Program-made: the position numbers and the translations under genes
Notes under the pieces: model-generated
The model's database searches: none
Told to the model about the DNA's origin: nothing
Seen by the model: the letters and a program-made list of their open reading frames with translations, nothing else
Source of the DNA: an archaeon
GTDB lineage: Archaea; Iainarchaeota; Iainarchaeia; Iainarchaeales; 0-14-0-20-34-12
Direction: 5' to 3'
DNA: 64,000 bases
NCBI GenBank assembly: GCA_038046645.1
Contig: JBBSVU010000016.1
Location: forward strand, 11,998-75,997
Part shown: in pieces, positions 1 to 64,000 of the stretch
How the letters are laid out: every line of letters starts with the position of its first letter
Position numbering within the stretch: position 1 is the first letter of the stretch

Positions 1-2069
1 GAATTATTTTCACTTAATACTGCGGTTCCTTTTACATAATAGAGCCTTTTTTCATTGGTTTTATGGTTCTGAATTATAACAGTGTTCTTCACAATAGGCA
101 CCAATTCAAGCAGAGTATCCATTCCTGTGCAATCTAAAGCCTCACAAATTGCTTTTACATGCTCTGCAGGAATCTTGCTTAAATTAGCCTGAAGTTCCTT
201 TTGTTTTTCAATTGTGCTTAACATGAATTGTGCTGCATCACAGAAATAGTTGTTGCAAGTATCTGCATTTATATTCTTAACATCCCAATCCCACAATATT
301 CTGTCTAACCCATATTTCTGATAAGCATCTTGGCCGGTTTCTGCAGTCTCCATGCCTGCACAGAACAAAGCGCTTTTTTTGACTGCTGGTTCACTGGCTG
401 CAGCTGCAGCTTTAACCACAGCTTCTTTCCTTTCATCTAAATCAGCTTTTGCTTCTTCTTTCACTTCTTTCTTTATAATGCATTTGAAATCCTTGCATTC
501 TTTTTTATCATCTGCACAGTCCTCATTAGTTATGCACTGCCCCTTTTTGCACATTTTTTCATAACATACTTCGTCTGTTTTACATTCTGCTTTTTCTGTA
601 CAGCTGCCTCTTTTTTTGCAAAAATTATTTACACAGTTTTCGCCTGCAGGGCAACAATTGTTGTTTGAACATTGAGTTCCCGGAGCTACTAAACAATATT
701 TTTTCCCGCCTTCTTTGAATGGTTCGCAGATGTTTGATGCACATTGAGCTGCTGTTAAACAATTAGTTCCACATTGTAATTTTGGCACACATTTCTGTTT
801 AGAACAGAAGTATCCTGCCTCACACAATTCATCCTTTAAGCATTCTACACACTTCAGTTTTGCACTGCAAACCCCAACCTCTATTGTTTCTGATTGTGTG
901 CCCCAATATTGGCAACCATCATTCTCTTTTTTGCCTTCACATGGCTCTTTTGGTTTTTCTTTAGCTTTTTCAATACAACTGCCATTATCACATTTTTCAG
1001 TTTCCTTACAATGTGCATCCCCCAAACAAAGCACGCATTGCAGTTCAGCATCGCAGTATCCAGTAATTTCTAGTTCTTTATTTATTTCACAAACATTTCC
1101 TGCGCTGACACAAGGGCTTGCGGTTTTTTCCCCTAAATATCCTGCCTGTGCAAGCCAATCATCAGCAAGTGCTTCTGATACATAAGTATTAAGCAAAAGA
1201 AGCGTTGATGGCTGCCCTGATTTTTGATAAGCAGTTTCATCCAACCTTTTGAAAAACATTCCCATGACATAATCATATTTTTTGCAGAATAGCCTGCTTT
1301 TTCTGATTATGGTTTGTTCCTCAGGGTATTTGAATTCAGTGTCATTCCTTACCAAAAGCCCGTCATATACTATGCCTTCTCCATTTCTATTCCAGCAATT
1401 AAACATATACCTTACCGAATCTTCATAATTTGGGCCAGCCATATCCTTATTTTCTTCAACCTCGCTCTTGTCTGGTTTTGTTTTTAAATAATCATAAAAC
1501 GGGATTGTGAAATTTATTGCTGTATCAGTGCCATTTTTATTTACTGCGGCAGTCATTGAATATTGTGAAACAGATGCTTTTACAAACCTCAATACTTTAT
1601 CTTTTGGGTTTGTTTCATCAGCAGCACAAGCCAGCATCTTTATTTCTTCCTTTTTCTTTCCTTTTACTTCAGCAGCATGCTCTGTTTTGTACTGTTCAAT
1701 AAGGCTTTCTACATAGGGATCATACTTTCCGCCACTTTGGGCTCCCATTTCGCAAAAATCAAATATAATTTCCTGTACCTTCTGTTGATTTAGCGTTAAC
1801 AATACCAAGGAAAGTTCCTTGCTAGCCTTGTCTGTAATTGATATTTTAACCGTGTTATCAATTTCATATCCTAAATTGCTTGGATTGACAATTGAATAGG
1901 TAGGCAATAACCTGCTCTCTCCTTCTACTAATTGGCCAAATTCAGTAGGATATGTATTGCCCGCATTTACGTTAACTAATGCTTTTATCTGCCCTCTGCC
2001 GTAAACATCCCCAATAAATACACTAAAAAATAGTACTAACAATAACCCAATCCAAACCTTATTCTTCAT
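1..2069 (-). CDS. Secreted Cys-rich protein carrying the 'ETG..DRILWDW..CDAxQF' domain (3' end outside window; not in ORF track)
   Basis: Hand-translated open frame from ATG 2069 (MKNKVWIGLLLVLFFSVFIG, signal-like) to the window edge; Cys-rich repeats at ~480-1110; LFCAGMETAETGQDAYQKYGLDRILWDWD..CNNYFCDAAQF from 368 downward. Confidence 0.85.
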   Translation of the reverse strand, partial: MKNKVWIGLLLVLFFSVFIGDVYGRGQIKALVNVNAGNTYPTEFGQLVEGESRLLPTYSIVNPSNLGYEIDNTVKISITDKASKELSLVLLTLNQQKVQEIIFDFCEMGAQSGGKYDPYVESLIEQYKTEHAAEVKGKKKEEIKMLACAADETNPKDKVLRFVKASVSQYSMTAAVNKNGTDTAINFTIPFYDYLKTKPDKSEVEENKDMAGPNYEDSVRYMFNCWNRNGEGIVYDGLLVRNDTEFKYPEEQTIIRKSRLFCKKYDYVMGMFFKRLDETAYQKSGQPSTLLLLNTYVSEALADDWLAQAGYLGEKTASPCVSAGNVCEINKELEITGYCDAELQCVLCLGDAHCKETEKCDNGSCIEKAKEKPKEPCEGKKENDGCQYWGTQSETIEVGVCSAKLKCVECLKDELCEAGYFCSKQKCVPKLQCGTNCLTAAQCASNICEPFKEGGKKYCLVAPGTQCSNNNCCPAGENCVNNFCKKRGSCTEKAECKTDEVCYEKMCKKGQCITNEDCADDKKECKDFKCIIKKEVKEEAKADLDERKEAVVKAAAAASEPAVKKSALFCAGMETAETGQDAYQKYGLDRILWDWDVKNINADTCNNYFCDAAQFMLSTIEKQKELQANLSKIPAEHVKAICEALDCTGMDTLLELVPIVKNTVIIQNHKTNEKRLYYVKGTAVLSENN

Positions 2070-2694
2070 TAGGTAATCCCTCCCCTATTGCTAAGCAATT
2101 TTCTTCTATTGTAACTATATAATCTTTTAACTCATAATAGTTAATAAATGCTTCGTCTTCATCTTCTAGGTAATTTTCAAGCCCTAATTCCTGATTTTCT
2201 GTAGGGTGCGCTACTACATATTCTTCTAATTTTTTATTGTTCTCAAGGACTAAATTATAGGCATTTTCATTATCTTGGATGGTGTTATCTAAAAGATTAA
2301 GGTTCTCGCATAATCCTTTGCTGCTTAATTTCAGCAATGTTTCTTCACCCTTTTTCAGCTTTGACTGCACTTTTAATTCATCAAGCAAAGCAACATACAA
2401 ATCAACCAAATCAGCCAGTGCTTTATTGTCAGCGTTTTTTGCCTGCAAATCCAGCAAGTCTGCCTTTGCTGTTTCCACTTTTTCTTCACTTAACACAGCC
2501 AATTTGGATTCGCTGACTGTTTCAAAAGCTACTTCATTGCTTGCAAGAATATTATTTGCAGAATTTGCCAATGCTGCAAACCCTTTTTTATCCGCAGTCT
2601 GCCCTTTTGGCAGGTTCCACAAAACATAAACTGCGGCAATAACCACAATTATTGCCAATATCCCATATACAAATCTTTTTTCCATATATACCAT
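2059..2694 (-). CDS. N-terminally membrane-anchored helical hypothetical protein
   Basis: 211 aa; N-terminal TM helix; acidic helical body; overlaps the start of the downstream gene. Confidence 0.75.
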   Translation of the reverse strand: MVYMEKRFVYGILAIIVVIAAVYVLWNLPKGQTADKKGFAALANSANNILASNEVAFETVSESKLAVLSEEKVETAKADLLDLQAKNADNKALADLVDLYVALLDELKVQSKLKKGEETLLKLSSKGLCENLNLLDNTIQDNENAYNLVLENNKKLEEYVVAHPTENQELGLENYLEDEDEAFINYYELKDYIVTIEENCLAIGEGLPNEE

Positions 2695-2733
2695 CCTTCC
2701 TTGAGAATTGTTTAGTTGTTTTATATATTACTT

Positions 2734-3885
2734 TTATTTAATATAAATATATTTGTTTCTCAGCATAATGAGTTTTTTGATTAAACTGGCAGTATATAAC
2801 TTGTTTTTTGGCTTATTGACCTTAAGCTTAGTTGTTTTGCTTTTTTGTGCTTGCCCTGACCCTGCGGTATTGTTATTCTTTTGTGTTTGATTATTGCCTG
2901 CAATAGTTACCAGACCAGTGCTATTCTGTGCTGAGTTTGTAGAAGTAGTTGCAGTGTTTTGTGTTGAGCTTGAATTAGAATTAGTTGCATTTGCCGTAGT
3001 GCTGCTTTGTGTTGAAGCTGAATTATTATTTGCCGTATTTGTTGTACTACTATTATTTTGAGCCAGTGTAGGATTTGAAGTATTTTCAGTATTTTGAGTT
3101 TGGGTATTATTCCCAGTATTTACATTAGCATCATTTGTTTGATTTCCAGTATTTGAATTATTATCCGTATTTTGTGTTTGCCCTGATGTGTTATTATTTA
3201 CATCATTGTTAGTTGCACCATTATTTACATCGGCGTTATTTGCATTATTGTTTGTATCTTGAGCAGGGTTTTCTGGTTGTGCAACTACCGAATTTTTATA
3301 ACTTGCATAATGCCCGACTATCACCCTATCAATATAGGTATTGGAATAAGCATTAACCGAACCAGCATCAACATCCTGCCAGCCGTATCTGTATGCACTG
3401 GCTGTTTTGTATAAATCATTTGAATAATAAGTCAATAGGGATTTCAAATACCAGCAGCCTCGGTCGATATTTTCTTGAGCATTGTATGCATCATTCATAA
3501 TAGGGGCATCTTCATATTTTGCTGTTGAGGGCATATTCCATTGCCAATCCACTGTTGACACTGTTGGAACCCCGGCAATCCATTCGCCTGTCAATTGGAA
3601 TAAACCTTTTCCATAATATTGCCCAAACCAGTTGGTTTCCCCTACCTCGTATGATGTTTTTTCAGATTGATTCACTGCATTTGGATTGAAGTCAGACTCC
3701 AGTTTTATGATGGCAGCGATAAAATAAGGGTCATCTATGCCATATTTTTCTGTGCAAATACTTACTATATCATTCCAATATACTTCAATAGGTTCGCTTT
3801 CAATCTTTGCAGGTATTTGATAATCATAAGCAAATCCGCCTGAAAGCAATGCCAGCAGAAAAATGGCCGTTATATATAGTTTCAT
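2734..3885 (-). CDS. Secreted lytic transglycosylase (SLT domain) with N/T/Q-rich stalk and basic C-terminus
   Basis: Signal peptide; AAIIKLESDFNPNA (catalytic Glu), GKGLFQL, NIDRGCWYL and ASAYRYG correspond to the SLT motifs. Confidence 0.85.
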   Translation of the reverse strand: MKLYITAIFLLALLSGGFAYDYQIPAKIESEPIEVYWNDIVSICTEKYGIDDPYFIAAIIKLESDFNPNAVNQSEKTSYEVGETNWFGQYYGKGLFQLTGEWIAGVPTVSTVDWQWNMPSTAKYEDAPIMNDAYNAQENIDRGCWYLKSLLTYYSNDLYKTASAYRYGWQDVDAGSVNAYSNTYIDRVIVGHYASYKNSVVAQPENPAQDTNNNANNADVNNGATNNDVNNNTSGQTQNTDNNSNTGNQTNDANVNTGNNTQTQNTENTSNPTLAQNNSSTTNTANNNSASTQSSTTANATNSNSSSTQNTATTSTNSAQNSTGLVTIAGNNQTQKNNNTAGSGQAQKSKTTKLKVNKPKNKLYTASLIKKLIMLRNKYIYIK

Positions 3886-3995
3886 TTATCGCACCATATT
3901 TAACAAAATAATACTTGTTTTAATATGTTTTGTGCTTTACTAATGTGTTACATAATTTTTTAATTGTGTAGCAGTTTAGCAAGAATGTGAATTAA

Positions 3996-4649
3996 ATGCC
4001 GTTAAACCTTATTTTTTTAGGCGCACCAGGATCTGGAAAAGGTTCGGTTGCAAAGCATTTAACCTTAGATTTAAATATTCCTCATATTTCAACCGGCGAT
4101 ATCCTGCGTGAAGAAATAAAAAAAGGTTCAGATTTGGGGAAAAAAGTCCAAAATATTGTTTCAAGCGGAACTTTGGTTGACGATCAGACTGTTGCAGATA
4201 TAATAGATAAAAGAATTTTGGAAAAGGATTGTTCGCAGGGCTTTATGCTTGATGGCTATCCTAGAACAATAAATCAAGCGAAATTGTTGCAGGAAATAAT
4301 GGAAAAGCAGAAAAAGAAAATTGCTGCAGTTATTTCCTTAAATGTCCCTGATGCCACAATAATAAAAAGGCTTTCAGGAAGGTTCTCCTGTTCAAAATGC
4401 TTATTGCAGTATAATATTTACACGCTAATGCCGCCAAAGAAATCCGGCATTTGTGATTCTTGTGGCGGACAATTAATTCAAAGGGCTGATGACAATCCTG
4501 AAACAGTGAAAAAAAGGCTTGAGATTTATAAAAAGGATACTCAGCCGTTAATTGATTATTACAAAAAGATTCATTTATTGAAGGAAGTAAATGCAGACGG
4601 TTCTATTGAAGAAAATGCTGTTGCAGTAAAGAAAGTCCTTAAGTTATAA
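3996..4649 (+). CDS. adk: Adenylate kinase, bacterial type with Zn-binding LID
   Basis: GAPGSGKG, HISTGDILR, LDGYPR, CSKC..CDSC, QRADD. Confidence 0.95.
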   Translation: MPLNLIFLGAPGSGKGSVAKHLTLDLNIPHISTGDILREEIKKGSDLGKKVQNIVSSGTLVDDQTVADIIDKRILEKDCSQGFMLDGYPRTINQAKLLQEIMEKQKKKIAAVISLNVPDATIIKRLSGRFSCSKCLLQYNIYTLMPPKKSGICDSCGGQLIQRADDNPETVKKRLEIYKKDTQPLIDYYKKIHLLKEVNADGSIEENAVAVKKVLKL

Positions 4650-4690
4650 TTATAAACAACAGAAACATTCTGTTTTGTGTGGGTACTAAT

Positions 4691-5206
4691 ATGTTAATTT
4701 TGGTTTGTGGATTGCCTGGTTCTGGGAAAACTGTTTTTTCGAAGAAATTGGCGAATAAAATAAATTCAATTTATTTGAATACTGATATTGTGAGGAAACG
4801 CTTGTTTGAAACCCCTGCTTACTCAAATGAGGAAAAAGAGAAAATTTACTCGCGGATGCTGGACATGGCGGATTTTGCATTAAAGCAAGGAAAGGATGTT
4901 GTCCTTGATGGCACTTTTTATAAAGAATCATTAAGAAAAAGCGCAGTTTCAATTGCAAAGAACAATTCAGAGAAATACCTTATCATAGAGTGCATTGCAG
5001 CTGAAAAAACAGTGAAGCTTTGGCTGCAAAAAAGGGCAAAGAAGAAATCAGCAAGCGATGCCGATTTTTCAGTTTATGAAAGAATCAAAAAAGAATATCA
5101 TCCAATAAAGGAAAAACACTTCATATTTAAAACAGACAAGACATTTTCAACCCAATTCAATAAACTTTTAGCTGAAATAAAAAAACTAAAATCAGAAAAG
5201 AAATAA
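4691..5206 (+). CDS. AAA_33 family P-loop kinase
   Basis: CGLPGSGKT, DIVRK, VVLDGTF, SDADF; ATG 4691 preferred as start. Confidence 0.85.
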   Translation: MLILVCGLPGSGKTVFSKKLANKINSIYLNTDIVRKRLFETPAYSNEEKEKIYSRMLDMADFALKQGKDVVLDGTFYKESLRKSAVSIAKNNSEKYLIIECIAAEKTVKLWLQKRAKKKSASDADFSVYERIKKEYHPIKEKHFIFKTDKTFSTQFNKLLAEIKKLKSEKK

Positions 5207-5278
5207 TTCGTTGTTTAACAATATAAAATAAATTTTGATACTGGAAAATAAATGATTGATTTTTGAAGGTAGAAGCAA

Positions 5279-6283
5279 ATGATTTCTGATTCTAATTTGG
5301 ATTCGCTTCTGAGAAAAGATGCTTACCCCCATGAAATCTCAACGATCTCGCGCATTGATACCCATATTTCCTGGATTTTTCTTACAGGCTCTTTTGTTTA
5401 CAAAATAAAAAAACCAATGAAATTCACTTTTTTGGATTTTTCCACCCTTGAAAAAAGGAAATTTTTTTGCGAAGAGGAAATCCACTTAAATAGGAGGCTT
5501 TCCCCTGAAATTTATTTGGATGTTGTCCCACTTTGTGAGCAAAACGGATTTTTGAATTTCAAAAATCAGGGAAAAGTTATTGATTATGCCGTTAAATTAA
5601 AACAGTTGCCTTCTGAGAAAAAAATGGATTTGCTTTTGAAAGATAAAAAAGTAAAAAAAGAGCATATTGAAAAGCTTGCAGGGATTATTTCAGAATTCCA
5701 CAGCAAGGTTGATGCAATAAAAGATCCAAAATACGGAAATCCTGAAATTGTAAAATCGCAGATTGATGATTTAAGCACAGTAAAGCCAACAATAGATAAG
5801 GAGCTTTCTTTAGGAAGCAAGATTGACAGTATTTTGGAAAAATGCGATTCCTTTATTGATAAAAACAAATCGCTGTTTGTAAAAAGGCAGCTTTCTGGCA
5901 AAATAAAAGACTGCCATGGTGATTTGCATTCAGCAAATATCTTTATTGCTGACAAAATTTATGTTTTTGACTGCATTGAATTCAACACTGATTTCCGCTA
6001 TATTGATACAGCAAGCGAGATAGCATTTATGTGCATGGATTTGGATTATTTCAAGCAGGAAAAATTGTCAAAAGCATTTGTTGATTCTTATGTTTCACAA
6101 ACAGGCGATTCAGAATTGCTAAAGCTTTTGGATCTGTACAAAAGTTACAGGGCAAATGTCCGCGCTAAGGTTGCTTCTTTAGAACTTCTGCATCCAATTT
6201 CAGAAAAGCAGAAAAAATCAGCTTTGGAAAGAATTGCCAAGTATCTAGATTTGGCTGAAGGATATAGTAAACGCCTAAGTTGA
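5279..6283 (+). CDS. Aminoglycoside-phosphotransferase-like kinase (COG2187 type)
   Basis: THISWIFL, YKIKKP, LNRRLSP, DCHGDLH, FDCIEFN. Confidence 0.85.
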   Translation: MISDSNLDSLLRKDAYPHEISTISRIDTHISWIFLTGSFVYKIKKPMKFTFLDFSTLEKRKFFCEEEIHLNRRLSPEIYLDVVPLCEQNGFLNFKNQGKVIDYAVKLKQLPSEKKMDLLLKDKKVKKEHIEKLAGIISEFHSKVDAIKDPKYGNPEIVKSQIDDLSTVKPTIDKELSLGSKIDSILEKCDSFIDKNKSLFVKRQLSGKIKDCHGDLHSANIFIADKIYVFDCIEFNTDFRYIDTASEIAFMCMDLDYFKQEKLSKAFVDSYVSQTGDSELLKLLDLYKSYRANVRAKVASLELLHPISEKQKKSALERIAKYLDLAEGYSKRLS

Positions 6284-6322
6284 TTAAATACATTTAAAAA
6301 AGGTTTTAGAAATCTATTATTT

Positions 6323-6496
6323 ATAGCTAAGATTAAGCGTTGTAATAAAACAGAATTGGTTACTATGCCCAGAGAAGAGTATGAAACACTAGTTGAAGCA
6401 TTACAGTTATTGTCTGATAAAGGCCTGCTTAGTGAATTGACCGAGAGGGAGAAAACTATCCTTGAAGGCAAGTATCTTTCTTTGAAAGATTTGTGA
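6323..6496 (+). CDS. Small antitoxin-like protein (Phd/RelB-like C-terminus); start ATA 6323 or ATG 6365
   Basis: Hand translation IAKIKRCNKTELVTMPREEYETLVEALQLLSDKGLLSELTEREKTILEGKYLSLKDL; TATA-like TTTAAA about 25 nt upstream. Confidence 0.5.
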   Translation: MAKIKRCNKTELVTMPREEYETLVEALQLLSDKGLLSELTEREKTILEGKYLSLKDL

Positions 6497-6593
6497 TAAT
6501 TCCTTATGTATAAAATATAAAGTGCAAAAAGCGTTTATCTGCCTAAGCAAACCTTTATAATTGGTTTTGCCTATTTATTTAGTGTGATGTACG

Positions 6594-6791
6594 ATGAGCA
6601 TACGTATTACTTTAACCTTGGATGAAACAGTCATAAAAAAAATAAAGGAGCTTAGCCCGCACAATATTTCTTCCTTTGTTAATTCTCATTTGAAACACTG
6701 TTTGTTTGAGAAAAAGGAAGGGATGGCCGGAATTTTAGCAGGCAAGGTTTCAACAAAAGATATATCCGAGGATGACGAGCATGCAATTTAG
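6594..6791 (+). CDS. RHH-type antitoxin (VapB-like)
   Basis: RITLTLDETVIKKIK..NISSFVN; overlaps the PIN gene. Confidence 0.75.
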   Translation: MSIRITLTLDETVIKKIKELSPHNISSFVNSHLKHCLFEKKEGMAGILAGKVSTKDISEDDEHAI

Positions 6792-7152
6792 ATATATTGC
6801 AGATACCTATGCCTGGATTGCATATTTTAACAAGAAAAAATTTAAGGGCATAATAGAGAAAGAGATTGTTGATACCCCTACAGTAGTTATTGCTGAACTT
6901 ATGAGAACCTTGGTTAAAAAAAATGTGAGTACAAAGGTTATTGAAAATATTATGGCCTATGTATCCAGCAAAGGTTTGATTTTGCCTTTAACTATTGAAG
7001 AAGCAAAAAAATCAGGGATAATTGCACAAAAGGAATCACTTCCTCTTTTTGACGCTATAGTGTACTCATATGTTGTTGAAGAAAAAGATAGGCTCTTAAC
7101 CGGCGACGAGCATTTTAAAAACAAGAAGCAAGTCATATTTGAAAAGGAATAA
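6781..7152 (+). CDS. vapC: PIN-domain toxin (VapC)
   Basis: YIADTYAWIAYF, VIAEL, LFDAIV, LLTGDEHF. Confidence 0.85.
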   Translation: MQFRYIADTYAWIAYFNKKKFKGIIEKEIVDTPTVVIAELMRTLVKKNVSTKVIENIMAYVSSKGLILPLTIEEAKKSGIIAQKESLPLFDAIVYSYVVEEKDRLLTGDEHFKNKKQVIFEKE

Positions 7153-7165
7153 TTGCGGTGGTAGG

Positions 7166-8416
7166 ATGAAAGATTACAATGTAAAGGATATGAAGTTAGC
7201 AGATCAGGGTTTAATGAATATTGAATATGCAGAATCGCAGATGGGTGCATTATTGCAAGTGCAAGAACGTTTTAAAAAAGAAAAGCCATTTAATGGGATG
7301 AAAATCGGGATGGCTTTGCATGTTACAAAAGAAACTGCTGTTTTAGTAAAAGCCCTTATTGCAGGAGGGGCAAAGGTTGCCATAACTGGTTGTAATCCTT
7401 TATCAACACAAGATGATGTCGCAGCTGCGCTCGCAAAGCTCGGGGTAAATGTTTATGCCTGGAAAGGGGAATCTACCAAAGAATATTATGAAAATTTAAA
7501 TGCTGTCCTTGATTTTGAGCCGAATGCAACAATTGATGATGGCTGCGATTTAGTTACGGAAATCCACCTTAAAAGGCCGCAATTGATTAAGGATATTGTT
7601 GTCGGGACAGAAGAAACTACAACCGGAGTAATAAGATTAAGGGCAATGGAAAAAGACCATGCTTTGAAATATCCAGTTGTTGCTGTCAATGACAATAAAA
7701 CAAAGCATTTAGTAGATAACTTCTACGGAACTGGACAGAGTACTATTGATGGTTTATTAAGGGCAAGCAATACTCTTTTTGCAGGCAAGAATTTTGTTGT
7801 CTGTGGCTATGGTGATTGTGGCAAGGGATTAGCGCAAAGGGCAAAAGGCATGTCCTCAAATGTTATTGTCTGTGAGGCAGATTCTTTCAGGGCATTGCAG
7901 GCTTCTTTAGACGGTTTTAGGGTAATGCCTATTTTAGAAGCTGCTGAATTAGGTGATATTTTTATCACAGTTACAGGAAATAAAAATGTCATTCGCTGGG
8001 AGCATATGAAAAAAATGAAATCCGGTACAATTTTGGCAAATTCCGGTCATTTCGATGCAGAGATTGATGTTAAAGCATTGAAAGATAATGCAAAATCCTG
8101 CAGAAGAATTAGGCCTCAGTTTGATGAATATGTTTTGCCAAACGGAAATAAAATATTCCTTGCAGGAGAAGGCCGCTTAGTGAATTTAGCTGTAGCAGAA
8201 GGCCATCCTTCAACAGTCATGTCTTTAAGTTTCTGCGGTCAGGCTTTAGCTGTTGAATACGGTGTGAAAAATAAATTAACACCAGCAGTTCACACATTGC
8301 CATTATCAGTTGATGATATGATTTCTGATTTGCAATTAAAAGTAATGGGAATTAGAAAAGATGTTTTGACTGAAGAGCAGAAAAAATATTTAGGTTCATG
8401 GAAGGAAGGGACATAA
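7166..8416 (+). CDS. ahcY: Adenosylhomocysteinase
   Basis: CNPLSTQD, EETTTG, GYGDCGKG, NSGHFD, GRLVNL, GHP. Confidence 0.97.
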   Translation: MKDYNVKDMKLADQGLMNIEYAESQMGALLQVQERFKKEKPFNGMKIGMALHVTKETAVLVKALIAGGAKVAITGCNPLSTQDDVAAALAKLGVNVYAWKGESTKEYYENLNAVLDFEPNATIDDGCDLVTEIHLKRPQLIKDIVVGTEETTTGVIRLRAMEKDHALKYPVVAVNDNKTKHLVDNFYGTGQSTIDGLLRASNTLFAGKNFVVCGYGDCGKGLAQRAKGMSSNVIVCEADSFRALQASLDGFRVMPILEAAELGDIFITVTGNKNVIRWEHMKKMKSGTILANSGHFDAEIDVKALKDNAKSCRRIRPQFDEYVLPNGNKIFLAGEGRLVNLAVAEGHPSTVMSLSFCGQALAVEYGVKNKLTPAVHTLPLSVDDMISDLQLKVMGIRKDVLTEEQKKYLGSWKEGT

Positions 8417-8498
8417 GCCCTTTCTTTTATTTTTTCCTTCATTTTAGGGTAAAGTGTTAATTCTTTTTATCTGTTTCCGGATAACGTGCCAATTCTTT

Positions 8499-9041
8499 TT
8501 ATTTATTTTCCCTATTTAACCTTGCCTTTTCTTTCCTTAACCATTCTTCAAATCTTTCATCATCCTTTATTATTTCTTCAAGAATTCCACTTACTATTTC
8601 ATAATGTTTTTTGTTTTTCCCATCAAGCCTGAAATAAAGAGGCCCTTGCGAACTGGTTGAACCGCCAGAGCCAACCTTTAATATTAGGCTTATTGGCTTT
8701 GGATTTTCCAGAAAAGCACTCATTGCTTCTTTCGGTTTCAGGTATTCCGGATGTTTCTCAAGGTTTTTTATTGGCAAGCATACCTGGACAGAATCAGTTG
8801 CCCTCACATTTAGGAATCTTTTTAGCCCAGCATTCCTGCTTATGCCCACATTCCATTTTTTATTAGACCTTTCATAATGCCCAGCATATTTTATTGGGCA
8901 ATTGTAATGCATGTGCATATCTTGGGGCGATGCACCAAACCTGTTTCTCTTGAGTATCTGCCATACAATGCTCCTCTGAGCAGGCCCATGGTCTGCTTTC
9001 CGTCTTTCCCTTTTCATTCTAAATGGTTTTTTTGTAGGCAT
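8499..9041 (-). CDS. Basic orphan protein, LNVRxxD family copy 1
   Basis: Shares RRK..GP..RS, RFG, LNVRATD.V.VC.PI and YFRLDG with 9099-9581 and 53987-54448. Confidence 0.75.
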   Translation of the reverse strand: MPTKKPFRMKRERRKADHGPAQRSIVWQILKRNRFGASPQDMHMHYNCPIKYAGHYERSNKKWNVGISRNAGLKRFLNVRATDSVQVCLPIKNLEKHPEYLKPKEAMSAFLENPKPISLILKVGSGGSTSSQGPLYFRLDGKNKKHYEIVSGILEEIIKDDERFEEWLRKEKARLNRENK

Positions 9042-9098
9042 ATCTGAACATAGAATATTGTGTTCAATTAGAAATAAAAATAGAAGGGATTATATTAT

Positions 9099-9581
9099 TC
9101 ACGTTTTTTTCATATCCCTTTGCGCTAATGTTTCAAGCACTTTGCCCACTATTTCAGGGTGCTTTGCCCCATCCAACCTAAAGAAAAGCGTTCCAAAAAA
9201 ATCATTGCCCGGAACCTTTACAAGCAGGGTTATTTCTTCTTTATTTTCCCTAAAAATTTCCAAAGCTTTTTCAGACTCTAAATATGCCGGATTCTTTCCA
9301 ATATTATATATTGGTGAGCATACCTCAACTTTATCAGTTTCCCTTACGTTTAGCACTTCTTTTAATTCATCCAACCCTTTGAGATTATATTTGCTTGGCG
9401 CTCTCGCAAATATCCCGGAAAAATGTGTTGCACTGCTTTTTTTTGTAAGTACACTTTGATATGGTGCGCCAAACCTGGCTTTTTTTGAAAAAAATCTGAT
9501 AAGTTTGCTTCTTGAATTAGGCCCGTAGTTTACTTTCCTTCTTTCCCTTTTTCTTGCAACAGGTTTTTTTATAGTAGGCAT
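9099..9581 (-). CDS. Basic orphan protein, LNVRxxD family copy 2
   Basis: Tandem paralog of 8499-9041. Confidence 0.75.
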   Translation of the reverse strand: MPTIKKPVARKRERRKVNYGPNSRSKLIRFFSKKARFGAPYQSVLTKKSSATHFSGIFARAPSKYNLKGLDELKEVLNVRETDKVEVCSPIYNIGKNPAYLESEKALEIFRENKEEITLLVKVPGNDFFGTLFFRLDGAKHPEIVGKVLETLAQRDMKKT

Positions 9582-9631
9582 AATAATAGCTATAATCCAT
9601 AATTAAAAATAAAAAACAGATGGGCGTGCGG

Positions 9632-9859
9632 TTAAATTAATTTTCCAAATTCTTCTCTTGTTATTTGCAGGTCTTTTTTGATTATTTTGAGCAATAATCC
9701 GGGCCCAATTGGTTCATTTCCGTGAATTGGGATTGTGGTTTTTCTTCCATCAGGATGCGCAAATCTATGATGGCTTCCATCAATTCGTGTTTGTTCAAAA
9801 CCAAGCTCTTTCAGGATTTTAATTAACTTACCTGCTTTTATTGCTTTTAATTTGCTCAC
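9632..9859 (-). CDS. hicA: HicA toxin
   Basis: LGF..TRIDGSHHRFAHPDGRKTTIPIH..IGPGLL. Confidence 0.9.
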   Translation of the reverse strand: MSKLKAIKAGKLIKILKELGFEQTRIDGSHHRFAHPDGRKTTIPIHGNEPIGPGLLLKIIKKDLQITREEFGKLI

Positions 9860-9982
9860 TCATAACGTCTGGCTTGCGGAAGCCATTGCCTTCAGGCAAT
9901 GGTATCGTATTTTTTCTTGAAACATTAACAGTATTGTTCCGCAAGCCCACGCCTTTAGGCGTGGGTTCCCAGACGTTATGAC
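9860..9982 (+). mobile_element. Non-autonomous IS200/IS605-type palindromic element (PATE-like), copy A
   Basis: Preceded by TCAC, ends in TGAC; hairpins GAAG-CCATTGCC-TTCA-GGCAATGG and CAAG-CCCACGCC-TTTA-GGCGTGGG; outer IR TCATAACGTCTGG/CCAGACGTTATGA; removal restores the hicB-stop/hicA-start overlap. Confidence 0.75.
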
Positions 9983-10194
9983 TATACCACAATCTTTTGG
10001 ATTCCAATTAAAGTAGTGTTAGTAATTTCTTCTTTCTCTTTGAGACAAAGCTTGATAGCTTCTTTGGTCCTTTTCATTAATTCATCAAGGGTTTTTGCTT
10101 GCGTATGGCATCCTTCTAATTCTGGAACATCAGCAATAAGCCAGTTATCTTCATCCTTTTCTATTATTACAGTAAATTCTCTTTCCATAAGCAT
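9982..10194 (-). CDS. hicB: HicB-like antitoxin (short form)
   Basis: FTVIIEKDEDNWLIADVPELEGCHTQAKTLDEL. Confidence 0.9.
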   Translation of the reverse strand: MLMEREFTVIIEKDEDNWLIADVPELEGCHTQAKTLDELMKRTKEAIKLCLKEKEEITNTTLIGIQKIVV

Positions 10195-10254
10195 CTTCTT
10201 GTTTAATTATTATTTTAAACTTATCCAATTATCAAAAATAAAAAATAGATGGGA

Positions 10255-10968
10255 TTATTTGATTGAATCCCACATGACCCTGTCTTTTGGGTTTATTGTT
10301 ACTCCGCTGCCTGTTATTTCAAACGGATGTATGTACTTTGACTGGTTTGTGCCCCTCATTTTTTTGACAAAAATGCTCCTGTTTGGCGGGCTGAAGTATA
10401 ATGCGACAATTCCATCAACAACAAATTCTTCTACTCCCATTGATGAATATTCTGTTTTCAATCCAGTGGTTTCTGTTGTCAATAATGTAGTACAGTCCAA
10501 ATCCTTCAATTTGTCCGTAAATCTGTACAACATATTCCTGACCCTTGCCTGCTCAGGCATCCAGATGGCTAAAGCTGTAATACTATCAATCACTAATCTC
10601 TTTGCGCCTATTTCTTCAACAAGTTTGGATATTACCTTTAATTCATCATCTATTTTTTTCTGCATTTCTTTCGTATCTGAAGTATCACTCAAATTTAACC
10701 TATAAATTCGCATCATGTTCTTTTCTTGCAGGCTTCTTATATCCCACCTGAAGCTTTCCATGTTCCATACAATATTCTTTAGGTTTGTTTCAAGTGTGAC
10801 AAATAGCCCAGGCTCTTTATTTTCCAAAGCGCCTCGGTATAAATATTGCATTGCAAAGATTGTTTTTCCTGTTCCCGACCCCCCAGAAACCAAGAAAGAA
10901 GACCCTTTTGGAATCCCTCCTTCTACTAGGTCATCCAAGCCAGTAATTCCACTTTTTACCCTTTCCAT
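10255..10968 (-). CDS. Single-domain KaiC/RAD55-like ATPase
   Basis: SGITGLDDL.EGGIP, GGSGTGKT, RLVIDSI, KKMRGT. Confidence 0.9.
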   Translation of the reverse strand: MERVKSGITGLDDLVEGGIPKGSSFLVSGGSGTGKTIFAMQYLYRGALENKEPGLFVTLETNLKNIVWNMESFRWDIRSLQEKNMMRIYRLNLSDTSDTKEMQKKIDDELKVISKLVEEIGAKRLVIDSITALAIWMPEQARVRNMLYRFTDKLKDLDCTTLLTTETTGLKTEYSSMGVEEFVVDGIVALYFSPPNRSIFVKKMRGTNQSKYIHPFEITGSGVTINPKDRVMWDSIK

Positions 10969-11114
10969 TAAATCACCTAATCCTTGTTAAAGAAATGATT
11001 ATATTAATATAAATTTACTTTATATAATTCTTTCTCTTGCCAGGGCATGCTTATTTTTAGCTATCTTGCGATAATGTTTAATTCATATATTGTTCTGCCA
11101 TTATTATTTATTTG

Positions 11115-11137
11115 GCATAAAGCAACTTGCTTTATGC
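11115..11137. promoter_or_regulatory. Perfect palindrome in the divergent kaiC/metF intergenic region (candidate operator)
   Basis: GCATAAAGCAA-C-TTGCTTTATGC. Confidence 0.4.
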
Positions 11138-11239
11138 TTAAATTTAGCTTAATTTTAATATTCCTATATGAATAATCTATTCAGTAAAATATTAATATGG
11201 GAATATTGAATATATTTAGGCAAGAGCTAAGCAGAATTT

Positions 11240-12235
11240 ATGGAGTTTAACGATATTATGCGATTGTTTGATTTGCGCGGAAAAAAGATAACTGACATAC
11301 TGGCTGAAAATAAATTCACGCTTTCAGTTGAAATTGTGCCATTAAGGAATGGCAAGAGTTATAGTGAAATTTTATCTGCAATTGAAAAGCTTTCCGAGTT
11401 AGGCGTAGATTTTGCTAGTGTGACTAAGGGGGCTGGCGGCGGTTTAAGAGGGGGTTCTTTGCCTTTGAGTTATTTTATTACGCAAAGATTCGGGATTAAT
11501 TCAATAGCTCATTTCACCTGCATGGAAAGGACAAAAGAGCAGATTGAAACAGAATTGGTTGATTACCACCTTTTTGGCATAAAGAATATTTTAGCATTGA
11601 GAGGGGATCCACCAGTGGGTATAAATAACTCTAACCTAAAATCAGATTATGATTATGCTTGGCAGCTTGTTAGGCAGATAAATTCCATGAATAATGGAAT
11701 CTATCTTAAGAGGGCTGAAACAGAAACTGGCGCAGGGGAAAAAACTGATTTTTGTATTGGGGTAGCAGCCTATCCTTCAGCACCTGATATTGATAAACAA
11801 ATAGGGTATTTGGCAAAAAAGGTTGATGAAGGCGCAGAATATGCCCTAACCCAAATGATTTTTGACAGTTCTGTTTATTTTAATTATTTGGACAAGTGTA
11901 AAGATTCTGGAATAAACATCCCAATAATTCCAGGAATAAGGCCAATAGTGAATAAGGCGCAATGCGAATTCAGTGAAAAATTCTTTGGTTTAAAGGTGCC
12001 TAATGAGCTTAAGACTGCTGTTTCTGTCAATGACCCGGCAATTGCAAGGGAGCATGGTTTGAAATATGCAATAGACTTATGTGATGAATTGAAAAAAAAT
12101 GGAGCCCCAGGCATGCATTTATTTGTGATAAATGACATTAATGCAGCATGTGAAATAGTAAATTCGATGAAAAAAAAGGAAAAAAATTCGCAATTTTGCA
12201 GGGATTTTTATAGTAATCCCCCTAAAATAAATTAA
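11240..12235 (+). CDS. metF: 5,10-methylenetetrahydrofolate reductase
   Basis: SVEIVP, SVTKGAGG, AHFTC, NILALRGDPP, TQMIFD. Confidence 0.92.
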   Translation: MEFNDIMRLFDLRGKKITDILAENKFTLSVEIVPLRNGKSYSEILSAIEKLSELGVDFASVTKGAGGGLRGGSLPLSYFITQRFGINSIAHFTCMERTKEQIETELVDYHLFGIKNILALRGDPPVGINNSNLKSDYDYAWQLVRQINSMNNGIYLKRAETETGAGEKTDFCIGVAAYPSAPDIDKQIGYLAKKVDEGAEYALTQMIFDSSVYFNYLDKCKDSGINIPIIPGIRPIVNKAQCEFSEKFFGLKVPNELKTAVSVNDPAIAREHGLKYAIDLCDELKKNGAPGMHLFVINDINAACEIVNSMKKKEKNSQFCRDFYSNPPKIN

Positions 12236-12260
12236 TAACCTGTTCTTCAAATATTTTTCT

Positions 12261-12839
12261 ATGACCAAATTGCCCAATTTTAAAATAACTGTTTCCACAA
12301 GTGAAATTCTAAAACAATTGCGCGATGAAAAACCAGATGAAAGGACAAAAAGAATGATTGCCAGTTTGATAAATAAAAGCAAAGCCCTAATTAATCCTAA
12401 AGCAATTGTTAAAGAATTCAAGATAACCAGAAAAGGGAAAGATTCTGTTGAAATAGGCAAAAAATTAAAAATAAAAAGCAGCAATGTTGCATTCTTGCTT
12501 AAGGATTGTGAAACTGTAACTTTTTTTGCCTGCACGCTTTCCTCAGATTTCCAGGAAAAATCCGAAAATCTTTTAGTTTCCATAGTTGTTGACGCTATTG
12601 GCTCAGTTGCTGTTGAGAAACTTGCTGAAAGGGTAAACAAAGTAATTTTTGAAAAGGCAAAGAAAAAAGGCTTTAAAATCACCCAAAGGTACAGTTGTGG
12701 GTTTGCAGACTGGTCTCTGGATGACCAGCCAAAGATATTGAAAATGCTTGATGCTTCAAAGATTGGATTGAAGGTGAATAAGGCAAATATCTTGATTCCG
12801 AGAAAGTCAATTACTGCAATAATCGGGTGGCATAAGTGA
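12261..12839 (+). CDS. Stand-alone methionine synthase reactivation (SAM-binding) domain
   Basis: FACTL, DAIGSVAVE, RYSCGFADW, IPRKSITAIIG; lies between metF and metH. Confidence 0.85.
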   Translation: MTKLPNFKITVSTSEILKQLRDEKPDERTKRMIASLINKSKALINPKAIVKEFKITRKGKDSVEIGKKLKIKSSNVAFLLKDCETVTFFACTLSSDFQEKSENLLVSIVVDAIGSVAVEKLAERVNKVIFEKAKKKGFKITQRYSCGFADWSLDDQPKILKMLDASKIGLKVNKANILIPRKSITAIIGWHK

Positions 12840-15172
12840 ATATCCTAAAGGAAATGCAGAATAGAATCCTTATTTTGGACGGGGCAATGGGCACAATGAT
12901 TAGCTCATTAGGCTATGCTGAACCTTTGAATGAATTGCTTAACCTGAAAAAGCCCGAGGTTATAGAAAGCATACATAAAGCATATTTGGATGCAGGCGCA
13001 GACATAATTGAAACAAATACATTTTCCGCCAACCGAATAAAGCTTTCTGAATTCAATTTGCAGGATAAAATAAAAGAAATAAATGAAAGCGCTGTTGAGA
13101 TTGCAAGGAAAGCTGCAAAATCAAAAGCTTTTGTTGCTGCAGATATTTCCTTTTCAGGGAAATATATTGAGCCATTAGGCAATCTGACCTTTGACCAAGC
13201 ATATGAAAATTATGCTGAACAAATCAGCTATTTGAAAAAGGCGGATTTGCTTTTGATTGAAACCCTTATGGATATCAAGGATTTGAAAACTTCATTGATA
13301 GCTGCACAGCATAATTGGAAAAAGCCGATATTCTGTTCAATGACCTTTGATAATGATAGAACTTCTACCGGGACTGATATTAAGAGTTATTTAACGGTTG
13401 CAGAATCTTTTGATGTTGACGCTGTTGGTGTTAATTGTGGAGATCCAAAATTGCTTATTAAGATTGTGGAGAAGATGTGCAAGAATACAAACAAGCCTGT
13501 TTTAGTTTATCCTAATGCAGGCATCCCAAAATTGTTAAACGGAAAAACAGTTTTCAATGTCAAGCCAAGAGGAATGGTTCCCTATGCCAAAAAATTTGCT
13601 TCATTTGGTGCCAACATTATTGGCGGATGTTGCGGCACTACGCCTTTACACATAAAAGAGATTGCAAATGCAGTCAAGCAGCTTAAACCCAAAAAAAGAG
13701 ATAATGAAATAGCTTCAAGGGTTTGCTCTGCAAGCAGGACAGTAGAATTTGACAAGAAAATAATTATTGGCGAGAGCATTAACCCTACAAATAAAAAAGA
13801 TTTGGAAAAAGAGATTGAGGAAGGCAAGACTTCTTTAATAAAAACTATTGCATTAAGCGAAAAAAAGGTAGGTGCAGATATTCTTGACGTGAATGTTTGC
13901 ACCCCTATGGGCAACGAAGAAAGCATGCTGCAAAAGGCAGTTCTTGATATTCAATCAGCTGTTGATTTACCTCTTTGCCTGGATTCCAAAAACATAAATG
14001 CATTGGAAAATGCACTCAAAATGTGCAGCGGAAAGCCAATAATTAATTCTGTTGATGGTGAAAAAAAGCACCTAGAAAGCATATTACTCTTGGCAAAGCG
14101 CTATGGTGCATCAGTTATTGCCCTGACCCTTGACAATAAAGGAATACCTAAAACTGCAAATGAAAGATTAAAAATCGCAAAAAGGATTTTGGGCGAAGCA
14201 AAAAAAATCGGTTTAAGCAGCAATGATATTTTATTCGATACCTTAACAATTACTCTTGCAGTTGATGAAAATAATGCGAAAATTACTTTGGATGCACTGA
14301 AAAAAGTAAAAAAATTAGGGCTAAATACAGTCCTTGGCGTTAGCAATATCTCCCATGGATTGCCAAATAGAAGGCAGATTAATTTTTCATTTTTGGTTGA
14401 TGCATTGAATGCAGGGTTGGATGCCGCTATCTTGAATCCTTTTGACAGTGTAATGGTTGAAGCAATGCATGATGTCAAAAGGTTCAGCGATAAAAAATCC
14501 ATTGAAAAGTATATGCGGGCATTCAAGGAGAAAAAAACATTAAATAAAAAGCAGCCGATTAAGGAACAATTGAAGCAGGCAATTATTGACGGCCTGGATG
14601 ACAGCATTGAATCATTGGTGCAAAAAGCCTTGGGAGAATTTTCCCCGCTTGAAATAAATAATTACCTGATTGAAGGCATGGAAGTTGTCGGTAAAAGATT
14701 CAAGGACAAGAAAATATTTTTGCCAAGTGTTTTAATTTCTGCATCTGCAATGAAAAAAGCAACAAATTTCCTGAAGAAAAAAATTGGAAAGAAACAGGAT
14801 AACAAATCAAAGATTGTTTTTGCCACTGTGAAAAATGACATACATGATTTGGGGAAAAATATTGTAATAACACTTTTGGAAAGCCATGGTTTTAATGTGA
14901 TTGACTTGGGTGCGGATGTTTCAGAAAAAAAGATAGTTGAGGCAGCAATCAGGGAAAATGCAGGCATGGTTTGTTTAAGCGCTTTAATGACCACAACAAT
15001 GGTTGAAATGCCGAAAGTGATTGCAGCATTAAGGAATGCAAATTTTAACAAGCCAATATTGATTGGCGGAGCAATTGTAAACCAGAAATTTGCCGAGCAA
15101 TGCAACGCCTATTATGCCAGAAATGCGGTAGAAGGCGTTGATAAAATAAAGGGAATTTTAGCTAGGAAATAG
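12836..15172 (+). CDS. metH: Cobalamin-dependent methionine synthase (Hcy, pterin and B12 domains; no fused reactivation domain)
   Basis: DGAMGT, GVNC, PNAG, GGCCG, IIGESINPT, DIHDLGKN, SALMTTT. Confidence 0.93.
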   Translation: MNILKEMQNRILILDGAMGTMISSLGYAEPLNELLNLKKPEVIESIHKAYLDAGADIIETNTFSANRIKLSEFNLQDKIKEINESAVEIARKAAKSKAFVAADISFSGKYIEPLGNLTFDQAYENYAEQISYLKKADLLLIETLMDIKDLKTSLIAAQHNWKKPIFCSMTFDNDRTSTGTDIKSYLTVAESFDVDAVGVNCGDPKLLIKIVEKMCKNTNKPVLVYPNAGIPKLLNGKTVFNVKPRGMVPYAKKFASFGANIIGGCCGTTPLHIKEIANAVKQLKPKKRDNEIASRVCSASRTVEFDKKIIIGESINPTNKKDLEKEIEEGKTSLIKTIALSEKKVGADILDVNVCTPMGNEESMLQKAVLDIQSAVDLPLCLDSKNINALENALKMCSGKPIINSVDGEKKHLESILLLAKRYGASVIALTLDNKGIPKTANERLKIAKRILGEAKKIGLSSNDILFDTLTITLAVDENNAKITLDALKKVKKLGLNTVLGVSNISHGLPNRRQINFSFLVDALNAGLDAAILNPFDSVMVEAMHDVKRFSDKKSIEKYMRAFKEKKTLNKKQPIKEQLKQAIIDGLDDSIESLVQKALGEFSPLEINNYLIEGMEVVGKRFKDKKIFLPSVLISASAMKKATNFLKKKIGKKQDNKSKIVFATVKNDIHDLGKNIVITLLESHGFNVIDLGADVSEKKIVEAAIRENAGMVCLSALMTTTMVEMPKVIAALRNANFNKPILIGGAIVNQKFAEQCNAYYARNAVEGVDKIKGILARK

Positions 15173-15341
15173 CTAATTTTGCCTTTTTTGGCCTAATTTA
15201 TTAATTCAACAAACGGAAAAGCTTTGGCGCAACGCTTAAATAGTTCTTTTTGTATTTATTCTATTGCCTTATGGCACTGGCAATGGTGGTTAGGGACATC
15301 ATTTGCTGAAGATTTGCCATGCAAAGTTCCACTGTGAGTTT

Positions 15342-16055
15342 ATGGAAGAAGAAATTGTAGATGAAATCCAAATAAATAAGGAAGACGACTTAGTTGATTT
15401 AATCTACATGCCAGCATGGAAGATGATTCTAATAGATGTAATAAAAAATGAGAAATTTGACATCTGGAATATCGATATTTCACTTTTGGCTGAGAAATAT
15501 CTGACTAGAATAAGGGCTTTGCAGGATTCAAACCTAAGGATTCCGGCAAATGCAATCCTTGCTTCTGCATTGCTTTTGCGCTTCAAGAGCAAAACAATAA
15601 AAATTTCTTCGATTGAAGAGGAAGATGAGGATCTGCTTGCACAGCAGCAAGCTAACCTGTATCAGTTTGACGGTTTTATTCCTGAATTAACATCAACAGG
15701 AAAGATGAGGACCGGCAATATTTCACTTGATGAATTGGTGACATCAATTGAAGAAGTCCTTGAAAAAACCTCGAGGCGTGCAATGAAAGTTCCTGTTGAT
15801 AAGCCAGAATTTTTATTAAATTTAGGGTCTGTTGACTGGGACAAGAAAATGGATGAGGTTTTGGCATTAATCCTGCAGAATGTTGATTCCCAAGGCATGG
15901 TCTTATTTTCTTCATTGGCAAATGCTGAAAATGTTGACCATCTGATTGAAACATTTATGTCATTGCTTTTCTTGGCAAACAAAAAGAAGATTTCATTATT
16001 CCAAGAAGAATTTTTCGGCGAAATTTTTATTAATGTCTTGCAGCAGGCAAGCTGA
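15342..16055 (+). CDS. scpA: Segregation/condensation protein A (kleisin)
   Basis: DIWNIDISLLAEKYL, ANAILASALLLRFKS, LFQEEFFGEI. Confidence 0.88.
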   Translation: MEEEIVDEIQINKEDDLVDLIYMPAWKMILIDVIKNEKFDIWNIDISLLAEKYLTRIRALQDSNLRIPANAILASALLLRFKSKTIKISSIEEEDEDLLAQQQANLYQFDGFIPELTSTGKMRTGNISLDELVTSIEEVLEKTSRRAMKVPVDKPEFLLNLGSVDWDKKMDEVLALILQNVDSQGMVLFSSLANAENVDHLIETFMSLLFLANKKKISLFQEEFFGEIFINVLQQAS

Positions 16056-16108
16056 TTAAAAAATAGCAGGCATTTTCCCAACAAGTTATTCGCAAATGTT
16101 GTGCTTGT

Positions 16109-16753
16109 TTAATCATACTTTATTGCAATTGCCTGGATAACATCTGCGATTTCCTTTCCTTTGTCGAAAACATCTTCTAATTCTTCATGCAAATCCTTGT
16201 ATTTTATCAAATCAGTTGCCTTCAATTTTTCATCCCTGAATAGGGCTGAGATAGCTTCTTCATATAAGGAATCGCCCTTGTTCTCAATTAGATATAAGTG
16301 CTCGCACAGCCTTTTTGCCTCAGGCAATTTTCTTAAATTATTCATTATTGAATGTATTTTCTTGGCAAGCTCATAAGCTAATTCTGCTTGCCTGATCATT
16401 AATGGGTTAACGTTTTCAATCCTGTACATTTCCATTTTTCTTGATGTGCCATCCATTAAGTCAAGGATATCATCCATATACACAGTCAAATGGTGTATAT
16501 CTTCCCTGTCAAACGGCGTTACCAGTTTTTTATTCAGCAGTTCAATAATCTCGTATGTTTGCGTATCCCCTTTATCCTCTGCCTTTTTTATTTTTTCAAT
16601 AATCAGCATTCGTTTCTGCTCATCTAAGGAATTATATTCCTTTAAAAAATTAGAAAATTCTTCTGCAGCCCCAAGGACTATTTCGCTTTGCTTGCTTAAC
16701 ATATCAAAAAATTTTGCCTCTTTTGGCATAAAAAAATTTATTATCTTGCGCAT
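16109..16753 (-). CDS. DUF47/PhoU-like phosphate transport regulator
   Basis: EDKGD, LVTPFDREDI, MDDILD, ENKGD. Confidence 0.9.
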   Translation of the reverse strand: MRKIINFFMPKEAKFFDMLSKQSEIVLGAAEEFSNFLKEYNSLDEQKRMLIIEKIKKAEDKGDTQTYEIIELLNKKLVTPFDREDIHHLTVYMDDILDLMDGTSRKMEMYRIENVNPLMIRQAELAYELAKKIHSIMNNLRKLPEAKRLCEHLYLIENKGDSLYEEAISALFRDEKLKATDLIKYKDLHEELEDVFDKGKEIADVIQAIAIKYD

Positions 16754-16848
16754 GATTATTTTGCACCTCAAAAGGTTTATAAATATTAAATTGCTGTTGA
16801 ACCGCCCTGTGCTTTTGAAACTTTTTTATAAGGGAGATTTTTTATAGT

Positions 16849-17760
16849 TTACAAAAAATATAGTGCAACAAACCCAACAATAAAAAGCAGCAAGTGAATG
16901 TAAATTATCCTGTACACCTTTGCCATATCTATTTTTTTTGGGTCTTTCAAAGCTTGCCTGTAGAGCGGAAATGTTAATAATGAAAGCACAATTAGCCAGT
17001 TATATTTCAATGGCAAATAACCCCAATCTTTTAATCCTTGTAGGTATTCCAGCCCAGTTAAAGTCATTAATATAAAAGAAATTGCTCCCAAAGTGATTGC
17101 AATATATGAAAGAATCATTAAATTTTTTTCTCCGAATAAAACAACACTGCTTCTATACCCTAATTCATCCTCTAAATTTTTTGAGGACATCCGGTATAGG
17201 CAGAATCCGCCAAACTGCAATCCGACAATAAACACTAAAGGCAATAGCGGAGCATTAAATGCTTGTGTCAATAAAACCCAGCCAGAGTAAAACCTGAATA
17301 TTGGATTAATTGCCGAGCCAGAGATTAAATCTACAATAGGCCTTTTTTTGAAATTAAATGGTTTTATTGTATATAACGTTTGGTTTGTTACCATGACAAT
17401 TAGGCATATGAGAAATAGGGTCCCAAGATTAAAACCAATCCAGAAAGAAATTGCCAACAATACTGCAACAAGCAATTTTGCCAAATTTATGCTTACATCT
17501 CCGCTTGGCAATGGCCTTTTTTTCTTTATGGGGTGCAAGGCATCCACCCCTTTATCGAATATGTCATTTACAGTGTAAAGGGCAGACCACAGGAAACAAA
17601 CAGAAACCATTCCGTAAAACAGGTTTAAGAAATCTATATCTAGGTTGAACATGTAATGCGCCACAATGACGGCAATTAACATGTTCCCTATCGATTTTGT
17701 CCATTCTGCAGGCCTCATCAAATAAACAAGCCCTGCTGCCTTTGTAAATAAGTCTGACAT
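16849..17760 (-). CDS. UbiA family prenyltransferase
   Basis: LMRP.EW.K, NDIFD..VD..HP.KK.RPLPSG; multiple TM helices. Confidence 0.88.
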   Translation of the reverse strand: MSDLFTKAAGLVYLMRPAEWTKSIGNMLIAVIVAHYMFNLDIDFLNLFYGMVSVCFLWSALYTVNDIFDKGVDALHPIKKKRPLPSGDVSINLAKLLVAVLLAISFWIGFNLGTLFLICLIVMVTNQTLYTIKPFNFKKRPIVDLISGSAINPIFRFYSGWVLLTQAFNAPLLPLVFIVGLQFGGFCLYRMSSKNLEDELGYRSSVVLFGEKNLMILSYIAITLGAISFILMTLTGLEYLQGLKDWGYLPLKYNWLIVLSLLTFPLYRQALKDPKKIDMAKVYRIIYIHLLLFIVGFVALYFL

Positions 17761-17866
17761 GAGTAATTATTCAGTAATCTTATGGGTTAAAAAGATTACT
17801 ATCTTTAATAAAAACATAAAATATTAGCCAATTGTGCTGATAAAGAAATAAATAAAGAATAGATGT

Positions 17867-18409
17867 ATGGTGAATATGCAGGATGCAAAAAAGGTTCTGG
17901 AAGCAGCATTGTTTATGGCCCCCCGGGCTTTGGATTTTAATTATTTCAAAAAGCTTTTAAATTTTGAAACAAAGGAACAGGTTATCCAAACCCTGCGCGA
18001 TTTAAAGGCAGATTATGATGCAAAAGATTCTGCACTGGAAATTTTCATCAATTTAGATGATGAAAAAGCCATGATGCGCGTTAAAGGAGATTATCTGCAG
18101 AATGTTAAGGAATTGGCAACAAATTCCGAGTTCCATGAAGGCTTGCAGAAAACCCTGGCTTTAATTGCATTCAAGCAGCCTGTGAAGCAGAATCTGATTG
18201 TAAAATACCGAAATGTTAAAGCCTATGACCATATTCACATTTTGGAAGAAAAGGGTTTCATAAAAAGAATTCCTGCAGGCAAAACATTTATCCTGCATAC
18301 CACAAAAAAATTCTCAGAATACTTCAACATAGATGCAACAAAAAAGGAAATGGTCCAGAAGACCGCAGAAAATCCACTTGCCGAGGTTTCTAACCCAAAT
18401 CCAAGCTGA
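17867..18409 (+). CDS. scpB: Segregation/condensation protein B
   Basis: LEAALF, KTLALIAFKQPVKQ, TTKKFSEYF. Confidence 0.9.
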   Translation: MVNMQDAKKVLEAALFMAPRALDFNYFKKLLNFETKEQVIQTLRDLKADYDAKDSALEIFINLDDEKAMMRVKGDYLQNVKELATNSEFHEGLQKTLALIAFKQPVKQNLIVKYRNVKAYDHIHILEEKGFIKRIPAGKTFILHTTKKFSEYFNIDATKKEMVQKTAENPLAEVSNPNPS

Positions 18410-18591
18410 TTATTATTTTTAATGGCAATTTTTTATTGTAGAATATCTTCTGCTTGTTCCAAACATACTTGTTCTATTTGTTTTTTGCCCTAATATTAAT
18501 ATATTTAAACAGCTTAGTCTTAATATTAAAAGAAAGTAAAATGGTTTTTTTGAATGGAAAATAATAAGGTTTTTTTGAATGGGGTGTTTTT

Positions 18592-21375
18592 GTGAATAAG
18601 AATTTTAGGTTTTTGGTTTTGTTGGCAGCTTGTCTGGTACTTTTAATGCCATTAATATCAGCAGGGCAATTGCTTGAAAAGCACGTAACTGTTAACAACA
18701 AGGACAGGCTGTATTTAATTTATGTCCCGACAGGCTATGATGCTTCAAAGTTTTATCCTGTTTTGTTTATGTTCCATGGAATAGGTTCAGATGCAGCAAC
18801 TGCTTCTGGCACTTATTATGGCTGGAATGCATTAGCCGACCAGAAACAATTTATTGCTGTTTACCCGGATTCAAGGAATGATTTGGAACCTAAGGATATT
18901 GTTGACCCAAACACCGGCCAAGTTTTATATGACAATTATGATGTTTTTCCAATCCCGGGATTAAGCCAATACAAGCGCTGGGATATTGCAAATGTTTTAG
19001 ACCCTAATAAAAAAACCCAAGACATTCTTTTTATAGAAAGCATTCTTTCTTTCCTGAAATCAAATTATAAAATTTCAGAAAACCATGTTTATTTTACCGG
19101 GCATTCTTACGGGGCATTGTTTTCATACTATGCTTCAATGGTTTTGCAGGATAAAGTAACTGCTGCAGGAGGGCAATCCGGCGGATTAGTGACAATGCAG
19201 TCACAAGGAACAAACTACTATTTCCCTGTTGAAGCAGTAAACGCTAATTCAAATCCTTCATTGAAAGTGCCTTATATAATTCTCCATAGCTCAAATGATG
19301 GAATTGTTCCATACTCCTGGAGCCAGACATTGCAGCAGCATTTGACTGCAAAAGGCCATCCAAATAAATTAGTTACATTAAATGTAAGCGTTTTCAATCT
19401 TTTAGGGCATGGTTGGGATAAAAGCAAAGATATTGAGCAATGGAACTGGTTTATGCAATACTCTGCACCATTGCCTCAGCCAACGATTGCCTGCTATAAA
19501 AATTCAGACTGTGGCACAGACACTGTTTTGAATAATTATTGCTCAGGCAGTGCAGTAAAGCAAGACGTTAAAGTATACCAATGCTTAAATGCAGGCACAG
19601 CAAATTCATCCTGCACAAACAGCACCCAGACAAATACGCTGCAAACATGCACAGCTTCACAGGTTTGTGAAAATGCCCAATGCAAAAATGTTGCGTGCTT
19701 TTCAAATTCAGACTGCGGTGTAAATGGGCTGATAGGGAATAAATTCTGCAAAACAGGGGATGTTTTCCAGCAGTTCAAAACATATGCTTGCAATAATGCA
19801 GGCACATCAAGTGCTTCTTGTTCAAATTCAGTTGCTGACAATTTAGTAAAAGATTGTTCAGCAAACGAACTTTGCAGCAATGGTGACTGCAAACCAGTTG
19901 CCTGTTTCAAAGATTCTGATTGCGGTTCATCAGAGATTCTCAATACTTATTGTTCAGAAAATGCAGTAAAGCAGGATGTCAAGAATTATTCCTGCTTAAA
20001 TGCTGGAACTTTAAATGCCGCGTGTTCAAATGCAGTGCAGACAAATCTTTTGACACAATGCACGCAAAAGCAGGCATGTGAAGATACGCAATGCAAGGAT
20101 ATTACTTGTTTTGCAGATTCAGAATGCGGCTCAACTGAGTATTTGGATTTGTTCTGCTCTGCAAATGATGTGTTCCAGAATTTAAAAAATTATTCCTGTT
20201 CAAATGCAGGTACAACATCATCAAAATGCTCTTCTTCACTAACCTCATTTTTGAAGGAGGATTGTGCATATGGTTGCAATAACAACAGTTGTTTTACTCC
20301 GGCATGCACAAAGAATTCAGACTGCGGAGCAGACGGTTTTGTGGGAGAGAAATACTGCAAGGATTCATCAGTATACCAGCAGCATAAAACATTCCAATGC
20401 TTAAATGCCAGCAATTGGGATGCTTCTTGCTCAAATGCACTAACCGAACAATTGGTTGAGCAATGTTCATATGGCTGCACAAACGGAGCATGCAACCCTA
20501 AACCAGAGGTTTCAGTATGGAATGCACGTTATTTAACCTTGCTTGGAAATTACACAAGCATACAGTGGAACAATACTTCAACAAATGATTGGTTTGTGCA
20601 GTTTGATTATGGAAATTCACGGCCATTAGTTGAACTGTTATTCTCACTTTACCCAATATATGACATAAAAGGAGTGGATGTTACGCAAACCTCGCTGAAT
20701 TACTGGTGGGCAGTATGGGACAACCCGGATGGAAGGGTAGGTGTATACAGGCAGGATTCCTATGGAAATAACAAACTCACTAAGCAGGTGTGGAACAGCA
20801 AGGAAATAAGGATGAAGGGCTTAGCCTTATTGCAGAATAACCCGTATTTGCTTTTTGAATACAAAACTTATCCAAAAATATTCCTTGCAAAGTTTAATGC
20901 AAATGGGGTATGGACACAGGGGAAAGTCCTTGATTCACCAAATATAACTGAAAAATGGGCCTCAAAAGCAATTGCCTCAAACTATTCAAATAAGCTTTTG
21001 GTTTTATGGGAGAAGGATGATTCATCCATACAAGTATGGGGCATAAATCCAGTTACATTGGCAAAGCAGAATTCATTTAGTTTCAAAGCTCCTGCTGGTT
21101 ATGCAGCAAAGGATTTGGAAGTAAATGGCTTTACTTATGTATTGCTGGCAGATTCTTTAGGAAATGCAAAGATATGGAAGATTTCTTCATCTGGTGTAAT
21201 CATCTCAACATCTGACCTTCCAGTTTCTGATAATTTCAAAGCTCATAGCATTGAAATAAGGGCAGACGGCAAGCTTGATCTCATGGTAACAAATGATTTC
21301 GGCAAGGCACAAGTATGGGTAATAAACCAAAATACAGGTGCCAAAGAATCTTCTAAAGATTACGCAGCGAAATAA
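18592..21375 (+). CDS. Secreted alpha/beta-hydrolase (LpqC/PHB-depolymerase-like esterase) + five Cys-rich repeats + beta-rich C-terminal domain
   Basis: Signal peptide; RLYLIYVP, FMFHGIG, GHSYG nucleophile, HSSNDGIVPY, GHGW; five CxxxSxCG repeats. Confidence 0.85.
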   Translation: MNKNFRFLVLLAACLVLLMPLISAGQLLEKHVTVNNKDRLYLIYVPTGYDASKFYPVLFMFHGIGSDAATASGTYYGWNALADQKQFIAVYPDSRNDLEPKDIVDPNTGQVLYDNYDVFPIPGLSQYKRWDIANVLDPNKKTQDILFIESILSFLKSNYKISENHVYFTGHSYGALFSYYASMVLQDKVTAAGGQSGGLVTMQSQGTNYYFPVEAVNANSNPSLKVPYIILHSSNDGIVPYSWSQTLQQHLTAKGHPNKLVTLNVSVFNLLGHGWDKSKDIEQWNWFMQYSAPLPQPTIACYKNSDCGTDTVLNNYCSGSAVKQDVKVYQCLNAGTANSSCTNSTQTNTLQTCTASQVCENAQCKNVACFSNSDCGVNGLIGNKFCKTGDVFQQFKTYACNNAGTSSASCSNSVADNLVKDCSANELCSNGDCKPVACFKDSDCGSSEILNTYCSENAVKQDVKNYSCLNAGTLNAACSNAVQTNLLTQCTQKQACEDTQCKDITCFADSECGSTEYLDLFCSANDVFQNLKNYSCSNAGTTSSKCSSSLTSFLKEDCAYGCNNNSCFTPACTKNSDCGADGFVGEKYCKDSSVYQQHKTFQCLNASNWDASCSNALTEQLVEQCSYGCTNGACNPKPEVSVWNARYLTLLGNYTSIQWNNTSTNDWFVQFDYGNSRPLVELLFSLYPIYDIKGVDVTQTSLNYWWAVWDNPDGRVGVYRQDSYGNNKLTKQVWNSKEIRMKGLALLQNNPYLLFEYKTYPKIFLAKFNANGVWTQGKVLDSPNITEKWASKAIASNYSNKLLVLWEKDDSSIQVWGINPVTLAKQNSFSFKAPAGYAAKDLEVNGFTYVLLADSLGNAKIWKISSSGVIISTSDLPVSDNFKAHSIEIRADGKLDLMVTNDFGKAQVWVINQNTGAKESSKDYAAK

Positions 21376-21387
21376 AATTATAATCCG

Positions 21388-21430
21388 TTGAAACCGCTTT
21401 TTTTGCGGTTTCAATTCCTTTTTTTATTTT
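21388..21430 (+). terminator. Hairpin plus T-tract downstream of the esterase gene
   Basis: TTGAAACCGC-T7-GCGGTTTCAA followed by a T run. Confidence 0.6.
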
Positions 21431-21586
21431 TTGTTCCAATTTCTGTTTTAAACAGAATTTTTCTCTTCTTTTAAGCAACCATTCTTCTCTGCATTCTTTT
21501 TGGCTGTTTTTTGACATTTCCCAAAAATGCCAAAATTGCAGAATCAACCAAACATATACTTTAATATAAGTTTGGTTGATTGATGG

Positions 21587-22735
21587 TTATTTTTTGCTAA
21601 GCATCACAAATGGAATAGCAATCAGTATCAACGCACCGGAAATTGCCAAAGGAATCCCATATCCAAAGGATTCTCCAACTGGCCCAAAGATTACCGAACC
21701 TAAAAATTGTGCACATAATGACAGGGTAGTTATTGCGCTTGAATGCCCTCCAATCTTTTCTTTTTCAAAGAGTTTAGCGGTCCAGAATATTATTGCAATC
21801 ATTGCTAAGCCATCCCCAATTTCATGCATTACCCTGAAGAAGAATGAGACATATAGGTTAGGGTAAATCATTAAGATATGCCCTATGCCTGAGATTAATA
21901 TTGCAAACAAAAACATTTTTTTGTAAGCCCCTTTTTTGTCTATCCATTTGCCCCCAAAATATGAAACAATAGCTAAGCATATCACAGGTATTGACATGTA
22001 AATGCCCATCATTCCAGTATCTAATGAAAATGCCTGTTTCAAGAATAAGGCATAGCTCGTTGTTTCAGCCCCCCAGTGGAATGTGAAGAGTAAAAGCGGT
22101 ATTAAAAACAACAAAACTTTTTTTGTCATGAAATCTTTTTTATATTCTTCAACATGTATCTGTGAGGTTTTTGAATCATTCAAAAATAATGCTAAAATTG
22201 CTATGCAGAATAATAAAATCCCTGCTGCCTGAAAGAAAGATTGGAAATTTATAAACGTTAAGGTAATGCCGCCAAGCAAAAATCCTGTTGCAGATCCTAA
22301 GTAAAGGAATAGGTTGAATTTTCCAAGTTTTTTACCTTCCTCATTTTTTTTGTGCTCTCCCTTAAGCACTATGCTTTGCAAAGAAACCGAACTTATGTTA
22401 TAGCCAAATCCGCCAATTAGGAAACACGGCAGCAATAATAAGAATTCCCTGAAAAAAGCCATTCCAAACAGGGAAATGCCCATAGCTATTAACCCTAAAA
22501 TAAGGCTTTGTTTTGTTGATAACCGGTCGTTTGCTATGCCTGTTGGCAGGCTTATAAACAAGCCGGCAATAGCATATGTTCCAATTAAGGTTCCAATCTC
22601 TATCCCTGATAATTTTATTGCAAAAAGGTACAAAGGAAGGAAAAAATTTACTGCACCAGTAATCAGCTTTGTCAGGAAAATAAGAATATTTACCTTGCCT
22701 AAATTTGAAATTCCCATTGCATTAATGATATTCAA
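21587..22735 (-). CDS. MFS transporter
   Basis: About 12 TM helices; GIANDRL and GKWIDKKG motif A variants. Confidence 0.88.
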   Translation of the reverse strand: MNIINAMGISNLGKVNILIFLTKLITGAVNFFLPLYLFAIKLSGIEIGTLIGTYAIAGLFISLPTGIANDRLSTKQSLILGLIAMGISLFGMAFFREFLLLLPCFLIGGFGYNISSVSLQSIVLKGEHKKNEEGKKLGKFNLFLYLGSATGFLLGGITLTFINFQSFFQAAGILLFCIAILALFLNDSKTSQIHVEEYKKDFMTKKVLLFLIPLLLFTFHWGAETTSYALFLKQAFSLDTGMMGIYMSIPVICLAIVSYFGGKWIDKKGAYKKMFLFAILISGIGHILMIYPNLYVSFFFRVMHEIGDGLAMIAIIFWTAKLFEKEKIGGHSSAITTLSLCAQFLGSVIFGPVGESFGYGIPLAISGALILIAIPFVMLSKK

Positions 22736-22740
22736 TTGGT

Positions 22741-23268
22741 TTAAATAGCTTTATTGCCGGGCAAAGGTTCTTTGTCTTTTAATATAAAAACAAATCTGTC
22801 TTTCTGAAGGACAAAGAGCTCTTTGCCATCTTTTTCATATAAATTGCATAAATCCTTGTAATCAACCCTTCCCTTGTAATCATATCCTTCATTTTCAAGT
22901 TGGGAATTCATCTGCACAACAAGGGTAGCTGCAGAAGTTGAATCTCCTGAGTCCACAATAAACATCTTTTTTGAATCAAACCAAATCAAGCCAACATTTC
23001 CAGTCATGGTATTATTGTATTCCATTTTAATGTTTGCTGTACCATATATGTCAAATATCTGGTCAAAAGATTCAAGTGTTTTATCCTGCAGCACATCAAA
23101 ATAACTGATTGATTTTTTCTGCTTTTCAATGCCTGCATCTGCTTTTATGAACTCTTGCGCAATAACTTCTCCTTGGACTGTTGCTTTTGGCAAAAAGGAA
23201 CAGCCGCTTAACAGCAATGCCCCAAAAAGCAAAGAAATCAATAAAATCAAACTTAGGGTATTTTTCAT
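22741..23268 (-). CDS. Putative lipoprotein
   Basis: Lipobox LLSGC; ATG overlaps the stop of the upstream large gene. Confidence 0.75.
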   Translation of the reverse strand: MKNTLSLILLISLLFGALLLSGCSFLPKATVQGEVIAQEFIKADAGIEKQKKSISYFDVLQDKTLESFDQIFDIYGTANIKMEYNNTMTGNVGLIWFDSKKMFIVDSGDSTSAATLVVQMNSQLENEGYDYKGRVDYKDLCNLYEKDGKELFVLQKDRFVFILKDKEPLPGNKAI

Positions 23269-26200
23269 TGCAGCTCAACCCCGTAACTTTTCATCATATC
23301 ATCAACATTCTTTTCCATTATGTCATACATTTTTGTCATTTTATCTGCATCAGCCTTGCTCTCTGCTATCTTTTTGTTTATTTCATATTCACCTTCAACA
23401 AAGGTAAAGATTTTTGTAAGTGCATCAGGATTATCCTTATATATTGAGACATCATCCCTGTACCTTAATGCAACCTCCATTTTTTTTAATTTTAGGAATT
23501 TTTTTATGCTGTAAAAATAACTTTTAGTATCATTAATTGTTGGATTTTCCTTTTCAGCCATTTTTTGGGCAATATCTGCCTGTATGCTTGCAAACATTCC
23601 AAGCTCCCCAACCTCTGTTTCATAAAGTATGGATTGTTTTGCATTATCCCCGTTTAATGCATTTGTTGCATCAACTACCAAAGATAATCCACCAGAAGAA
23701 ATTGTGCCAGCAGTCCAAAATGCTGCATCCTTTAATGCATTGAAAAATTTATGATCCTCTGCCGTGATTTTTATCCCTAAAGCATTTGTGCCTGCGCTTA
23801 CTACTTCACTTACCGAACCCATGCTGTCAGTAAATTCAATCAAAAGCGGAGCGTTATTCTTTAACTCTTCAACAGTTTTTATATTCGCTAGTTTATCAAG
23901 CTGTTCTGGCAGGTTCTTTATTGTTTCAACAAAGCCGATTGTCTTATACACTGCATTTAATCCGCGGCCAACAACATTAAAAATCCCAATTTTTTTGGAA
24001 TTTTGCAAGCTTCTTTTTCCTTTCCTTAATTCATAATCTGCAATCTCTCTCCAGTTGTGCGCATTTTCAGTATATCCTGTTAAATTCAGCCCGAAATAAC
24101 TCAGCAAAGAATTATCATTATCATATTGCAAGACTGCATCAGCAGTCATTCCAGTAACATCAAGCCCTAAAACTTCCTGAGGGTTTATGCTTAATTTTTT
24201 TGATGTGCAGGTTTGCCCTTTTGGGATAAGGTTTCCAGCGCAGCATGTGCTGCTATTTGGTGAATAAATTGTTCCAGTGCATTCAGGTTTGTCCATGCAC
24301 TCCCCGCCAACACAATATGTGTTTATTGAACAATCATTATCAGTGCTGCAACCAGCTGAAGTCACACATAACTTAATCTCTGTAGCTCCGTACATTTCGC
24401 TAACACAATTTTGGCCTGAAGGGCAATCAGAATTTACGCAACAAGCATCTGTTCCCTGCCCGCCTATTTTTCCTTCGCAGCAGAATACCCGTTCTTTTTC
24501 ATATTCCCAGACAATATCTCCGGAATTTGCACAGCCTGTCGGACTGTCTGAATGCATGATAGAACTATCTGAGATACAGCATTGCCCTGCACCAGTGCAA
24601 CCGCAATCCTTCTGGCAGGTAGAACAATTTTCACCAGCATCAACATTACAAGTACCATCGCCACAGTTTACTTCTTTTTGTGGTCCTTTTTCAATAATTT
24701 CATCTGCCTTTTTTTGGGCATCTCCGCCATATTCTTCCTTGTATCTTTGGCATTTTACATTTGTAGTTTGCCCTTCTTTTATGCTTGGATATAGCCACTT
24801 GTGAATTATTTCATCCAATACCACAATATTTTCAGTCATTTCGGTTGAATTTACCTTTATTATTATATCTGATTCATAAGCAGAATATTTTACTGCCCCC
24901 CCAGGAATAAACAGCATGACCCTGCTGCCATCCTTTATCCATGCAGCTGCTTTTGTATCCTTAATTTTTATAATTCCCAAACTTACATCATTTTCACATT
25001 CCACTGCATTCAATCCATCAACCGAAAGCCAGAATGGGGCAGTTTCAGTATATTTCTCTTCCTTGCTTACACAATAATATTGTGAGTTATCGCACACAGC
25101 ATCTGGCATGCTATTTTCCCCCAATACACAATCAAGATCCATGTTGCAGCATTTCTTCCCTGCTTGGCAGCAAACATAATTGCAATTCCCAGAACCGCAT
25201 TCAGGATTTGATGTGCAGGATTCTCCATTTGATTTCAATATTGTTTCTTCTGTTTCCTTTTCATTAACACATTTGTGATTTACACATTTTTTTGTCAATA
25301 ATGCACCTTGCGCATCTGAGCAATAATCACAGCAATCAACACCGTGCTGGAAATTTTCTATATAAAACCCATCAGGGCAGCAATAGGTATCTACATTAGG
25401 ATTTGCGCATTTTTTTCCACCTGTGCCAAAATCTCCACAATATACTGAAGAGCATTCGTTATCATTTGAACATGCTTGGCAATATTGTTTTGTTCCGCTT
25501 GATGCAGTGCAATAATGCAAGTTAGTATTGCATGCTTGCCCACTAGAACAATCCGAATTATATTCACAGCAGGTTTTTCCTGCTTCACAGCAAACATAAT
25601 TGCAGTTTCCTGAAGAACATTGCGAACCTGAGGAACAGGTTGCACCATCTGATTTTAATGTTACAGGACAGCTTCCGCAATCACCTGCACAAGAAGAGCA
25701 GGTTTCTGAACCATTGCATGAGCCATCTCCGCAGTATGTTGTAGGTGCAGATGTTACACAATAATGGTAAGAAGTATTGCATGTCTGCCCAGCAGAGCAA
25801 TCCGAATTATATTCACAACAAGTCTTTCCAGCCTGGCAGCAAACATATCTGCAATTTCCTGAACTGCATTGTGAATTTGATGAACATTGCGAGCCATTTG
25901 CTTTTTTTGCTTCCTGGCAAGCCCCGCAATCCGAAGGGCAATTGCTGCAAGTTTCCGTTTGTTTAGTTCCATTAACACAGGTCCCTTGGTCATATGCCTT
26001 TGGGCCACATTCTCCGTCTCCACAGTAACCATACTTCTTGAAATTATATTTCCAGCCACAGCCTGCACAAGAGGAATCTCCATTAAAAACAGCACTGATT
26101 GTTTCTCCCGCACTTATTGATACCTCACAGGTTGTTTGGTTGTTGCAGCTTTTTGCAGATGTAGTAATATCGCAATATCCACATTCAGGGTTTTCTCCAT

Positions 26201-26414
26201 ATTGGGTATATCCTCCATAAGTGTCATCAGCATATATTTTCAAGAAGCATCCTTGGTAATCTGAAGGTGCAGTTGTTTGATATATGTCATCAAAGGAATA
26301 TCCGGCACCATCATTGCTGCCCCAAGGCAATGTCATTGTTTCTGCTGAACTAAAAATAGATAAAAATACAAGCAGAATAAAAGTTAAAATTATCCTAATT
26401 GCAGCCTTTCCCAT
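23265..26414 (-). CDS. Large secreted Cys-rich repeat protein with helical C-terminal domain
   Basis: Signal peptide from ATG 26414; CGDGxC..ETCSxCxxDCG and CCxAGKxCC repeats; Gly/Ala-rich amphipathic C-terminal region. Confidence 0.85.
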   Translation of the reverse strand: MGKAAIRIILTFILLVFLSIFSSAETMTLPWGSNDGAGYSFDDIYQTTAPSDYQGCFLKIYADDTYGGYTQYGENPECGYCDITTSAKSCNNQTTCEVSISAGETISAVFNGDSSCAGCGWKYNFKKYGYCGDGECGPKAYDQGTCVNGTKQTETCSNCPSDCGACQEAKKANGSQCSSNSQCSSGNCRYVCCQAGKTCCEYNSDCSAGQTCNTSYHYCVTSAPTTYCGDGSCNGSETCSSCAGDCGSCPVTLKSDGATCSSGSQCSSGNCNYVCCEAGKTCCEYNSDCSSGQACNTNLHYCTASSGTKQYCQACSNDNECSSVYCGDFGTGGKKCANPNVDTYCCPDGFYIENFQHGVDCCDYCSDAQGALLTKKCVNHKCVNEKETEETILKSNGESCTSNPECGSGNCNYVCCQAGKKCCNMDLDCVLGENSMPDAVCDNSQYYCVSKEEKYTETAPFWLSVDGLNAVECENDVSLGIIKIKDTKAAAWIKDGSRVMLFIPGGAVKYSAYESDIIIKVNSTEMTENIVVLDEIIHKWLYPSIKEGQTTNVKCQRYKEEYGGDAQKKADEIIEKGPQKEVNCGDGTCNVDAGENCSTCQKDCGCTGAGQCCISDSSIMHSDSPTGCANSGDIVWEYEKERVFCCEGKIGGQGTDACCVNSDCPSGQNCVSEMYGATEIKLCVTSAGCSTDNDCSINTYCVGGECMDKPECTGTIYSPNSSTCCAGNLIPKGQTCTSKKLSINPQEVLGLDVTGMTADAVLQYDNDNSLLSYFGLNLTGYTENAHNWREIADYELRKGKRSLQNSKKIGIFNVVGRGLNAVYKTIGFVETIKNLPEQLDKLANIKTVEELKNNAPLLIEFTDSMGSVSEVVSAGTNALGIKITAEDHKFFNALKDAAFWTAGTISSGGLSLVVDATNALNGDNAKQSILYETEVGELGMFASIQADIAQKMAEKENPTINDTKSYFYSIKKFLKLKKMEVALRYRDDVSIYKDNPDALTKIFTFVEGEYEINKKIAESKADADKMTKMYDIMEKNVDDMMKSYGVELQ

Positions 26415-26457
26415 GCCAAATTTAAGTGCTTTGTAATATATATTTTTTTGCAATGGA

Positions 26458-26628
26458 TTATTGCAAAACAAAGGTTATTTCATTCAGAAAAAACCCAAAC
26501 ATTATCAAAAAACCCAAAGGTTGGAATATTATTTCTTCCATTATGCGGTCTGCAAGCAGCGGGACAGCAGCAAAATAAAAAAATGCAGTGATAAATGCAG
26601 CCAAGGTTATCCTTTTTATTATTCCCAT
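26458..26628 (-). CDS. 56-aa two-TM membrane protein (not in ORF track)
   Basis: Hand translation MGIIKRITLAAFITAFFYFAAVPLLADRIMEEIIFQPLGFLIMFGFFLNEITFVLQ; follows 26643-26849 in the same operon. Confidence 0.55.
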   Translation of the reverse strand: MGIIKRITLAAFITAFFYFAAVPLLADRIMEEIIFQPLGFLIMFGFFLNEITFVLQ

Positions 26629-26642
26629 GAAATCTTTTCCCC

Positions 26643-26849
26643 CTATCTTACAAGTTCTTTTATTTTTTCTTCAATATGCTTCAGTTTATTCTCTTCAAAT
26701 TCATCAGCCTTTATTACAATAGTCAGGGTTAATCCTGAACCAAATGGCCCAATTAAATATTCGTGGTTTTTTTCCAAGAAGCCGCCCCTATGGTTAGCTG
26801 CAAAAGGGCCTTCCCCATTTCCTGAGATGTGTGCTTCTAGTATTCTCAT
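26643..26849 (-). CDS. Small hypothetical protein
   Basis: 68 aa; ATGA overlap with the upstream gene. Confidence 0.6.
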   Translation of the reverse strand: MRILEAHISGNGEGPFAANHRGGFLEKNHEYLIGPFGSGLTLTIVIKADEFEENKLKHIEEKIKELVR

Positions 26850-27223
26850 ATGATCTTCACCACATCCCCTAATATAAAATTGAATAAAATTAACACAGTG
26901 AAAAACCAGCCTTCTTCAACCCAAATTAATTTATCCTTAAATTTAGGGTCATCCTCTGCAAATTTCATTAATGAAATTTCACCAAGATAATACAGTGAAA
27001 GAAATGCTGCAACATAGGTTACCATTCCAGAAACATTTGTCATGTCCATTGTAAACCAAGGGACCAGCATCAATATGACAAATCTGCTTGCTACTTTCTT
27101 GCCTTCATAGAAGATATGCGCTAAAGCAAAGAATGCAAAACCCCAGCCTAAATTGTTTAATATGAATTCAGTGATCCAAGCACTGTCAAATTGCAAAAGA
27201 TGATATGTAAATTCAACTATCAT
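26846..27223 (-). CDS. Multi-TM hypothetical membrane protein
   Basis: About four hydrophobic segments; ATG 27223 preferred as start. Confidence 0.7.
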   Translation of the reverse strand: MIVEFTYHLLQFDSAWITEFILNNLGWGFAFFALAHIFYEGKKVASRFVILMLVPWFTMDMTNVSGMVTYVAAFLSLYYLGEISLMKFAEDDPKFKDKLIWVEEGWFFTVLILFNFILGDVVKII

Positions 27224-27318
27224 ACATATATTGCGTGTTTGGCAGATATAATCCCATTTAGCATATTTTGAGCTAAAACTACAATTTTTAAACAAATTGT
27301 TACATATTTAGCTTATAT

Positions 27319-28413
27319 ATGTCTGAAAAATTGAGCCAAACTAATGAAAAATCAAGTAATGATTTACTTGCGCTCGATGCTTATGATCGAAAATTGATTT
27401 ATTATTATTCAAAAAACTGCCGTTTGCCATTAAATAAATTAGCAAAGCTTGTTGGCAGGTCTAAAGATACAATAAAATATAGGATTGAGCGCTTTAAAAA
27501 AGAAGGAATATTGCAAGGAAGTACTATTGTAATAGACCCAATCCTTTTAGGCCATGAATTCTTTCAGGTTTATCTTAAATTTCAAAATCTGACTTTAGAA
27601 AAAGAACTGGATATTGTAACTCATCTTTCAAATTTTCGGGCAAATAATGTTGTGATGAAAACATCCGGTTTGTGGGATATGTATATTTTGCTTGATGCTG
27701 GGCACGCAATGCAGTTCGGTGATTTTTTGCAGCACATAAGGAATTACTGCGGAGATTATCTGAAAGATTTTTTATTCTTGATTGAATCAAAAGAGTATTT
27801 GTTTACAAATATCCCAAAAATAATCTTCAAGGATTTGAAAATTGATAATTTTATCTATGAAAAGGAAGATTCTTCTTTTCAGAAACAATTGCAGTACATA
27901 GGAACAGAATTTCAGCACGCAGAATCAGTCAAGGTAAATGATAAAGAACTGCAATTATTTAAGGAAATGGACGATAACATTCAGATTGAACTTAAGGACC
28001 TTGCATCAAAATTAAGTCTGTCCTTATTCCAAACAAAATCCGTGATAAAATCCCTGATTGGAAAAAAAGCTCTTAATGCATTCTGGCCTACTTTTAATCT
28101 TTCAAGATTAGGGCTTGAATATTATATTGTTTTCATCCAGACGAATAATATTTCAAAAGAACTAGACAAAAAACTGAAAGAATATTTTATGAATCAACTG
28201 AATCTGATGCGCGCAGTTCGCACAATCGGGAATTATGACATTACTTTGTTTGTTGCTGTTTACAATCTTCCCGAGCTTTATGGAATAATGAAGGATTTAA
28301 GGTTAAAATTCCCGGATTTAATCAAAAATTATGAGTCATTTATTGTAGAAGAAGATATTCATTTCAAGGCAGGTACAACATTCTGTGCTGTTGAAAAAGG
28401 TGAAGTTTTATGA
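27319..28413 (+). CDS. Tandem double-domain Lrp/AsnC regulator
   Basis: LDAYDRKL..NCRLPLNKLAKLVGRSKDTIKYRI HTH; second HTH+RAM half (IGNYDI). Confidence 0.85.
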   Translation: MSEKLSQTNEKSSNDLLALDAYDRKLIYYYSKNCRLPLNKLAKLVGRSKDTIKYRIERFKKEGILQGSTIVIDPILLGHEFFQVYLKFQNLTLEKELDIVTHLSNFRANNVVMKTSGLWDMYILLDAGHAMQFGDFLQHIRNYCGDYLKDFLFLIESKEYLFTNIPKIIFKDLKIDNFIYEKEDSSFQKQLQYIGTEFQHAESVKVNDKELQLFKEMDDNIQIELKDLASKLSLSLFQTKSVIKSLIGKKALNAFWPTFNLSRLGLEYYIVFIQTNNISKELDKKLKEYFMNQLNLMRAVRTIGNYDITLFVAVYNLPELYGIMKDLRLKFPDLIKNYESFIVEEDIHFKAGTTFCAVEKGEVL

Positions 28414-28417
28414 TTGC

Positions 28418-28696
28418 TCAATCTTTACTTTGTTTGTACCATCTCTCATATTGTTTGTGATTTCCAACAAAATGTATTTCCTTTACTTTTTCTTTTTCAT
28501 TTATTTTAATAACAATACGATATTGCCCTGCTTCAATAACATAAAAGTCTAATCCGTGCTTAAGATGCCTGGTTTTTGTTTCTTCTTTCTGTTTTTGTAT
28601 TTTGTTCCAGATTGATTCTCTTGCTGTTTTATCCATCTTTGCAAAGTATATGTCCCAATCATGGAAAAAAGATATTTTGTATCCCATAGGGGTCAC
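28418..28696 (-). CDS. RelE/ParE-like toxin
   Basis: YKISF..WD.YF.KMD, GQYRIV, FVGNHKQYE. Confidence 0.75.
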   Translation of the reverse strand: MTPMGYKISFFHDWDIYFAKMDKTARESIWNKIQKQKEETKTRHLKHGLDFYVIEAGQYRIVIKINEKEKVKEIHFVGNHKQYERWYKQSKD

Positions 28697-28960
28697 TTAC
28701 TTGAATCCATACTTTTTCTTTACTTCTTCTTCTGTCAGATATTTTTGGTTTTTCTTTTTCATTTGTTTGTCCTGTTTTAAGATTTTCCTTGCAACCAGAT
28801 CCAGTTCTGATGCACTTAAATCATCCAGGATATGATATTCTTTTCCCAATTCTAAAATTCCTGCCCTTATTGCTTCGGTTTTTGTCTTGAAATAACCTTT
28901 TGCAATTAAGATGCTGAGAACATCTTCAGGGACACCTTCCATTTTGATTAGAGTTTCTAT
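28697..28960 (-). CDS. RHH antitoxin (ATG 28942 or ATA 28960)
   Basis: LIAKGYFKTKTEAIRAGI; SD-like AGGTGG just upstream of the in-frame ATA. Confidence 0.75.
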   Translation of the reverse strand: METLIKMEGVPEDVLSILIAKGYFKTKTEAIRAGILELGKEYHILDDLSASELDLVARKILKQDKQMKKKNQKYLTEEEVKKKYGFK

Positions 28961-28972
28961 ATTCCCACCTTA

Positions 28973-28991
28973 TTGTATATTTAGTATACAA
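28973..28991. promoter_or_regulatory. Inverted repeat upstream of the RHH antitoxin (candidate autoregulatory operator)
   Basis: TTGTATA-N5-TATACAA. Confidence 0.45.
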
Positions 28992-29077
28992 AAAATATAT
29001 AAATAATACGGATTTGCCTGATAAGTACTCGTCTAAATCCTATATATACTTTTCCCTCAGCTATTACCATATATCAC

Positions 29078-29195
29078 TCACAACGTTTGGCTTGCAACGC
29101 CCATGTATTTATCTATAAATAAAGTGATATTTACAAATTTAATACTGTGATTTGCAAGCCTATGCCTAGAGGCATAGGTTCCCAAACGTTGTGAC
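29078..29195 (+). mobile_element. Non-autonomous IS200/IS605-type palindromic element, copy B (left hairpin decayed)
   Basis: Preceded by TCAC, ends in TGAC; TCACAACGTTTGG-CTTGCAA...TTGCAAG-CCTATGCC-TAGA-GGCATAGG-TTC-CCAAACGTTGTGA, same architecture as copy A. Confidence 0.7.
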
Positions 29196-29219
29196 ATAAT
29201 TATTTGAAGGGGGATTATT

Positions 29220-30278
29220 TTGGCACAAAAAAAGAAACCTGAAAAAGTTGCACATAAGAAAATTGACACGCAAATAAAGACATTGAGGAAAGGCCTTGAG
29301 AAAGAAGTGTCTTTTGCTAAAAAAGTCAGCAAGGCAACAAAAGAGCATGATGAGGAGCTTGAGGTATTGAAAAACGAGCTTGAAAAATTGAAAGCCAAGA
29401 AAAAGCGAAGTTATCTTTCTGATTATAACAAGTTTATGCGCTCCCAGATAAAATCAGGCAAGACATTTAAGCAAGCTGTTGCTTTATGGAAGAAAAAGAA
29501 GAAAGATGATGAAAGGAAATCAAAAGGTTCAAAAAGAACAGCTTATAATATTTTCATTTCTTCCCAGCTTAAGCAGGGAAAAACAATGAAGCAGGCGATT
29601 GCAGCATGGAATGATTTCAAGAGTGGAAAAGTAAAGAAAAGGATTGTTTACAAGAGAATTTTATCAAAACCAAAGGTGGTATACAGAAACAAGGTAGTAT
29701 ATCGTAATAGAAATAAGCTTGTTTACAGAAACAAAATAGTGCCAAAAATAGTTTATAGGAACAGAGTTGTAAAAACCGATGTTCCAAAAGTAATCCGCCG
29801 TAAGAAAACTATAAAACCGGTTGTTCCAAAAGTAGTTCATCGAAAAAGGATAATTAAACCAGTGGAAAAACCAGAACCAAAACATGTTTCAAGGATTAGG
29901 GTTGTGAGAAGAAATGTCTTCCCTACCGAAGAATTGGAAAGGGTTTTTCTGAAGTACAAGCCGGAAACGCACATAGTTGAAAAGGAAGTGTTCCCAGCTG
30001 AAAAAATAAAAGAAGTGCTTGATTCAGTAATGCACTCAAAGCCTGAAACAGTTGTGCATTATGCAGATGATGTTTCAGATGAAGAAACCGCTTTAAGGAT
30101 GCTTGAGATATATCTTAAAGAAATAGCTTGGTCAAACCATAAAGATAAGCTGGATGTTGACCAAATTATAAACACATATTTCTATGCGCTTTCAAGGATA
30201 AAAAGAAAGGATATAGAAATGCATAAAATTTTAGAAGCTCTGAATAAGGAAAGGATTAGAAAGGTTGAGGGTGAATGA
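29220..30278 (+). CDS. Highly basic protein: coiled coil, two HMG/YABBY-like motifs, VVYRN repeats, C-terminal SDEE domain
   Basis: SDYNKFMRSQIKSGKTFKQAVALWK and TAYNIFISSQLKQGKTMKQAIAAWN; TTG start after a GGGG SD-like run. Confidence 0.8.
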   Translation: MAQKKKPEKVAHKKIDTQIKTLRKGLEKEVSFAKKVSKATKEHDEELEVLKNELEKLKAKKKRSYLSDYNKFMRSQIKSGKTFKQAVALWKKKKKDDERKSKGSKRTAYNIFISSQLKQGKTMKQAIAAWNDFKSGKVKKRIVYKRILSKPKVVYRNKVVYRNRNKLVYRNKIVPKIVYRNRVVKTDVPKVIRRKKTIKPVVPKVVHRKRIIKPVEKPEPKHVSRIRVVRRNVFPTEELERVFLKYKPETHIVEKEVFPAEKIKEVLDSVMHSKPETVVHYADDVSDEETALRMLEIYLKEIAWSNHKDKLDVDQIINTYFYALSRIKRKDIEMHKILEALNKERIRKVEGE

Positions 30279-30279
30279 A

Positions 30280-30516
30280 ATGCTGTCAGATGAAGAAGTT
30301 GCACAAAGATTAACCGCAATCTATTTTGAGGAGATTGCAAGAAGGGGTTTCAAAAGAACGCTTGATTTGGATTCAGTAATAAACACATACCTTTACATAC
30401 TCTCAAAGCTGCAGAAGAAAGAGGCAATTTGTTTGAAGGTGGAAGAATCAGTGAAAGAGTTAGAAGCTGATTTGCCAAATGAAACAAGCGATGAATTATT
30501 TCCAAGCATAAAGTAA
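30280..30516 (+). CDS. Small protein paralogous to the C-terminal domain of the upstream gene
   Basis: LSDEEVAQRLTAIYFEEIA..LDLDSVINTYLYILSKL vs VSDEETALRMLEIYLKEIA..LDVDQIINTYFYALSRI. Confidence 0.8.
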   Translation: MLSDEEVAQRLTAIYFEEIARRGFKRTLDLDSVINTYLYILSKLQKKEAICLKVEESVKELEADLPNETSDELFPSIK

Positions 30517-30558
30517 GGAAAAAATTCTTACTTTTTTCTATTTTTTTATTATTTTTGG

Positions 30559-31593
30559 CTATGCCATATTTTTCAATGCAGAAGCCAGTATTTTTTTTGA
30601 CAATTCATATTCCTTCAATGATACTCTCTCCTCCTTTGTATGATCCAGTTTTGAGTCTCCGGCTCCATATGCAAGGATAGGGCAATTCCATTCCCTGGCA
30701 AATATATTCATGTCACAGCTCCCGGTTTTTATCTTGTAGCTTGGGTTTAAGCCATGCGAGCGTATTGCTGAAATAAATGCTCTTGCCAAGAAAGAATTTT
30801 TATCGGCTTTTACTGCATGCAATTCTTCTGATATTTCAATTTTGCAATCATTTTTATTTTGTGCCATCATGAATTCTCTGAATTTCACATACGGAAAATC
30901 CAAGGAAGTCCTTATGTCAATTTTTGCACCGCATTCCTCATATATTCCATCAGAGCTTGAATTGATTGCAATCAGCGATGCATTTGAATTGTTGAATGAA
31001 AGCTCTTTTTGTGTAAATCCCTCTTTTATTTGGTTGTAAAAATTTATTGCCGAATCGCAGGCATTTTCATTTGCATGCCCTGTATGGAAAACCCCTTTTT
31101 TAGTTTCATAAATTAAAGAAATTCTGCCCCTGTATCCTATTGTTATTGCTGAAACCCCTGATGGTTCTCCAATGATGCATGCATTCGGCTTTATTTGTTT
31201 TTTAAAAAAATGCGCCCCTTTTGATTTCGATTCCTCGCCAACACAGGCAGCAACAATTATTTGATAATCCCGGGAATCTAAAAAATCAGCCGAGGATTCA
31301 ACAAATGCGCATAATGAAGCCTTTGCATCAACGCTTCCCCTGCCATATAAAAAACCATCAGAGATTTTTACAGGTAACTGCCCTTTTACGGTGTCAATAT
31401 GCCCTGCCAGCACTATTTTCTTATTTCCCTTCCCAGCAATCCCTATTGCATTCCCTGCTTTATCCCTTTTTGCATCCAATCCGAGTTTTTTCATTTCATC
31501 AATAAGAAATGAAACAGCATTATTCTCATTCCCTGATTCACTTGGGATTGAAACTAATTTTTCCAATAATTCATTCCTAATGTTATGGCTCAT
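30559..31593 (-). CDS. lysK: LysW-lysine hydrolase (M20)
   Basis: GHIDTV, GRGSVDAK, VGEE, IGEPS, CDMN, DH; lys operon context. Confidence 0.92.
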   Translation of the reverse strand: MSHNIRNELLEKLVSIPSESGNENNAVSFLIDEMKKLGLDAKRDKAGNAIGIAGKGNKKIVLAGHIDTVKGQLPVKISDGFLYGRGSVDAKASLCAFVESSADFLDSRDYQIIVAACVGEESKSKGAHFFKKQIKPNACIIGEPSGVSAITIGYRGRISLIYETKKGVFHTGHANENACDSAINFYNQIKEGFTQKELSFNNSNASLIAINSSSDGIYEECGAKIDIRTSLDFPYVKFREFMMAQNKNDCKIEISEELHAVKADKNSFLARAFISAIRSHGLNPSYKIKTGSCDMNIFAREWNCPILAYGAGDSKLDHTKEERVSLKEYELSKKILASALKNMA

Positions 31594-32758
31594 TTAATCC
31601 ACTTCTTACTTTTTCTGCAACCACATTTGCATATTCCTTTGTAAATGTCAATGGCGGCAAGAATCTCACAATTGTTTTCCCTGTAGGCATTGCAAGAACT
31701 CCGTTCTGCATCAGATTATTTAAAAGCCCATCATTCTTAACTTTCAATTCAAGTGCAATCATTAATCCTAAGCCGCGTGCTTCCCTAATTTTCTGGTTTT
31801 CAATTCCTTTTAATAAATCAACAAAGTATTTTCCAACAATTTCCGCATTTGACAAAAGATTTTTTTCTTCAATATGCTTTAATATTGCTAAAGAAACAGC
31901 ACAGGCAAGCGGATTTCCGCCAAAGGTAGAGCCATGTGTTGCCTTTTCAGGGATAAAATCTTCCCGCATTATTGTTGCCCCTATTGGATAGCCACAGCCC
32001 AAAATTTTTGCGCAGGTCATTATGTCAGCTTCAACATTGAAATGCTCGGAAGCAAACCATTTTCCTGTCCTTCCAAGGCCTGTTTGCACCTCATCAATTA
32101 TCAATAAAGCATCATTTTTCACGCATATTTCCTTTACTGCTTTCAAATAATCCTTGTGCGGAATGATTACCCCGCTTTCCCCCTGAATAGGCTCAAGGAT
32201 TACTGCTGCGGTTTCTTTGTTTACTGCTTTTTCCATTGCCTCAATATTATTATAGGGGATGTGCTCAAATTCGGGAACCAAAGGCTCAAATGGTTTTCTG
32301 TAATTTGGCTTCCATGTTGCAGACAACGATCCAAAAGTCCTTCCATGGAATGCCATCATTGTTGAGATTATTTTTTTCTTCCCAGTAAACATCCTTGCGA
32401 ATTTCAATGCAGCTTCCACAGATTCTGTCCCAGAATTGCATAGATATGTCCTTGATAATTTTCCGGGCGCTATTGATGCAAGCTTTTCAAGAAGTTTGGT
32501 GCGAACATCATTGTAAAAAAGCTCAGAGCAGTCTATCATTATTTGTGACTGTTCAATCAAGGCATTTGTTATTGCAGGATTGCATCTCCCTATTCCCACA
32601 GAACCATGGCCTGCAAGGCAGTCGATGTATTCTTTCCCGTTTGCATCATATACTAGGCAATCCTTTCCCCTTACGAGCGCAAGGTTCCTTTTAGGATAAA
32701 CGCCAGAAGTATATTTTTCCTCCAATTTTATAATATCTTCATTGCCCAATTGATTCAT
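31583..32758 (-). CDS. lysJ: LysW-aminoadipate semialdehyde transaminase
   Basis: CNSGTES, FHGRT, DEVQTG, HGSTFGGNPL. Confidence 0.92.
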   Translation of the reverse strand: MNQLGNEDIIKLEEKYTSGVYPKRNLALVRGKDCLVYDANGKEYIDCLAGHGSVGIGRCNPAITNALIEQSQIMIDCSELFYNDVRTKLLEKLASIAPGKLSRTYLCNSGTESVEAALKFARMFTGKKKIISTMMAFHGRTFGSLSATWKPNYRKPFEPLVPEFEHIPYNNIEAMEKAVNKETAAVILEPIQGESGVIIPHKDYLKAVKEICVKNDALLIIDEVQTGLGRTGKWFASEHFNVEADIMTCAKILGCGYPIGATIMREDFIPEKATHGSTFGGNPLACAVSLAILKHIEEKNLLSNAEIVGKYFVDLLKGIENQKIREARGLGLMIALELKVKNDGLLNNLMQNGVLAMPTGKTIVRFLPPLTFTKEYANVVAEKVRSGLNEP

Positions 32759-32767
32759 TTTTTCCCC

Positions 32768-33565
32768 TCACATTTCAATTACTGTTGCATTGCCAGCATA
32801 TGCTTCACTGATTGGGTTTTTTACGGAAGCTGAGGCAATTATTACCCTTTTAACGCCATTCTGCAGCGCTTCCTTTGCCCCCAGCAATTTTATCTTCATC
32901 CGGTCTTTTGCAAATTCTTTTATCACTTTATCAATCTCGTCGAATTTTATTTTTTTGATCAAGCTGCCCTTGTCATTAATGTCTTTCAAAACCCCGGGCA
33001 CATCACTCATTATTATCAATTCATCAGCATTCATTGCAGCAGCCACGATTGCAGCTGCCCTGTCTCCATCCACATTGACAGCATAATTATCATGGCTTAT
33101 TGCCGGCGGGGTTAAAACAGGCAAATATCCTCCTTCAAGAAGCATTTTTATCAATTGAACATTTACCTTTTCAACTTTGCCAGTCAAATCCCCATGCAAA
33201 ACCATTTTCTTTCCGTTCTCGATTATTTTTATTGAATCCTTCCTTTTTGCCTCAAAAATCCTTCCTGAAATTCCGCTTAACCCAACAGCATTTACCCCCA
33301 ATTTCTGCAATTTTGAAACAATCATTGAATTCATTTTTCCAACATAGGCCATCTGGAACAATTCCATTGTTTTTTCATCAGTTGCCCTGCTTGTATATCC
33401 TGAAACAGATTCAACGAATTTTGGTTTATGCCCCAATGCATTTGACAATCTGTCAAGCTCATCAGAGCCTCCATGCACAAGGACAAAATTTTTATGCTGC
33501 ACCAAATCCTGCAGGAATGAATCATAATCTATTTTGTCGCTTCCCCCTATTTTAACCACAAACAT
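32768..33565 (-). CDS. lysZ: LysW-aminoadipate kinase
   Basis: VVKIGGS, VHGGS, NVDGDRAAA; ATG 33565. Confidence 0.92.
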   Translation of the reverse strand: MFVVKIGGSDKIDYDSFLQDLVQHKNFVLVHGGSDELDRLSNALGHKPKFVESVSGYTSRATDEKTMELFQMAYVGKMNSMIVSKLQKLGVNAVGLSGISGRIFEAKRKDSIKIIENGKKMVLHGDLTGKVEKVNVQLIKMLLEGGYLPVLTPPAISHDNYAVNVDGDRAAAIVAAAMNADELIIMSDVPGVLKDINDKGSLIKKIKFDEIDKVIKEFAKDRMKIKLLGAKEALQNGVKRVIIASASVKNPISEAYAGNATVIEM

Positions 33566-33587
33566 TTTCTTGCCCCCTTCCATTGAT

Positions 33588-34619
33588 TTATATTGGATGC
33601 AGGCCCATAAAACCAAGCCCTGTTTTTTCATTAAAGCCATGCATTATATTCATGCATTGCACAGCTTGGCCTGCCGAGCCCCTGCAAATATTGTCAATTG
33701 CTGACATTACAATCAATCTGCCATTTATCATATCCTTTTCAAAGCCTATGTCACAAAAATTTGTTCCGCTTAGGAATTTGGGCTCAGGATATTTATGCAA
33801 GGTATTTTTCTCCTTCACAAACCTGACAAAAGGTTCCTTCCCATATCTTTGTATGTACGCCTTCCAGACATCTTTTTCTTCATATTCCCCCTCTATGAAT
33901 ATATGGCAAGTGCTTAATATGCCCCGAACCATTTCGATTGCATGCGGCGTAAATGATATTTTCTTGCCCTCTACATTTAATTCCTGAATCATTTCTGCAG
34001 TGTGCCTGTGCCCATATGGTTTGTAGCTTCTTACACAATCTCTTCTTTCTGGATGGTGTGTTCCCAGATTATGGTCAAGGCCTGATGCAGCCGAGCCTAT
34101 TTTTGAATCAATAATGATATTTGAAATCTTGAAATTCTCCACAATCGGCTTAAGCCCCAAAATTACAGATGTAGCTAGGCAGCCAGGCCCTGCAACATAG
34201 TCTGCTTTTTTTAATTCCTCGCGGTGCAATTCAGGCAAACCATAAACAGCATTCTTCAATCTTTCAGGAACAGGATGCTCATAATTATACCACTTAGGGT
34301 AATCATCCTTATTTTTTAATCTGAAATCAGAGCTCAAATCAATTATTTTATTTGCTTTATCCAAAAAAGTTTCCTGAAAATTCAATCCAATGCCGTGCGG
34401 CAATGCTGAAAATAAAACATCAGTTTTAGGAAGCTCATTTATTGAGGTAAATTTTAATGTTGTAGCTCCCCTTAAATTCGGGTGAATCTTCTCAACAGTT
34501 TTCCCTACCTCATCCTTCCCGCTTATCCCTATTACTTCAACCTCGGGATGCGCGAGCAATATTCTTAATAATTCTCCCCCGACATATCCCGAAGCCCCAA
34601 CAATGCTAGCTGTAATCAT
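33588..34619 (-). CDS. lysY: LysW-aminoadipyl-phosphate reductase
   Basis: GASGYVGGE, PGCLAT, HRHTAE, DN..RGSAGQA. Confidence 0.93.
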   Translation of the reverse strand: MITASIVGASGYVGGELLRILLAHPEVEVIGISGKDEVGKTVEKIHPNLRGATTLKFTSINELPKTDVLFSALPHGIGLNFQETFLDKANKIIDLSSDFRLKNKDDYPKWYNYEHPVPERLKNAVYGLPELHREELKKADYVAGPGCLATSVILGLKPIVENFKISNIIIDSKIGSAASGLDHNLGTHHPERRDCVRSYKPYGHRHTAEMIQELNVEGKKISFTPHAIEMVRGILSTCHIFIEGEYEEKDVWKAYIQRYGKEPFVRFVKEKNTLHKYPEPKFLSGTNFCDIGFEKDMINGRLIVMSAIDNICRGSAGQAVQCMNIMHGFNEKTGLGFMGLHPI

Positions 34620-35452
34620 CTTTTCCCCTTCGCGATTAAATATTCAATAATTTTTTCAGGTATGTTTACGCCGGTAGGCAAAATACTATTCTTGAATTCC
34701 ATATTGTGGTTTACCTCGTGCACAAGCAACCCATTTTCTGATTCCATTACATCAATTGCCAATATTCCTGAACCAACTGCTTTTGCAGCCTTAATGCAAA
34801 TCTCATTCAATTCATCATCAACCATGCAGTTTTCAGTCTTTCCGCCTCTTGCAGTATTTGTTATCCAATGGTCAGATTTTCTGTAAATTGCATAGATTGT
34901 TTCCTCGCCGATAACGCATGCCCTTATATCCCTGTCAGGCTTTTTTATCAATTCCTGAATGTAAAAAATTGAGTGAAGGTAATTTCCCAATGTTTTTTTG
35001 TGTTCAATCAATGCTTCTGCAGCATTCCTGTCATTTACTTTTGCCAGCAATCTCGCCCATGACCCAATAACCGGCTTCATTACACAAGGATAGCCGATCT
35101 CTTCAATAGCATTAAGTGCACTTTCCTCAGAAAAAGCAATAATTGTTTTTGGGGTTGGAACGTTGTTTTCTTTTAATGCTATTGAGGTCAATGCCTTGTC
35201 TCCGCATATCCTTATTGTGTCAAATGAATTCACAGTTTTTATTCCATAACTTTCAAGAAACCTGCTTGCATATAAGCTCCTTGAGAATGAAACATCCCTG
35301 TCCAGGACTATGTCATAATCCAATGATTTTTCAAGAGAGAACATCAACCCATCGGAATTTACATTCTCCAAAATGACATTCTTCCTTTTTGCTTCATCAA
35401 AAAGCAACATTTCCTCTTTCCTCAATTTTGACAACAACATTCCAATCTTCAT
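34616..35452 (-). CDS. lysX: Alpha-aminoadipate--LysW ligase
   Basis: ATP-grasp: KPVIGSWARL, WITNTARGG, EVNHNMEFKNS. Confidence 0.95.
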   Translation of the reverse strand: MKIGMLLSKLRKEEMLLFDEAKRKNVILENVNSDGLMFSLEKSLDYDIVLDRDVSFSRSLYASRFLESYGIKTVNSFDTIRICGDKALTSIALKENNVPTPKTIIAFSEESALNAIEEIGYPCVMKPVIGSWARLLAKVNDRNAAEALIEHKKTLGNYLHSIFYIQELIKKPDRDIRACVIGEETIYAIYRKSDHWITNTARGGKTENCMVDDELNEICIKAAKAVGSGILAIDVMESENGLLVHEVNHNMEFKNSILPTGVNIPEKIIEYLIAKGKR

Positions 35453-35453
35453 T

Positions 35454-35618
35454 TTATTCCCCCCAGTCTTCTTCCTCTTTCGGGGCTTCTTTTAATGCAA
35501 TTGGGTTTATGCTTGCAACTTCCAATTCTGTTCCGCATTGCGTGCATGTTACCAATTCGCCCTTCAGTGTATTTTCACCTAACTCTATCCCACTGCTGCA
35601 TACCGGACATTCTGCCAT
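35454..35618 (-). CDS. lysW: Amino-group carrier protein LysW (not in ORF track)
   Basis: MAECPVCSSGIELGENTLKGELVTCTQCGTELEVASINPIALKEAPKEEEDWGE: two CxxC and terminal EDWGE. Confidence 0.97.
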   Translation of the reverse strand: MAECPVCSSGIELGENTLKGELVTCTQCGTELEVASINPIALKEAPKEEEDWGE

Positions 35619-36617
35619 TTACAACACCTCCATTTCTTGTATTATTGAATTTAGCATTTCATTTGTTTTTGATTTTCCGCCAAGGTCTGGCGTAAGGCTT
35701 TTTCTGCCAACAATCACGCTTTCAACAGCAAGCCTAACCTTATTTGCCCCTTCTTTTTCCCCAAGGAAATCAAGCATCAGGGCTGCAGACAAAATTGCCC
35801 CGCACGGATTTGCAATGCCTTTTCCTGCAATATCCGGAGCAGAGCCATGTACGGGCTCAAATAATCCAATTTTTTCACCAATGTTTGCAGAAGGGCATAA
35901 TCCAATGCTTCCGGCAATTCCAGCAACCAAGTCAGACAATATGTCACCATACAGGTTTGGCGCAAGTATTGTCCTGTATTTTGCAGGATTTACCACTAAT
36001 TTCATCGCAAGCGCATCAACTATTTCAGAATCAAATTCCTTCCCCAATTTTTTCAGGGTTTCTGATGCAACACTCAGAAATAAAACATCACTAGGCTTTA
36101 CGACATTTGCCTTGTGCGTTATTGTTATTTTTCCATTTGCAAACCTTGCCGCTGCATTCGCAATCCTTTCTGTAGCCTTTTTTGAGATTATCCTCTGGTT
36201 AATTGCAATTCCCAATTTTTCATCCATTTCCCCAATCCCGGAATATAAGCATTCGGTGTTTTCCCTCACAATAAGGATGTCCACATTTTCATCCCCATAT
36301 CTTCCCAATCCCTTATAAGTCCTTGCAGGCCTTATGTTTGCAAACAAATCAAGGTTCTGCCTTAATGAAAGTATTGCACTCTTGGCTTTCATGTCTTTTG
36401 AAGGGGTGGTGACAGCCCCGAATAATATTGCGTCTGATTTTTTTGCCATTTCGATTGTTTCTTCGGGAACCGGAACACCAGTTTTTTCATGGCATGCAAA
36501 CCCGGCATATGCTTCTTCATATTTTGCATTAAAATTCAGGGCATTTAATACTTTGATTGCCGCTTCAGTTACTTCTGGGCCAATGCCATCTCCCTTGATT
36601 ACTAAAATTTTTTTCAT
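35619..36617 (-). CDS. Homoisocitrate dehydrogenase (IPMDH/IDH family)
   Basis: GDGIGPEV, RENTE, HKANV, NLYGDILSD, EPVHGSAPDIAG; lys operon context. Confidence 0.88.
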   Translation of the reverse strand: MKKILVIKGDGIGPEVTEAAIKVLNALNFNAKYEEAYAGFACHEKTGVPVPEETIEMAKKSDAILFGAVTTPSKDMKAKSAILSLRQNLDLFANIRPARTYKGLGRYGDENVDILIVRENTECLYSGIGEMDEKLGIAINQRIISKKATERIANAAARFANGKITITHKANVVKPSDVLFLSVASETLKKLGKEFDSEIVDALAMKLVVNPAKYRTILAPNLYGDILSDLVAGIAGSIGLCPSANIGEKIGLFEPVHGSAPDIAGKGIANPCGAILSAALMLDFLGEKEGANKVRLAVESVIVGRKSLTPDLGGKSKTNEMLNSIIQEMEVL

Positions 36618-36709
36618 AAGAATACTCCTTCTATTCCCTTATTATTTTTTATGACCGAAATCCGACATAATAAAACATTTTTGTCTGATATAAAACAAAA
36701 CCAAATCAC

Positions 36710-36847
36710 TGACGCCCCATGGGTGCGCGGAAGCCGCACCCCTTGGGGTGCGAAGGATCGCACCCATTTCATTCCTTTCTGTATTTGGCTTCCGCCTGAA
36801 GCCCACTCTACTAAAGACGCCATGGGCTTCAGCCTATGGAGCGTCAC
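36710..36847 (+). mobile_element. Non-autonomous IS200/IS605-type palindromic element, copy C (divergent)
   Basis: Preceded by TCAC, ends in TCAC; hairpins GAAG-C-CGCACCCC-TT-GGGGTGCG and CCATGGGC-TTCA-GCCTATGG; GCGGAAGCC/GGCTTCCGC inner stem; GC-rich island in AT-rich operon. Confidence 0.7.
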
Positions 36848-37338
36848 AATAAGCCCTCCAATGATTTTTTCCTGTTCAAATATGGAATAATTCCGCCAGC
36901 TTTGATTATTTTCTGCATGTTCTTTGATGTTTTCATTATCCCTGCTTTTTTGTTTTTGCCCTTATTATTTAAAATCCCATTTTTTTCATCAAAGCCAGCT
37001 TCATCCCCATCCTCAAACTCAGCTGAATTTTGAATAAAATATGCCGGAAGCCCTATGTTGATTGCATTTCTGTAAAAGATCCTTCCAAATGATTCTGCAA
37101 ACACTGCTTTTATTCCCGAGGCTTTTATTGCCAATGCAGCACTCTCCCTGCTTGAGCCGCAGCCAAAATTTTTTCCAGCAACAATGAAATCGCCTGAAGA
37201 AACCTTTGCTGAAAATTCAGGCCTGTATTCTGCAAAGCATATTTCCCCCAATGCCTTTCCATCAACAGTAAGGTTCATCCTTCCAGGAGTTATTAAGTCA
37301 GTATTTATATTTTCACCAAATTTCCATATCCTTGCCAT
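36844..37338 (-). CDS. Homoaconitase small subunit (LeuD family)
   Basis: [32 protein letters not shown]. Confidence 0.9.
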
Positions 37339-37362
37339 TCTTTCACCAAATAAATATATTGC

Positions 37363-38598
37363 TTAACAAAGCTCCCCTTCAATTGCGCTCAATGCAGCAG
37401 TTATTGGCGATCCCAAATAAATCTCAGAATTTGGGGATCCCATCCTTCCGCAGAAATTCCTGTTTTGTGTAGATAAACAAACTTCTTTGTCCCCCAAAAC
37501 GCCAGAGTGCCTTCCCAAGCAAGGGCCGCAGCCAGCATTGCATACAATTGCCCCGGCATTGAGGAAAATATCCATAAGTCCTTCACCCATTGCTTTCTGA
37601 TATTCCTGAACTGTTGAAGGAACAACAATCAATCGTGCATTTTTGTGCACACTTTTTCCCTTCAATATTTTTGCAGCCAATTCCAAATCCTCCAACCTTC
37701 CATTAGTGCATGTGCCTATTACAATTTGATCCAATTTTATCCCCTTAGCTTCTGAAACAGCCTTAACATTTTTAGGTTCATGCGGGCAGGCAACAAGCCT
37801 TTCCAATTCATTTAAGTTTATTTCAAATAAAGATTCATATTTTGCATTTTCATCTGCTTTCATCTCCCCAACATTTTTTCCTTTTTCTTCAAAGAACTTC
37901 TTTGTTATGCTATCCGAAGGGAATAACCCGATTTTGGCACCGCATTCAACGCTCATGTTTGCAATTGTTATCCTGTCTGAAATTGCCATGTCAGCAACAG
38001 CGTTTCCTGAATATTCTACTGATTTATACGCAGCGCCATTTGCCCCTAATATCCTGATTATTTCAAGCGCAATATCCTTAGAAACAATATCTTTTCCTAC
38101 TTTTCCATTCATTTCTGCCTTAATTGTTTCAGGAACCATGAACCAGTTTTTCCCAGTTGCCCAAGATACCGCAATGTCTGTTGAACCCATTCCAATTCCC
38201 AGGGAAGAAACAGCACCAAATGTGCAGGTGTGGGAATCTGCCCCGGCAATTAAAGTATTTGGCAAAGCAATGCCTTCATCTATCAGCAAATGGTGGCAAA
38301 TGCCCTTCCCATAGAAAATGTCCAATATTGCATGTTTCTCTGCAAATCCCATTATTTCTTTCTGCATGTTTGCCGCCTGCACGCTTGCTGCAGGGACAAC
38401 ATGGTCAAAAACAAAAACAACTTTTTCCGCCCTGATTTTAAATCCCTTTAATTCATTGAATGATTTTATTGCAAGTGATGTAGTAGCGTCATGGGACATT
38501 ATTTTGTCAACGTTTGCAATTACTGTGTCGCCAGCAAAAGCCATCCTGCCTGATTTTTCTGAGAATATTTTTTCAACAATGGTTTGCCCATTATCCAT
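37363..38598 (-). CDS. Homoaconitase large subunit (LeuC family)
   Basis: GICH, ADSHTCT, GTCTNGR, CGPCLG, NRNF.GRMG. Confidence 0.9.
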   Translation of the reverse strand: MDNGQTIVEKIFSEKSGRMAFAGDTVIANVDKIMSHDATTSLAIKSFNELKGFKIRAEKVVFVFDHVVPAASVQAANMQKEIMGFAEKHAILDIFYGKGICHHLLIDEGIALPNTLIAGADSHTCTFGAVSSLGIGMGSTDIAVSWATGKNWFMVPETIKAEMNGKVGKDIVSKDIALEIIRILGANGAAYKSVEYSGNAVADMAISDRITIANMSVECGAKIGLFPSDSITKKFFEEKGKNVGEMKADENAKYESLFEINLNELERLVACPHEPKNVKAVSEAKGIKLDQIVIGTCTNGRLEDLELAAKILKGKSVHKNARLIVVPSTVQEYQKAMGEGLMDIFLNAGAIVCNAGCGPCLGRHSGVLGDKEVCLSTQNRNFCGRMGSPNSEIYLGSPITAALSAIEGELC

Positions 38599-39979
38599 TT
38601 AAAATCACCATTGTGTTTGTTTTCTGCACATTTTCCATGCTTCTTATTTTATCCACAAGCAGGTTCAATTTCCTTACAGAATCGGTTTTTGCATGCAGGC
38701 ATAAATCGTATTCTCCAGCTATTTCTAAGCAGTTTGTTATCTCAGGGTGCTTTGCAAATCCATTTTTCAAATCATTGATATAGCCGTCATGGTTTGCAGT
38801 TACAAATACCAATGCCTGTGCGTTCCTCGTATTCTCGCGTGATATTCCCAAAACATTCTCAATTATTTTTATTACATCAAACTCTGTGCAGAATTTCCTG
38901 TTCCTATTTTTTATTTGTGATATTATTTCCTTTATCTGCGCATCATTTGCTTTATGCCCTAGCTTTGAAGTAAAATGCTTCACTGCAGCAGTCCCTGCAA
39001 ATTTGTCCACGAGTATTGCCCTTTCCCTCCCAAATTCTTCAGGCCTTAGGAATTCATAAGTAAGTGGATTTTTCAATACTGCCGAAGTATGTACGCCTGC
39101 CTTGTGTGAAAATACATTTTTCCCAACAATCGGCTTGTGGTTCGCATTGAATATTCCAGAATATCTTTCAACCATTGCGCTTAATTCAGGAAGCATTTCT
39201 ATCTTCCAGCCATTTTTCACATTATAGATTTTTTTTAGGGAAACAGCCAATTCATCCAATGTAGTAATTCCCGCCCTTTCCCCCAGCCCATTTACCGTAA
39301 CATCAATCAAGGTTATTCCGGCTTCATATGCGGCAATTGCATTTGCGGTTGCTAACCCCAAATCATTATGGCAATGGATATGCAAAGGAAGTTTTGTTGA
39401 TTTTACCAGCCCTGAAACAAGTTCTGATGTTTTTCTTGGGGTTAAATTTCCTACAGTGTCTGCAATGCTCCCTCTTGTTGCACCAGCAGCCTTTGCAGTG
39501 TTATATACTTTTGTTAAAAAATTAATATCAGTTCTGCTTGCATCTTCCGCAGTAAACCTTATCTTCAGCCCATAATTTGAGGCATATTCAATGACTTCCG
39601 TAATTTTTTCAAGAGCTTTTGCCCTTGGCATGTTGAATTTGTATTTCAGGCTTATATCGGATGTGCCCCAAAAAAGGCCAATCCATTCTGTATTCATCTG
39701 TGCAACAAGGTCAATATTTTCCTTTGTTGCTAGGGAATGGCAAAGCAGCGGTGTTTTCAATCCAAGATTTGATACCTCTTTAATTGAGTTTTTTATGTCT
39801 TCGGAAACGCCAGGATTTCCTACCTCGATTATGTCAACACCAAATTTAGATAATGCAGTGGCAATTTTTATCCTTTCATCGCTGTTGAATGAGACGCCTG
39901 CTGTTTGTTCCCCTTCCCTTAGCGTGCTGTCCAATATTTCAACCATAAAACCACTTGCCAAATAGTGGCCCTCTACCAC
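38591..39979 (-). CDS. Homocitrate synthase with C-terminal RAM/Lrp-type regulatory domain (alternative start 39946)
   Basis: DSTLREGEQ, HCHNDLG, NGLGERAG, HKAGVH; C-terminal IAGEYDL..IRSMENVQKTNT. Confidence 0.88.
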   Translation of the reverse strand: MVEGHYLASGFMVEILDSTLREGEQTAGVSFNSDERIKIATALSKFGVDIIEVGNPGVSEDIKNSIKEVSNLGLKTPLLCHSLATKENIDLVAQMNTEWIGLFWGTSDISLKYKFNMPRAKALEKITEVIEYASNYGLKIRFTAEDASRTDINFLTKVYNTAKAAGATRGSIADTVGNLTPRKTSELVSGLVKSTKLPLHIHCHNDLGLATANAIAAYEAGITLIDVTVNGLGERAGITTLDELAVSLKKIYNVKNGWKIEMLPELSAMVERYSGIFNANHKPIVGKNVFSHKAGVHTSAVLKNPLTYEFLRPEEFGRERAILVDKFAGTAAVKHFTSKLGHKANDAQIKEIISQIKNRNRKFCTEFDVIKIIENVLGISRENTRNAQALVFVTANHDGYINDLKNGFAKHPEITNCLEIAGEYDLCLHAKTDSVRKLNLLVDKIRSMENVQKTNTMVILNG

Positions 39980-40386
39980 TTTTTGAGGACCATAATAGTG
40001 TCTGTTGCCTTTATCTCTTTTTTTGCCCTTAATTCATCAATAAATGAGTTCATTTCATCGATTGCCTGGAATGAGCAAATTAATACGGCATCGAATTCAC
40101 CCGAAGTTTCAAATAGCTCATTAATCTCAGATAATTGTTTTAATCTGGGATAAAACTCAGTTGCATTTATTTGTGGTTCAACCTTTATGCTTACCAAGCA
40201 TCTGATTTTATTATCATCGCGCAGGACTGCAGTATAGCCACGAATGTATTCCTTTTCAAGGTTCTTTATCCTGTATCTCACAGCAGATTCTGACAAGCCA
40301 AGTCCTTTAGCTATTTCAGTATTTGTTATTCTTGCATTCTTGGTCAAAAGCCCTATTATTTTGCGATTTAGTTCATCCATAATCAT
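39973..40386 (-). CDS. Lrp/AsnC regulator heading the lys operon (LysM-like)
   Basis: NARITNTEIAKGLGLSESAVRYRI, SGEFD. Confidence 0.9.
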   Translation of the reverse strand: MIMDELNRKIIGLLTKNARITNTEIAKGLGLSESAVRYRIKNLEKEYIRGYTAVLRDDNKIRCLVSIKVEPQINATEFYPRLKQLSEINELFETSGEFDAVLICSFQAIDEMNSFIDELRAKKEIKATDTIMVLKKW

Positions 40387-40519
40387 AATATTAACGAAAG
40401 TATTTAAATATTTAACTATATTTAGCGAATATCGCAGTATGGGATTGCGAATCCGTTTAATTTTGAGTTAAAAATAACCAAAAAATAAGCCTCTTTTTAG
40501 AGTATCTTCTATTTTTTAT

Positions 40520-41161
40520 TTATCTTAGCCTTGCCCTTACAAATCGTTTAAGCTCAGCTGCAAAAGGCCTTGCTTCTTTTTTTGGCCTTGTTAATTCTTC
40601 AGGGATGCTTACTCCTGGAACAACTTTTATTCTCCTTGCATTCCTTGCCTGTTGTGAAACCCTGAATAGCTTGCCCAGCTCCCCAAAATAACTCTCCCTA
40701 CCATTTAGCTTTTTTGCGACATGTATGCTAAATGGTAGTTTTTCCAGTATATCCTCAGACCCAGGGCTGGAAAATAACGAGGTTAAATGCGGTTTTGACC
40801 CAAGCTCACTTAATGCAGTATGGAATGCTTCCATAGTTCTACCCCCTATAATTGATTCATCAAATAGCATTACTTTCCCTTTTAATTTTTTATCCAGCCC
40901 TCTTTTTATCATGTGTTCTTTTATGAGCTCTGAAAGAGGCTTGTAGGTTACAGCTTTCCATACATGCCCTACTGACACATAAGAAGGATCTCTTTCTCTA
41001 GGGTATTTTTTGCCCCAAATTATTCTAAATAGCTAATAATACGGGCCAGCTTCTGCCCCGCCAAGGACAATTGTATCTATTCTATTCGCATGGGCATAGT
41101 CCACAAGATTTTCAACAGCTTCATAAATAGCCTGTTTTGCTTCTCTGCTTAGCTTGCTCAT
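40520..41161 (-). pseudogene. PRTase-fold-like protein interrupted by one in-frame TAG (41033-41035)
   Basis: The frame from ATG 41161 continues through a single TAG into the 152-aa ORF; VMLFDESIIGGRTM resembles a PRPP-binding loop. Confidence 0.6.
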
Positions 41162-41778
41162 AAAATCTCAGTCTTTCCTTTATATTTCTTTTTGAATTCT
41201 TCCCCATTTTTTTCTGCCCCAGCAATTCCTGCATTGTAATGCATTGGAATTGCAATCTTTGGTTTTATTATTTCTGCAGCTTTTGCAGCTTCCCCTGCAT
41301 TCATTGTGTATGTCCCAGAAACCGGGAGAAAAGCAATATCAATTTTTCCTGCTAATTCCTTCATTTCAGGGATTAAATCTGTGTCGCCTGCATGATAAAT
41401 TTTAATTCCATCAATTTCTATTACAATTCCAATTCCTAGCCCTTTTGGGTGGAATTTTTTGCCGATATTATATGCCTCAACCGCTTGAATCTTAACCTCA
41501 GAGCCATTTAACCTTTGCCCTACTTTAATTTCTTTACCTTCACCCAACTTTTTTATTACTCCGCTAGGGCCAATTATTACAGTTTCATCCTTTCTTATTT
41601 TTTGAATATCTTGTGCAGAGCAATGGTCAAAATGTTCGTGTGTGCAGATTATAATGTCTGCCCTGTCATTGCCATTTTCAATTTTGAAAGGGTCGATATA
41701 AATGATTTTCTTTTTTATTTTTATTTTTACTGTATCATGCTTCAATAATTCGATTTCAAGATTTTCATATCTCATCAA
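41158..41778 (-). CDS. Metallo-beta-lactamase fold hydrolase
   Basis: IYIDPF, THEHFDH, YHAGDT, IPMHY. Confidence 0.9.
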   Translation of the reverse strand: MMRYENLEIELLKHDTVKIKIKKKIIYIDPFKIENGNDRADIIICTHEHFDHCSAQDIQKIRKDETVIIGPSGVIKKLGEGKEIKVGQRLNGSEVKIQAVEAYNIGKKFHPKGLGIGIVIEIDGIKIYHAGDTDLIPEMKELAGKIDIAFLPVSGTYTMNAGEAAKAAEIIKPKIAIPMHYNAGIAGAEKNGEEFKKKYKGKTEIL

Positions 41779-41944
41779 ATTCCCTCAAATGCAATTTTGT
41801 ATACTCCCAATTTTGTGTATTAATATCCTTTAGGATACATATTCAATAACCTAATCCATTATTAATATATTTCCGCAAAATAGTATGTATTCCATAAATA
41901 TATAAAAATATAAAATGAAATAACCAAATCCTGCAGGGATTTTT

Positions 41945-44900
41945 ATGAAAAAACTTTTGATTATCTGCATTTTGATGCTTTTTCCTTTAATTTCGGCTGA
42001 GCTAGGGGTTTTTGCCGAAAATACTTCAACAGCATCCAATGTTTCTGGATATACTTTAATAATTAAGGGCCTGAATTTAGGGGATTTACCAAAAGATAAT
42101 TCTACTTATGAATATAATTTCTATGAAAGCGTTATGGAACGTTTGGTAAAAGGTGCAGAAGGCAAAGAGGCAGCAATATGTGTTCCACATCTTTCCTGTG
42201 AAACTAAGCCTTGCACAATGAAACAAAGATGTGATAATAGGCTGTATGCTGTAGGTTTGGCAAAAAAAGAAATTAGTTCACACAAAACTATTTTTAATGC
42301 AATAAATGCTAAAAAAGGTTCATTGCAGCCTTATTTGAAGCATGATGCTTCTTCATTCATAGCTGCGGTTGTAAGAAATGAATCCTATTTTGACCCGAAT
42401 AATCATTCAGATAGAGGAGATACCTCCTGCGGATTGATGCAGGTTTCAATAGGTTATTATTGCCCAGAACGGCAGAAGCAGGGAAAGAAGTGTGCTGGCT
42501 GCAACTGCAAGGATCCAGAAATTGCAAAGGATTGCTGGAAAGGCTGGAATGACCCAGAAGAAAATCTTGATGTTGGAATTAATACTGCTTTGCTGACTTG
42601 GGCTAAATCAGCAGAAAGCAAACCAGGGTGTGAAAAAGTCCTTGATTCTTACATTGCAGGGCTTGAAGATTATAAGATTACGTTAAGGGAAGTGATGATG
42701 GCTGCAGGCCATAATTGGGGCGGAGCCTTTATAACAAAATGTATTGTAGATGAGCCACAGAAAACAATTACCTTGATTTCAGACAAACTTTCTAGTGGCA
42801 GAAAATTAGCCTATGCTGGAAAATTGCAATATCCTGCAGGCATAATAAGTTCAACTATATTATATCAGCTTGCAATGGCAGGCCTTGAATTCAATGCAGA
42901 AAAAATGGATGAAAAGCCGGCAAATTTATTCTGTTCCGGTTTTGACAATGCAGAAACCGGTGCATTGGCATATAAAAAATATGGTTTTGACCGCATATTA
43001 TGGGATTGGGACTTTGAAAATATTACTTCAAATACCTGTGAAAATAAATTCTGCGATGCAACCCAATTTTTATTAAGCATGCTTGCAAAGGACGAATATG
43101 TGTCACAGGCTTTGAAAAAAATCCCCTCTGAACATATTAAAGGCATTCTGCAGGCAGAGCCTGATTTAGAAAATGCAACAATGCTGAGTGATTTACTGCC
43201 CATAACTAAAGAAACAGTTTTAGTTAAGGATAATGCATTGGGTGCTGATAAAACACAAATTTATTTCCTTTCAGAAAACAGTTTGCTTGTTCCAAGCAAT
43301 GATTGTAATGTTCAAATATCTGACCCTAAAAATGGTTTGGTTAAAGAGCCATTTGAGGTAGCATCTGATTACCTAAGATCTTGTTTAACCCTAGACAAAG
43401 TGCGTTCTTTTGATGAATCAGTTTATCTGGCAAACACGGTTAAAGGTAAGGATATAAAATTAGGTTCATGTTCACTTGCTGAAAGGCTTGGTTCCCTCCA
43501 GTATTCTGCAAAAAAATGCGGCAATAATGAAAATGATATTCTGATTCTTGTCAGGCCAAATGCAAATGACAATCCTGTTTTCAGCAAGCTTGTTGATTCC
43601 GGCGTATTCAATAGCATTTCAAGGAAGACTTCAGTTGTAGCTTATGTTTTTACCTTGCCTGAACTCGAGCTACTAATTTTCAATCTGTCAAATGCCTTAA
43701 AAAATAAAGATTGTGAAAATCCCAATCTTTTTGGCACAACAATAGAGCTTTCAGTAAATGCAAAGGATTGTTTCCAAGAGAAAGAACTGTTGATTAGTGA
43801 TTTCTTTACTGCTTTGCAGACAAACATTACAGGCATTCAAAGGGCAGTTAGATATGATGCCGCAGAACTTATGTTAGATAGCCAAGGCAATGCCCTTAAA
43901 AAATACATTGCAGAAAATGCTTCAAACCTTGCATTTTTAGGTACAGAAATAATCCCAAGTAGCAAGGTTTTTCTCATTGGCGATAATTTTACTTCAGAGG
44001 ATTTCCTTTCAGATTTTGAATTAGCCTATCCTTCTTATGATTTGAACAGATATAAAATAATCAATGAAAATGCTGATTCAGCATCAGGCCAAGGTCCGGT
44101 ATCAGGCCAATCTGTTGATTCAACATTGAATCAATTAGAATCAGGGCAATATTCTGCCAGCATTGATTTGCCTGTTAAAATAAAAGATAATTCAGTAGTT
44201 GAGCCTGATGCAGTATCTTTTAAAGAAATCAATTTTGCTCTCGAAAAAACACTGGCTCAAATTGATACTGGCAATGGGAATGAATCTGCCTATGCTTCAA
44301 ACCCTTTCCTGAAACTAGCATTTGATGGCATGCTCGGGATAGGCAAGGGGAATAAAAGGGAAGGCTATGGAACATCCAGCAAAGGTTCACTCACGCTTAC
44401 TGAATTATATTCAACTCCTGAAATAATTTCAACATCTGGATTTGCGGTTTCTTCAGAGGATAATCCTGATGCAGATTTAAGTGACATACTGTCAGGAAAG
44501 AAAATATTTTCTTTGGAACAGGAAGGCTCTAATTATAATATTTCTTTTATTGAACAAATACCCACATTGTTTTCATTGGATACAAATGTTTCACAAACAA
44601 TTGCATTAAGATTTTTGGAAGATTCTTCTGTATTTGAAAAACCGCTTAGCTTGAATTTTTTAACGCCAAAAGGCACATCCATAACCCCAACTATTGGAAT
44701 CCCAAATAAATATTCCTACTGCGGCAATGTGCAGGGCAATGTTTACCTTATGCCAACAAAAACTGTTGGTAAATATCAAACAATGTTTTATATTCCTACA
44801 CAACAGTCAGCATCTTTGCCAAATAAGGTTGAGATAACTTGCGCAAGGGATAAAATAAAATTAAGCACTTACTCCTTGGGAAGCCCTTTGGCTGCTGAGC

Positions 44901-45877
44901 AGAAAGCATTATCTGCAAGCCCGCAAGCAGGTACAATTAATTTAATCACCGCCAGCCCGCAAAAAATTTCCAGCCTTTTAAATTATTTTGATATGATTAA
45001 ACAAAAGAAAACGTGCTTTGTTCCATCTGCTACTGGTTTTGCTTTGGTTTGGAATTCTGAACAAATAATGGTTGAGATTGCAAATGCTTTCAAAAATGAT
45101 GTTCAGTTAGCACAAGAATCTGCAACTGGTTCTGAAGCTTATCAGGAAAATATTTGTGATAGTTCAGGCAATTGCTGGTCATCTTATGTTCCAGGCATTA
45201 TTGAAGTTGATTGTGCTGATGGTGTTGGACCTGACTGCATTTTAACTCTTAATGAAATGCTTAAAAATTGTCCAACAGCTGAAGAAATCGAACAATTTAA
45301 TTCAGATTTTGAAATAACTTCAGATATTCCTTTTGAAGAATATGCCTGCGAGAATGGCAAGAACCCAAAATATTTTGGTGTTGGGTTAGATTCACATTTA
45401 GTTCTCTATCAAATGTTGAGTTTAATGAACTATTTGGAATTCTCTAAGCCCTTGCCTTGGACAGATAAACAATTATATTACTGGTTCAGGGATAGCGTAG
45501 AAAATATTCACCTAGATAGCTCAACTGAGTATCCCTTCTATTTTGATGATTCGATTCATTTTAGATTATCTGATATGGGGAGAAAATGGAATGGCCAATG
45601 GATAGATGAACAACTAGATGGAGGTATGGCAAACTTAATTATACTGGCAGCCCATGAGGCAAGGCATGCCCAAAAAAATCATACCTGTGATTTTTTATCA
45701 GAAGTAAATAATTATATTCGTGATTTATCTTTGGGAGAGTTAGGTTCTTGGGGCGTACAATATTATCTCGAGAAATGGATGGCAGATTATTTATCTGAAA
45801 ATCTGCAAACCTATGGTGCTAGAAAAAGTTTGGAATACCGTGCAAAGGATATTCTAAAAACAAGGTTTTGTGGCTGA
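41945..45877 (+). CDS. 1310-aa secreted protein: SLT domain + 'DRILWDW/CDATQF' domain + C-terminal HExxH region
   Basis: Signal peptide; AAVVRNESYFDPN, CGLMQV, NLDVG, AGHNWG; LFCSGFDNAETGALAYKKYGFDRILWDW; AAHEARHAQ. Confidence 0.85.
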   Translation: MKKLLIICILMLFPLISAELGVFAENTSTASNVSGYTLIIKGLNLGDLPKDNSTYEYNFYESVMERLVKGAEGKEAAICVPHLSCETKPCTMKQRCDNRLYAVGLAKKEISSHKTIFNAINAKKGSLQPYLKHDASSFIAAVVRNESYFDPNNHSDRGDTSCGLMQVSIGYYCPERQKQGKKCAGCNCKDPEIAKDCWKGWNDPEENLDVGINTALLTWAKSAESKPGCEKVLDSYIAGLEDYKITLREVMMAAGHNWGGAFITKCIVDEPQKTITLISDKLSSGRKLAYAGKLQYPAGIISSTILYQLAMAGLEFNAEKMDEKPANLFCSGFDNAETGALAYKKYGFDRILWDWDFENITSNTCENKFCDATQFLLSMLAKDEYVSQALKKIPSEHIKGILQAEPDLENATMLSDLLPITKETVLVKDNALGADKTQIYFLSENSLLVPSNDCNVQISDPKNGLVKEPFEVASDYLRSCLTLDKVRSFDESVYLANTVKGKDIKLGSCSLAERLGSLQYSAKKCGNNENDILILVRPNANDNPVFSKLVDSGVFNSISRKTSVVAYVFTLPELELLIFNLSNALKNKDCENPNLFGTTIELSVNAKDCFQEKELLISDFFTALQTNITGIQRAVRYDAAELMLDSQGNALKKYIAENASNLAFLGTEIIPSSKVFLIGDNFTSEDFLSDFELAYPSYDLNRYKIINENADSASGQGPVSGQSVDSTLNQLESGQYSASIDLPVKIKDNSVVEPDAVSFKEINFALEKTLAQIDTGNGNESAYASNPFLKLAFDGMLGIGKGNKREGYGTSSKGSLTLTELYSTPEIISTSGFAVSSEDNPDADLSDILSGKKIFSLEQEGSNYNISFIEQIPTLFSLDTNVSQTIALRFLEDSSVFEKPLSLNFLTPKGTSITPTIGIPNKYSYCGNVQGNVYLMPTKTVGKYQTMFYIPTQQSASLPNKVEITCARDKIKLSTYSLGSPLAAEQKALSASPQAGTINLITASPQKISSLLNYFDMIKQKKTCFVPSATGFALVWNSEQIMVEIANAFKNDVQLAQESATGSEAYQENICDSSGNCWSSYVPGIIEVDCADGVGPDCILTLNEMLKNCPTAEEIEQFNSDFEITSDIPFEEYACENGKNPKYFGVGLDSHLVLYQMLSLMNYLEFSKPLPWTDKQLYYWFRDSVENIHLDSSTEYPFYFDDSIHFRLSDMGRKWNGQWIDEQLDGGMANLIILAAHEARHAQKNHTCDFLSEVNNYIRDLSLGELGSWGVQYYLEKWMADYLSENLQTYGARKSLEYRAKDILKTRFCG

Positions 45878-45926
45878 TGTTTAGTTCTGCTGCTGGTTTT
45901 ATTAATATTTTTCCCCTAATTTTTTT

Positions 45927-46214
45927 ATGGCAGAGAAGAACCGAAAAGTTGATTCAGAAAAGAATTCCAAGCATTTGGAATTCCTTGCAGATGTAAATAC
46001 TAGAAATTTCCTTTTGAAAACCCCGACAGAGGAGCTTGAGATTATTCTGAAATATGTCCGGGATTTTGGTTTTACTGATGCAGAATTAAATAAAAACCCA
46101 AGGGTTCTTTACATTGCTGCATTAAACCTTGTAAACAAAAGCATTGATGAAATTAATCCTGCAGTAAACCAGAAGATGGTTAATTTGAGGAATAAAATAA
46201 GGAAAATGCAGTGA
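45927..46214 (+). CDS. Hypothetical protein
   Basis: 95 aa ORF with ATG after an AT-rich promoter. Confidence 0.6.
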   Translation: MAEKNRKVDSEKNSKHLEFLADVNTRNFLLKTPTEELEIILKYVRDFGFTDAELNKNPRVLYIAALNLVNKSIDEINPAVNQKMVNLRNKIRKMQ

Positions 46215-46340
46215 AAGAATAATGCATTCATGGCTAGTGCCTATTTTAGCCCTTTTGTAAAGACTTTTTAGAAAGTATGCTGTGCGTAAATAATATAAAC
46301 AACAACTGAATAATCTTATAGAATAATTTGAGGTGATTAA

Positions 46341-46535
46341 ATGCCTGCAGAACCAGCAAGAAAATATAGGCCAGTGCATCATCTGGAACCAAGAACACCG
46401 CATGATAGATTGGCAAGGTTAGGTGTTACTATGGAAGAAATGAATCAGAACCCTCTGCTTGTTAGATTTGCAAAGAATGCTTCATCAGTTGCATTAGCAA
46501 CTGCAGTAAATAGGATGCGCCAGAGACTTCATTAA
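46341..46535 (+). CDS. Hypothetical protein
   Basis: 64 aa; SD GAGGTGA upstream. Confidence 0.6.
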   Translation: MPAEPARKYRPVHHLEPRTPHDRLARLGVTMEEMNQNPLLVRFAKNASSVALATAVNRMRQRLH

Positions 46536-46601
46536 AATTAAACAAGTAAATTAAAAAGAAATGCCATAAAATGATTCTTTTAATAATTAATTTAATTGAC
46601 A

Positions 46602-46931
46602 CTAGGCAATAGTTATTTGTTCCTGTTTTTCTTCTTGCATATTTGAATAAGCTACACTTAATGCTAGATCTAATTCAATCATCTTTTTTACTGATTCAGA
46701 TTCTTTGTTGAGTGTGTATAAAGTAGCCCTTCCAATAGTTCTTGTTTTTTTTACTATTCCTAATTTTATAAAATTTTCCCAAAAAGAATCCAGCGTTATT
46801 CTTGAAATTCCAGTTTCCCTGGCAATGTCACTTTTGCTGTAATCAAATGTTCTATTTTCAATTAAAAAGTCCAATACTTTAATTACTGGGGAATTGCCCA
46901 TTGCTTTGATGAAAAGAGATTTTTTGTTCAT
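46602..46931 (-). CDS. Winged-helix DNA-binding protein
   Basis: KVLDFLIENRTFDYSKSDIARETGISR..TRTIGRATLY. Confidence 0.8.
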   Translation of the reverse strand: MNKKSLFIKAMGNSPVIKVLDFLIENRTFDYSKSDIARETGISRITLDSFWENFIKLGIVKKTRTIGRATLYTLNKESESVKKMIELDLALSVAYSNMQEEKQEQITIA

Positions 46932-46947
46932 TAATATAAATAATGTG

Positions 46948-47691
46948 CTATATCTCTATTAAATCCTTCTCTAAATATTTGTATATTTTTGCAACCATAT
47001 CTGAGAACCTTTTATCTGCCCTATCTCTTGGCTTTGGCAGATTTATTTCATACTGTTTGATTATCCTTGCAGGCCTTTGGCTCATAATAAGTATTTCATC
47101 GCTCAAATAGACAGCCTCATCTAAATCGTGTGTTACTAATAATGCGGTGCTATTTTCTTTTTCTATTAGTTCTAATAGTTTTCTCTGCAGTTTATGCCTT
47201 GTGATTGCATCCAATGACCCAAAAGGCTCATCCAGCAATAGGAGATTTGGCATATTTACAAGAGCCCTTGCCAACGCAGCTTTTTGGGCCATTCCTCCGG
47301 ACAATTGATGCGGAAAATTACCAGAAAAATCCCCTAATTCCAATAATTCCAGCAATTCATAAACAATATTTTTATTGTTTTTTTCTAGGCCAAAAGAGAT
47401 GTTTTCCTTAACCGACATCCAAGGCATCAATCTCGGCTCCTGAAAGATTATGCCGCATTCTTTTGTTGGAGAGTTTATCCCCCTTCCATTTAATTTAATT
47501 AGGCCCTCATAATCCTGATCCAGCCCAACAATTGCTTTCAGCAGCGTTGATTTCCCGCATCCGCTTGGTCCGATTATAGTTGTAAATTTATTCTTTTCAA
47601 TGATGAATGCCAAATTGCGAATGACTAAATTGTTTTTGCCAAATTGTTTTCTTTTTATGTTTACTTCTAATAGTCTTTTCAATTTATTCAC
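46948..47691 (-). CDS. ssuB: SsuB/TauB-type ABC ATPase
   Basis: GPSGCGKS, FQEPRLMPW, LSGGM, LLLDEPFGSLD. Confidence 0.85.
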   Translation of the reverse strand: MNKLKRLLEVNIKRKQFGKNNLVIRNLAFIIEKNKFTTIIGPSGCGKSTLLKAIVGLDQDYEGLIKLNGRGINSPTKECGIIFQEPRLMPWMSVKENISFGLEKNNKNIVYELLELLELGDFSGNFPHQLSGGMAQKAALARALVNMPNLLLLDEPFGSLDAITRHKLQRKLLELIEKENSTALLVTHDLDEAVYLSDEILIMSQRPARIIKQYEINLPKPRDRADKRFSDMVAKIYKYLEKDLIEI

Positions 47692-48466
47692 CTTGGAAAC
47701 TATTTCTCCATATTAATGCTCTTTTTTCAAACAATGCGAGCAATCTGTTTGTCAAAAATCCAAGAATGCCTATTGCAAGCATTCCTACAATCATGTCATC
47801 CGCCCTTGAAAAATTCCTTGAATCCCAGATAAGCCAACCAAGCCCTTTGGATGAAGCAATTAATTCAGAGGCAATCAATAAAATCCAAGCAAGGTCAAGC
47901 GCTACGCGCATCCCTATTATAATATTTGGAGTTGCTGCAGGCAAAATAACTTTGAATAGCAGGTTCTTCTTATTTTTATTGAATGCTTTTGCAACTTCAA
48001 CCAATTTTAGGTCTATTGCTCTGATCCCATGGAACGTATTTACATAAATCACCACAAAAACAGCGAACGTTATTAGTGCTATTTTTGATGCTTCACCAAT
48101 CCTGAAAACAATGATTATTAATGGAATCCAAGCGATTGGAGGTATAGGGGTTAAAAACTTCATAGTTGGTGAAACAAGTTTCTCTGCAGTTTTTGAAATT
48201 CCAACAACAATCCCTAATGCTATGCCTAATATTGTCCCAAGGCTGAATCCAAACACTAACCTATAAATGCTTATGGCTGAATGCTCTGTTAATTTTCCAT
48301 TAAATAATAATCTAAAGAAATCCGTTGCCACTTGCAAAGGGCTTGCTATTAATGTGCTTGGCACAAACCCAAGCCTGACAGAAGCCTCCCAAAAGAATAA
48401 GATTAACGCAGGTATGATTAGTCCAATGATTAAATTCTTGAATCTGCTTTGCTCCAAATTATTCAT
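47684..48466 (-). CDS. ssuC: SsuC/TauC-type ABC permease
   Basis: PIPPIAWIPL, EVAKAF, ASELIASSKGLG. Confidence 0.85.
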   Translation of the reverse strand: MNNLEQSRFKNLIIGLIIPALILFFWEASVRLGFVPSTLIASPLQVATDFFRLLFNGKLTEHSAISIYRLVFGFSLGTILGIALGIVVGISKTAEKLVSPTMKFLTPIPPIAWIPLIIIVFRIGEASKIALITFAVFVVIYVNTFHGIRAIDLKLVEVAKAFNKNKKNLLFKVILPAATPNIIIGMRVALDLAWILLIASELIASSKGLGWLIWDSRNFSRADDMIVGMLAIGILGFLTNRLLALFEKRALIWRNSFQGE

Positions 48467-48473
48467 TTTCTTG

Positions 48474-49415
48474 TCACTGTAAATCCACAAATTCTTCTGC
48501 ATTTACCTTGTTTTTGATTAGGTTTATTTCAAGCAGGAAATCTGCCTTTGCCTGTATATCTTCTAACTCTTTCTTCCCGATCTTTGCTTGGAAATTGTGC
48601 TTTGGCCATGCTTCCTTTACCACTTCTAAAGATATGCCAAGTTCCTTGCTAACTATTTCTTGCGCGTCTTTTTCATTTTCAGCAATCCATTTTTTGGTTT
48701 TTTCAATCTCAGCCAATATTTCTTTGAGTAATTCTGGATTTTTTTGGGCAAATTCATTTCTTACTGCAGTAATGCTCTGGATAAAAGCATCCCCGCCTTT
48801 AATGACTCTTCCTTTTCCTGAAACAGTCTGCTGCTCTACCCATGGAGGCCAGACAGCCCATGCATCTACTTGGTCTGTTTCAAACGCGGCCCTGGCATCT
48901 GGCGGATTCATGTCAATAAGCTCAACATACTTGCTTGATAAACCATTATCTTTGAGTATTTTTGTTACTCCATAGTGTGAGCTTGTGCCGGAAAGGACAG
49001 CAATTTTTTTTCCTTTCAAATCTTTAATTTCTTTTATTTCACTATTTTTATGCACCAATATTTCCTGCACAAGGCTTACTTCAATGCCTTTTATTGCAAT
49101 GTCCATTCCTGCAGCTTTCCCAATTATTGCCGGTGCTTCTGCCTCAAACACAATGTCAATATTCCCAGTTGCAAAGCTTTCATTTATTGCTGCTAATGAT
49201 TGAAATTCTGCATAATCTATTTCTTTGCCATATTTTTTTGCTATATCTTTAAACCAACCTTTGTTTTTTGCTATAATATAAGGGGCATAATCCACAGCCC
49301 TTGAAAAGCTGCCTATTCCAATTTTTTCATTATCCTGTTTTTGAGGGGATTGCATAATGCAGCCGCTCATTACTATTAGAAGTAATACCAACAATGCGCT
49401 AATTAATCTCTCCAT
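48474..49415 (-). CDS. ssuA: SsuA/NMT1-type substrate-binding lipoprotein
   Basis: Lipobox MSGC; DLKGKKIAV..GTSSH, DAWAVWPP. Confidence 0.8.
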   Translation of the reverse strand: MERLISALLVLLLIVMSGCIMQSPQKQDNEKIGIGSFSRAVDYAPYIIAKNKGWFKDIAKKYGKEIDYAEFQSLAAINESFATGNIDIVFEAEAPAIIGKAAGMDIAIKGIEVSLVQEILVHKNSEIKEIKDLKGKKIAVLSGTSSHYGVTKILKDNGLSSKYVELIDMNPPDARAAFETDQVDAWAVWPPWVEQQTVSGKGRVIKGGDAFIQSITAVRNEFAQKNPELLKEILAEIEKTKKWIAENEKDAQEIVSKELGISLEVVKEAWPKHNFQAKIGKKELEDIQAKADFLLEINLIKNKVNAEEFVDLQ

Positions 49416-49539
49416 TTTTGTTGCCTCCATTCTTTTTAATATAGTCAATCCTTCTTTTGCATCTTGGGCATTCTTTTGGATTTCTTGCCCTTTTTATCCA
49501 TTCATATTTGCAGTAAGGGCATAGTTTTTGTCTGCTCAT
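49399..49539 (-). CDS. 46-aa Zn-ribbon microprotein
   Basis: CPYCKYEWIKRARNPKECPRCK; first gene of the ABC operon. Confidence 0.65.
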   Translation of the reverse strand: MSRQKLCPYCKYEWIKRARNPKECPRCKRRIDYIKKNGGNKNGEIN

Positions 49540-49625
49540 AATAATAGTAGTATTAAACTGGTTTATGGTCTTGTGTGGTATTGTAAAACACCACATATTT
49601 AAATATTTGGGCTCTTTAGATAATT

Positions 49626-50381
49626 ATGGAACTTTCTGAGCTAAAAGAAATAGGGTTAAGCGACGGCGAAGTAAAGGTTTATACTGCTGTTTTGGAATTA
49701 GGCATAGCATCAATTAACAAGATTCATGAAAAGGTTGGCATTGAGCGGAGAAACATCTATGATATTCTCAATAAACTGATTGAAAAAGGCCTTGTTAGCT
49801 ATACCCTCGAAAAACAGGTTAAGGTGTATCAGTGTACATATCCAGGCAAAATAGCCGAGGAGATAAAGAAAAAGCAACTCTCCTTAAAAGAGCTTGAAAA
49901 GAAAATTCCGCAGGTTAAAAGTTTATTTAATGCTTCAAAGCCAGAGATAAGGGCAGAGGTTTATAGAGGAAATGAGGGCATAAAGGCACTTTTAGATGAG
50001 GTTATTGAATATAAAGAATCTTTTTGGCTTGGCGGGAACAGCTTTGAGGAATATACTGCAGTGCCAAAAAGCTTGGAGATTTGGTGGGAACACTGGATGA
50101 AAAGAAGAGTAGAAAATAAACATGTGATGCATGATTTGGTAAGTTATGGAACACATTTGCGAGGTTTAGAACCCTGGAAAAAAGAAAAGCATAAGAAGAA
50201 TTATTATAAGTATTGTGCCTTGCCAAAAGGCATGCGTTCCCCGCTTGTAATAATCCTATTTGGAACTAAAGTTGCCCAAATTATCTGGGGAAAGCAATCA
50301 TTTGCCTTTGTGTTGGAATCTGAAAAAGTCAGAGACAGTTTTATGAAGTACTTTAATTATTTCTGGAAAAAGCCTTGGTAA
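49626..50381 (+). CDS. TrmB family transcriptional regulator
   Basis: IGLSDGEVKVY..RRNIYDILNKLIEKGLV; TGTGGT-N10-ACCACA IR at 49574-49595 beside the TATA box. Confidence 0.88.
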   Translation: MELSELKEIGLSDGEVKVYTAVLELGIASINKIHEKVGIERRNIYDILNKLIEKGLVSYTLEKQVKVYQCTYPGKIAEEIKKKQLSLKELEKKIPQVKSLFNASKPEIRAEVYRGNEGIKALLDEVIEYKESFWLGGNSFEEYTAVPKSLEIWWEHWMKRRVENKHVMHDLVSYGTHLRGLEPWKKEKHKKNYYKYCALPKGMRSPLVIILFGTKVAQIIWGKQSFAFVLESEKVRDSFMKYFNYFWKKPW

Positions 50382-51650
50382 CTATACTTTGTCTTCTTCT
50401 ATGAGCCACTTCCAGAGTTTTTTATATGTTATCCTTTTCCCAGCTATATTTTCCTTAGCCTCATAATCTCTTGTAATTACAATCAATTCCTTCTTTTTCC
50501 CATCTAAGCCAAATTCTTTTGCAGCTTCAATCAATGCTTTAAGTTCACGATCTTTTGTTCTTTTATTGTCCAAAGCATATGTGACCTGCATGAGTTTCTT
50601 GACAGTTAACCCCTGTCTTATCACGAAATCTACTTCAAGATTCCCAGCTGATTTATAATATGAAATTTGTCCTAAAGGGTTGAGTTTTCTTCTAAGTTGA
50701 ATAAATACAGCATTTTCATACAGTTTTCCTAAATCTTTTTTTCCTCTTGATGCATAAAAGAATCCAGTATCGCCAAAGTAAACTTTTCTTGGGTAGAGTG
50801 ATTCGTCTTTTATTTTTGTTGAGAAAACTGGCACAAAAAAAGAAAGATAAGCAGTTTCAAATAACTGTTCCAGCTCAAGCAGTGTGCTTTTGCTTATTTT
50901 ATGGCCTATGCTTTTCATGACATTCTCTGATTTAGTTGCCGAAAAAAACGTTGTCCCTATAAGTTGTGCTGAAAAATCAGATACTGTTTTTAGCGGAACT
51001 GTTGAAAGAGCAGCTATGTCCAAAGAAATTATGGAATTCATATATTCTTGGATAGTACTAACCTTGTTTTCTGATAAAGCAATTTCAGGGAATCCTCCAT
51101 ATACTAAAAATTCTTCTAAAGCATGCTCTACCTTTCCTATTTCCCTAGTTGTTTCTGGCAATTTTATATTTTTAAATTCTAGAAATTCTTTAAATGAAAG
51201 CGGAAAAAGTTCAAAGTATGAAATTCTGCCGCGCAATGCTTTTGGCGGAAATCTTGATAATTTATTGAGTGATGAGGTTGTTATTATGTGTACATTTTTC
51301 ATTTCATTTATTCTATGTAGCCAGTGTTCCCAGTCCTTTGTAGTAGTAACCTCATCTAACAACAGCCATTCTGCATCTGGTGTTTGTTTAAGAATTGTAT
51401 CTAATGCTTGAGGAATCTGCAACCTATTATCTTCAAGATTTGCATACGAGGATTTTTTCCCAAGCGATATTAATTTTTTATATGTAAGCATTAGAACAGA
51501 GCTTTTTCCAGCCCTTCTTATTCCAGTAATTGACACAATCCTATTTTTAGATTCGGCTATTGCTTTATCTATGTTGAATATTCTGTCTTTAAGGGGCTTA
51601 TTGATTGCAGTGTTTTGCCATTCAATAAGAGTATCTTTTATATCGTCCAT
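50382..51650 (-). CDS. AAA_14 ATPase with DUF4143 (PD-(D/E)xK-like) C-terminus
   Basis: GIRRAGKS, LLDEV, YGGFPE, KVYFGDTG, YENAV, EVDFV. Confidence 0.9.
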   Translation of the reverse strand: MDDIKDTLIEWQNTAINKPLKDRIFNIDKAIAESKNRIVSITGIRRAGKSSVLMLTYKKLISLGKKSSYANLEDNRLQIPQALDTILKQTPDAEWLLLDEVTTTKDWEHWLHRINEMKNVHIITTSSLNKLSRFPPKALRGRISYFELFPLSFKEFLEFKNIKLPETTREIGKVEHALEEFLVYGGFPEIALSENKVSTIQEYMNSIISLDIAALSTVPLKTVSDFSAQLIGTTFFSATKSENVMKSIGHKISKSTLLELEQLFETAYLSFFVPVFSTKIKDESLYPRKVYFGDTGFFYASRGKKDLGKLYENAVFIQLRRKLNPLGQISYYKSAGNLEVDFVIRQGLTVKKLMQVTYALDNKRTKDRELKALIEAAKEFGLDGKKKELIVITRDYEAKENIAGKRITYKKLWKWLIEEDKV

Positions 51651-51652
51651 AA

Positions 51653-51703
51653 TCGTTTTATTGCAAAACGATTTTTTAAATATATCGTTTTCTCATAAAA
51701 CGA
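51653..51703. promoter_or_regulatory. Twin operators flanking the TATA box of the AAA-DUF4143 gene
   Basis: TCGTTTT-N5-AAAACGA at 51653-51671 and 51685-51703. Confidence 0.6.
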
Positions 51704-51741
51704 ATAAATTTAGGGTTTTGGCACTATCTCTCAGTAATTAA

Positions 51742-51777
51742 TAAAAAAAGAAGAAAAGCAGCATTTGCTGCTTTCTT
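51742..51777 (-). terminator. Hairpin plus T-tract terminator of hppA
   Basis: AAAGCAGCA-TT-TGCTGCTTT stem followed by a T-rich run on the minus strand. Confidence 0.6.
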
Positions 51778-51797
51778 AAATCTTAATTAAAATTTCT

Positions 51798-53765
51798 TCA
51801 GATCAAATTCAATGCTATTGCTGTCAGCAATGGCGCAAACACCAATGCAACTGTGTTCAATACTTTGATCAAAGAATTTAATGCAGGTCCTGCTGTATCC
51901 TTGAATGGATCTCCAACTGTATCCCCTACGACAGCTGCTTTATGTGCATCTGAACCTTTTCCTCCAAATGCTCCTTGTTCAATGTATTTCTTTGCATTGT
52001 CCCATGCTGCTCCGCCTGTGCACATTGTTAATGCAAGCAAAAAGCCTGAAACAATTGAACCTGCAAGCAATCCTGCAACAGCCTGCACACCGAACAAATA
52101 GCCAACAACAATCGGGCTGAATACAGCAATAATTCCTGGAATCATTAATTCTTTCAATGCTGCCTGTGTGCTAATATCTACACAGCGCGCATAATCCGGT
52201 TTTGCTTTTCCTTCCATGATTCCTTTTATTTCTTTAAATTGTCTTCTTACTTCTTCAACAATTGCAAATGCTGCCCTTCCTACTGCGCCCATCAAGTATG
52301 AAGCAAACAGGAAAGGAAGCAATGCTCCAATGAATAACCCAATTGTTACTGCAGGATCTAAAAGATTTATCATGGTTAATTTTGCTTCTGCAGAAAATGC
52401 AGCAAAAAGAGCTAATGCTGATAATGCTGCCCCTGTTATGGCAAATCCTTTTGTTGTTGCTTTAGTTGTATTTCCTGCTGCATCAAGTAAATCTGTTACT
52501 TCTCTTACCTTTGCAGACATATTGCTCATTTCTGCTATTCCACCAGCATTATCTGTTATTGGGCCGTATGCATCCAAAGCAATAATTATTCCTGTAAAGG
52601 ATAACATTGCTGCTGCAGCTAATGCTACACCATATAATCCTGCTAAACTATATGAAACGCCTATTGCTATTACAATCAAAATTGCAGGCAATGCAGTGCT
52701 TTTTAATCCTACAGCCAATCCGCTGATTAAATTTGTTCCTGCCCCTGTTTTTGATGCTTCCGCAATTCCTTTTACTGGCTTGTATTTTCCATCCGTATAA
52801 TATTCTGTAATAAGGCTAATCAATACTGTTGTTAATGCTCCTACTATATACACATAAAATAGATTCATGTTCCAGCTTGCTACAAAATATGCGAAAATAA
52901 TTCCCAGAATTACTGAAACAAAGACTCCCATATACAATTGCCTTACTGCATTTTCCTTAGTTTTCACATTTATGAAAAATGTCCCAATCGCATTTGCAAT
53001 TGCAGTTACTCCTGCAAAAGTTAATGGCAGTAAAACATATTCTGTCCCTAACGTTACTCCAAGCAACATTGCCGCAATGATTGTTACAACATAGCTCTCA
53101 AATAAATCAGCCGCCATTCCTGCACAATCCCCAACATTGTCCCCAACATTATCTGCAATTACAGCAGGATTTCTTGGGTCGTCTTCTGGAATTCCCTTTT
53201 CTATCTTTCCAACCAAATCAGCACCAACATCTGCAGCCTTAGTATAAATTCCGCCGCCAACCCTTGCGAACAAACTCATTAAGGAAGCACCAAATCCAAA
53301 TCCTATTAATACTCCTAAATTATTGAAAATAACATAAAGTGCTGCAACCCCAATTAATCCTAAACCAGTTAAAACCATTCCAGTAACTGTCCCTCCCCTG
53401 ATTGATAATTTTACCGCTTCATTTAAACCTTTTTCAGCAGCTTGCGCAGTTCTTACATTTGCCCTTACTGAAATCATCATTCCTAAATAACCGGCAAATC
53501 CAGAACATAAAACCCCTAATACAAAAGCAAAAGCCATATTTGTATTCAAAAATACTGCAATTACAATTGCCAATAATACCACAAATATTGCCAATGTTTT
53601 GTACTGCCTCATTAAATATGCTTTAGCCCCATCTTGGATTGCTGAAGCAATTGCCTTCATTTTTTCATTTCCCTGTTCCTGCTTCATAATCCAAAAAATT
53701 AGATATGCCGCAAATAAGAGTACCAGAAAACCTGTACCTATTGCTATTGATATTGCATCAAACAT
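51798..53765 (-). CDS. hppA: Membrane ion-translocating pyrophosphatase, likely K+-independent H+-PPase
   Basis: [26 protein letters not shown] (Lys at the K+-determinant position), [10 protein letters not shown]. Confidence 0.95.
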
Positions 53766-53986
53766 TCTTCAAAACCCCCACTATACTTTATTAAATTATT
53801 AAATATTTTATCTATTCAACCTGCAAATGTTTAAAAGGTTTATTTTTAGGCAAAATCAGCAGATTTTGCAACATTAAAAAATCTTTGATTTTTTACTTTT
53901 GTTGAAATTTGTGGAGTAATCGGATTTAGTATGCAAAAGTTCAGTATACGAAACAGTTAAAATTACTTATACGTCAACATGATTAT

Positions 53987-54448
53987 ATGAAACCATTATT
54001 ATCTAGAAGAGCCACAACTGATAGAAGAAGGAAAGCTAAGGGGCCTGCTTCTCGCAGCATTTTTACTAGATTAGGAAGAAATCGATTTGGTTTACGTTCA
54101 CAAAAAGAAGGCGGTTTTTATTCCAAGCTTTTTTCACAAAGGCAGCATATGGGAGGCACAGCTTTGGCAAGGGGTACTTTAGCTTATCAATTGAGGAATT
54201 TGCTTAATGTCAGAGAAGAAGATACTATCCATCTAGCTATACCTACTTTTCACGATCCCACATACCAGGAGCCTGAAAGAAAGAATTTGGCAATAATAAG
54301 TGTCTATGATTCTAATGCAATGGCGAGAGAAGTGAAAGGAGGTCTTGTAATAAACCGTGCAATAGGTCCAAGATATTTCCCAGTGCTTAAATCTAAAAAT
54401 CCAAAATTATTTAATGCTATTGTGGATTATTTTCGCAAGAGACAATAA
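53987..54448 (+). CDS. Basic orphan protein, LNVRxxD family copy 3
   Basis: RRKAKGPASRSI..RNRFG..LLNVREED..GPRYF. Confidence 0.7.
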   Translation: MKPLLSRRATTDRRRKAKGPASRSIFTRLGRNRFGLRSQKEGGFYSKLFSQRQHMGGTALARGTLAYQLRNLLNVREEDTIHLAIPTFHDPTYQEPERKNLAIISVYDSNAMAREVKGGLVINRAIGPRYFPVLKSKNPKLFNAIVDYFRKRQ

Positions 54449-54470
54449 AGTTTACAGTTGCCCATACGTT

Positions 54471-55250
54471 TTATTCTTCAGCCCATTCCTGTTTTGAATA
54501 TTCATTCAATGATTCATGCCATCTTTTTGTTGCTCCGTGATATTCTTTGAATGCTTCAATTTCTTCTGGTTTCATGCGATGTTCTTCAGTATTAATTAAT
54601 CTTCTATCCCTAAAATATTCTATTGTCACTAAACCAGCAGATGAAATGCTGACTTTCTCACCGTAAATAGCATTGCTCACTGGATATTCCCGCATTTCTC
54701 CAAAAAAAGGTTTTCTTCTAATAAGTACTCGGCCTATTGTGTCTGATAATTGCCTTAATGTTTTTGGCCTTGTATTATCAACAAGCCTTTTCAAGTCTGA
54801 ACCTTCAATTATTCTTTCGCATTCCCCTAAAACCTTTCTTCTTTCTCCAGTTAATCTGCTTATTTGTTTTAATTTAGGTATTCTTGCTCGTTCAGCATCT
54901 AACCCAGTTAACACAATTACAGATCCATCTTTCTTAATTAATTTAACTTCTTTTGGTTGGTAATCCCTTGAATGATAATCTATGCGCCTTTTTTCCATTT
55001 CCTGAACCACTGCGCTTAATCCTCCTTTTCTAACTTCTCGCATTATTTTTCTATTATCTGCCCTTCTGTGCTCTGGCCATAAACCTCTTCTTTTTGCTTC
55101 TTCCCTAGTTAGTATAAGATGTTCATTTGCTGCTCTTTGCGCTTCACGGGAATTTCTTACACTTGCCCTTACTGCGCTTGCAACTGCTGCAATTTTTTTA
55201 CCTGCAGCCCTAAATCCCTGGCCAATTCTCCTAAAATTAGGTTTTCTCAT
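54471..55250 (-). CDS. Basic hypothetical protein
   Basis: Long Arg/Lys-rich ORF; no motif recognised. Confidence 0.65.
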   Translation of the reverse strand: MRKPNFRRIGQGFRAAGKKIAAVASAVRASVRNSREAQRAANEHLILTREEAKRRGLWPEHRRADNRKIMREVRKGGLSAVVQEMEKRRIDYHSRDYQPKEVKLIKKDGSVIVLTGLDAERARIPKLKQISRLTGERRKVLGECERIIEGSDLKRLVDNTRPKTLRQLSDTIGRVLIRRKPFFGEMREYPVSNAIYGEKVSISSAGLVTIEYFRDRRLINTEEHRMKPEEIEAFKEYHGATKRWHESLNEYSKQEWAEE

Positions 55251-55348
55251 AATAATATATTTCACCAAAAGCCTTTTTATTGGCTTTTATCCTTCTTAAT
55301 TGCATGAGTTCCTTTTCTATTTTAGGTTTAACTCACAAGTGCCATAAA

Positions 55349-56170
55349 TTGCCAAAAGAAAAGAAGGGCAATTGCACTAGCAGCCCAAGCGATGTGAAAC
55401 ATTTAGCAGAAAGAAAACCAGACAGCCACAAAGGGCAGAATGGAATTGTTCTGTGCATTGTTGGCTCAAAGCAATATCACGGAGCGGCAGTATTTGCTGC
55501 AAAAACCGCTTCCTTGTTTGTTGATTTGATTTATGTTCTATCAGAAAAGGAAAATCTCCCAATTTTGAAAAAGGCTTCTCTGGAATTTATTGTTTCTGAA
55601 TTAACTTTAAAAAATGCAAGAAAATTTGCTGAAAAAGCTGATTCTATTTTAATCGGCCCAGGTTTGGATGCAAATAATGAAGATAAAAAAATCATTAATT
55701 ATTTGTTAAAAAATTTCAGACATAAAAAATTCATTTTGGATGCTTCCGCACTTTGCCTTGCTGACAAAAAATTGCTGTCCAAGAATTGTGTCCTTACTCC
55801 GCATGCTGCAGAATTTAAAAAAATGTTTAAAGCAGAAGCAACTGCAGAAAATGCCAAGAAATTTGCCAAAAAATACAATTGCATTATTGTCCTGAAATCA
55901 AATATTAATATTATTTCAGATGGTAAATCCATTTATCACAATCTCACGGGAAATGCAGGCTTGACAACCGGCGGAACAGGCGATGTCCTTGCTGGAATGC
56001 TTGCTGCATTCGCCTGCAAGAATGATCTGAAGCAGGCTTCCTTGGCTGCAATCTTCCTGAATGGCTTTGCAGGAGATATTTTAAAAGAGCAAAGAGGCTA
56101 TGCTTTCAATGCGGAAAATTTGATGCAGATTCTGCCATTTGCGAAGAAGTTCTGTGAGGATAATTATTAG
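55349..56170 (+). CDS. nnrD: ADP-dependent NAD(P)H-hydrate dehydratase
   Basis: DSHKGQNG, IGPGL, LDASAL, LTPH..EF, GGTGDVLAG; start uncertain. Confidence 0.9.
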   Translation: MPKEKKGNCTSSPSDVKHLAERKPDSHKGQNGIVLCIVGSKQYHGAAVFAAKTASLFVDLIYVLSEKENLPILKKASLEFIVSELTLKNARKFAEKADSILIGPGLDANNEDKKIINYLLKNFRHKKFILDASALCLADKKLLSKNCVLTPHAAEFKKMFKAEATAENAKKFAKKYNCIIVLKSNINIISDGKSIYHNLTGNAGLTTGGTGDVLAGMLAAFACKNDLKQASLAAIFLNGFAGDILKEQRGYAFNAENLMQILPFAKKFCEDNY

Positions 56171-56173
56171 CTA

Positions 56174-56395
56174 TAGCAAATGACAAAAAAATAATTGACC
56201 AACTCAATGTCATTTGCTATCTAGTAAACGAGATAATATTTGTCCAAAAATTAATGTCGTTTGCTATAGCATAGCTTAAAATATTACTTCTCGCCTATAT
56301 TACTTATAGTAAAGGACAAAAATATTGGAACAAAATAAGTGTCCTTTACGACTAGCAAAAGACAATAAAAGTCTCAAAATTAAAGTCTTTTGCTA
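56174..56395. repeat. Array of four inverted-repeat units TAGYAAANGACA-N19-22-TGTCNTTTRCTA
   Basis: Units at 56174-56219, 56222-56266, 56307-56351 and 56353-56395. Confidence 0.85.
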
Positions 56396-56425
56396 TAAAT
56401 AAAAAAAATAAGATAAAGGCATATA

Positions 56426-59400
56426 ATGGACTATAAAAACAGCATATTTTTCATATCCTTTTTTATTTTATTTTTGTCTCCATTGCTTTTTGCTTCAAAT
56501 GAAACATTTCTTGCTTCAAACAGTTTAAGCCATGAAAATAATTGCACGGATTTTTCAAAAGCAAGCTGCATTTACCCCAAACCAGATGTTGTCCCGCCCG
56601 ACCCCTTCAACCAGCAATTGATTCAAATGCAATTGGATGAGCTTGCTAAGAAAAAGGTGAAGGATTTTTTCAAAAGCGTTGTGCCAGAATTCATGCAAAA
56701 TGAGGCAGAGGATAAAATAAAATCAGAGTATGAAAAAGCGCTTGTAGAGGGATCTGAAGCTGCAGAAAAGGCTTTGTTGAATAAATACCCGCAATATGCA
56801 AATTATATTAAGGGTCTCTCAAAGACTGTCGGGAAAGCAATTACTTGGATAAATATTGCGGCTTCGTTAAAGGATGCTGGCGATGCATTTAACGATTGGG
56901 TTGCGGTGCATTCAAATCCCTATGCAACCTCCCAGGAAAAGCTTGATGCTGATATTGCGTTTTATGACAGTGGTTTTTCCGCATTGTCGGGAATGCTTCC
57001 CCCTGGTTTCAGCCATACGGCTTTAGCAATCACTAAAGCCGGAACAGTTATTTTGCAGGGTTCTTCTGAGAAAGGCCAACTTGAATCACAGCAATGGCAG
57101 GCGCAGCAGGCTCAAAGCAGTGCATCGCTTGCCCAGACAATGCAATCCACTTGGCAAACTTATGGGACAAATACCCAGAACAAGACATTGATTGCAAGCG
57201 TAATGACTGATGATCAACTTGTAGATCATGTTTTAGGCACTGGTGTTGGGCCACAAGGCCAGCCATTGCAGTCTACTCCAGACCCAAGTATTTTGAATTA
57301 TGTTTCTGATGACAAGAAAAAAGATATTGCCAAAAAAATTATCTCAAAAGCCGCTAATGGCCAGCTTTCTCTCACAATGCAGCAAGCAAAGCAGGTGATT
57401 TCACAGTTTCCCATTGGTTCCGGTTTTGTTATAAAGAATTCCCCTTTGTATATGGTAATAACCGACCCTTTTGGAAGGAAATTCGGCGTAAGCCCTAAAA
57501 CACAGGATGTTTTATGCGAAGCGGAAGAGGTGTTTTGCTCTGCTCCTTTCAAAAACGATGAATTGCAGTTAATCTCAACGCCTTCATTGTTTGAGGGAAA
57601 ATATAACATAAAATTGTACGGGTTTGCTGACGGAGAATTCACTTTCTCTTTCACAGCATTTAACACTTCGGAAAAAATTGAATCAATGCAGGATATTAAA
57701 GGTTTCATAAAAAAAGGGCAAATTTTGGAAACCGATATTGAATTAACAAGCATTGGAGAAGAATATGGTGAAGATGGCTTTGAGGTAAGTGAAATAAAGT
57801 TTGAGGAATCTTCTGAAGCCTTTGATGTTCCCAAAAATCCTTTGAATGTTCCATTCAAAGTGCTTTCAATCTCCCCAGGCAATAATTCAATCTTCAGAAC
57901 TGAAAAGCCGATTATTGAAATTGGTTTCAACAAGCCGGTTGCTGAAAATAATTCCCCTGGTTTTGTGACAAACAGCAAGGGGGAAGAGGTTGCAGGCATG
58001 GTGCTGGTTGATAACACAACTTTAAAATTTATCCCTGCAATGCCTTTGCCTGAAGATAAATATTTTATTAAAATATCGGGGATGAAGGATAAATTCGGTG
58101 TCCTGCTTTCCAATGACTTGTCTGCCTCCTTTGAAGTAGTGCGCAGCATTGAAACTGGATTGAAATCTGCGCTTTCCAAACCAATGGTTTACCGCATCAC
58201 GCATAAATTGCACCTAGAGAACAAGGATGATAGTGCAGTCAGTGCAATTAAAATAAAAGTTCCTTTTCCAAAGGATTATGCCCCAAACCAGTTTGTGAAA
58301 TATGAGGGTTCTTCAATTAAGCCGATTGAAACAAGTGAGGATTCTTATGGCAATATCTGGGCTTTGTGGTATATTGATTCCCTGCAAGCAGGCGAGAAAA
58401 AAGAGATAGATTCTAATTTCCTTGTTCTGGTTTTCAATGTTAATTACTTTGATTATGTGGATTTCAATGCATTAACCAAATCATATTATGCAAATGATGA
58501 TTTCCTTTCGCAGTTTGAATGCGTTGAATCTGATGATTCCTTGGTTAAAAGCCAGGCAAAAGAGATTGTTAAAGGTGAAGAAAACCCTTACATTATTGCG
58601 CAGGAAGAATATGCTTGGGTAACTAAAAATATAAAATATCAATATGCCGGGGAGGGTGAGGCAGGCGGTGCGATTAAAACGCTTCAAACAAAAAAAGGAG
58701 TTTGCCATGGTTATTCCTGTTTATACACCGCACTTTTAAGGGCTTCTGATGTGCCTGCAAAATATGCTTCTGTTCTTGCATTGGAAAATAATTCTGCAGA
58801 ATTGCATGCTAGAACTGAATTCCTCCTGCAGGATTATGGCTGGCTTCCTGTGGATTCCACTTGGGGCCTTAATGTAAATGACTGGTTCTTGAATGTAGAA
58901 CCCAGGCAGGTAAGGATGCATGAGCAGTTCCCGCCTTCATATCCATCAGATTGGCTCTCTTATGCAGGGGAAAATTTAGATACTGGTATTGAATTGAATT
59001 ACGGCATCTATGGTGTTTTGGATTATAACAGTTTGTGGAGCAGCGATTTGAAAGCTTTGTATGATGCAGCGCATGCTGTTGATTTCAAAAGGGAACTGCT
59101 TAACCTAATGCCACAGGATATTGACCTTAACCAATCACTAAAGCCAATGTTTATAGCGGATTTGAATAAGGAATTCAACAATGTTTTGGTTGAGTACATT
59201 TATTCCCCAAAACCCTATGCCGAGCTTTCCCGTTCTTTAGATAAAGAGCTTTTGTCTTTGCAGGGTGCTGCTGAGGAATATTTCCAAAATAAGGCAGTGA
59301 AGGGGCAAACAGCAGCATTAAGGGGCAGTACAGAATCAATTTATTCTTCCCTGCTGAATGAGATGCAAGGCCTGCTGGAACAATACTCCGCAGATTTCAA

Positions 59401-60040
59401 GCAGATTGCCAAGGATTATGAAAAAAAGATAAAAGGGATAAAAAAAGAATTTAGTGTTTCATTGGATTTTGATTTGGGAATCCCTTCAGAAGAAACAGAG
59501 TTGAAGGATGATTTGGCTGAAACCAAACTTCTATTAGAGTCCACAAATTTGCTTTTGAAACAGAAGGATTACAATGCTGTTGAAGCCAATCTTTCCGCAA
59601 TAAATGGCAAATTATTAGGCATTGCAAATACCGAGGCATCACTTGAAACATTTTACCTAAATCAGGAACAGTGGATAAAGGATGTTTATGAGCTGAATAG
59701 CGAGATTGTGCAGGGCGAGACAGGAATCGCACCTGAAGATGTAAACATGGATGAATTGCTTACCCAGTTAGGTGTGAAGCTTCCAGAGGCATCTTCAGAA
59801 ACAACAACATCTACTCCGTTGACTGAAGAGGAGTATAATTACCTGCTTTTGCTTTTTGCGGTTTTCCTTATCTGTTTTGTCTTCTGGCTGTTGATGCTTT
59901 TGGACTGCCTAAAGCAGGAAAGCTTTAGACATTTGAATAAAATAGCATGGCTGTTTATAATATTCTTCACCCTGCTGCTGTTCAGCATAGGCCCGTTGCT
60001 TTATTTGCTTCTTGAGGTACTCCCTAGAAAGAAAAAGTAG
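56426..60040 (+). CDS. 1204-aa secreted, C-terminally anchored transglutaminase-like protein with Ig-like domain
   Basis: Signal peptide; GVCHGYS..HARTE..WLPVDSTW (Cys-His-Asp); Big_5-like ISPGNN..FNKPV; PLDc_N-like C-terminal TM hairpin. Confidence 0.87.
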   Translation: MDYKNSIFFISFFILFLSPLLFASNETFLASNSLSHENNCTDFSKASCIYPKPDVVPPDPFNQQLIQMQLDELAKKKVKDFFKSVVPEFMQNEAEDKIKSEYEKALVEGSEAAEKALLNKYPQYANYIKGLSKTVGKAITWINIAASLKDAGDAFNDWVAVHSNPYATSQEKLDADIAFYDSGFSALSGMLPPGFSHTALAITKAGTVILQGSSEKGQLESQQWQAQQAQSSASLAQTMQSTWQTYGTNTQNKTLIASVMTDDQLVDHVLGTGVGPQGQPLQSTPDPSILNYVSDDKKKDIAKKIISKAANGQLSLTMQQAKQVISQFPIGSGFVIKNSPLYMVITDPFGRKFGVSPKTQDVLCEAEEVFCSAPFKNDELQLISTPSLFEGKYNIKLYGFADGEFTFSFTAFNTSEKIESMQDIKGFIKKGQILETDIELTSIGEEYGEDGFEVSEIKFEESSEAFDVPKNPLNVPFKVLSISPGNNSIFRTEKPIIEIGFNKPVAENNSPGFVTNSKGEEVAGMVLVDNTTLKFIPAMPLPEDKYFIKISGMKDKFGVLLSNDLSASFEVVRSIETGLKSALSKPMVYRITHKLHLENKDDSAVSAIKIKVPFPKDYAPNQFVKYEGSSIKPIETSEDSYGNIWALWYIDSLQAGEKKEIDSNFLVLVFNVNYFDYVDFNALTKSYYANDDFLSQFECVESDDSLVKSQAKEIVKGEENPYIIAQEEYAWVTKNIKYQYAGEGEAGGAIKTLQTKKGVCHGYSCLYTALLRASDVPAKYASVLALENNSAELHARTEFLLQDYGWLPVDSTWGLNVNDWFLNVEPRQVRMHEQFPPSYPSDWLSYAGENLDTGIELNYGIYGVLDYNSLWSSDLKALYDAAHAVDFKRELLNLMPQDIDLNQSLKPMFIADLNKEFNNVLVEYIYSPKPYAELSRSLDKELLSLQGAAEEYFQNKAVKGQTAALRGSTESIYSSLLNEMQGLLEQYSADFKQIAKDYEKKIKGIKKEFSVSLDFDLGIPSEETELKDDLAETKLLLESTNLLLKQKDYNAVEANLSAINGKLLGIANTEASLETFYLNQEQWIKDVYELNSEIVQGETGIAPEDVNMDELLTQLGVKLPEASSETTTSTPLTEEEYNYLLLLFAVFLICFVFWLLMLLDCLKQESFRHLNKIAWLFIIFFTLLLFSIGPLLYLLLEVLPRKKK

Positions 60041-60087
60041 AATACGGATTTAAAAAAGATAAAAAAAGTAGAAATCCTGCCAAAGAA

Positions 60088-60996
60088 TTATTTCAAAATG
60101 TTTTTATCCAATAACATTTTGTAAACTGCTTGATACCCATCTGCCACAAATTCTGCTGCAATTATTACTGAAACCACCTCTAGCGAAAAATAAGTGCTTG
60201 CAATGAATAATCCGAGAATTGTATTTGTGTGATATGTGCTTAAAGAAATAGCAATTTTGTTTTCTCTGCTTTCTTTTCTTGCAACAAAAAAGCCAAATAG
60301 ACTAAGTATGAAGTATACAATTGCAGCATACCCTAATTGCCATAAGAATGAATAAAAATCGGTTAATTTGCCTGAATTTTGTGCAATAATTATCACAACA
60401 ATGCCAGCTATCAATAAAATGTTAATTCCTGACAAATGCCCTGCAAATTTTCCGACATTTGCTTCAAATTTTTTCTTCACTAAATATGCCAAAATCACTG
60501 GTGCTAACACAATCCCTGTTAATGAAAAAAACATTCCAATATAATCAAATCCAATTGTCTGGAACGAAACCAGAAACACCAAAAATGGAATCATTATTGG
60601 GGAAAGCAAATGCGTGGAAACAGTGAAGAGCAAAGTTAATGCATTGTTTCCTTTGAAAATGTCTGAAAAAATAATGTTCGACATTCCACTAGGGAGTGCT
60701 ATTATTAATAAACCAGCTAAAGCAAATTGCGGAGCAACTAAACTGGTTATAAAAAACACCAGCAATGGGGCAATTATTTTTATTATAAAAAACTTTTTCA
60801 CAAAATACTTGTAATCCTTTAAATGCTTTATAAAGAGTCTAAAATCCACTTTTAGGCTTGCTAAAAAAATGGCTAATGCGAACATGAACGGAGTAATGAA
60901 AGAAAATGCCCCTAATTTTGGAAATGAGAAACCAATTGCTATTGCCAGCAAAAAAACTATTACAAAATGTTTTTCAAGCAGTTTGAAGAAAGACAT
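60088..60996 (-). CDS. Bile acid:sodium symporter family transporter
   Basis: LPSGMSNIIFSDIFKGN.AL; multiple TM helices. Confidence 0.82.
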   Translation of the reverse strand: MSFFKLLEKHFVIVFLLAIAIGFSFPKLGAFSFITPFMFALAIFLASLKVDFRLFIKHLKDYKYFVKKFFIIKIIAPLLVFFITSLVAPQFALAGLLIIALPSGMSNIIFSDIFKGNNALTLLFTVSTHLLSPIMIPFLVFLVSFQTIGFDYIGMFFSLTGIVLAPVILAYLVKKKFEANVGKFAGHLSGINILLIAGIVVIIIAQNSGKLTDFYSFLWQLGYAAIVYFILSLFGFFVARKESRENKIAISLSTYHTNTILGLFIASTYFSLEVVSVIIAAEFVADGYQAVYKMLLDKNILK

Positions 60997-61060
60997 TTTT
61001 TCACTTTTTTAAAATGATTTTATACCAAATATGATTTGAATCTTTTGATATGCCGCTTAT

Positions 61061-61483
61061 TCACTTCCAAAGCGAAAATTTCTTTGTCAATTCAGAAACA
61101 ATATCCCAATTGCCAAATATTGCAATCCCGTAATATTCCAAATCAGCTTCCTTTGTTTGCCTGCTTCTTTCAATCTGTTCCTGGTATGTGCCAATCGTCA
61201 TAGTATTTGTAAAATCAACAAACTTAATATTATTTTGCATAAGTGCCTGCCTTAATTGCCTTAACTGATTTGAATTCCTTGCTTTCAAAACCACAAAAGG
61301 TATTTCTGAAATATTTGCATGGCTGTTTCCATTTGCATCAGCATAATCAGCCAGTCTCAATTCCTCTTTTTTCTCCACACTCGCCCCAAGCCCAACCACC
61401 ATGTGCGCCAATGCATTCATTGCAATGCCTGCATCTATTTTTTCATTCAATACAGCTATTAATTTATTTGAAAATTCAGCCAT
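61061..61483 (-). CDS. DUF2000 family (PTH2-like fold) protein
   Basis: GIAMNALAH..G, YADANGNSH, IPFVVLK, YYGIAIFG..TKKFSLW. Confidence 0.8.
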   Translation of the reverse strand: MAEFSNKLIAVLNEKIDAGIAMNALAHMVVGLGASVEKKEELRLADYADANGNSHANISEIPFVVLKARNSNQLRQLRQALMQNNIKFVDFTNTMTIGTYQEQIERSRQTKEADLEYYGIAIFGNWDIVSELTKKFSLWK

Positions 61484-61588
61484 AAAAGTTATCCTAATTT
61501 TTGTAGAATAATCTCTTTATATTGATTTATATAAACCTGATATAGATATTTTACAAAAGGTTTTTCATTTTCTTCAAGTCTTTTTAAA

Positions 61589-61645
61589 CCTTACGTTATT
61601 TCGTAAGAAATAATGTCCATTCCTTACGTTTTTAGGTAAGAAATA
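61589..61645. promoter_or_regulatory. Tandem palindromic 24-bp repeats (candidate operators)
   Basis: CCTTACGTTATTTCGTAAGAAATA and CCTTACGTTTTTAGGTAAGAAATA, 33-bp period. Confidence 0.5.
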
Positions 61646-61681
61646 TTGCTGTACTGGTGCTCTTATCCCAAAATGATTTCC

Positions 61682-62416
61682 TTATTTAAACATGCGGAAG
61701 AGGTCATTAGCCACGTTTGTGAAAGCAGGGTATGTTGCAAGCACCTCTCTCAGTTCACCCCATGCTTTTTCATTATTTCTTATTTTCCCAAAAAAGGCTT
61801 CTTGCTGGAATTTAGTTTTTATTAAAGACAGTTTCTTATTTATGAGTTTTTTTTCAATTTTTATTCCTTTATTCACGAGAAACCATAAATCATAAATGTC
61901 TTTTGCAAAAGTTCTTTGATAAATTGCCCTTACCTTTTCAGCCAATATTTCTCTCTCATCCATGCAAGTTACAAAATAAGGGGCTATATCAGCATAAAGG
62001 GGCGTAATCGGTACTGAGTTAGGCTTTAACTCTGTTTTTTCCTTCTTGCTTATCTGAATAGTGAGGCTATTCTTTAATAGTGCACTATCAAATATTATAA
62101 GGAGATTTAAACTGTATTTGCTGTTCTCCTTTTTTGTGAGCTTATTTGAGAGCCCATATGTTTCAAATATATTTGATACCTGTTCAATTGCTTTCTCTAC
62201 TCTTAAGGGCCCTTTTAGGTTGAAGTCAAGGTCTCTGCTGAACCTATGCAATCCATAGGCTTTCTGAAGTGCAGTTCCCCCTTTGAATACTAATTCTGTA
62301 CCAACTGTTGAATATAATTCCCTTAGGAATAAATGCTGCAAATAATCCTTTTCTGCCTGCCAAAAGCTAAATCCTAGCCTTTTTTCTACTTCCCTTATGT
62401 TATTTTTGTCTATCAT
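61682..62416 (-). CDS. abiEii: AbiEii nucleotidyltransferase toxin (type IV TA)
   Basis: EKDY, FKGGTAL, RFSRDLDF, EILAEK, KDIYDL. Confidence 0.9.
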   Translation of the reverse strand: MIDKNNIREVEKRLGFSFWQAEKDYLQHLFLRELYSTVGTELVFKGGTALQKAYGLHRFSRDLDFNLKGPLRVEKAIEQVSNIFETYGLSNKLTKKENSKYSLNLLIIFDSALLKNSLTIQISKKEKTELKPNSVPITPLYADIAPYFVTCMDEREILAEKVRAIYQRTFAKDIYDLWFLVNKGIKIEKKLINKKLSLIKTKFQQEAFFGKIRNNEKAWGELREVLATYPAFTNVANDLFRMFK

Positions 62417-63132
62417 TAACCCACCAGTATATTTTCAATAATGCGCCATTTATCATTCTTCTTTCCAACCCCCTTAAACCTGGGGTCTAAAGGGATATGG
62501 CTTCCTTTAATAAAACCACTTAATTCTTTATAACAATCAATGCCATTTTTATCAAGGATATAACCAAGCCTTTTTATTACAGCAGAAGACGAAAATTTCT
62601 TCGCATATAGCAACAATTTTTTTACATCAATGCCTTTGCCTTTAATTATTTCAAATACTTCGCTAATAGAATACCTTTCTGAAAAGTATATTATATCTAT
62701 AATTGCCTTCTCTGGTTCTGCTACAAAACAATGCCATCCATCCAAATGTTTAACCCCATACCCCCATAAACATTTTTCTCCAAGTGACAAGAAGTCTATC
62801 CTGTAGTCCCCTATTGCAATTTGTTTCTTTGTTTTTGTGCAAGCAACAGTTACAAGCGAAGGGATCTGCTCGCCTATCCCATTTACTGCCAAGGCAGAGA
62901 AGAAAGACAAATAGGAATTGCGAAGCAAGTGCGAAGCAACCGAAAAAATATTGGCTTCTGCAACCATATATTTTCCTTTTTCTATTCTTATTATTTTCCC
63001 TTTCACCTCCAGCCTGCGCGCCACCAACGAAGCATATTTTCTATTCCCTCCGGCAAAGCGGGCAATATCTGCAGTAGTTATAATGGGTTTCCTTGAAAGC
63101 CTTATCCTTTCAATTATTTCAAACCAATTCAT
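62416..63132 (-). CDS. abiEi: AbiEi antitoxin/regulator
   Basis: RIEKGKY, SYLSFFSAL, EPEKAIID, KRLGYILD. Confidence 0.88.
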   Translation of the reverse strand: MNWFEIIERIRLSRKPIITTADIARFAGGNRKYASLVARRLEVKGKIIRIEKGKYMVAEANIFSVASHLLRNSYLSFFSALAVNGIGEQIPSLVTVACTKTKKQIAIGDYRIDFLSLGEKCLWGYGVKHLDGWHCFVAEPEKAIIDIIYFSERYSISEVFEIIKGKGIDVKKLLLYAKKFSSSAVIKRLGYILDKNGIDCYKELSGFIKGSHIPLDPRFKGVGKKNDKWRIIENILVG

Positions 63133-63219
63133 AGAAATAAATAACGCATGGAAATCTATTTAAATATTTGCATTGAGATTTCTATCAAAAATGTATGAAA
63201 TCATAACATAGCTATTTTT

Positions 63220-64000
63220 TCACAATCCAAGCAGTTTCTTCATTTCTCCAAGCGAAGGAGGAACCCTTAATGCAGCAGCAGCCTGAACCCTTCTCTTCTC
63301 CCTTTCACCTATTCTGTACCTTTCAAAAGCTTTATAGAGCGTTGACTCATGTATCAATATTTCTTCCCTGATATTTTCCCATTCCTCTTCATTCATATTT
63401 TTGATTGCTTCTCGTTGCACCTCATTTAATGCTTTTTTATTCCCAAAAAACCAACCATAAAATAAGGGTGCTACATTAGTTTCATTTGCCCTGAATGGAT
63501 TAACATAATGTTCTTTACAAAGTGGAACATTCTGTTTCCTTGCTAATTCCCTAAACCTTTTTCCAATCACATCATCTGTTGCAAGGATAGCATAATCCAC
63601 ATCACTATATGCAGTAGCATAACCCTTTGCCATGCTTCCAAACACAACAATTCCAACAAACTTTTTGCCAAACTCTCCTCTTAATGACTGTGCAATCCCA
63701 TTTAACTGTTTCATCCTTGCCAACACATCAGGCAGGTTTGCGCTAGCCATAAATGGAACCCTCTTCCCTAATAGCAAAGACCGTCCTCTTATCTTTCGCA
63801 ATCCATTAGCCGCAGCCACTTTCACAAGCTCATCAGGATCCTTGCTTAATCTTTCCAATTCACGAATTCCCTTCTCACCCAAACCAACATAAACTTTTAC
63901 CAATCCATTAGCTGCAGCCTCTCTCATATCCCATCCCCATTCATAATCCTTGCTTAATCTTTCCAATTCACGAATTCCCTTCTCACCCAAACCAACATAA
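63220..64000 (-). CDS. HEAT-repeat protein with C-terminal polbeta-type nucleotidyltransferase domain (5' end outside window)
   Basis: GIRELERLSKD..AAANGL repeats (108-bp period); VFGSMAKG..SDVD. Confidence 0.8.
   Translation of the reverse strand, partial: YVGLGEKGIRELERLSKDYEWGWDMREAAANGLVKVYVGLGEKGIRELERLSKDPDELVKVAAANGLRKIRGRSLLLGKRVPFMASANLPDVLARMKQLNGIAQSLRGEFGKKFVGIVVFGSMAKGYATAYSDVDYAILATDDVIGKRFRELARKQNVPLCKEHYVNPFRANETNVAPLFYGWFFGNKKALNEVQREAIKNMNEEEWENIREEILIHESTLYKAFERYRIGEREKRRVQAAAALRVPPSLGEMKKLLGL

Follow-up and report, generated by a model that had tools for sequence, protein, structure and literature searches.

The first 3,885 nucleotides of the DNA analysed here, a 64,000-nucleotide stretch referred to as the window, carry three genes, one of which encodes a secreted protein with an SLT domain, and the locus raises the question of what such an enzyme and its neighbours do in an archaeon. 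The host is a tiny groundwater archaeon with a genome of 1.17 Mb. Its SSU rRNA is archaeal, and a search for PBP transpeptidase and FtsW/RodA in this archaeon found neither. An earlier note had proposed that the cluster and an SLT fusion 40 kb away form one system, in which a shared domain acts as a scaffold displaying N-terminal cargo.

The ORF map and the translations place all four genes of that proposal where the earlier note had put them. The cluster lies on the minus strand and consists of a gene for a 383-aa SLT protein with a signal peptide (P0003, window 2734..3885), a gene for a 211-aa protein with an N-terminal TM segment (P0004, window 2059..2694), and an edge ORF (window 3..2069) that continues past the window edge. 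The fourth gene encodes the 1310-aa P0002 (window 41945..45877, plus strand). The peptides on which the proposed link was based map to window 144-368 (minus) and 42926-43150 (plus). The SLT gene and the membrane-protein gene are separated by 39 nt, and the stop of P0004 overlaps the start of the edge gene by 11 nt; this spacing supports an operon. However, a TATA-like AT-rich motif is situated inside the 39-nt gap, so that P0003 could be transcribed separately and the motif may split the “operon”. P0004 and the large exoprotein gene behind it are probably translationally coupled. The X3 contigs, from a run of another study, span both junctions with 100% identity, and the gene arrangement is therefore not an assembly artefact.

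By profile and motifs, P0003 is a family 1 lytic transglycosylase-like protein. Its SLT domain (about residues 21-200; window 3286-3825, minus) follows the signal peptide and precedes a low-complexity C-terminal tail rich in N, T, Q and S. The domain passes the Pfam SLT profile (PF01464) with 37.0 bits against a cut-off of 21.3 (E 2.8e-9) and is also picked up in the Pfam scan of the whole genome. Family 1 lytic transglycosylases split peptidoglycan at its MurNAc-GlcNAc bonds, with 1,6-anhydro-MurNAc as the product. They are marked by a catalytic Glu in an E-S motif, with motifs of the GLMQ and AYNxG types further along the chain. In P0003 the catalytic-type Glu63 occurs in LESDFNP, which aligns to IESSFNP of MltC (9vi7); GLFQ is found at residue 94, and an AYRYG motif is present in the translation.

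The edge gene extends in full over G000:C16:9780-14066 on the minus strand and encodes 1428 aa, of which the window holds the 5′ 689 codons. The protein is a mosaic of an orphan head, a Cys-rich stalk, a core of ~770 aa and a small Cys-knot-like tail, and contains 58 Cys, with up to 25 per 150 aa. Within the window, on the minus strand, the signal peptide (residues 1-24) is followed by the orphan N-domain (residues 25-318; window 1116-1997), Cys-rich repeats (residues about 319-540; window 450-1112) and the first 130 residues of the core (residues 560-689; window 3-392). The core as a whole spans residues 560-1330, and its remainder is located upstream of window base 1. The N-domain has no relative in any other of the 196 genomes of the order and no usable match in the ESM Atlas; residues 1-559 likewise found no relative among metagenome contigs.

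The similarity between the edge protein and P0002 is real and far beyond chance. BLASTP aligns the in-window part of the edge protein to P0002 with 56 of 129 residues identical (43%, E 8e-32), and the full edge protein matches P0002 residues 323-1079 at 33% identity (E 4.7e-93). The shared domain is thus about 750-770 aa in size, of which the earlier note had seen the first 130 residues only. Three copies occur in this archaeon: in the edge protein, in P0002, and at the C-terminus of a surface giant of 2729 aa. A word-based homologue search returned only P0005 (a 69%-identical orthologue) and P0002 and is too insensitive for relatives of the core, whereas the full HMMER scan gave 171 proteins. 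The core was detected in 138 of the 196 genomes of the order and in 51 of the 55 high-quality ones, and in none of 19 genomes of the phylum outside the order. No Pfam-A or NCBIfam family covers it in the edge protein, P0002 or the 2729-aa giant, so that no curated profile of an S-layer or housekeeping family matches it; the description of the domain as unnamed and conserved is sustained.

The most conserved motif of the core (W36, C46, C51, D52 and Q55 in core numbering) falls within window 3..392. The AF2 model of the core (pLDDT 77.8, pTM 0.79) contains adhesin/CBM-like beta-sandwich parts. Fold searches with the whole-core model as query (PDB Foldseek, VIA-wide, BFVD) gave nothing convincing, and scores in the ESM Atlas (≤0.78) stayed at chance level. 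Five polar residues (D52, Q55, D369, Y492 and N732) are invariant or near-invariant among 28 divergent sequences. This, together with the lack of a fold relative in these searches, would suit an enzyme of an unrecognised class, its fusions then being multi-enzyme proteins. We hold this to be very improbable, as no catalytic motif was recognised, the conserved residues are mostly Cys, Trp, Gly and Pro, as is usual for structural cores, and the beta-sandwich parts of the model point the same way.

P0002 is a secreted paralogue with a signal peptide. On the plus strand, its SLT domain with a Cys-rich insert (residues 96-325; window 42230-42919) is followed by the core (residues 320-1081; window 42902-45187) and a C-terminal HExxH domain (residues 1086-1310; window 45200-45874). 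The SLT domain reaches 16.7 bits in hmmscan against the Pfam cut-off of 21.3, and 20.4 bits in the genome scan, or 22.6 “with its neighbours in the frame”. Its E146, in NES, and its GLMQ align with those of its two paralogues; the variant with the Cys-rich insert is found in P0002 and at the C8 and C22 loci. No P4 gene (P4 denotes the family of P0004) stands beside the P0002 gene. As far as sequence comparison reaches, the two loci in the window are linked by common descent of the core only. The proposal of one system across 40 kb is accordingly not upheld, paralogy being all that was seen.

The partners of the core differ among proteins, as the earlier note had anticipated. In this archaeon they are the orphan head with Cys-rich repeats, SLT, and Ig-like fibre arrays; elsewhere they are a subtilase, a beta-lactamase fold, a CN-hydrolase and SLT. 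Most core proteins carry no recognised enzyme: Pfam finds no match at E≤1e-4 in 82 of 90 mid-size proteins, and the other eight contain Peptidase_S8 (three), Beta-lactamase, CN_hydrolase, M64, an apiosidase-like domain (below cut-off) and one Ig. The Pfam scan of the giants (at least 1800 aa) covered 19 of 52 representatives, the other 33 being checked by local SLT HMMs only; it gave CN_hydrolase in one and Ig-like arrays only in 17. An N-terminal TM-like segment is present in 50 of the 52 representative giants and a C-terminal one in none, and in 32 no more than 40 aa follow the core.

These architectures bear on the idea that the core is a self-anchoring scaffold, which holds interchangeable N-terminal cargo (an adhesin or a muralytic enzyme) on the archaeal surface. 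Since the edge protein and P0002 begin with cleavable signal peptides and lack a TM or C-terminal anchor, they would need something to retain them if they are to remain on the cell. The N-terminal partners do vary, from the orphan head and SLT to the subtilase, beta-lactamase fold and CN-hydrolase, and 33 of the 90 mid-size proteins have an extra module of at least 250 aa solely N-terminal of the core. That part of the cargo claim stands. The anchoring part finds no such support: 50 of 52 giants are anchored at the N-terminus and carry the core at the opposite, free end. Nor is cargo restricted to one side, since among the mid-size proteins an extra module is only C-terminal of the core in 15 of 90 and on both sides in another 15. 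SLT follows the core in two further core ORFs (G055, 1903 aa, P0050; G054, 1043 aa), as HExxH does in P0002, and no S-layer or anchor family was detected. The scaffold idea hence appears rather doubtful. We prefer to regard the core as the free, distal C-terminal end of N-anchored giant fibres found across the order, a module that would have been copied into shorter, hydrolase-bearing secreted proteins; we give this sequence-based reading about an even chance.

P0004 supplies the remaining element of the locus. Its N-terminal TM helix, at about residues 6-26, is followed by an extracellular bundle of helices (AF2 pLDDT 89.6), and its cysteines C129 and C200 are invariant in the family. P4 is an unnamed family: no consistent Pfam family and no fold match in PDB Foldseek were obtained, and literature searches of main texts brought up neither the core nor a partner resembling P4. 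Members of the 21-sequence alignment A3 share 14-23% identity with P0004, and the family occurs in 92 of 196 genomes of the order. A type IV pilin-like nature of P4 was considered and is not claimed, as the N-termini in A3 lack a consistent cleavage motif of the pilin kind.

A co-oriented ORF with a signal-like N-terminus lies within 1.5 kb downstream in 26 of 27 P4 genes examined, and 20 of these 26 are within 11 nt of P4 or overlap it. Among 23 downstream proteins submitted to Pfam, SLT was found in five, one also with Amidase_2 (E 3.3e-15), and I9 plus Peptidase_S8 in two, both of which also carry the core according to the local HMM. P4 is not specific to SLT or the core, because 13 of the 23 have no match at E≤1e-3 and three more have unrelated or below-cut-off matches only. 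All-against-all BLAST revealed no domain common to all of them, and Cys-richness is not universal either. We use the term P4 cassette for a small membrane-anchored helical P4 gene directly upstream of a large signal-peptide exoprotein gene. The balance between right and wrong seems to us even for window 3-3885 being one of three such cassettes in this archaeon.

From its position P4 could also be taken for an inhibitor of the adjacent hydrolase or an immunity protein against it, with the Tgi/Tsi proteins of type VI muramidase and amidase effectors and the periplasmic lysozyme inhibitors as models. P4 is small, is encoded tightly beside secreted hydrolases, and is as divergent (14-23% identity to P0004) as expected of partner-specific binders. 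Even so, this reading is most unlikely. The search for PBP transpeptidase and FtsW/RodA gave no sign of peptidoglycan synthesis in this archaeon, which leaves nothing to protect from an SLT or amidase; P4 is encoded upstream, and it pairs also with proteins that have no recognised enzyme. A complex prediction of the P4 ectodomain (residues 36-211, A3) with edge residues 25-320 scored 0.00 and is uninformative either way.

One alternative holds that the core is a housekeeping envelope module, a fibre tip or S-layer-like part unrelated to peptidoglycan lysis, and that the SLT gene stands beside it by strain-specific accident. The core is near-universal in high-quality genomes (51/55), most of its copies are in Ig-array giants without enzymes (17/19 scanned), and the edge N-domain is an orphan. 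P0003-type SLT occurs in only four of the 196 genomes and adjoins P4 in one, namely this archaeon; in the other three (G005, G007 and G009) it is beside neither P4 nor the core, and the claimed link of the operon's SLT with the core thus lacks a conserved pairing. Against this alternative, hydrolase fusions of the core recur in independent architectures. A hand cross-match of two genome scans puts SLT and P4 on one contig, at most 10 kb apart, in 12 genomes from four families (G000, G008-G015, G017, G020 and G055), P4 and SLT both being present in about 31 genomes. All three solid P4 loci of this archaeon (C16, C8 and C22) contain an SLT-domain gene, with only five SLT-bearing ORFs in the genome, the fifth being on C11 (Pfam and a broader local HMM). 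The P4 loci inspected are related rather than independent, since they were found with P0004 itself and cluster in a few families. The middle gene belongs to a family that recurs beside SLT-bearing exoproteins, in keeping with the earlier note, and the housekeeping alternative is, in our judgement, unlikely.

The explanation that we consider best as a whole, and that we would expect to be right about half the time, combines the P4 cassette with the core as a binding head and SLT as the wall-cutting part. The core would bind target surfaces, in a role like that of the cell-wall-binding domain in lysins and adhesins. The SLT domains, which have the catalytic-type Glu and GLxQ motifs, and the amidase and subtilase of relatives would cut bacterial wall material that the archaeon itself apparently does not make, while P4 may hold the secreted partner at the archaeal surface or aid its maturation. 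The gene content suggests that the three-gene cluster is assembled from parts reused by related archaea, a putative toolkit for touching or attacking bacteria. A bolder version, which we advance only tentatively and think improbable as it stands, sees the P4 cassettes as an undescribed archaeal surface-weapon or attachment system. A P4 dock would hold interchangeable secreted enzymes (lytic transglycosylase, muramoyl-alanine amidase, subtilase), many with the new ~770-aa target-binding head common to giant fibres, and would let small-genome archaea recognise, hold and open bacterial cells.

The locus offers a compact operon with a small, expressible SLT domain, and P4 marks exoprotein cassettes in about half of the order's genomes. 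The ~770-aa module at the end of the giant fibres evidently behaves as a transferable unit, joined in other proteins to enzymes predicted to cut walls or proteins. If it binds bacterial surfaces, it would be a recognition device of a whole archaeal order and a handle on partners or prey.

Among known systems, P0003 resembles the bacterial family 1 lytic transglycosylases (PF01464; MltC, EmtA, Slt70), its E-S, GLxQ and AYxxG-type motifs aligning with MltC. In contrast to these, its host is an archaeon without detected peptidoglycan synthesis, and the predicted enzymes are secreted outside rather than to a periplasm. Modular lysins and autolysins combine a catalytic domain with a cell-wall-binding domain. 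By analogy, the core proteins join an enzyme module to a non-catalytic one, shuffled between proteins, with putative delivery at the surface; unlike lysin wall-binding domains, the core is far larger at ~770 aa and has no detected similarity to them. In the SlaA/SlaB pair of Sulfolobales, encoded in one operon, a membrane-anchored helical stalk protein holds a large secreted surface protein, and SlaB carries a coiled coil and is anchored by a TM helix at its C-terminus. Here too, the gene of a small helical membrane protein adjoins that of a large exported one, which makes the pair a possible model for P4. Yet P4 is anchored N-terminally (6-26), forms a helical bundle without a fold or profile match, and has variable enzymes as partners instead of a lattice protein. 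Polymorphic toxin systems have a variable C-terminal toxin module and a small cognate immunity gene downstream. An effector-immunity system of this kind was considered and rejected, as P4 lies upstream and is itself a conserved family, and the variable modules are on either side of the core.

A life on other cells is assumed for most DPANN archaea, whose known hosts are, to our knowledge, themselves archaea. The secretion of SLT proteins has been read as a sign that some DPANN attach to bacteria. Large murein-like lytic transglycosylase proteins of DPANN (fam00969), secreted and SLT-bearing, were proposed to bind or degrade bacterial walls (PMC8204110), and such proteins are also described in three DPANN MAGs (PMC10936187). 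Compared by description only, the proteins studied here are likewise large, secreted, SLT-bearing and from DPANN. They differ in that they belong to a different phylum, and the parts of PMC8204110 and PMC10936187 consulted describe no 770-aa core, upstream membrane partner or operonic stand-alone SLT. Archaea have also been reported to secrete peptidoglycan hydrolases that kill bacteria (PLoS Biol 2025, PMC12352652). In the main text of that article the terms SLT, lytic transglycosylase, GH23, operon and Iainarchae do not occur, and DPANN appears in its references only; it probably treats different enzyme families and organisms. What the present locus shares with it, at the level of that text, is the concept of archaeal peptidoglycan hydrolases aimed at bacteria.

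The locus is real and well delimited. As described in the earlier note, an SLT gene, a gene for a membrane-anchored protein and an edge gene lie there co-oriented, all three on the minus strand. P0003 (window 2734-3885, -) is a protein of 383 aa with a signal peptide, an SLT domain and a long Asn/Thr/Gln/Ser-rich tail. P0004 (window 2059-2694, -), the founder of the family termed here P4, has 211 aa with a single N-terminal hydrophobic helix and is helical in the rest. The edge ORF (window 3-2069, -) runs past the window edge to G000:C16:9780 (G000, the source genome; the window itself is C16:11998-75997), giving a full product of 1428 aa. This edge protein is composed of an N-terminal signal peptide, an N-domain (residues 25-318), a Cys-rich stretch (residues ~319-540, up to 25 Cys per 150 aa), a large C-terminal region that contains the shared domain, here called the core, and a short tail; the Cys-rich repeats precede the core, as had been observed before. 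The tail (residues ~1321-1428; G000:C16:9780-10100, outside the window) carries three acidic repeats of the type DP(E/D)..(D/E)F(A/G)(G/E)(M/D).K/EI and a knot-like six-Cys motif with C-C-CC-C-C spacing, which we take to resemble a cystine knot. Directly downstream of the edge gene, beyond window base 1, minus-strand genes for a Fic/DOC-domain protein (E 3e-19) and an AAA_14 + DUF4143 ATPase are situated at L008:8625-9584 and 7125-8387 (G000:C16), respectively.

The SLT gene and P0004 are separated by 39 nt, and the end of P0004 and the beginning of the edge gene have 11 nt in common (ATGAAGAATAA). Both junctions are bridged by contigs of X3, a run of another study, which match window 1588-2270 and 2563-4000 with zero differences. 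The 39-nt spacer (window 2695-2733, -) contains an AT-rich TATA-like motif, with GGAAGG right before the P4 start codon. Given this motif, the SLT gene may be transcribed separately, and P4 and the edge gene may possess their own promoter; a chance motif is also possible in a genome of 36% GC.

The N-domain of the edge protein occurs in no other genome among the 196 of the order Iainarchaeales, and P0005 (1501 aa) is the one relative it has. The N-domains of the two proteins are 89% identical, their Cys-rich parts 78% and their cores 62-75%; in P0005, 140 aa are inserted ahead of the core, and the tail is unrelated to that of the edge protein (16% identity). The pattern is a mosaic one. Besides the identical main contig, X3 has short extra contigs at window 664-809 and 1248-1379, with 21 and 18 differences in ~140 bases. 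They suggest that the same community also harbours another allele of the Cys-rich/N-domain region, diverged from the first and perhaps belonging to a P0005-type strain.

The resemblance of the edge domain to part of P0002, the 1310-aa SLT fusion ~40 kb away (window 41945-45877), is borne out by BLASTP: at the coordinates given in the earlier note, the in-window part aligns with P0002 over 129 residues, of which 43% are identical (E 8e-32). With the full edge gene, the similarity spans P0002 residues 323-1079 (33% identity, E 4.7e-93). A third copy forms the end of a 2729-aa ORF (C1:35100-43286), whose product combines a TM segment at the N-terminus with arrays of CarboxypepD_reg/Ig-like domains. 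The full-length match to P0002 and this third copy set the size of the core at ~750-770 aa. It is covered by no Pfam or NCBIfam family, so that the domain is indeed unnamed. A second C1 giant (2677-aa ORF) matches at G000:C1:49540-49710 (+) in the first conserved motif only (E 1.4e-7, profile positions 16-72). In other proteins, too, it is this short N-terminal stretch that most often stands alone.

In the 28-sequence core alignment A2, residues C46, C51, Q55, P649, W731 and N732 are invariant, and W36, D52, D369, G420, Y492, W600 and C719 nearly so. The AF2 model built from A2, in which the core is treated as a whole unit (mean pLDDT 77.8, pTM 0.79), consists of a helical N-terminal part, a mixed alpha/beta middle and beta-sandwich C-terminal parts. 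Foldseek returned no match for the model in PDB at E<=1e-3, BFVD gave none, and scores against the ESM Atlas were at chance level; a new fold is not claimed. The conserved polar residues could be taken for those of an enzyme of an unrecognised class; beside sandwich parts of weakly adhesin/CBM-like appearance, we hold that reading to be very improbable.

A profile of the three G000 copies detects the core in 138 of the 196 genomes of the order, including 51 of the 55 high-quality ones, most matches falling within ORFs of 2300-2700 aa; by comparison of family tallies, it matches none of the 19 genomes of the phylum outside the order. A housekeeping envelope module could have such a distribution, and that reading is unlikely when set beside the hydrolase fusions described below. 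Searched against 1.84 billion representative proteins, the profile gave 171 matches at E<=1e-3 and 54 at <=1e-10. The best 150 of the 171 comprise 52 giants of at least 1800 aa, 90 mid-size proteins of 300-1799 aa and 8 shorter ones. All 52 giants start with Met, and 50 have a TM-like segment within the first 100 residues; none has one at the C-terminus, and the core ends at most 40 residues from the C-terminus in 32. With the anchor N-terminal and the core near the C-terminus, the core of the giants is the free distal end rather than the anchor. The idea that the core is a self-anchoring scaffold is therefore doubtful.

Pfam annotation of 19 of the 52 giants identified Ig-like arrays in 17, CN_hydrolase in one (P0023) and no domain in one. 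Among the 90 mid-size proteins, 8 have Pfam domains and 82 have none (E<=1e-4). The partners include Peptidase_S8 (P0037, P0045 and P0086), Beta-lactamase (P0020), CN_hydrolase (P0062), Peptidase_M64 C-terminal of the core (P0039), an Ig domain in one protein and an apiosidase-like match below cut-off (P0127). Extra sequence of at least 250 aa is exclusively N-terminal of the core in 33 of the 90 and exclusively C-terminal in 15; another 15 have it at both ends and 27 at neither. Compact relatives of roughly 440 aa include P0115 and P0034. A Pfam genome scan and a broader local SLT profile further revealed that in a 1903-aa protein of G055 (P0050) the core is followed by a canonical SLT at 787-919, an order repeated in a 1043-aa frame of G054. 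In G168:C23 and G016:C4, giants with SLT and giants with the core are co-oriented neighbours. Judged by domain composition, the core is a portable module. Its fusions to hydrolases recur, with the enzyme on one side or the other, but they are a minority. The earlier note had proposed a scaffold displaying interchangeable N-terminal cargo, and an HMM search for its partners. Varied hydrolases are indeed fused to the core; the N-terminal rule and the scaffold role fit poorly with its free end in giants and modules on either side, and most mid-size core proteins have no Pfam domain.

The P0004 family is similarly widespread. Relatives of P0004 turned up at first in 19 of the 196 genomes, along with two G000 paralogues, of which one (C8:5291-6097) lies upstream of a 1595-aa Metallophos + SLT + GDSL protein and the other (C22:18662-19261) heads a 656-aa secreted protein and an 855-aa SLT protein. 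The 21 sequences of the resulting alignment, A3, share an N-terminal TM helix and a helical ectodomain with just 14-23% identity to P0004; two Cys are invariant, C129 and C200, the latter close to the C-terminus. The AF2 model of P0004 (pLDDT 89.6) shows a TM helix (6-26) and a helical bundle, for which a fold search and Pfam provide no relative. With the A3 profile, the family is seen in 92 of the 196 genomes, which represent 50 of 73 genera.

The neighbourhoods of 27 P4 genes (three in G000 and 24 from loci around the first P0004 matches) were compared: in 26, a co-oriented ORF with a signal-like N-terminus lies downstream within 1.5 kb, and 20 of these overlap P4 or start within 11 nt. Pfam annotation of 23 of the downstream proteins identified SLT in five (G008, G009, G014, G015 and G017), with GDSL in the 955-aa protein of G008 and with Amidase_2 (E 3.3e-15) in the 2291-aa protein of G009. 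Two (G051 and G059) have Inhibitor_I9 + Peptidase_S8 and, by HMM, also the core. DUF116, a MopE-type Cys motif and below-cut-off DUF6705 and CarboxypepD_reg occur once each, and 13 have no Pfam match. The G009 protein, itself secreted (L059, G009:C10:14000-33900, ORF 10794-17669, -), lies between two P4-family genes, with an additional 2007-aa secreted protein downstream. In the single-contig relative G083 (L078, G083:C1:658000-675000), P4 and two secreted proteins of ~480-500 aa are located ~4 kb upstream of a 2842-aa giant, and a core-bearing 2683-aa giant lies ~20 kb beyond; P4 may head a giant-fibre locus there.

Hand cross-matching of Pfam SLT and A3 profile rows places SLT within 10 kb of P4 on the same contig in 12 genomes of four families (G000, G008, G009, G010-G015, G017, G055 and, at 7.7 kb, G020); ~31 genomes have both. 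In family f3, P4 is followed by an SLT protein of 1150-1550 aa in 7 of 9 genomes. With SLT matches present in 60 of the 196 genomes, mostly at one or a few per ~1-Mb genome, chance adjacency is unlikely; the genomes are related, and the count ignores kinship. Core proteins follow P4 in G000, G051, G055, G059 and G168. A fifth SLT-bearing ORF of G000 (C11:30635-31603, -, ~322 aa, Pfam SLT E 2.5e-16), outside the window, has neither P4 nor core adjacent by local HMMs.

Conservation does not extend to other parts of the operon. No more than 4 of the 196 genomes have the P0003-type SLT, and in G005, G007 and G009 local HMMs place neither P4 nor core next to it. P0002 has no P4 neighbour in G000. 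The demonstrated link between the two window loci is thus core paralogy alone, short of the broader tie between operon and SLT fusion proposed earlier.

A foreign substrate is suggested by the gene content. The SSU rRNA of G000 is archaeal, and its genome, 89% complete, yields no PBP transpeptidase and no FtsW/RodA match; the one Mur-ligase-type match belongs to a family also matched in archaeal control genomes. Both the E-S motif Glu (E63 in P0003, E146 in P0002) and the GLxQ motif are retained in the SLT domains. The combination of SLT and a muramoyl-alanine amidase in the P4-linked G009 protein argues for peptidoglycan as the actual substrate class.

The initial observation is confirmed and enlarged, and the mechanism proposed with it is partly supported. 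Anatomy, paralogy, distribution, P4 gene pairing and domain fusions are established; the roles that follow are inferred. The core would act as a target-binding head, since it sits at fibre tips, is fused to enzymes that cut walls or proteins, and includes a weakly adhesin/CBM-like sandwich. P4 would tether or mature its partner exoprotein, as its membrane anchor, tight gene coupling and divergence, consistent with partner-specific contacts, suggest. An immunity protein, also conceivable for a small membrane protein beside hydrolase genes, is hardly to be expected, as P4 is also paired with proteins in which no enzyme was recognised. The enzymes would act on bacteria.

Neither the core nor a partner like P4 turned up in a limited literature search, confined to main texts. 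Bacteria-killing archaeal peptidoglycan hydrolases were reported in 2025 (PMC12352652); SLT and DPANN are not treated in the main text of that report, as judged by a term search. Two other papers describe large extracellular SLT-bearing proteins in Pacearchaeota and Woesearchaeota (PMC8204110) and SLT-bearing large proteins in further DPANN MAGs (PMC10936187). The locus is best filed under this known theme of DPANN archaea with secreted murein-cutting giants, to which the core and P4 add two undescribed building blocks that are worth experimental follow-up.
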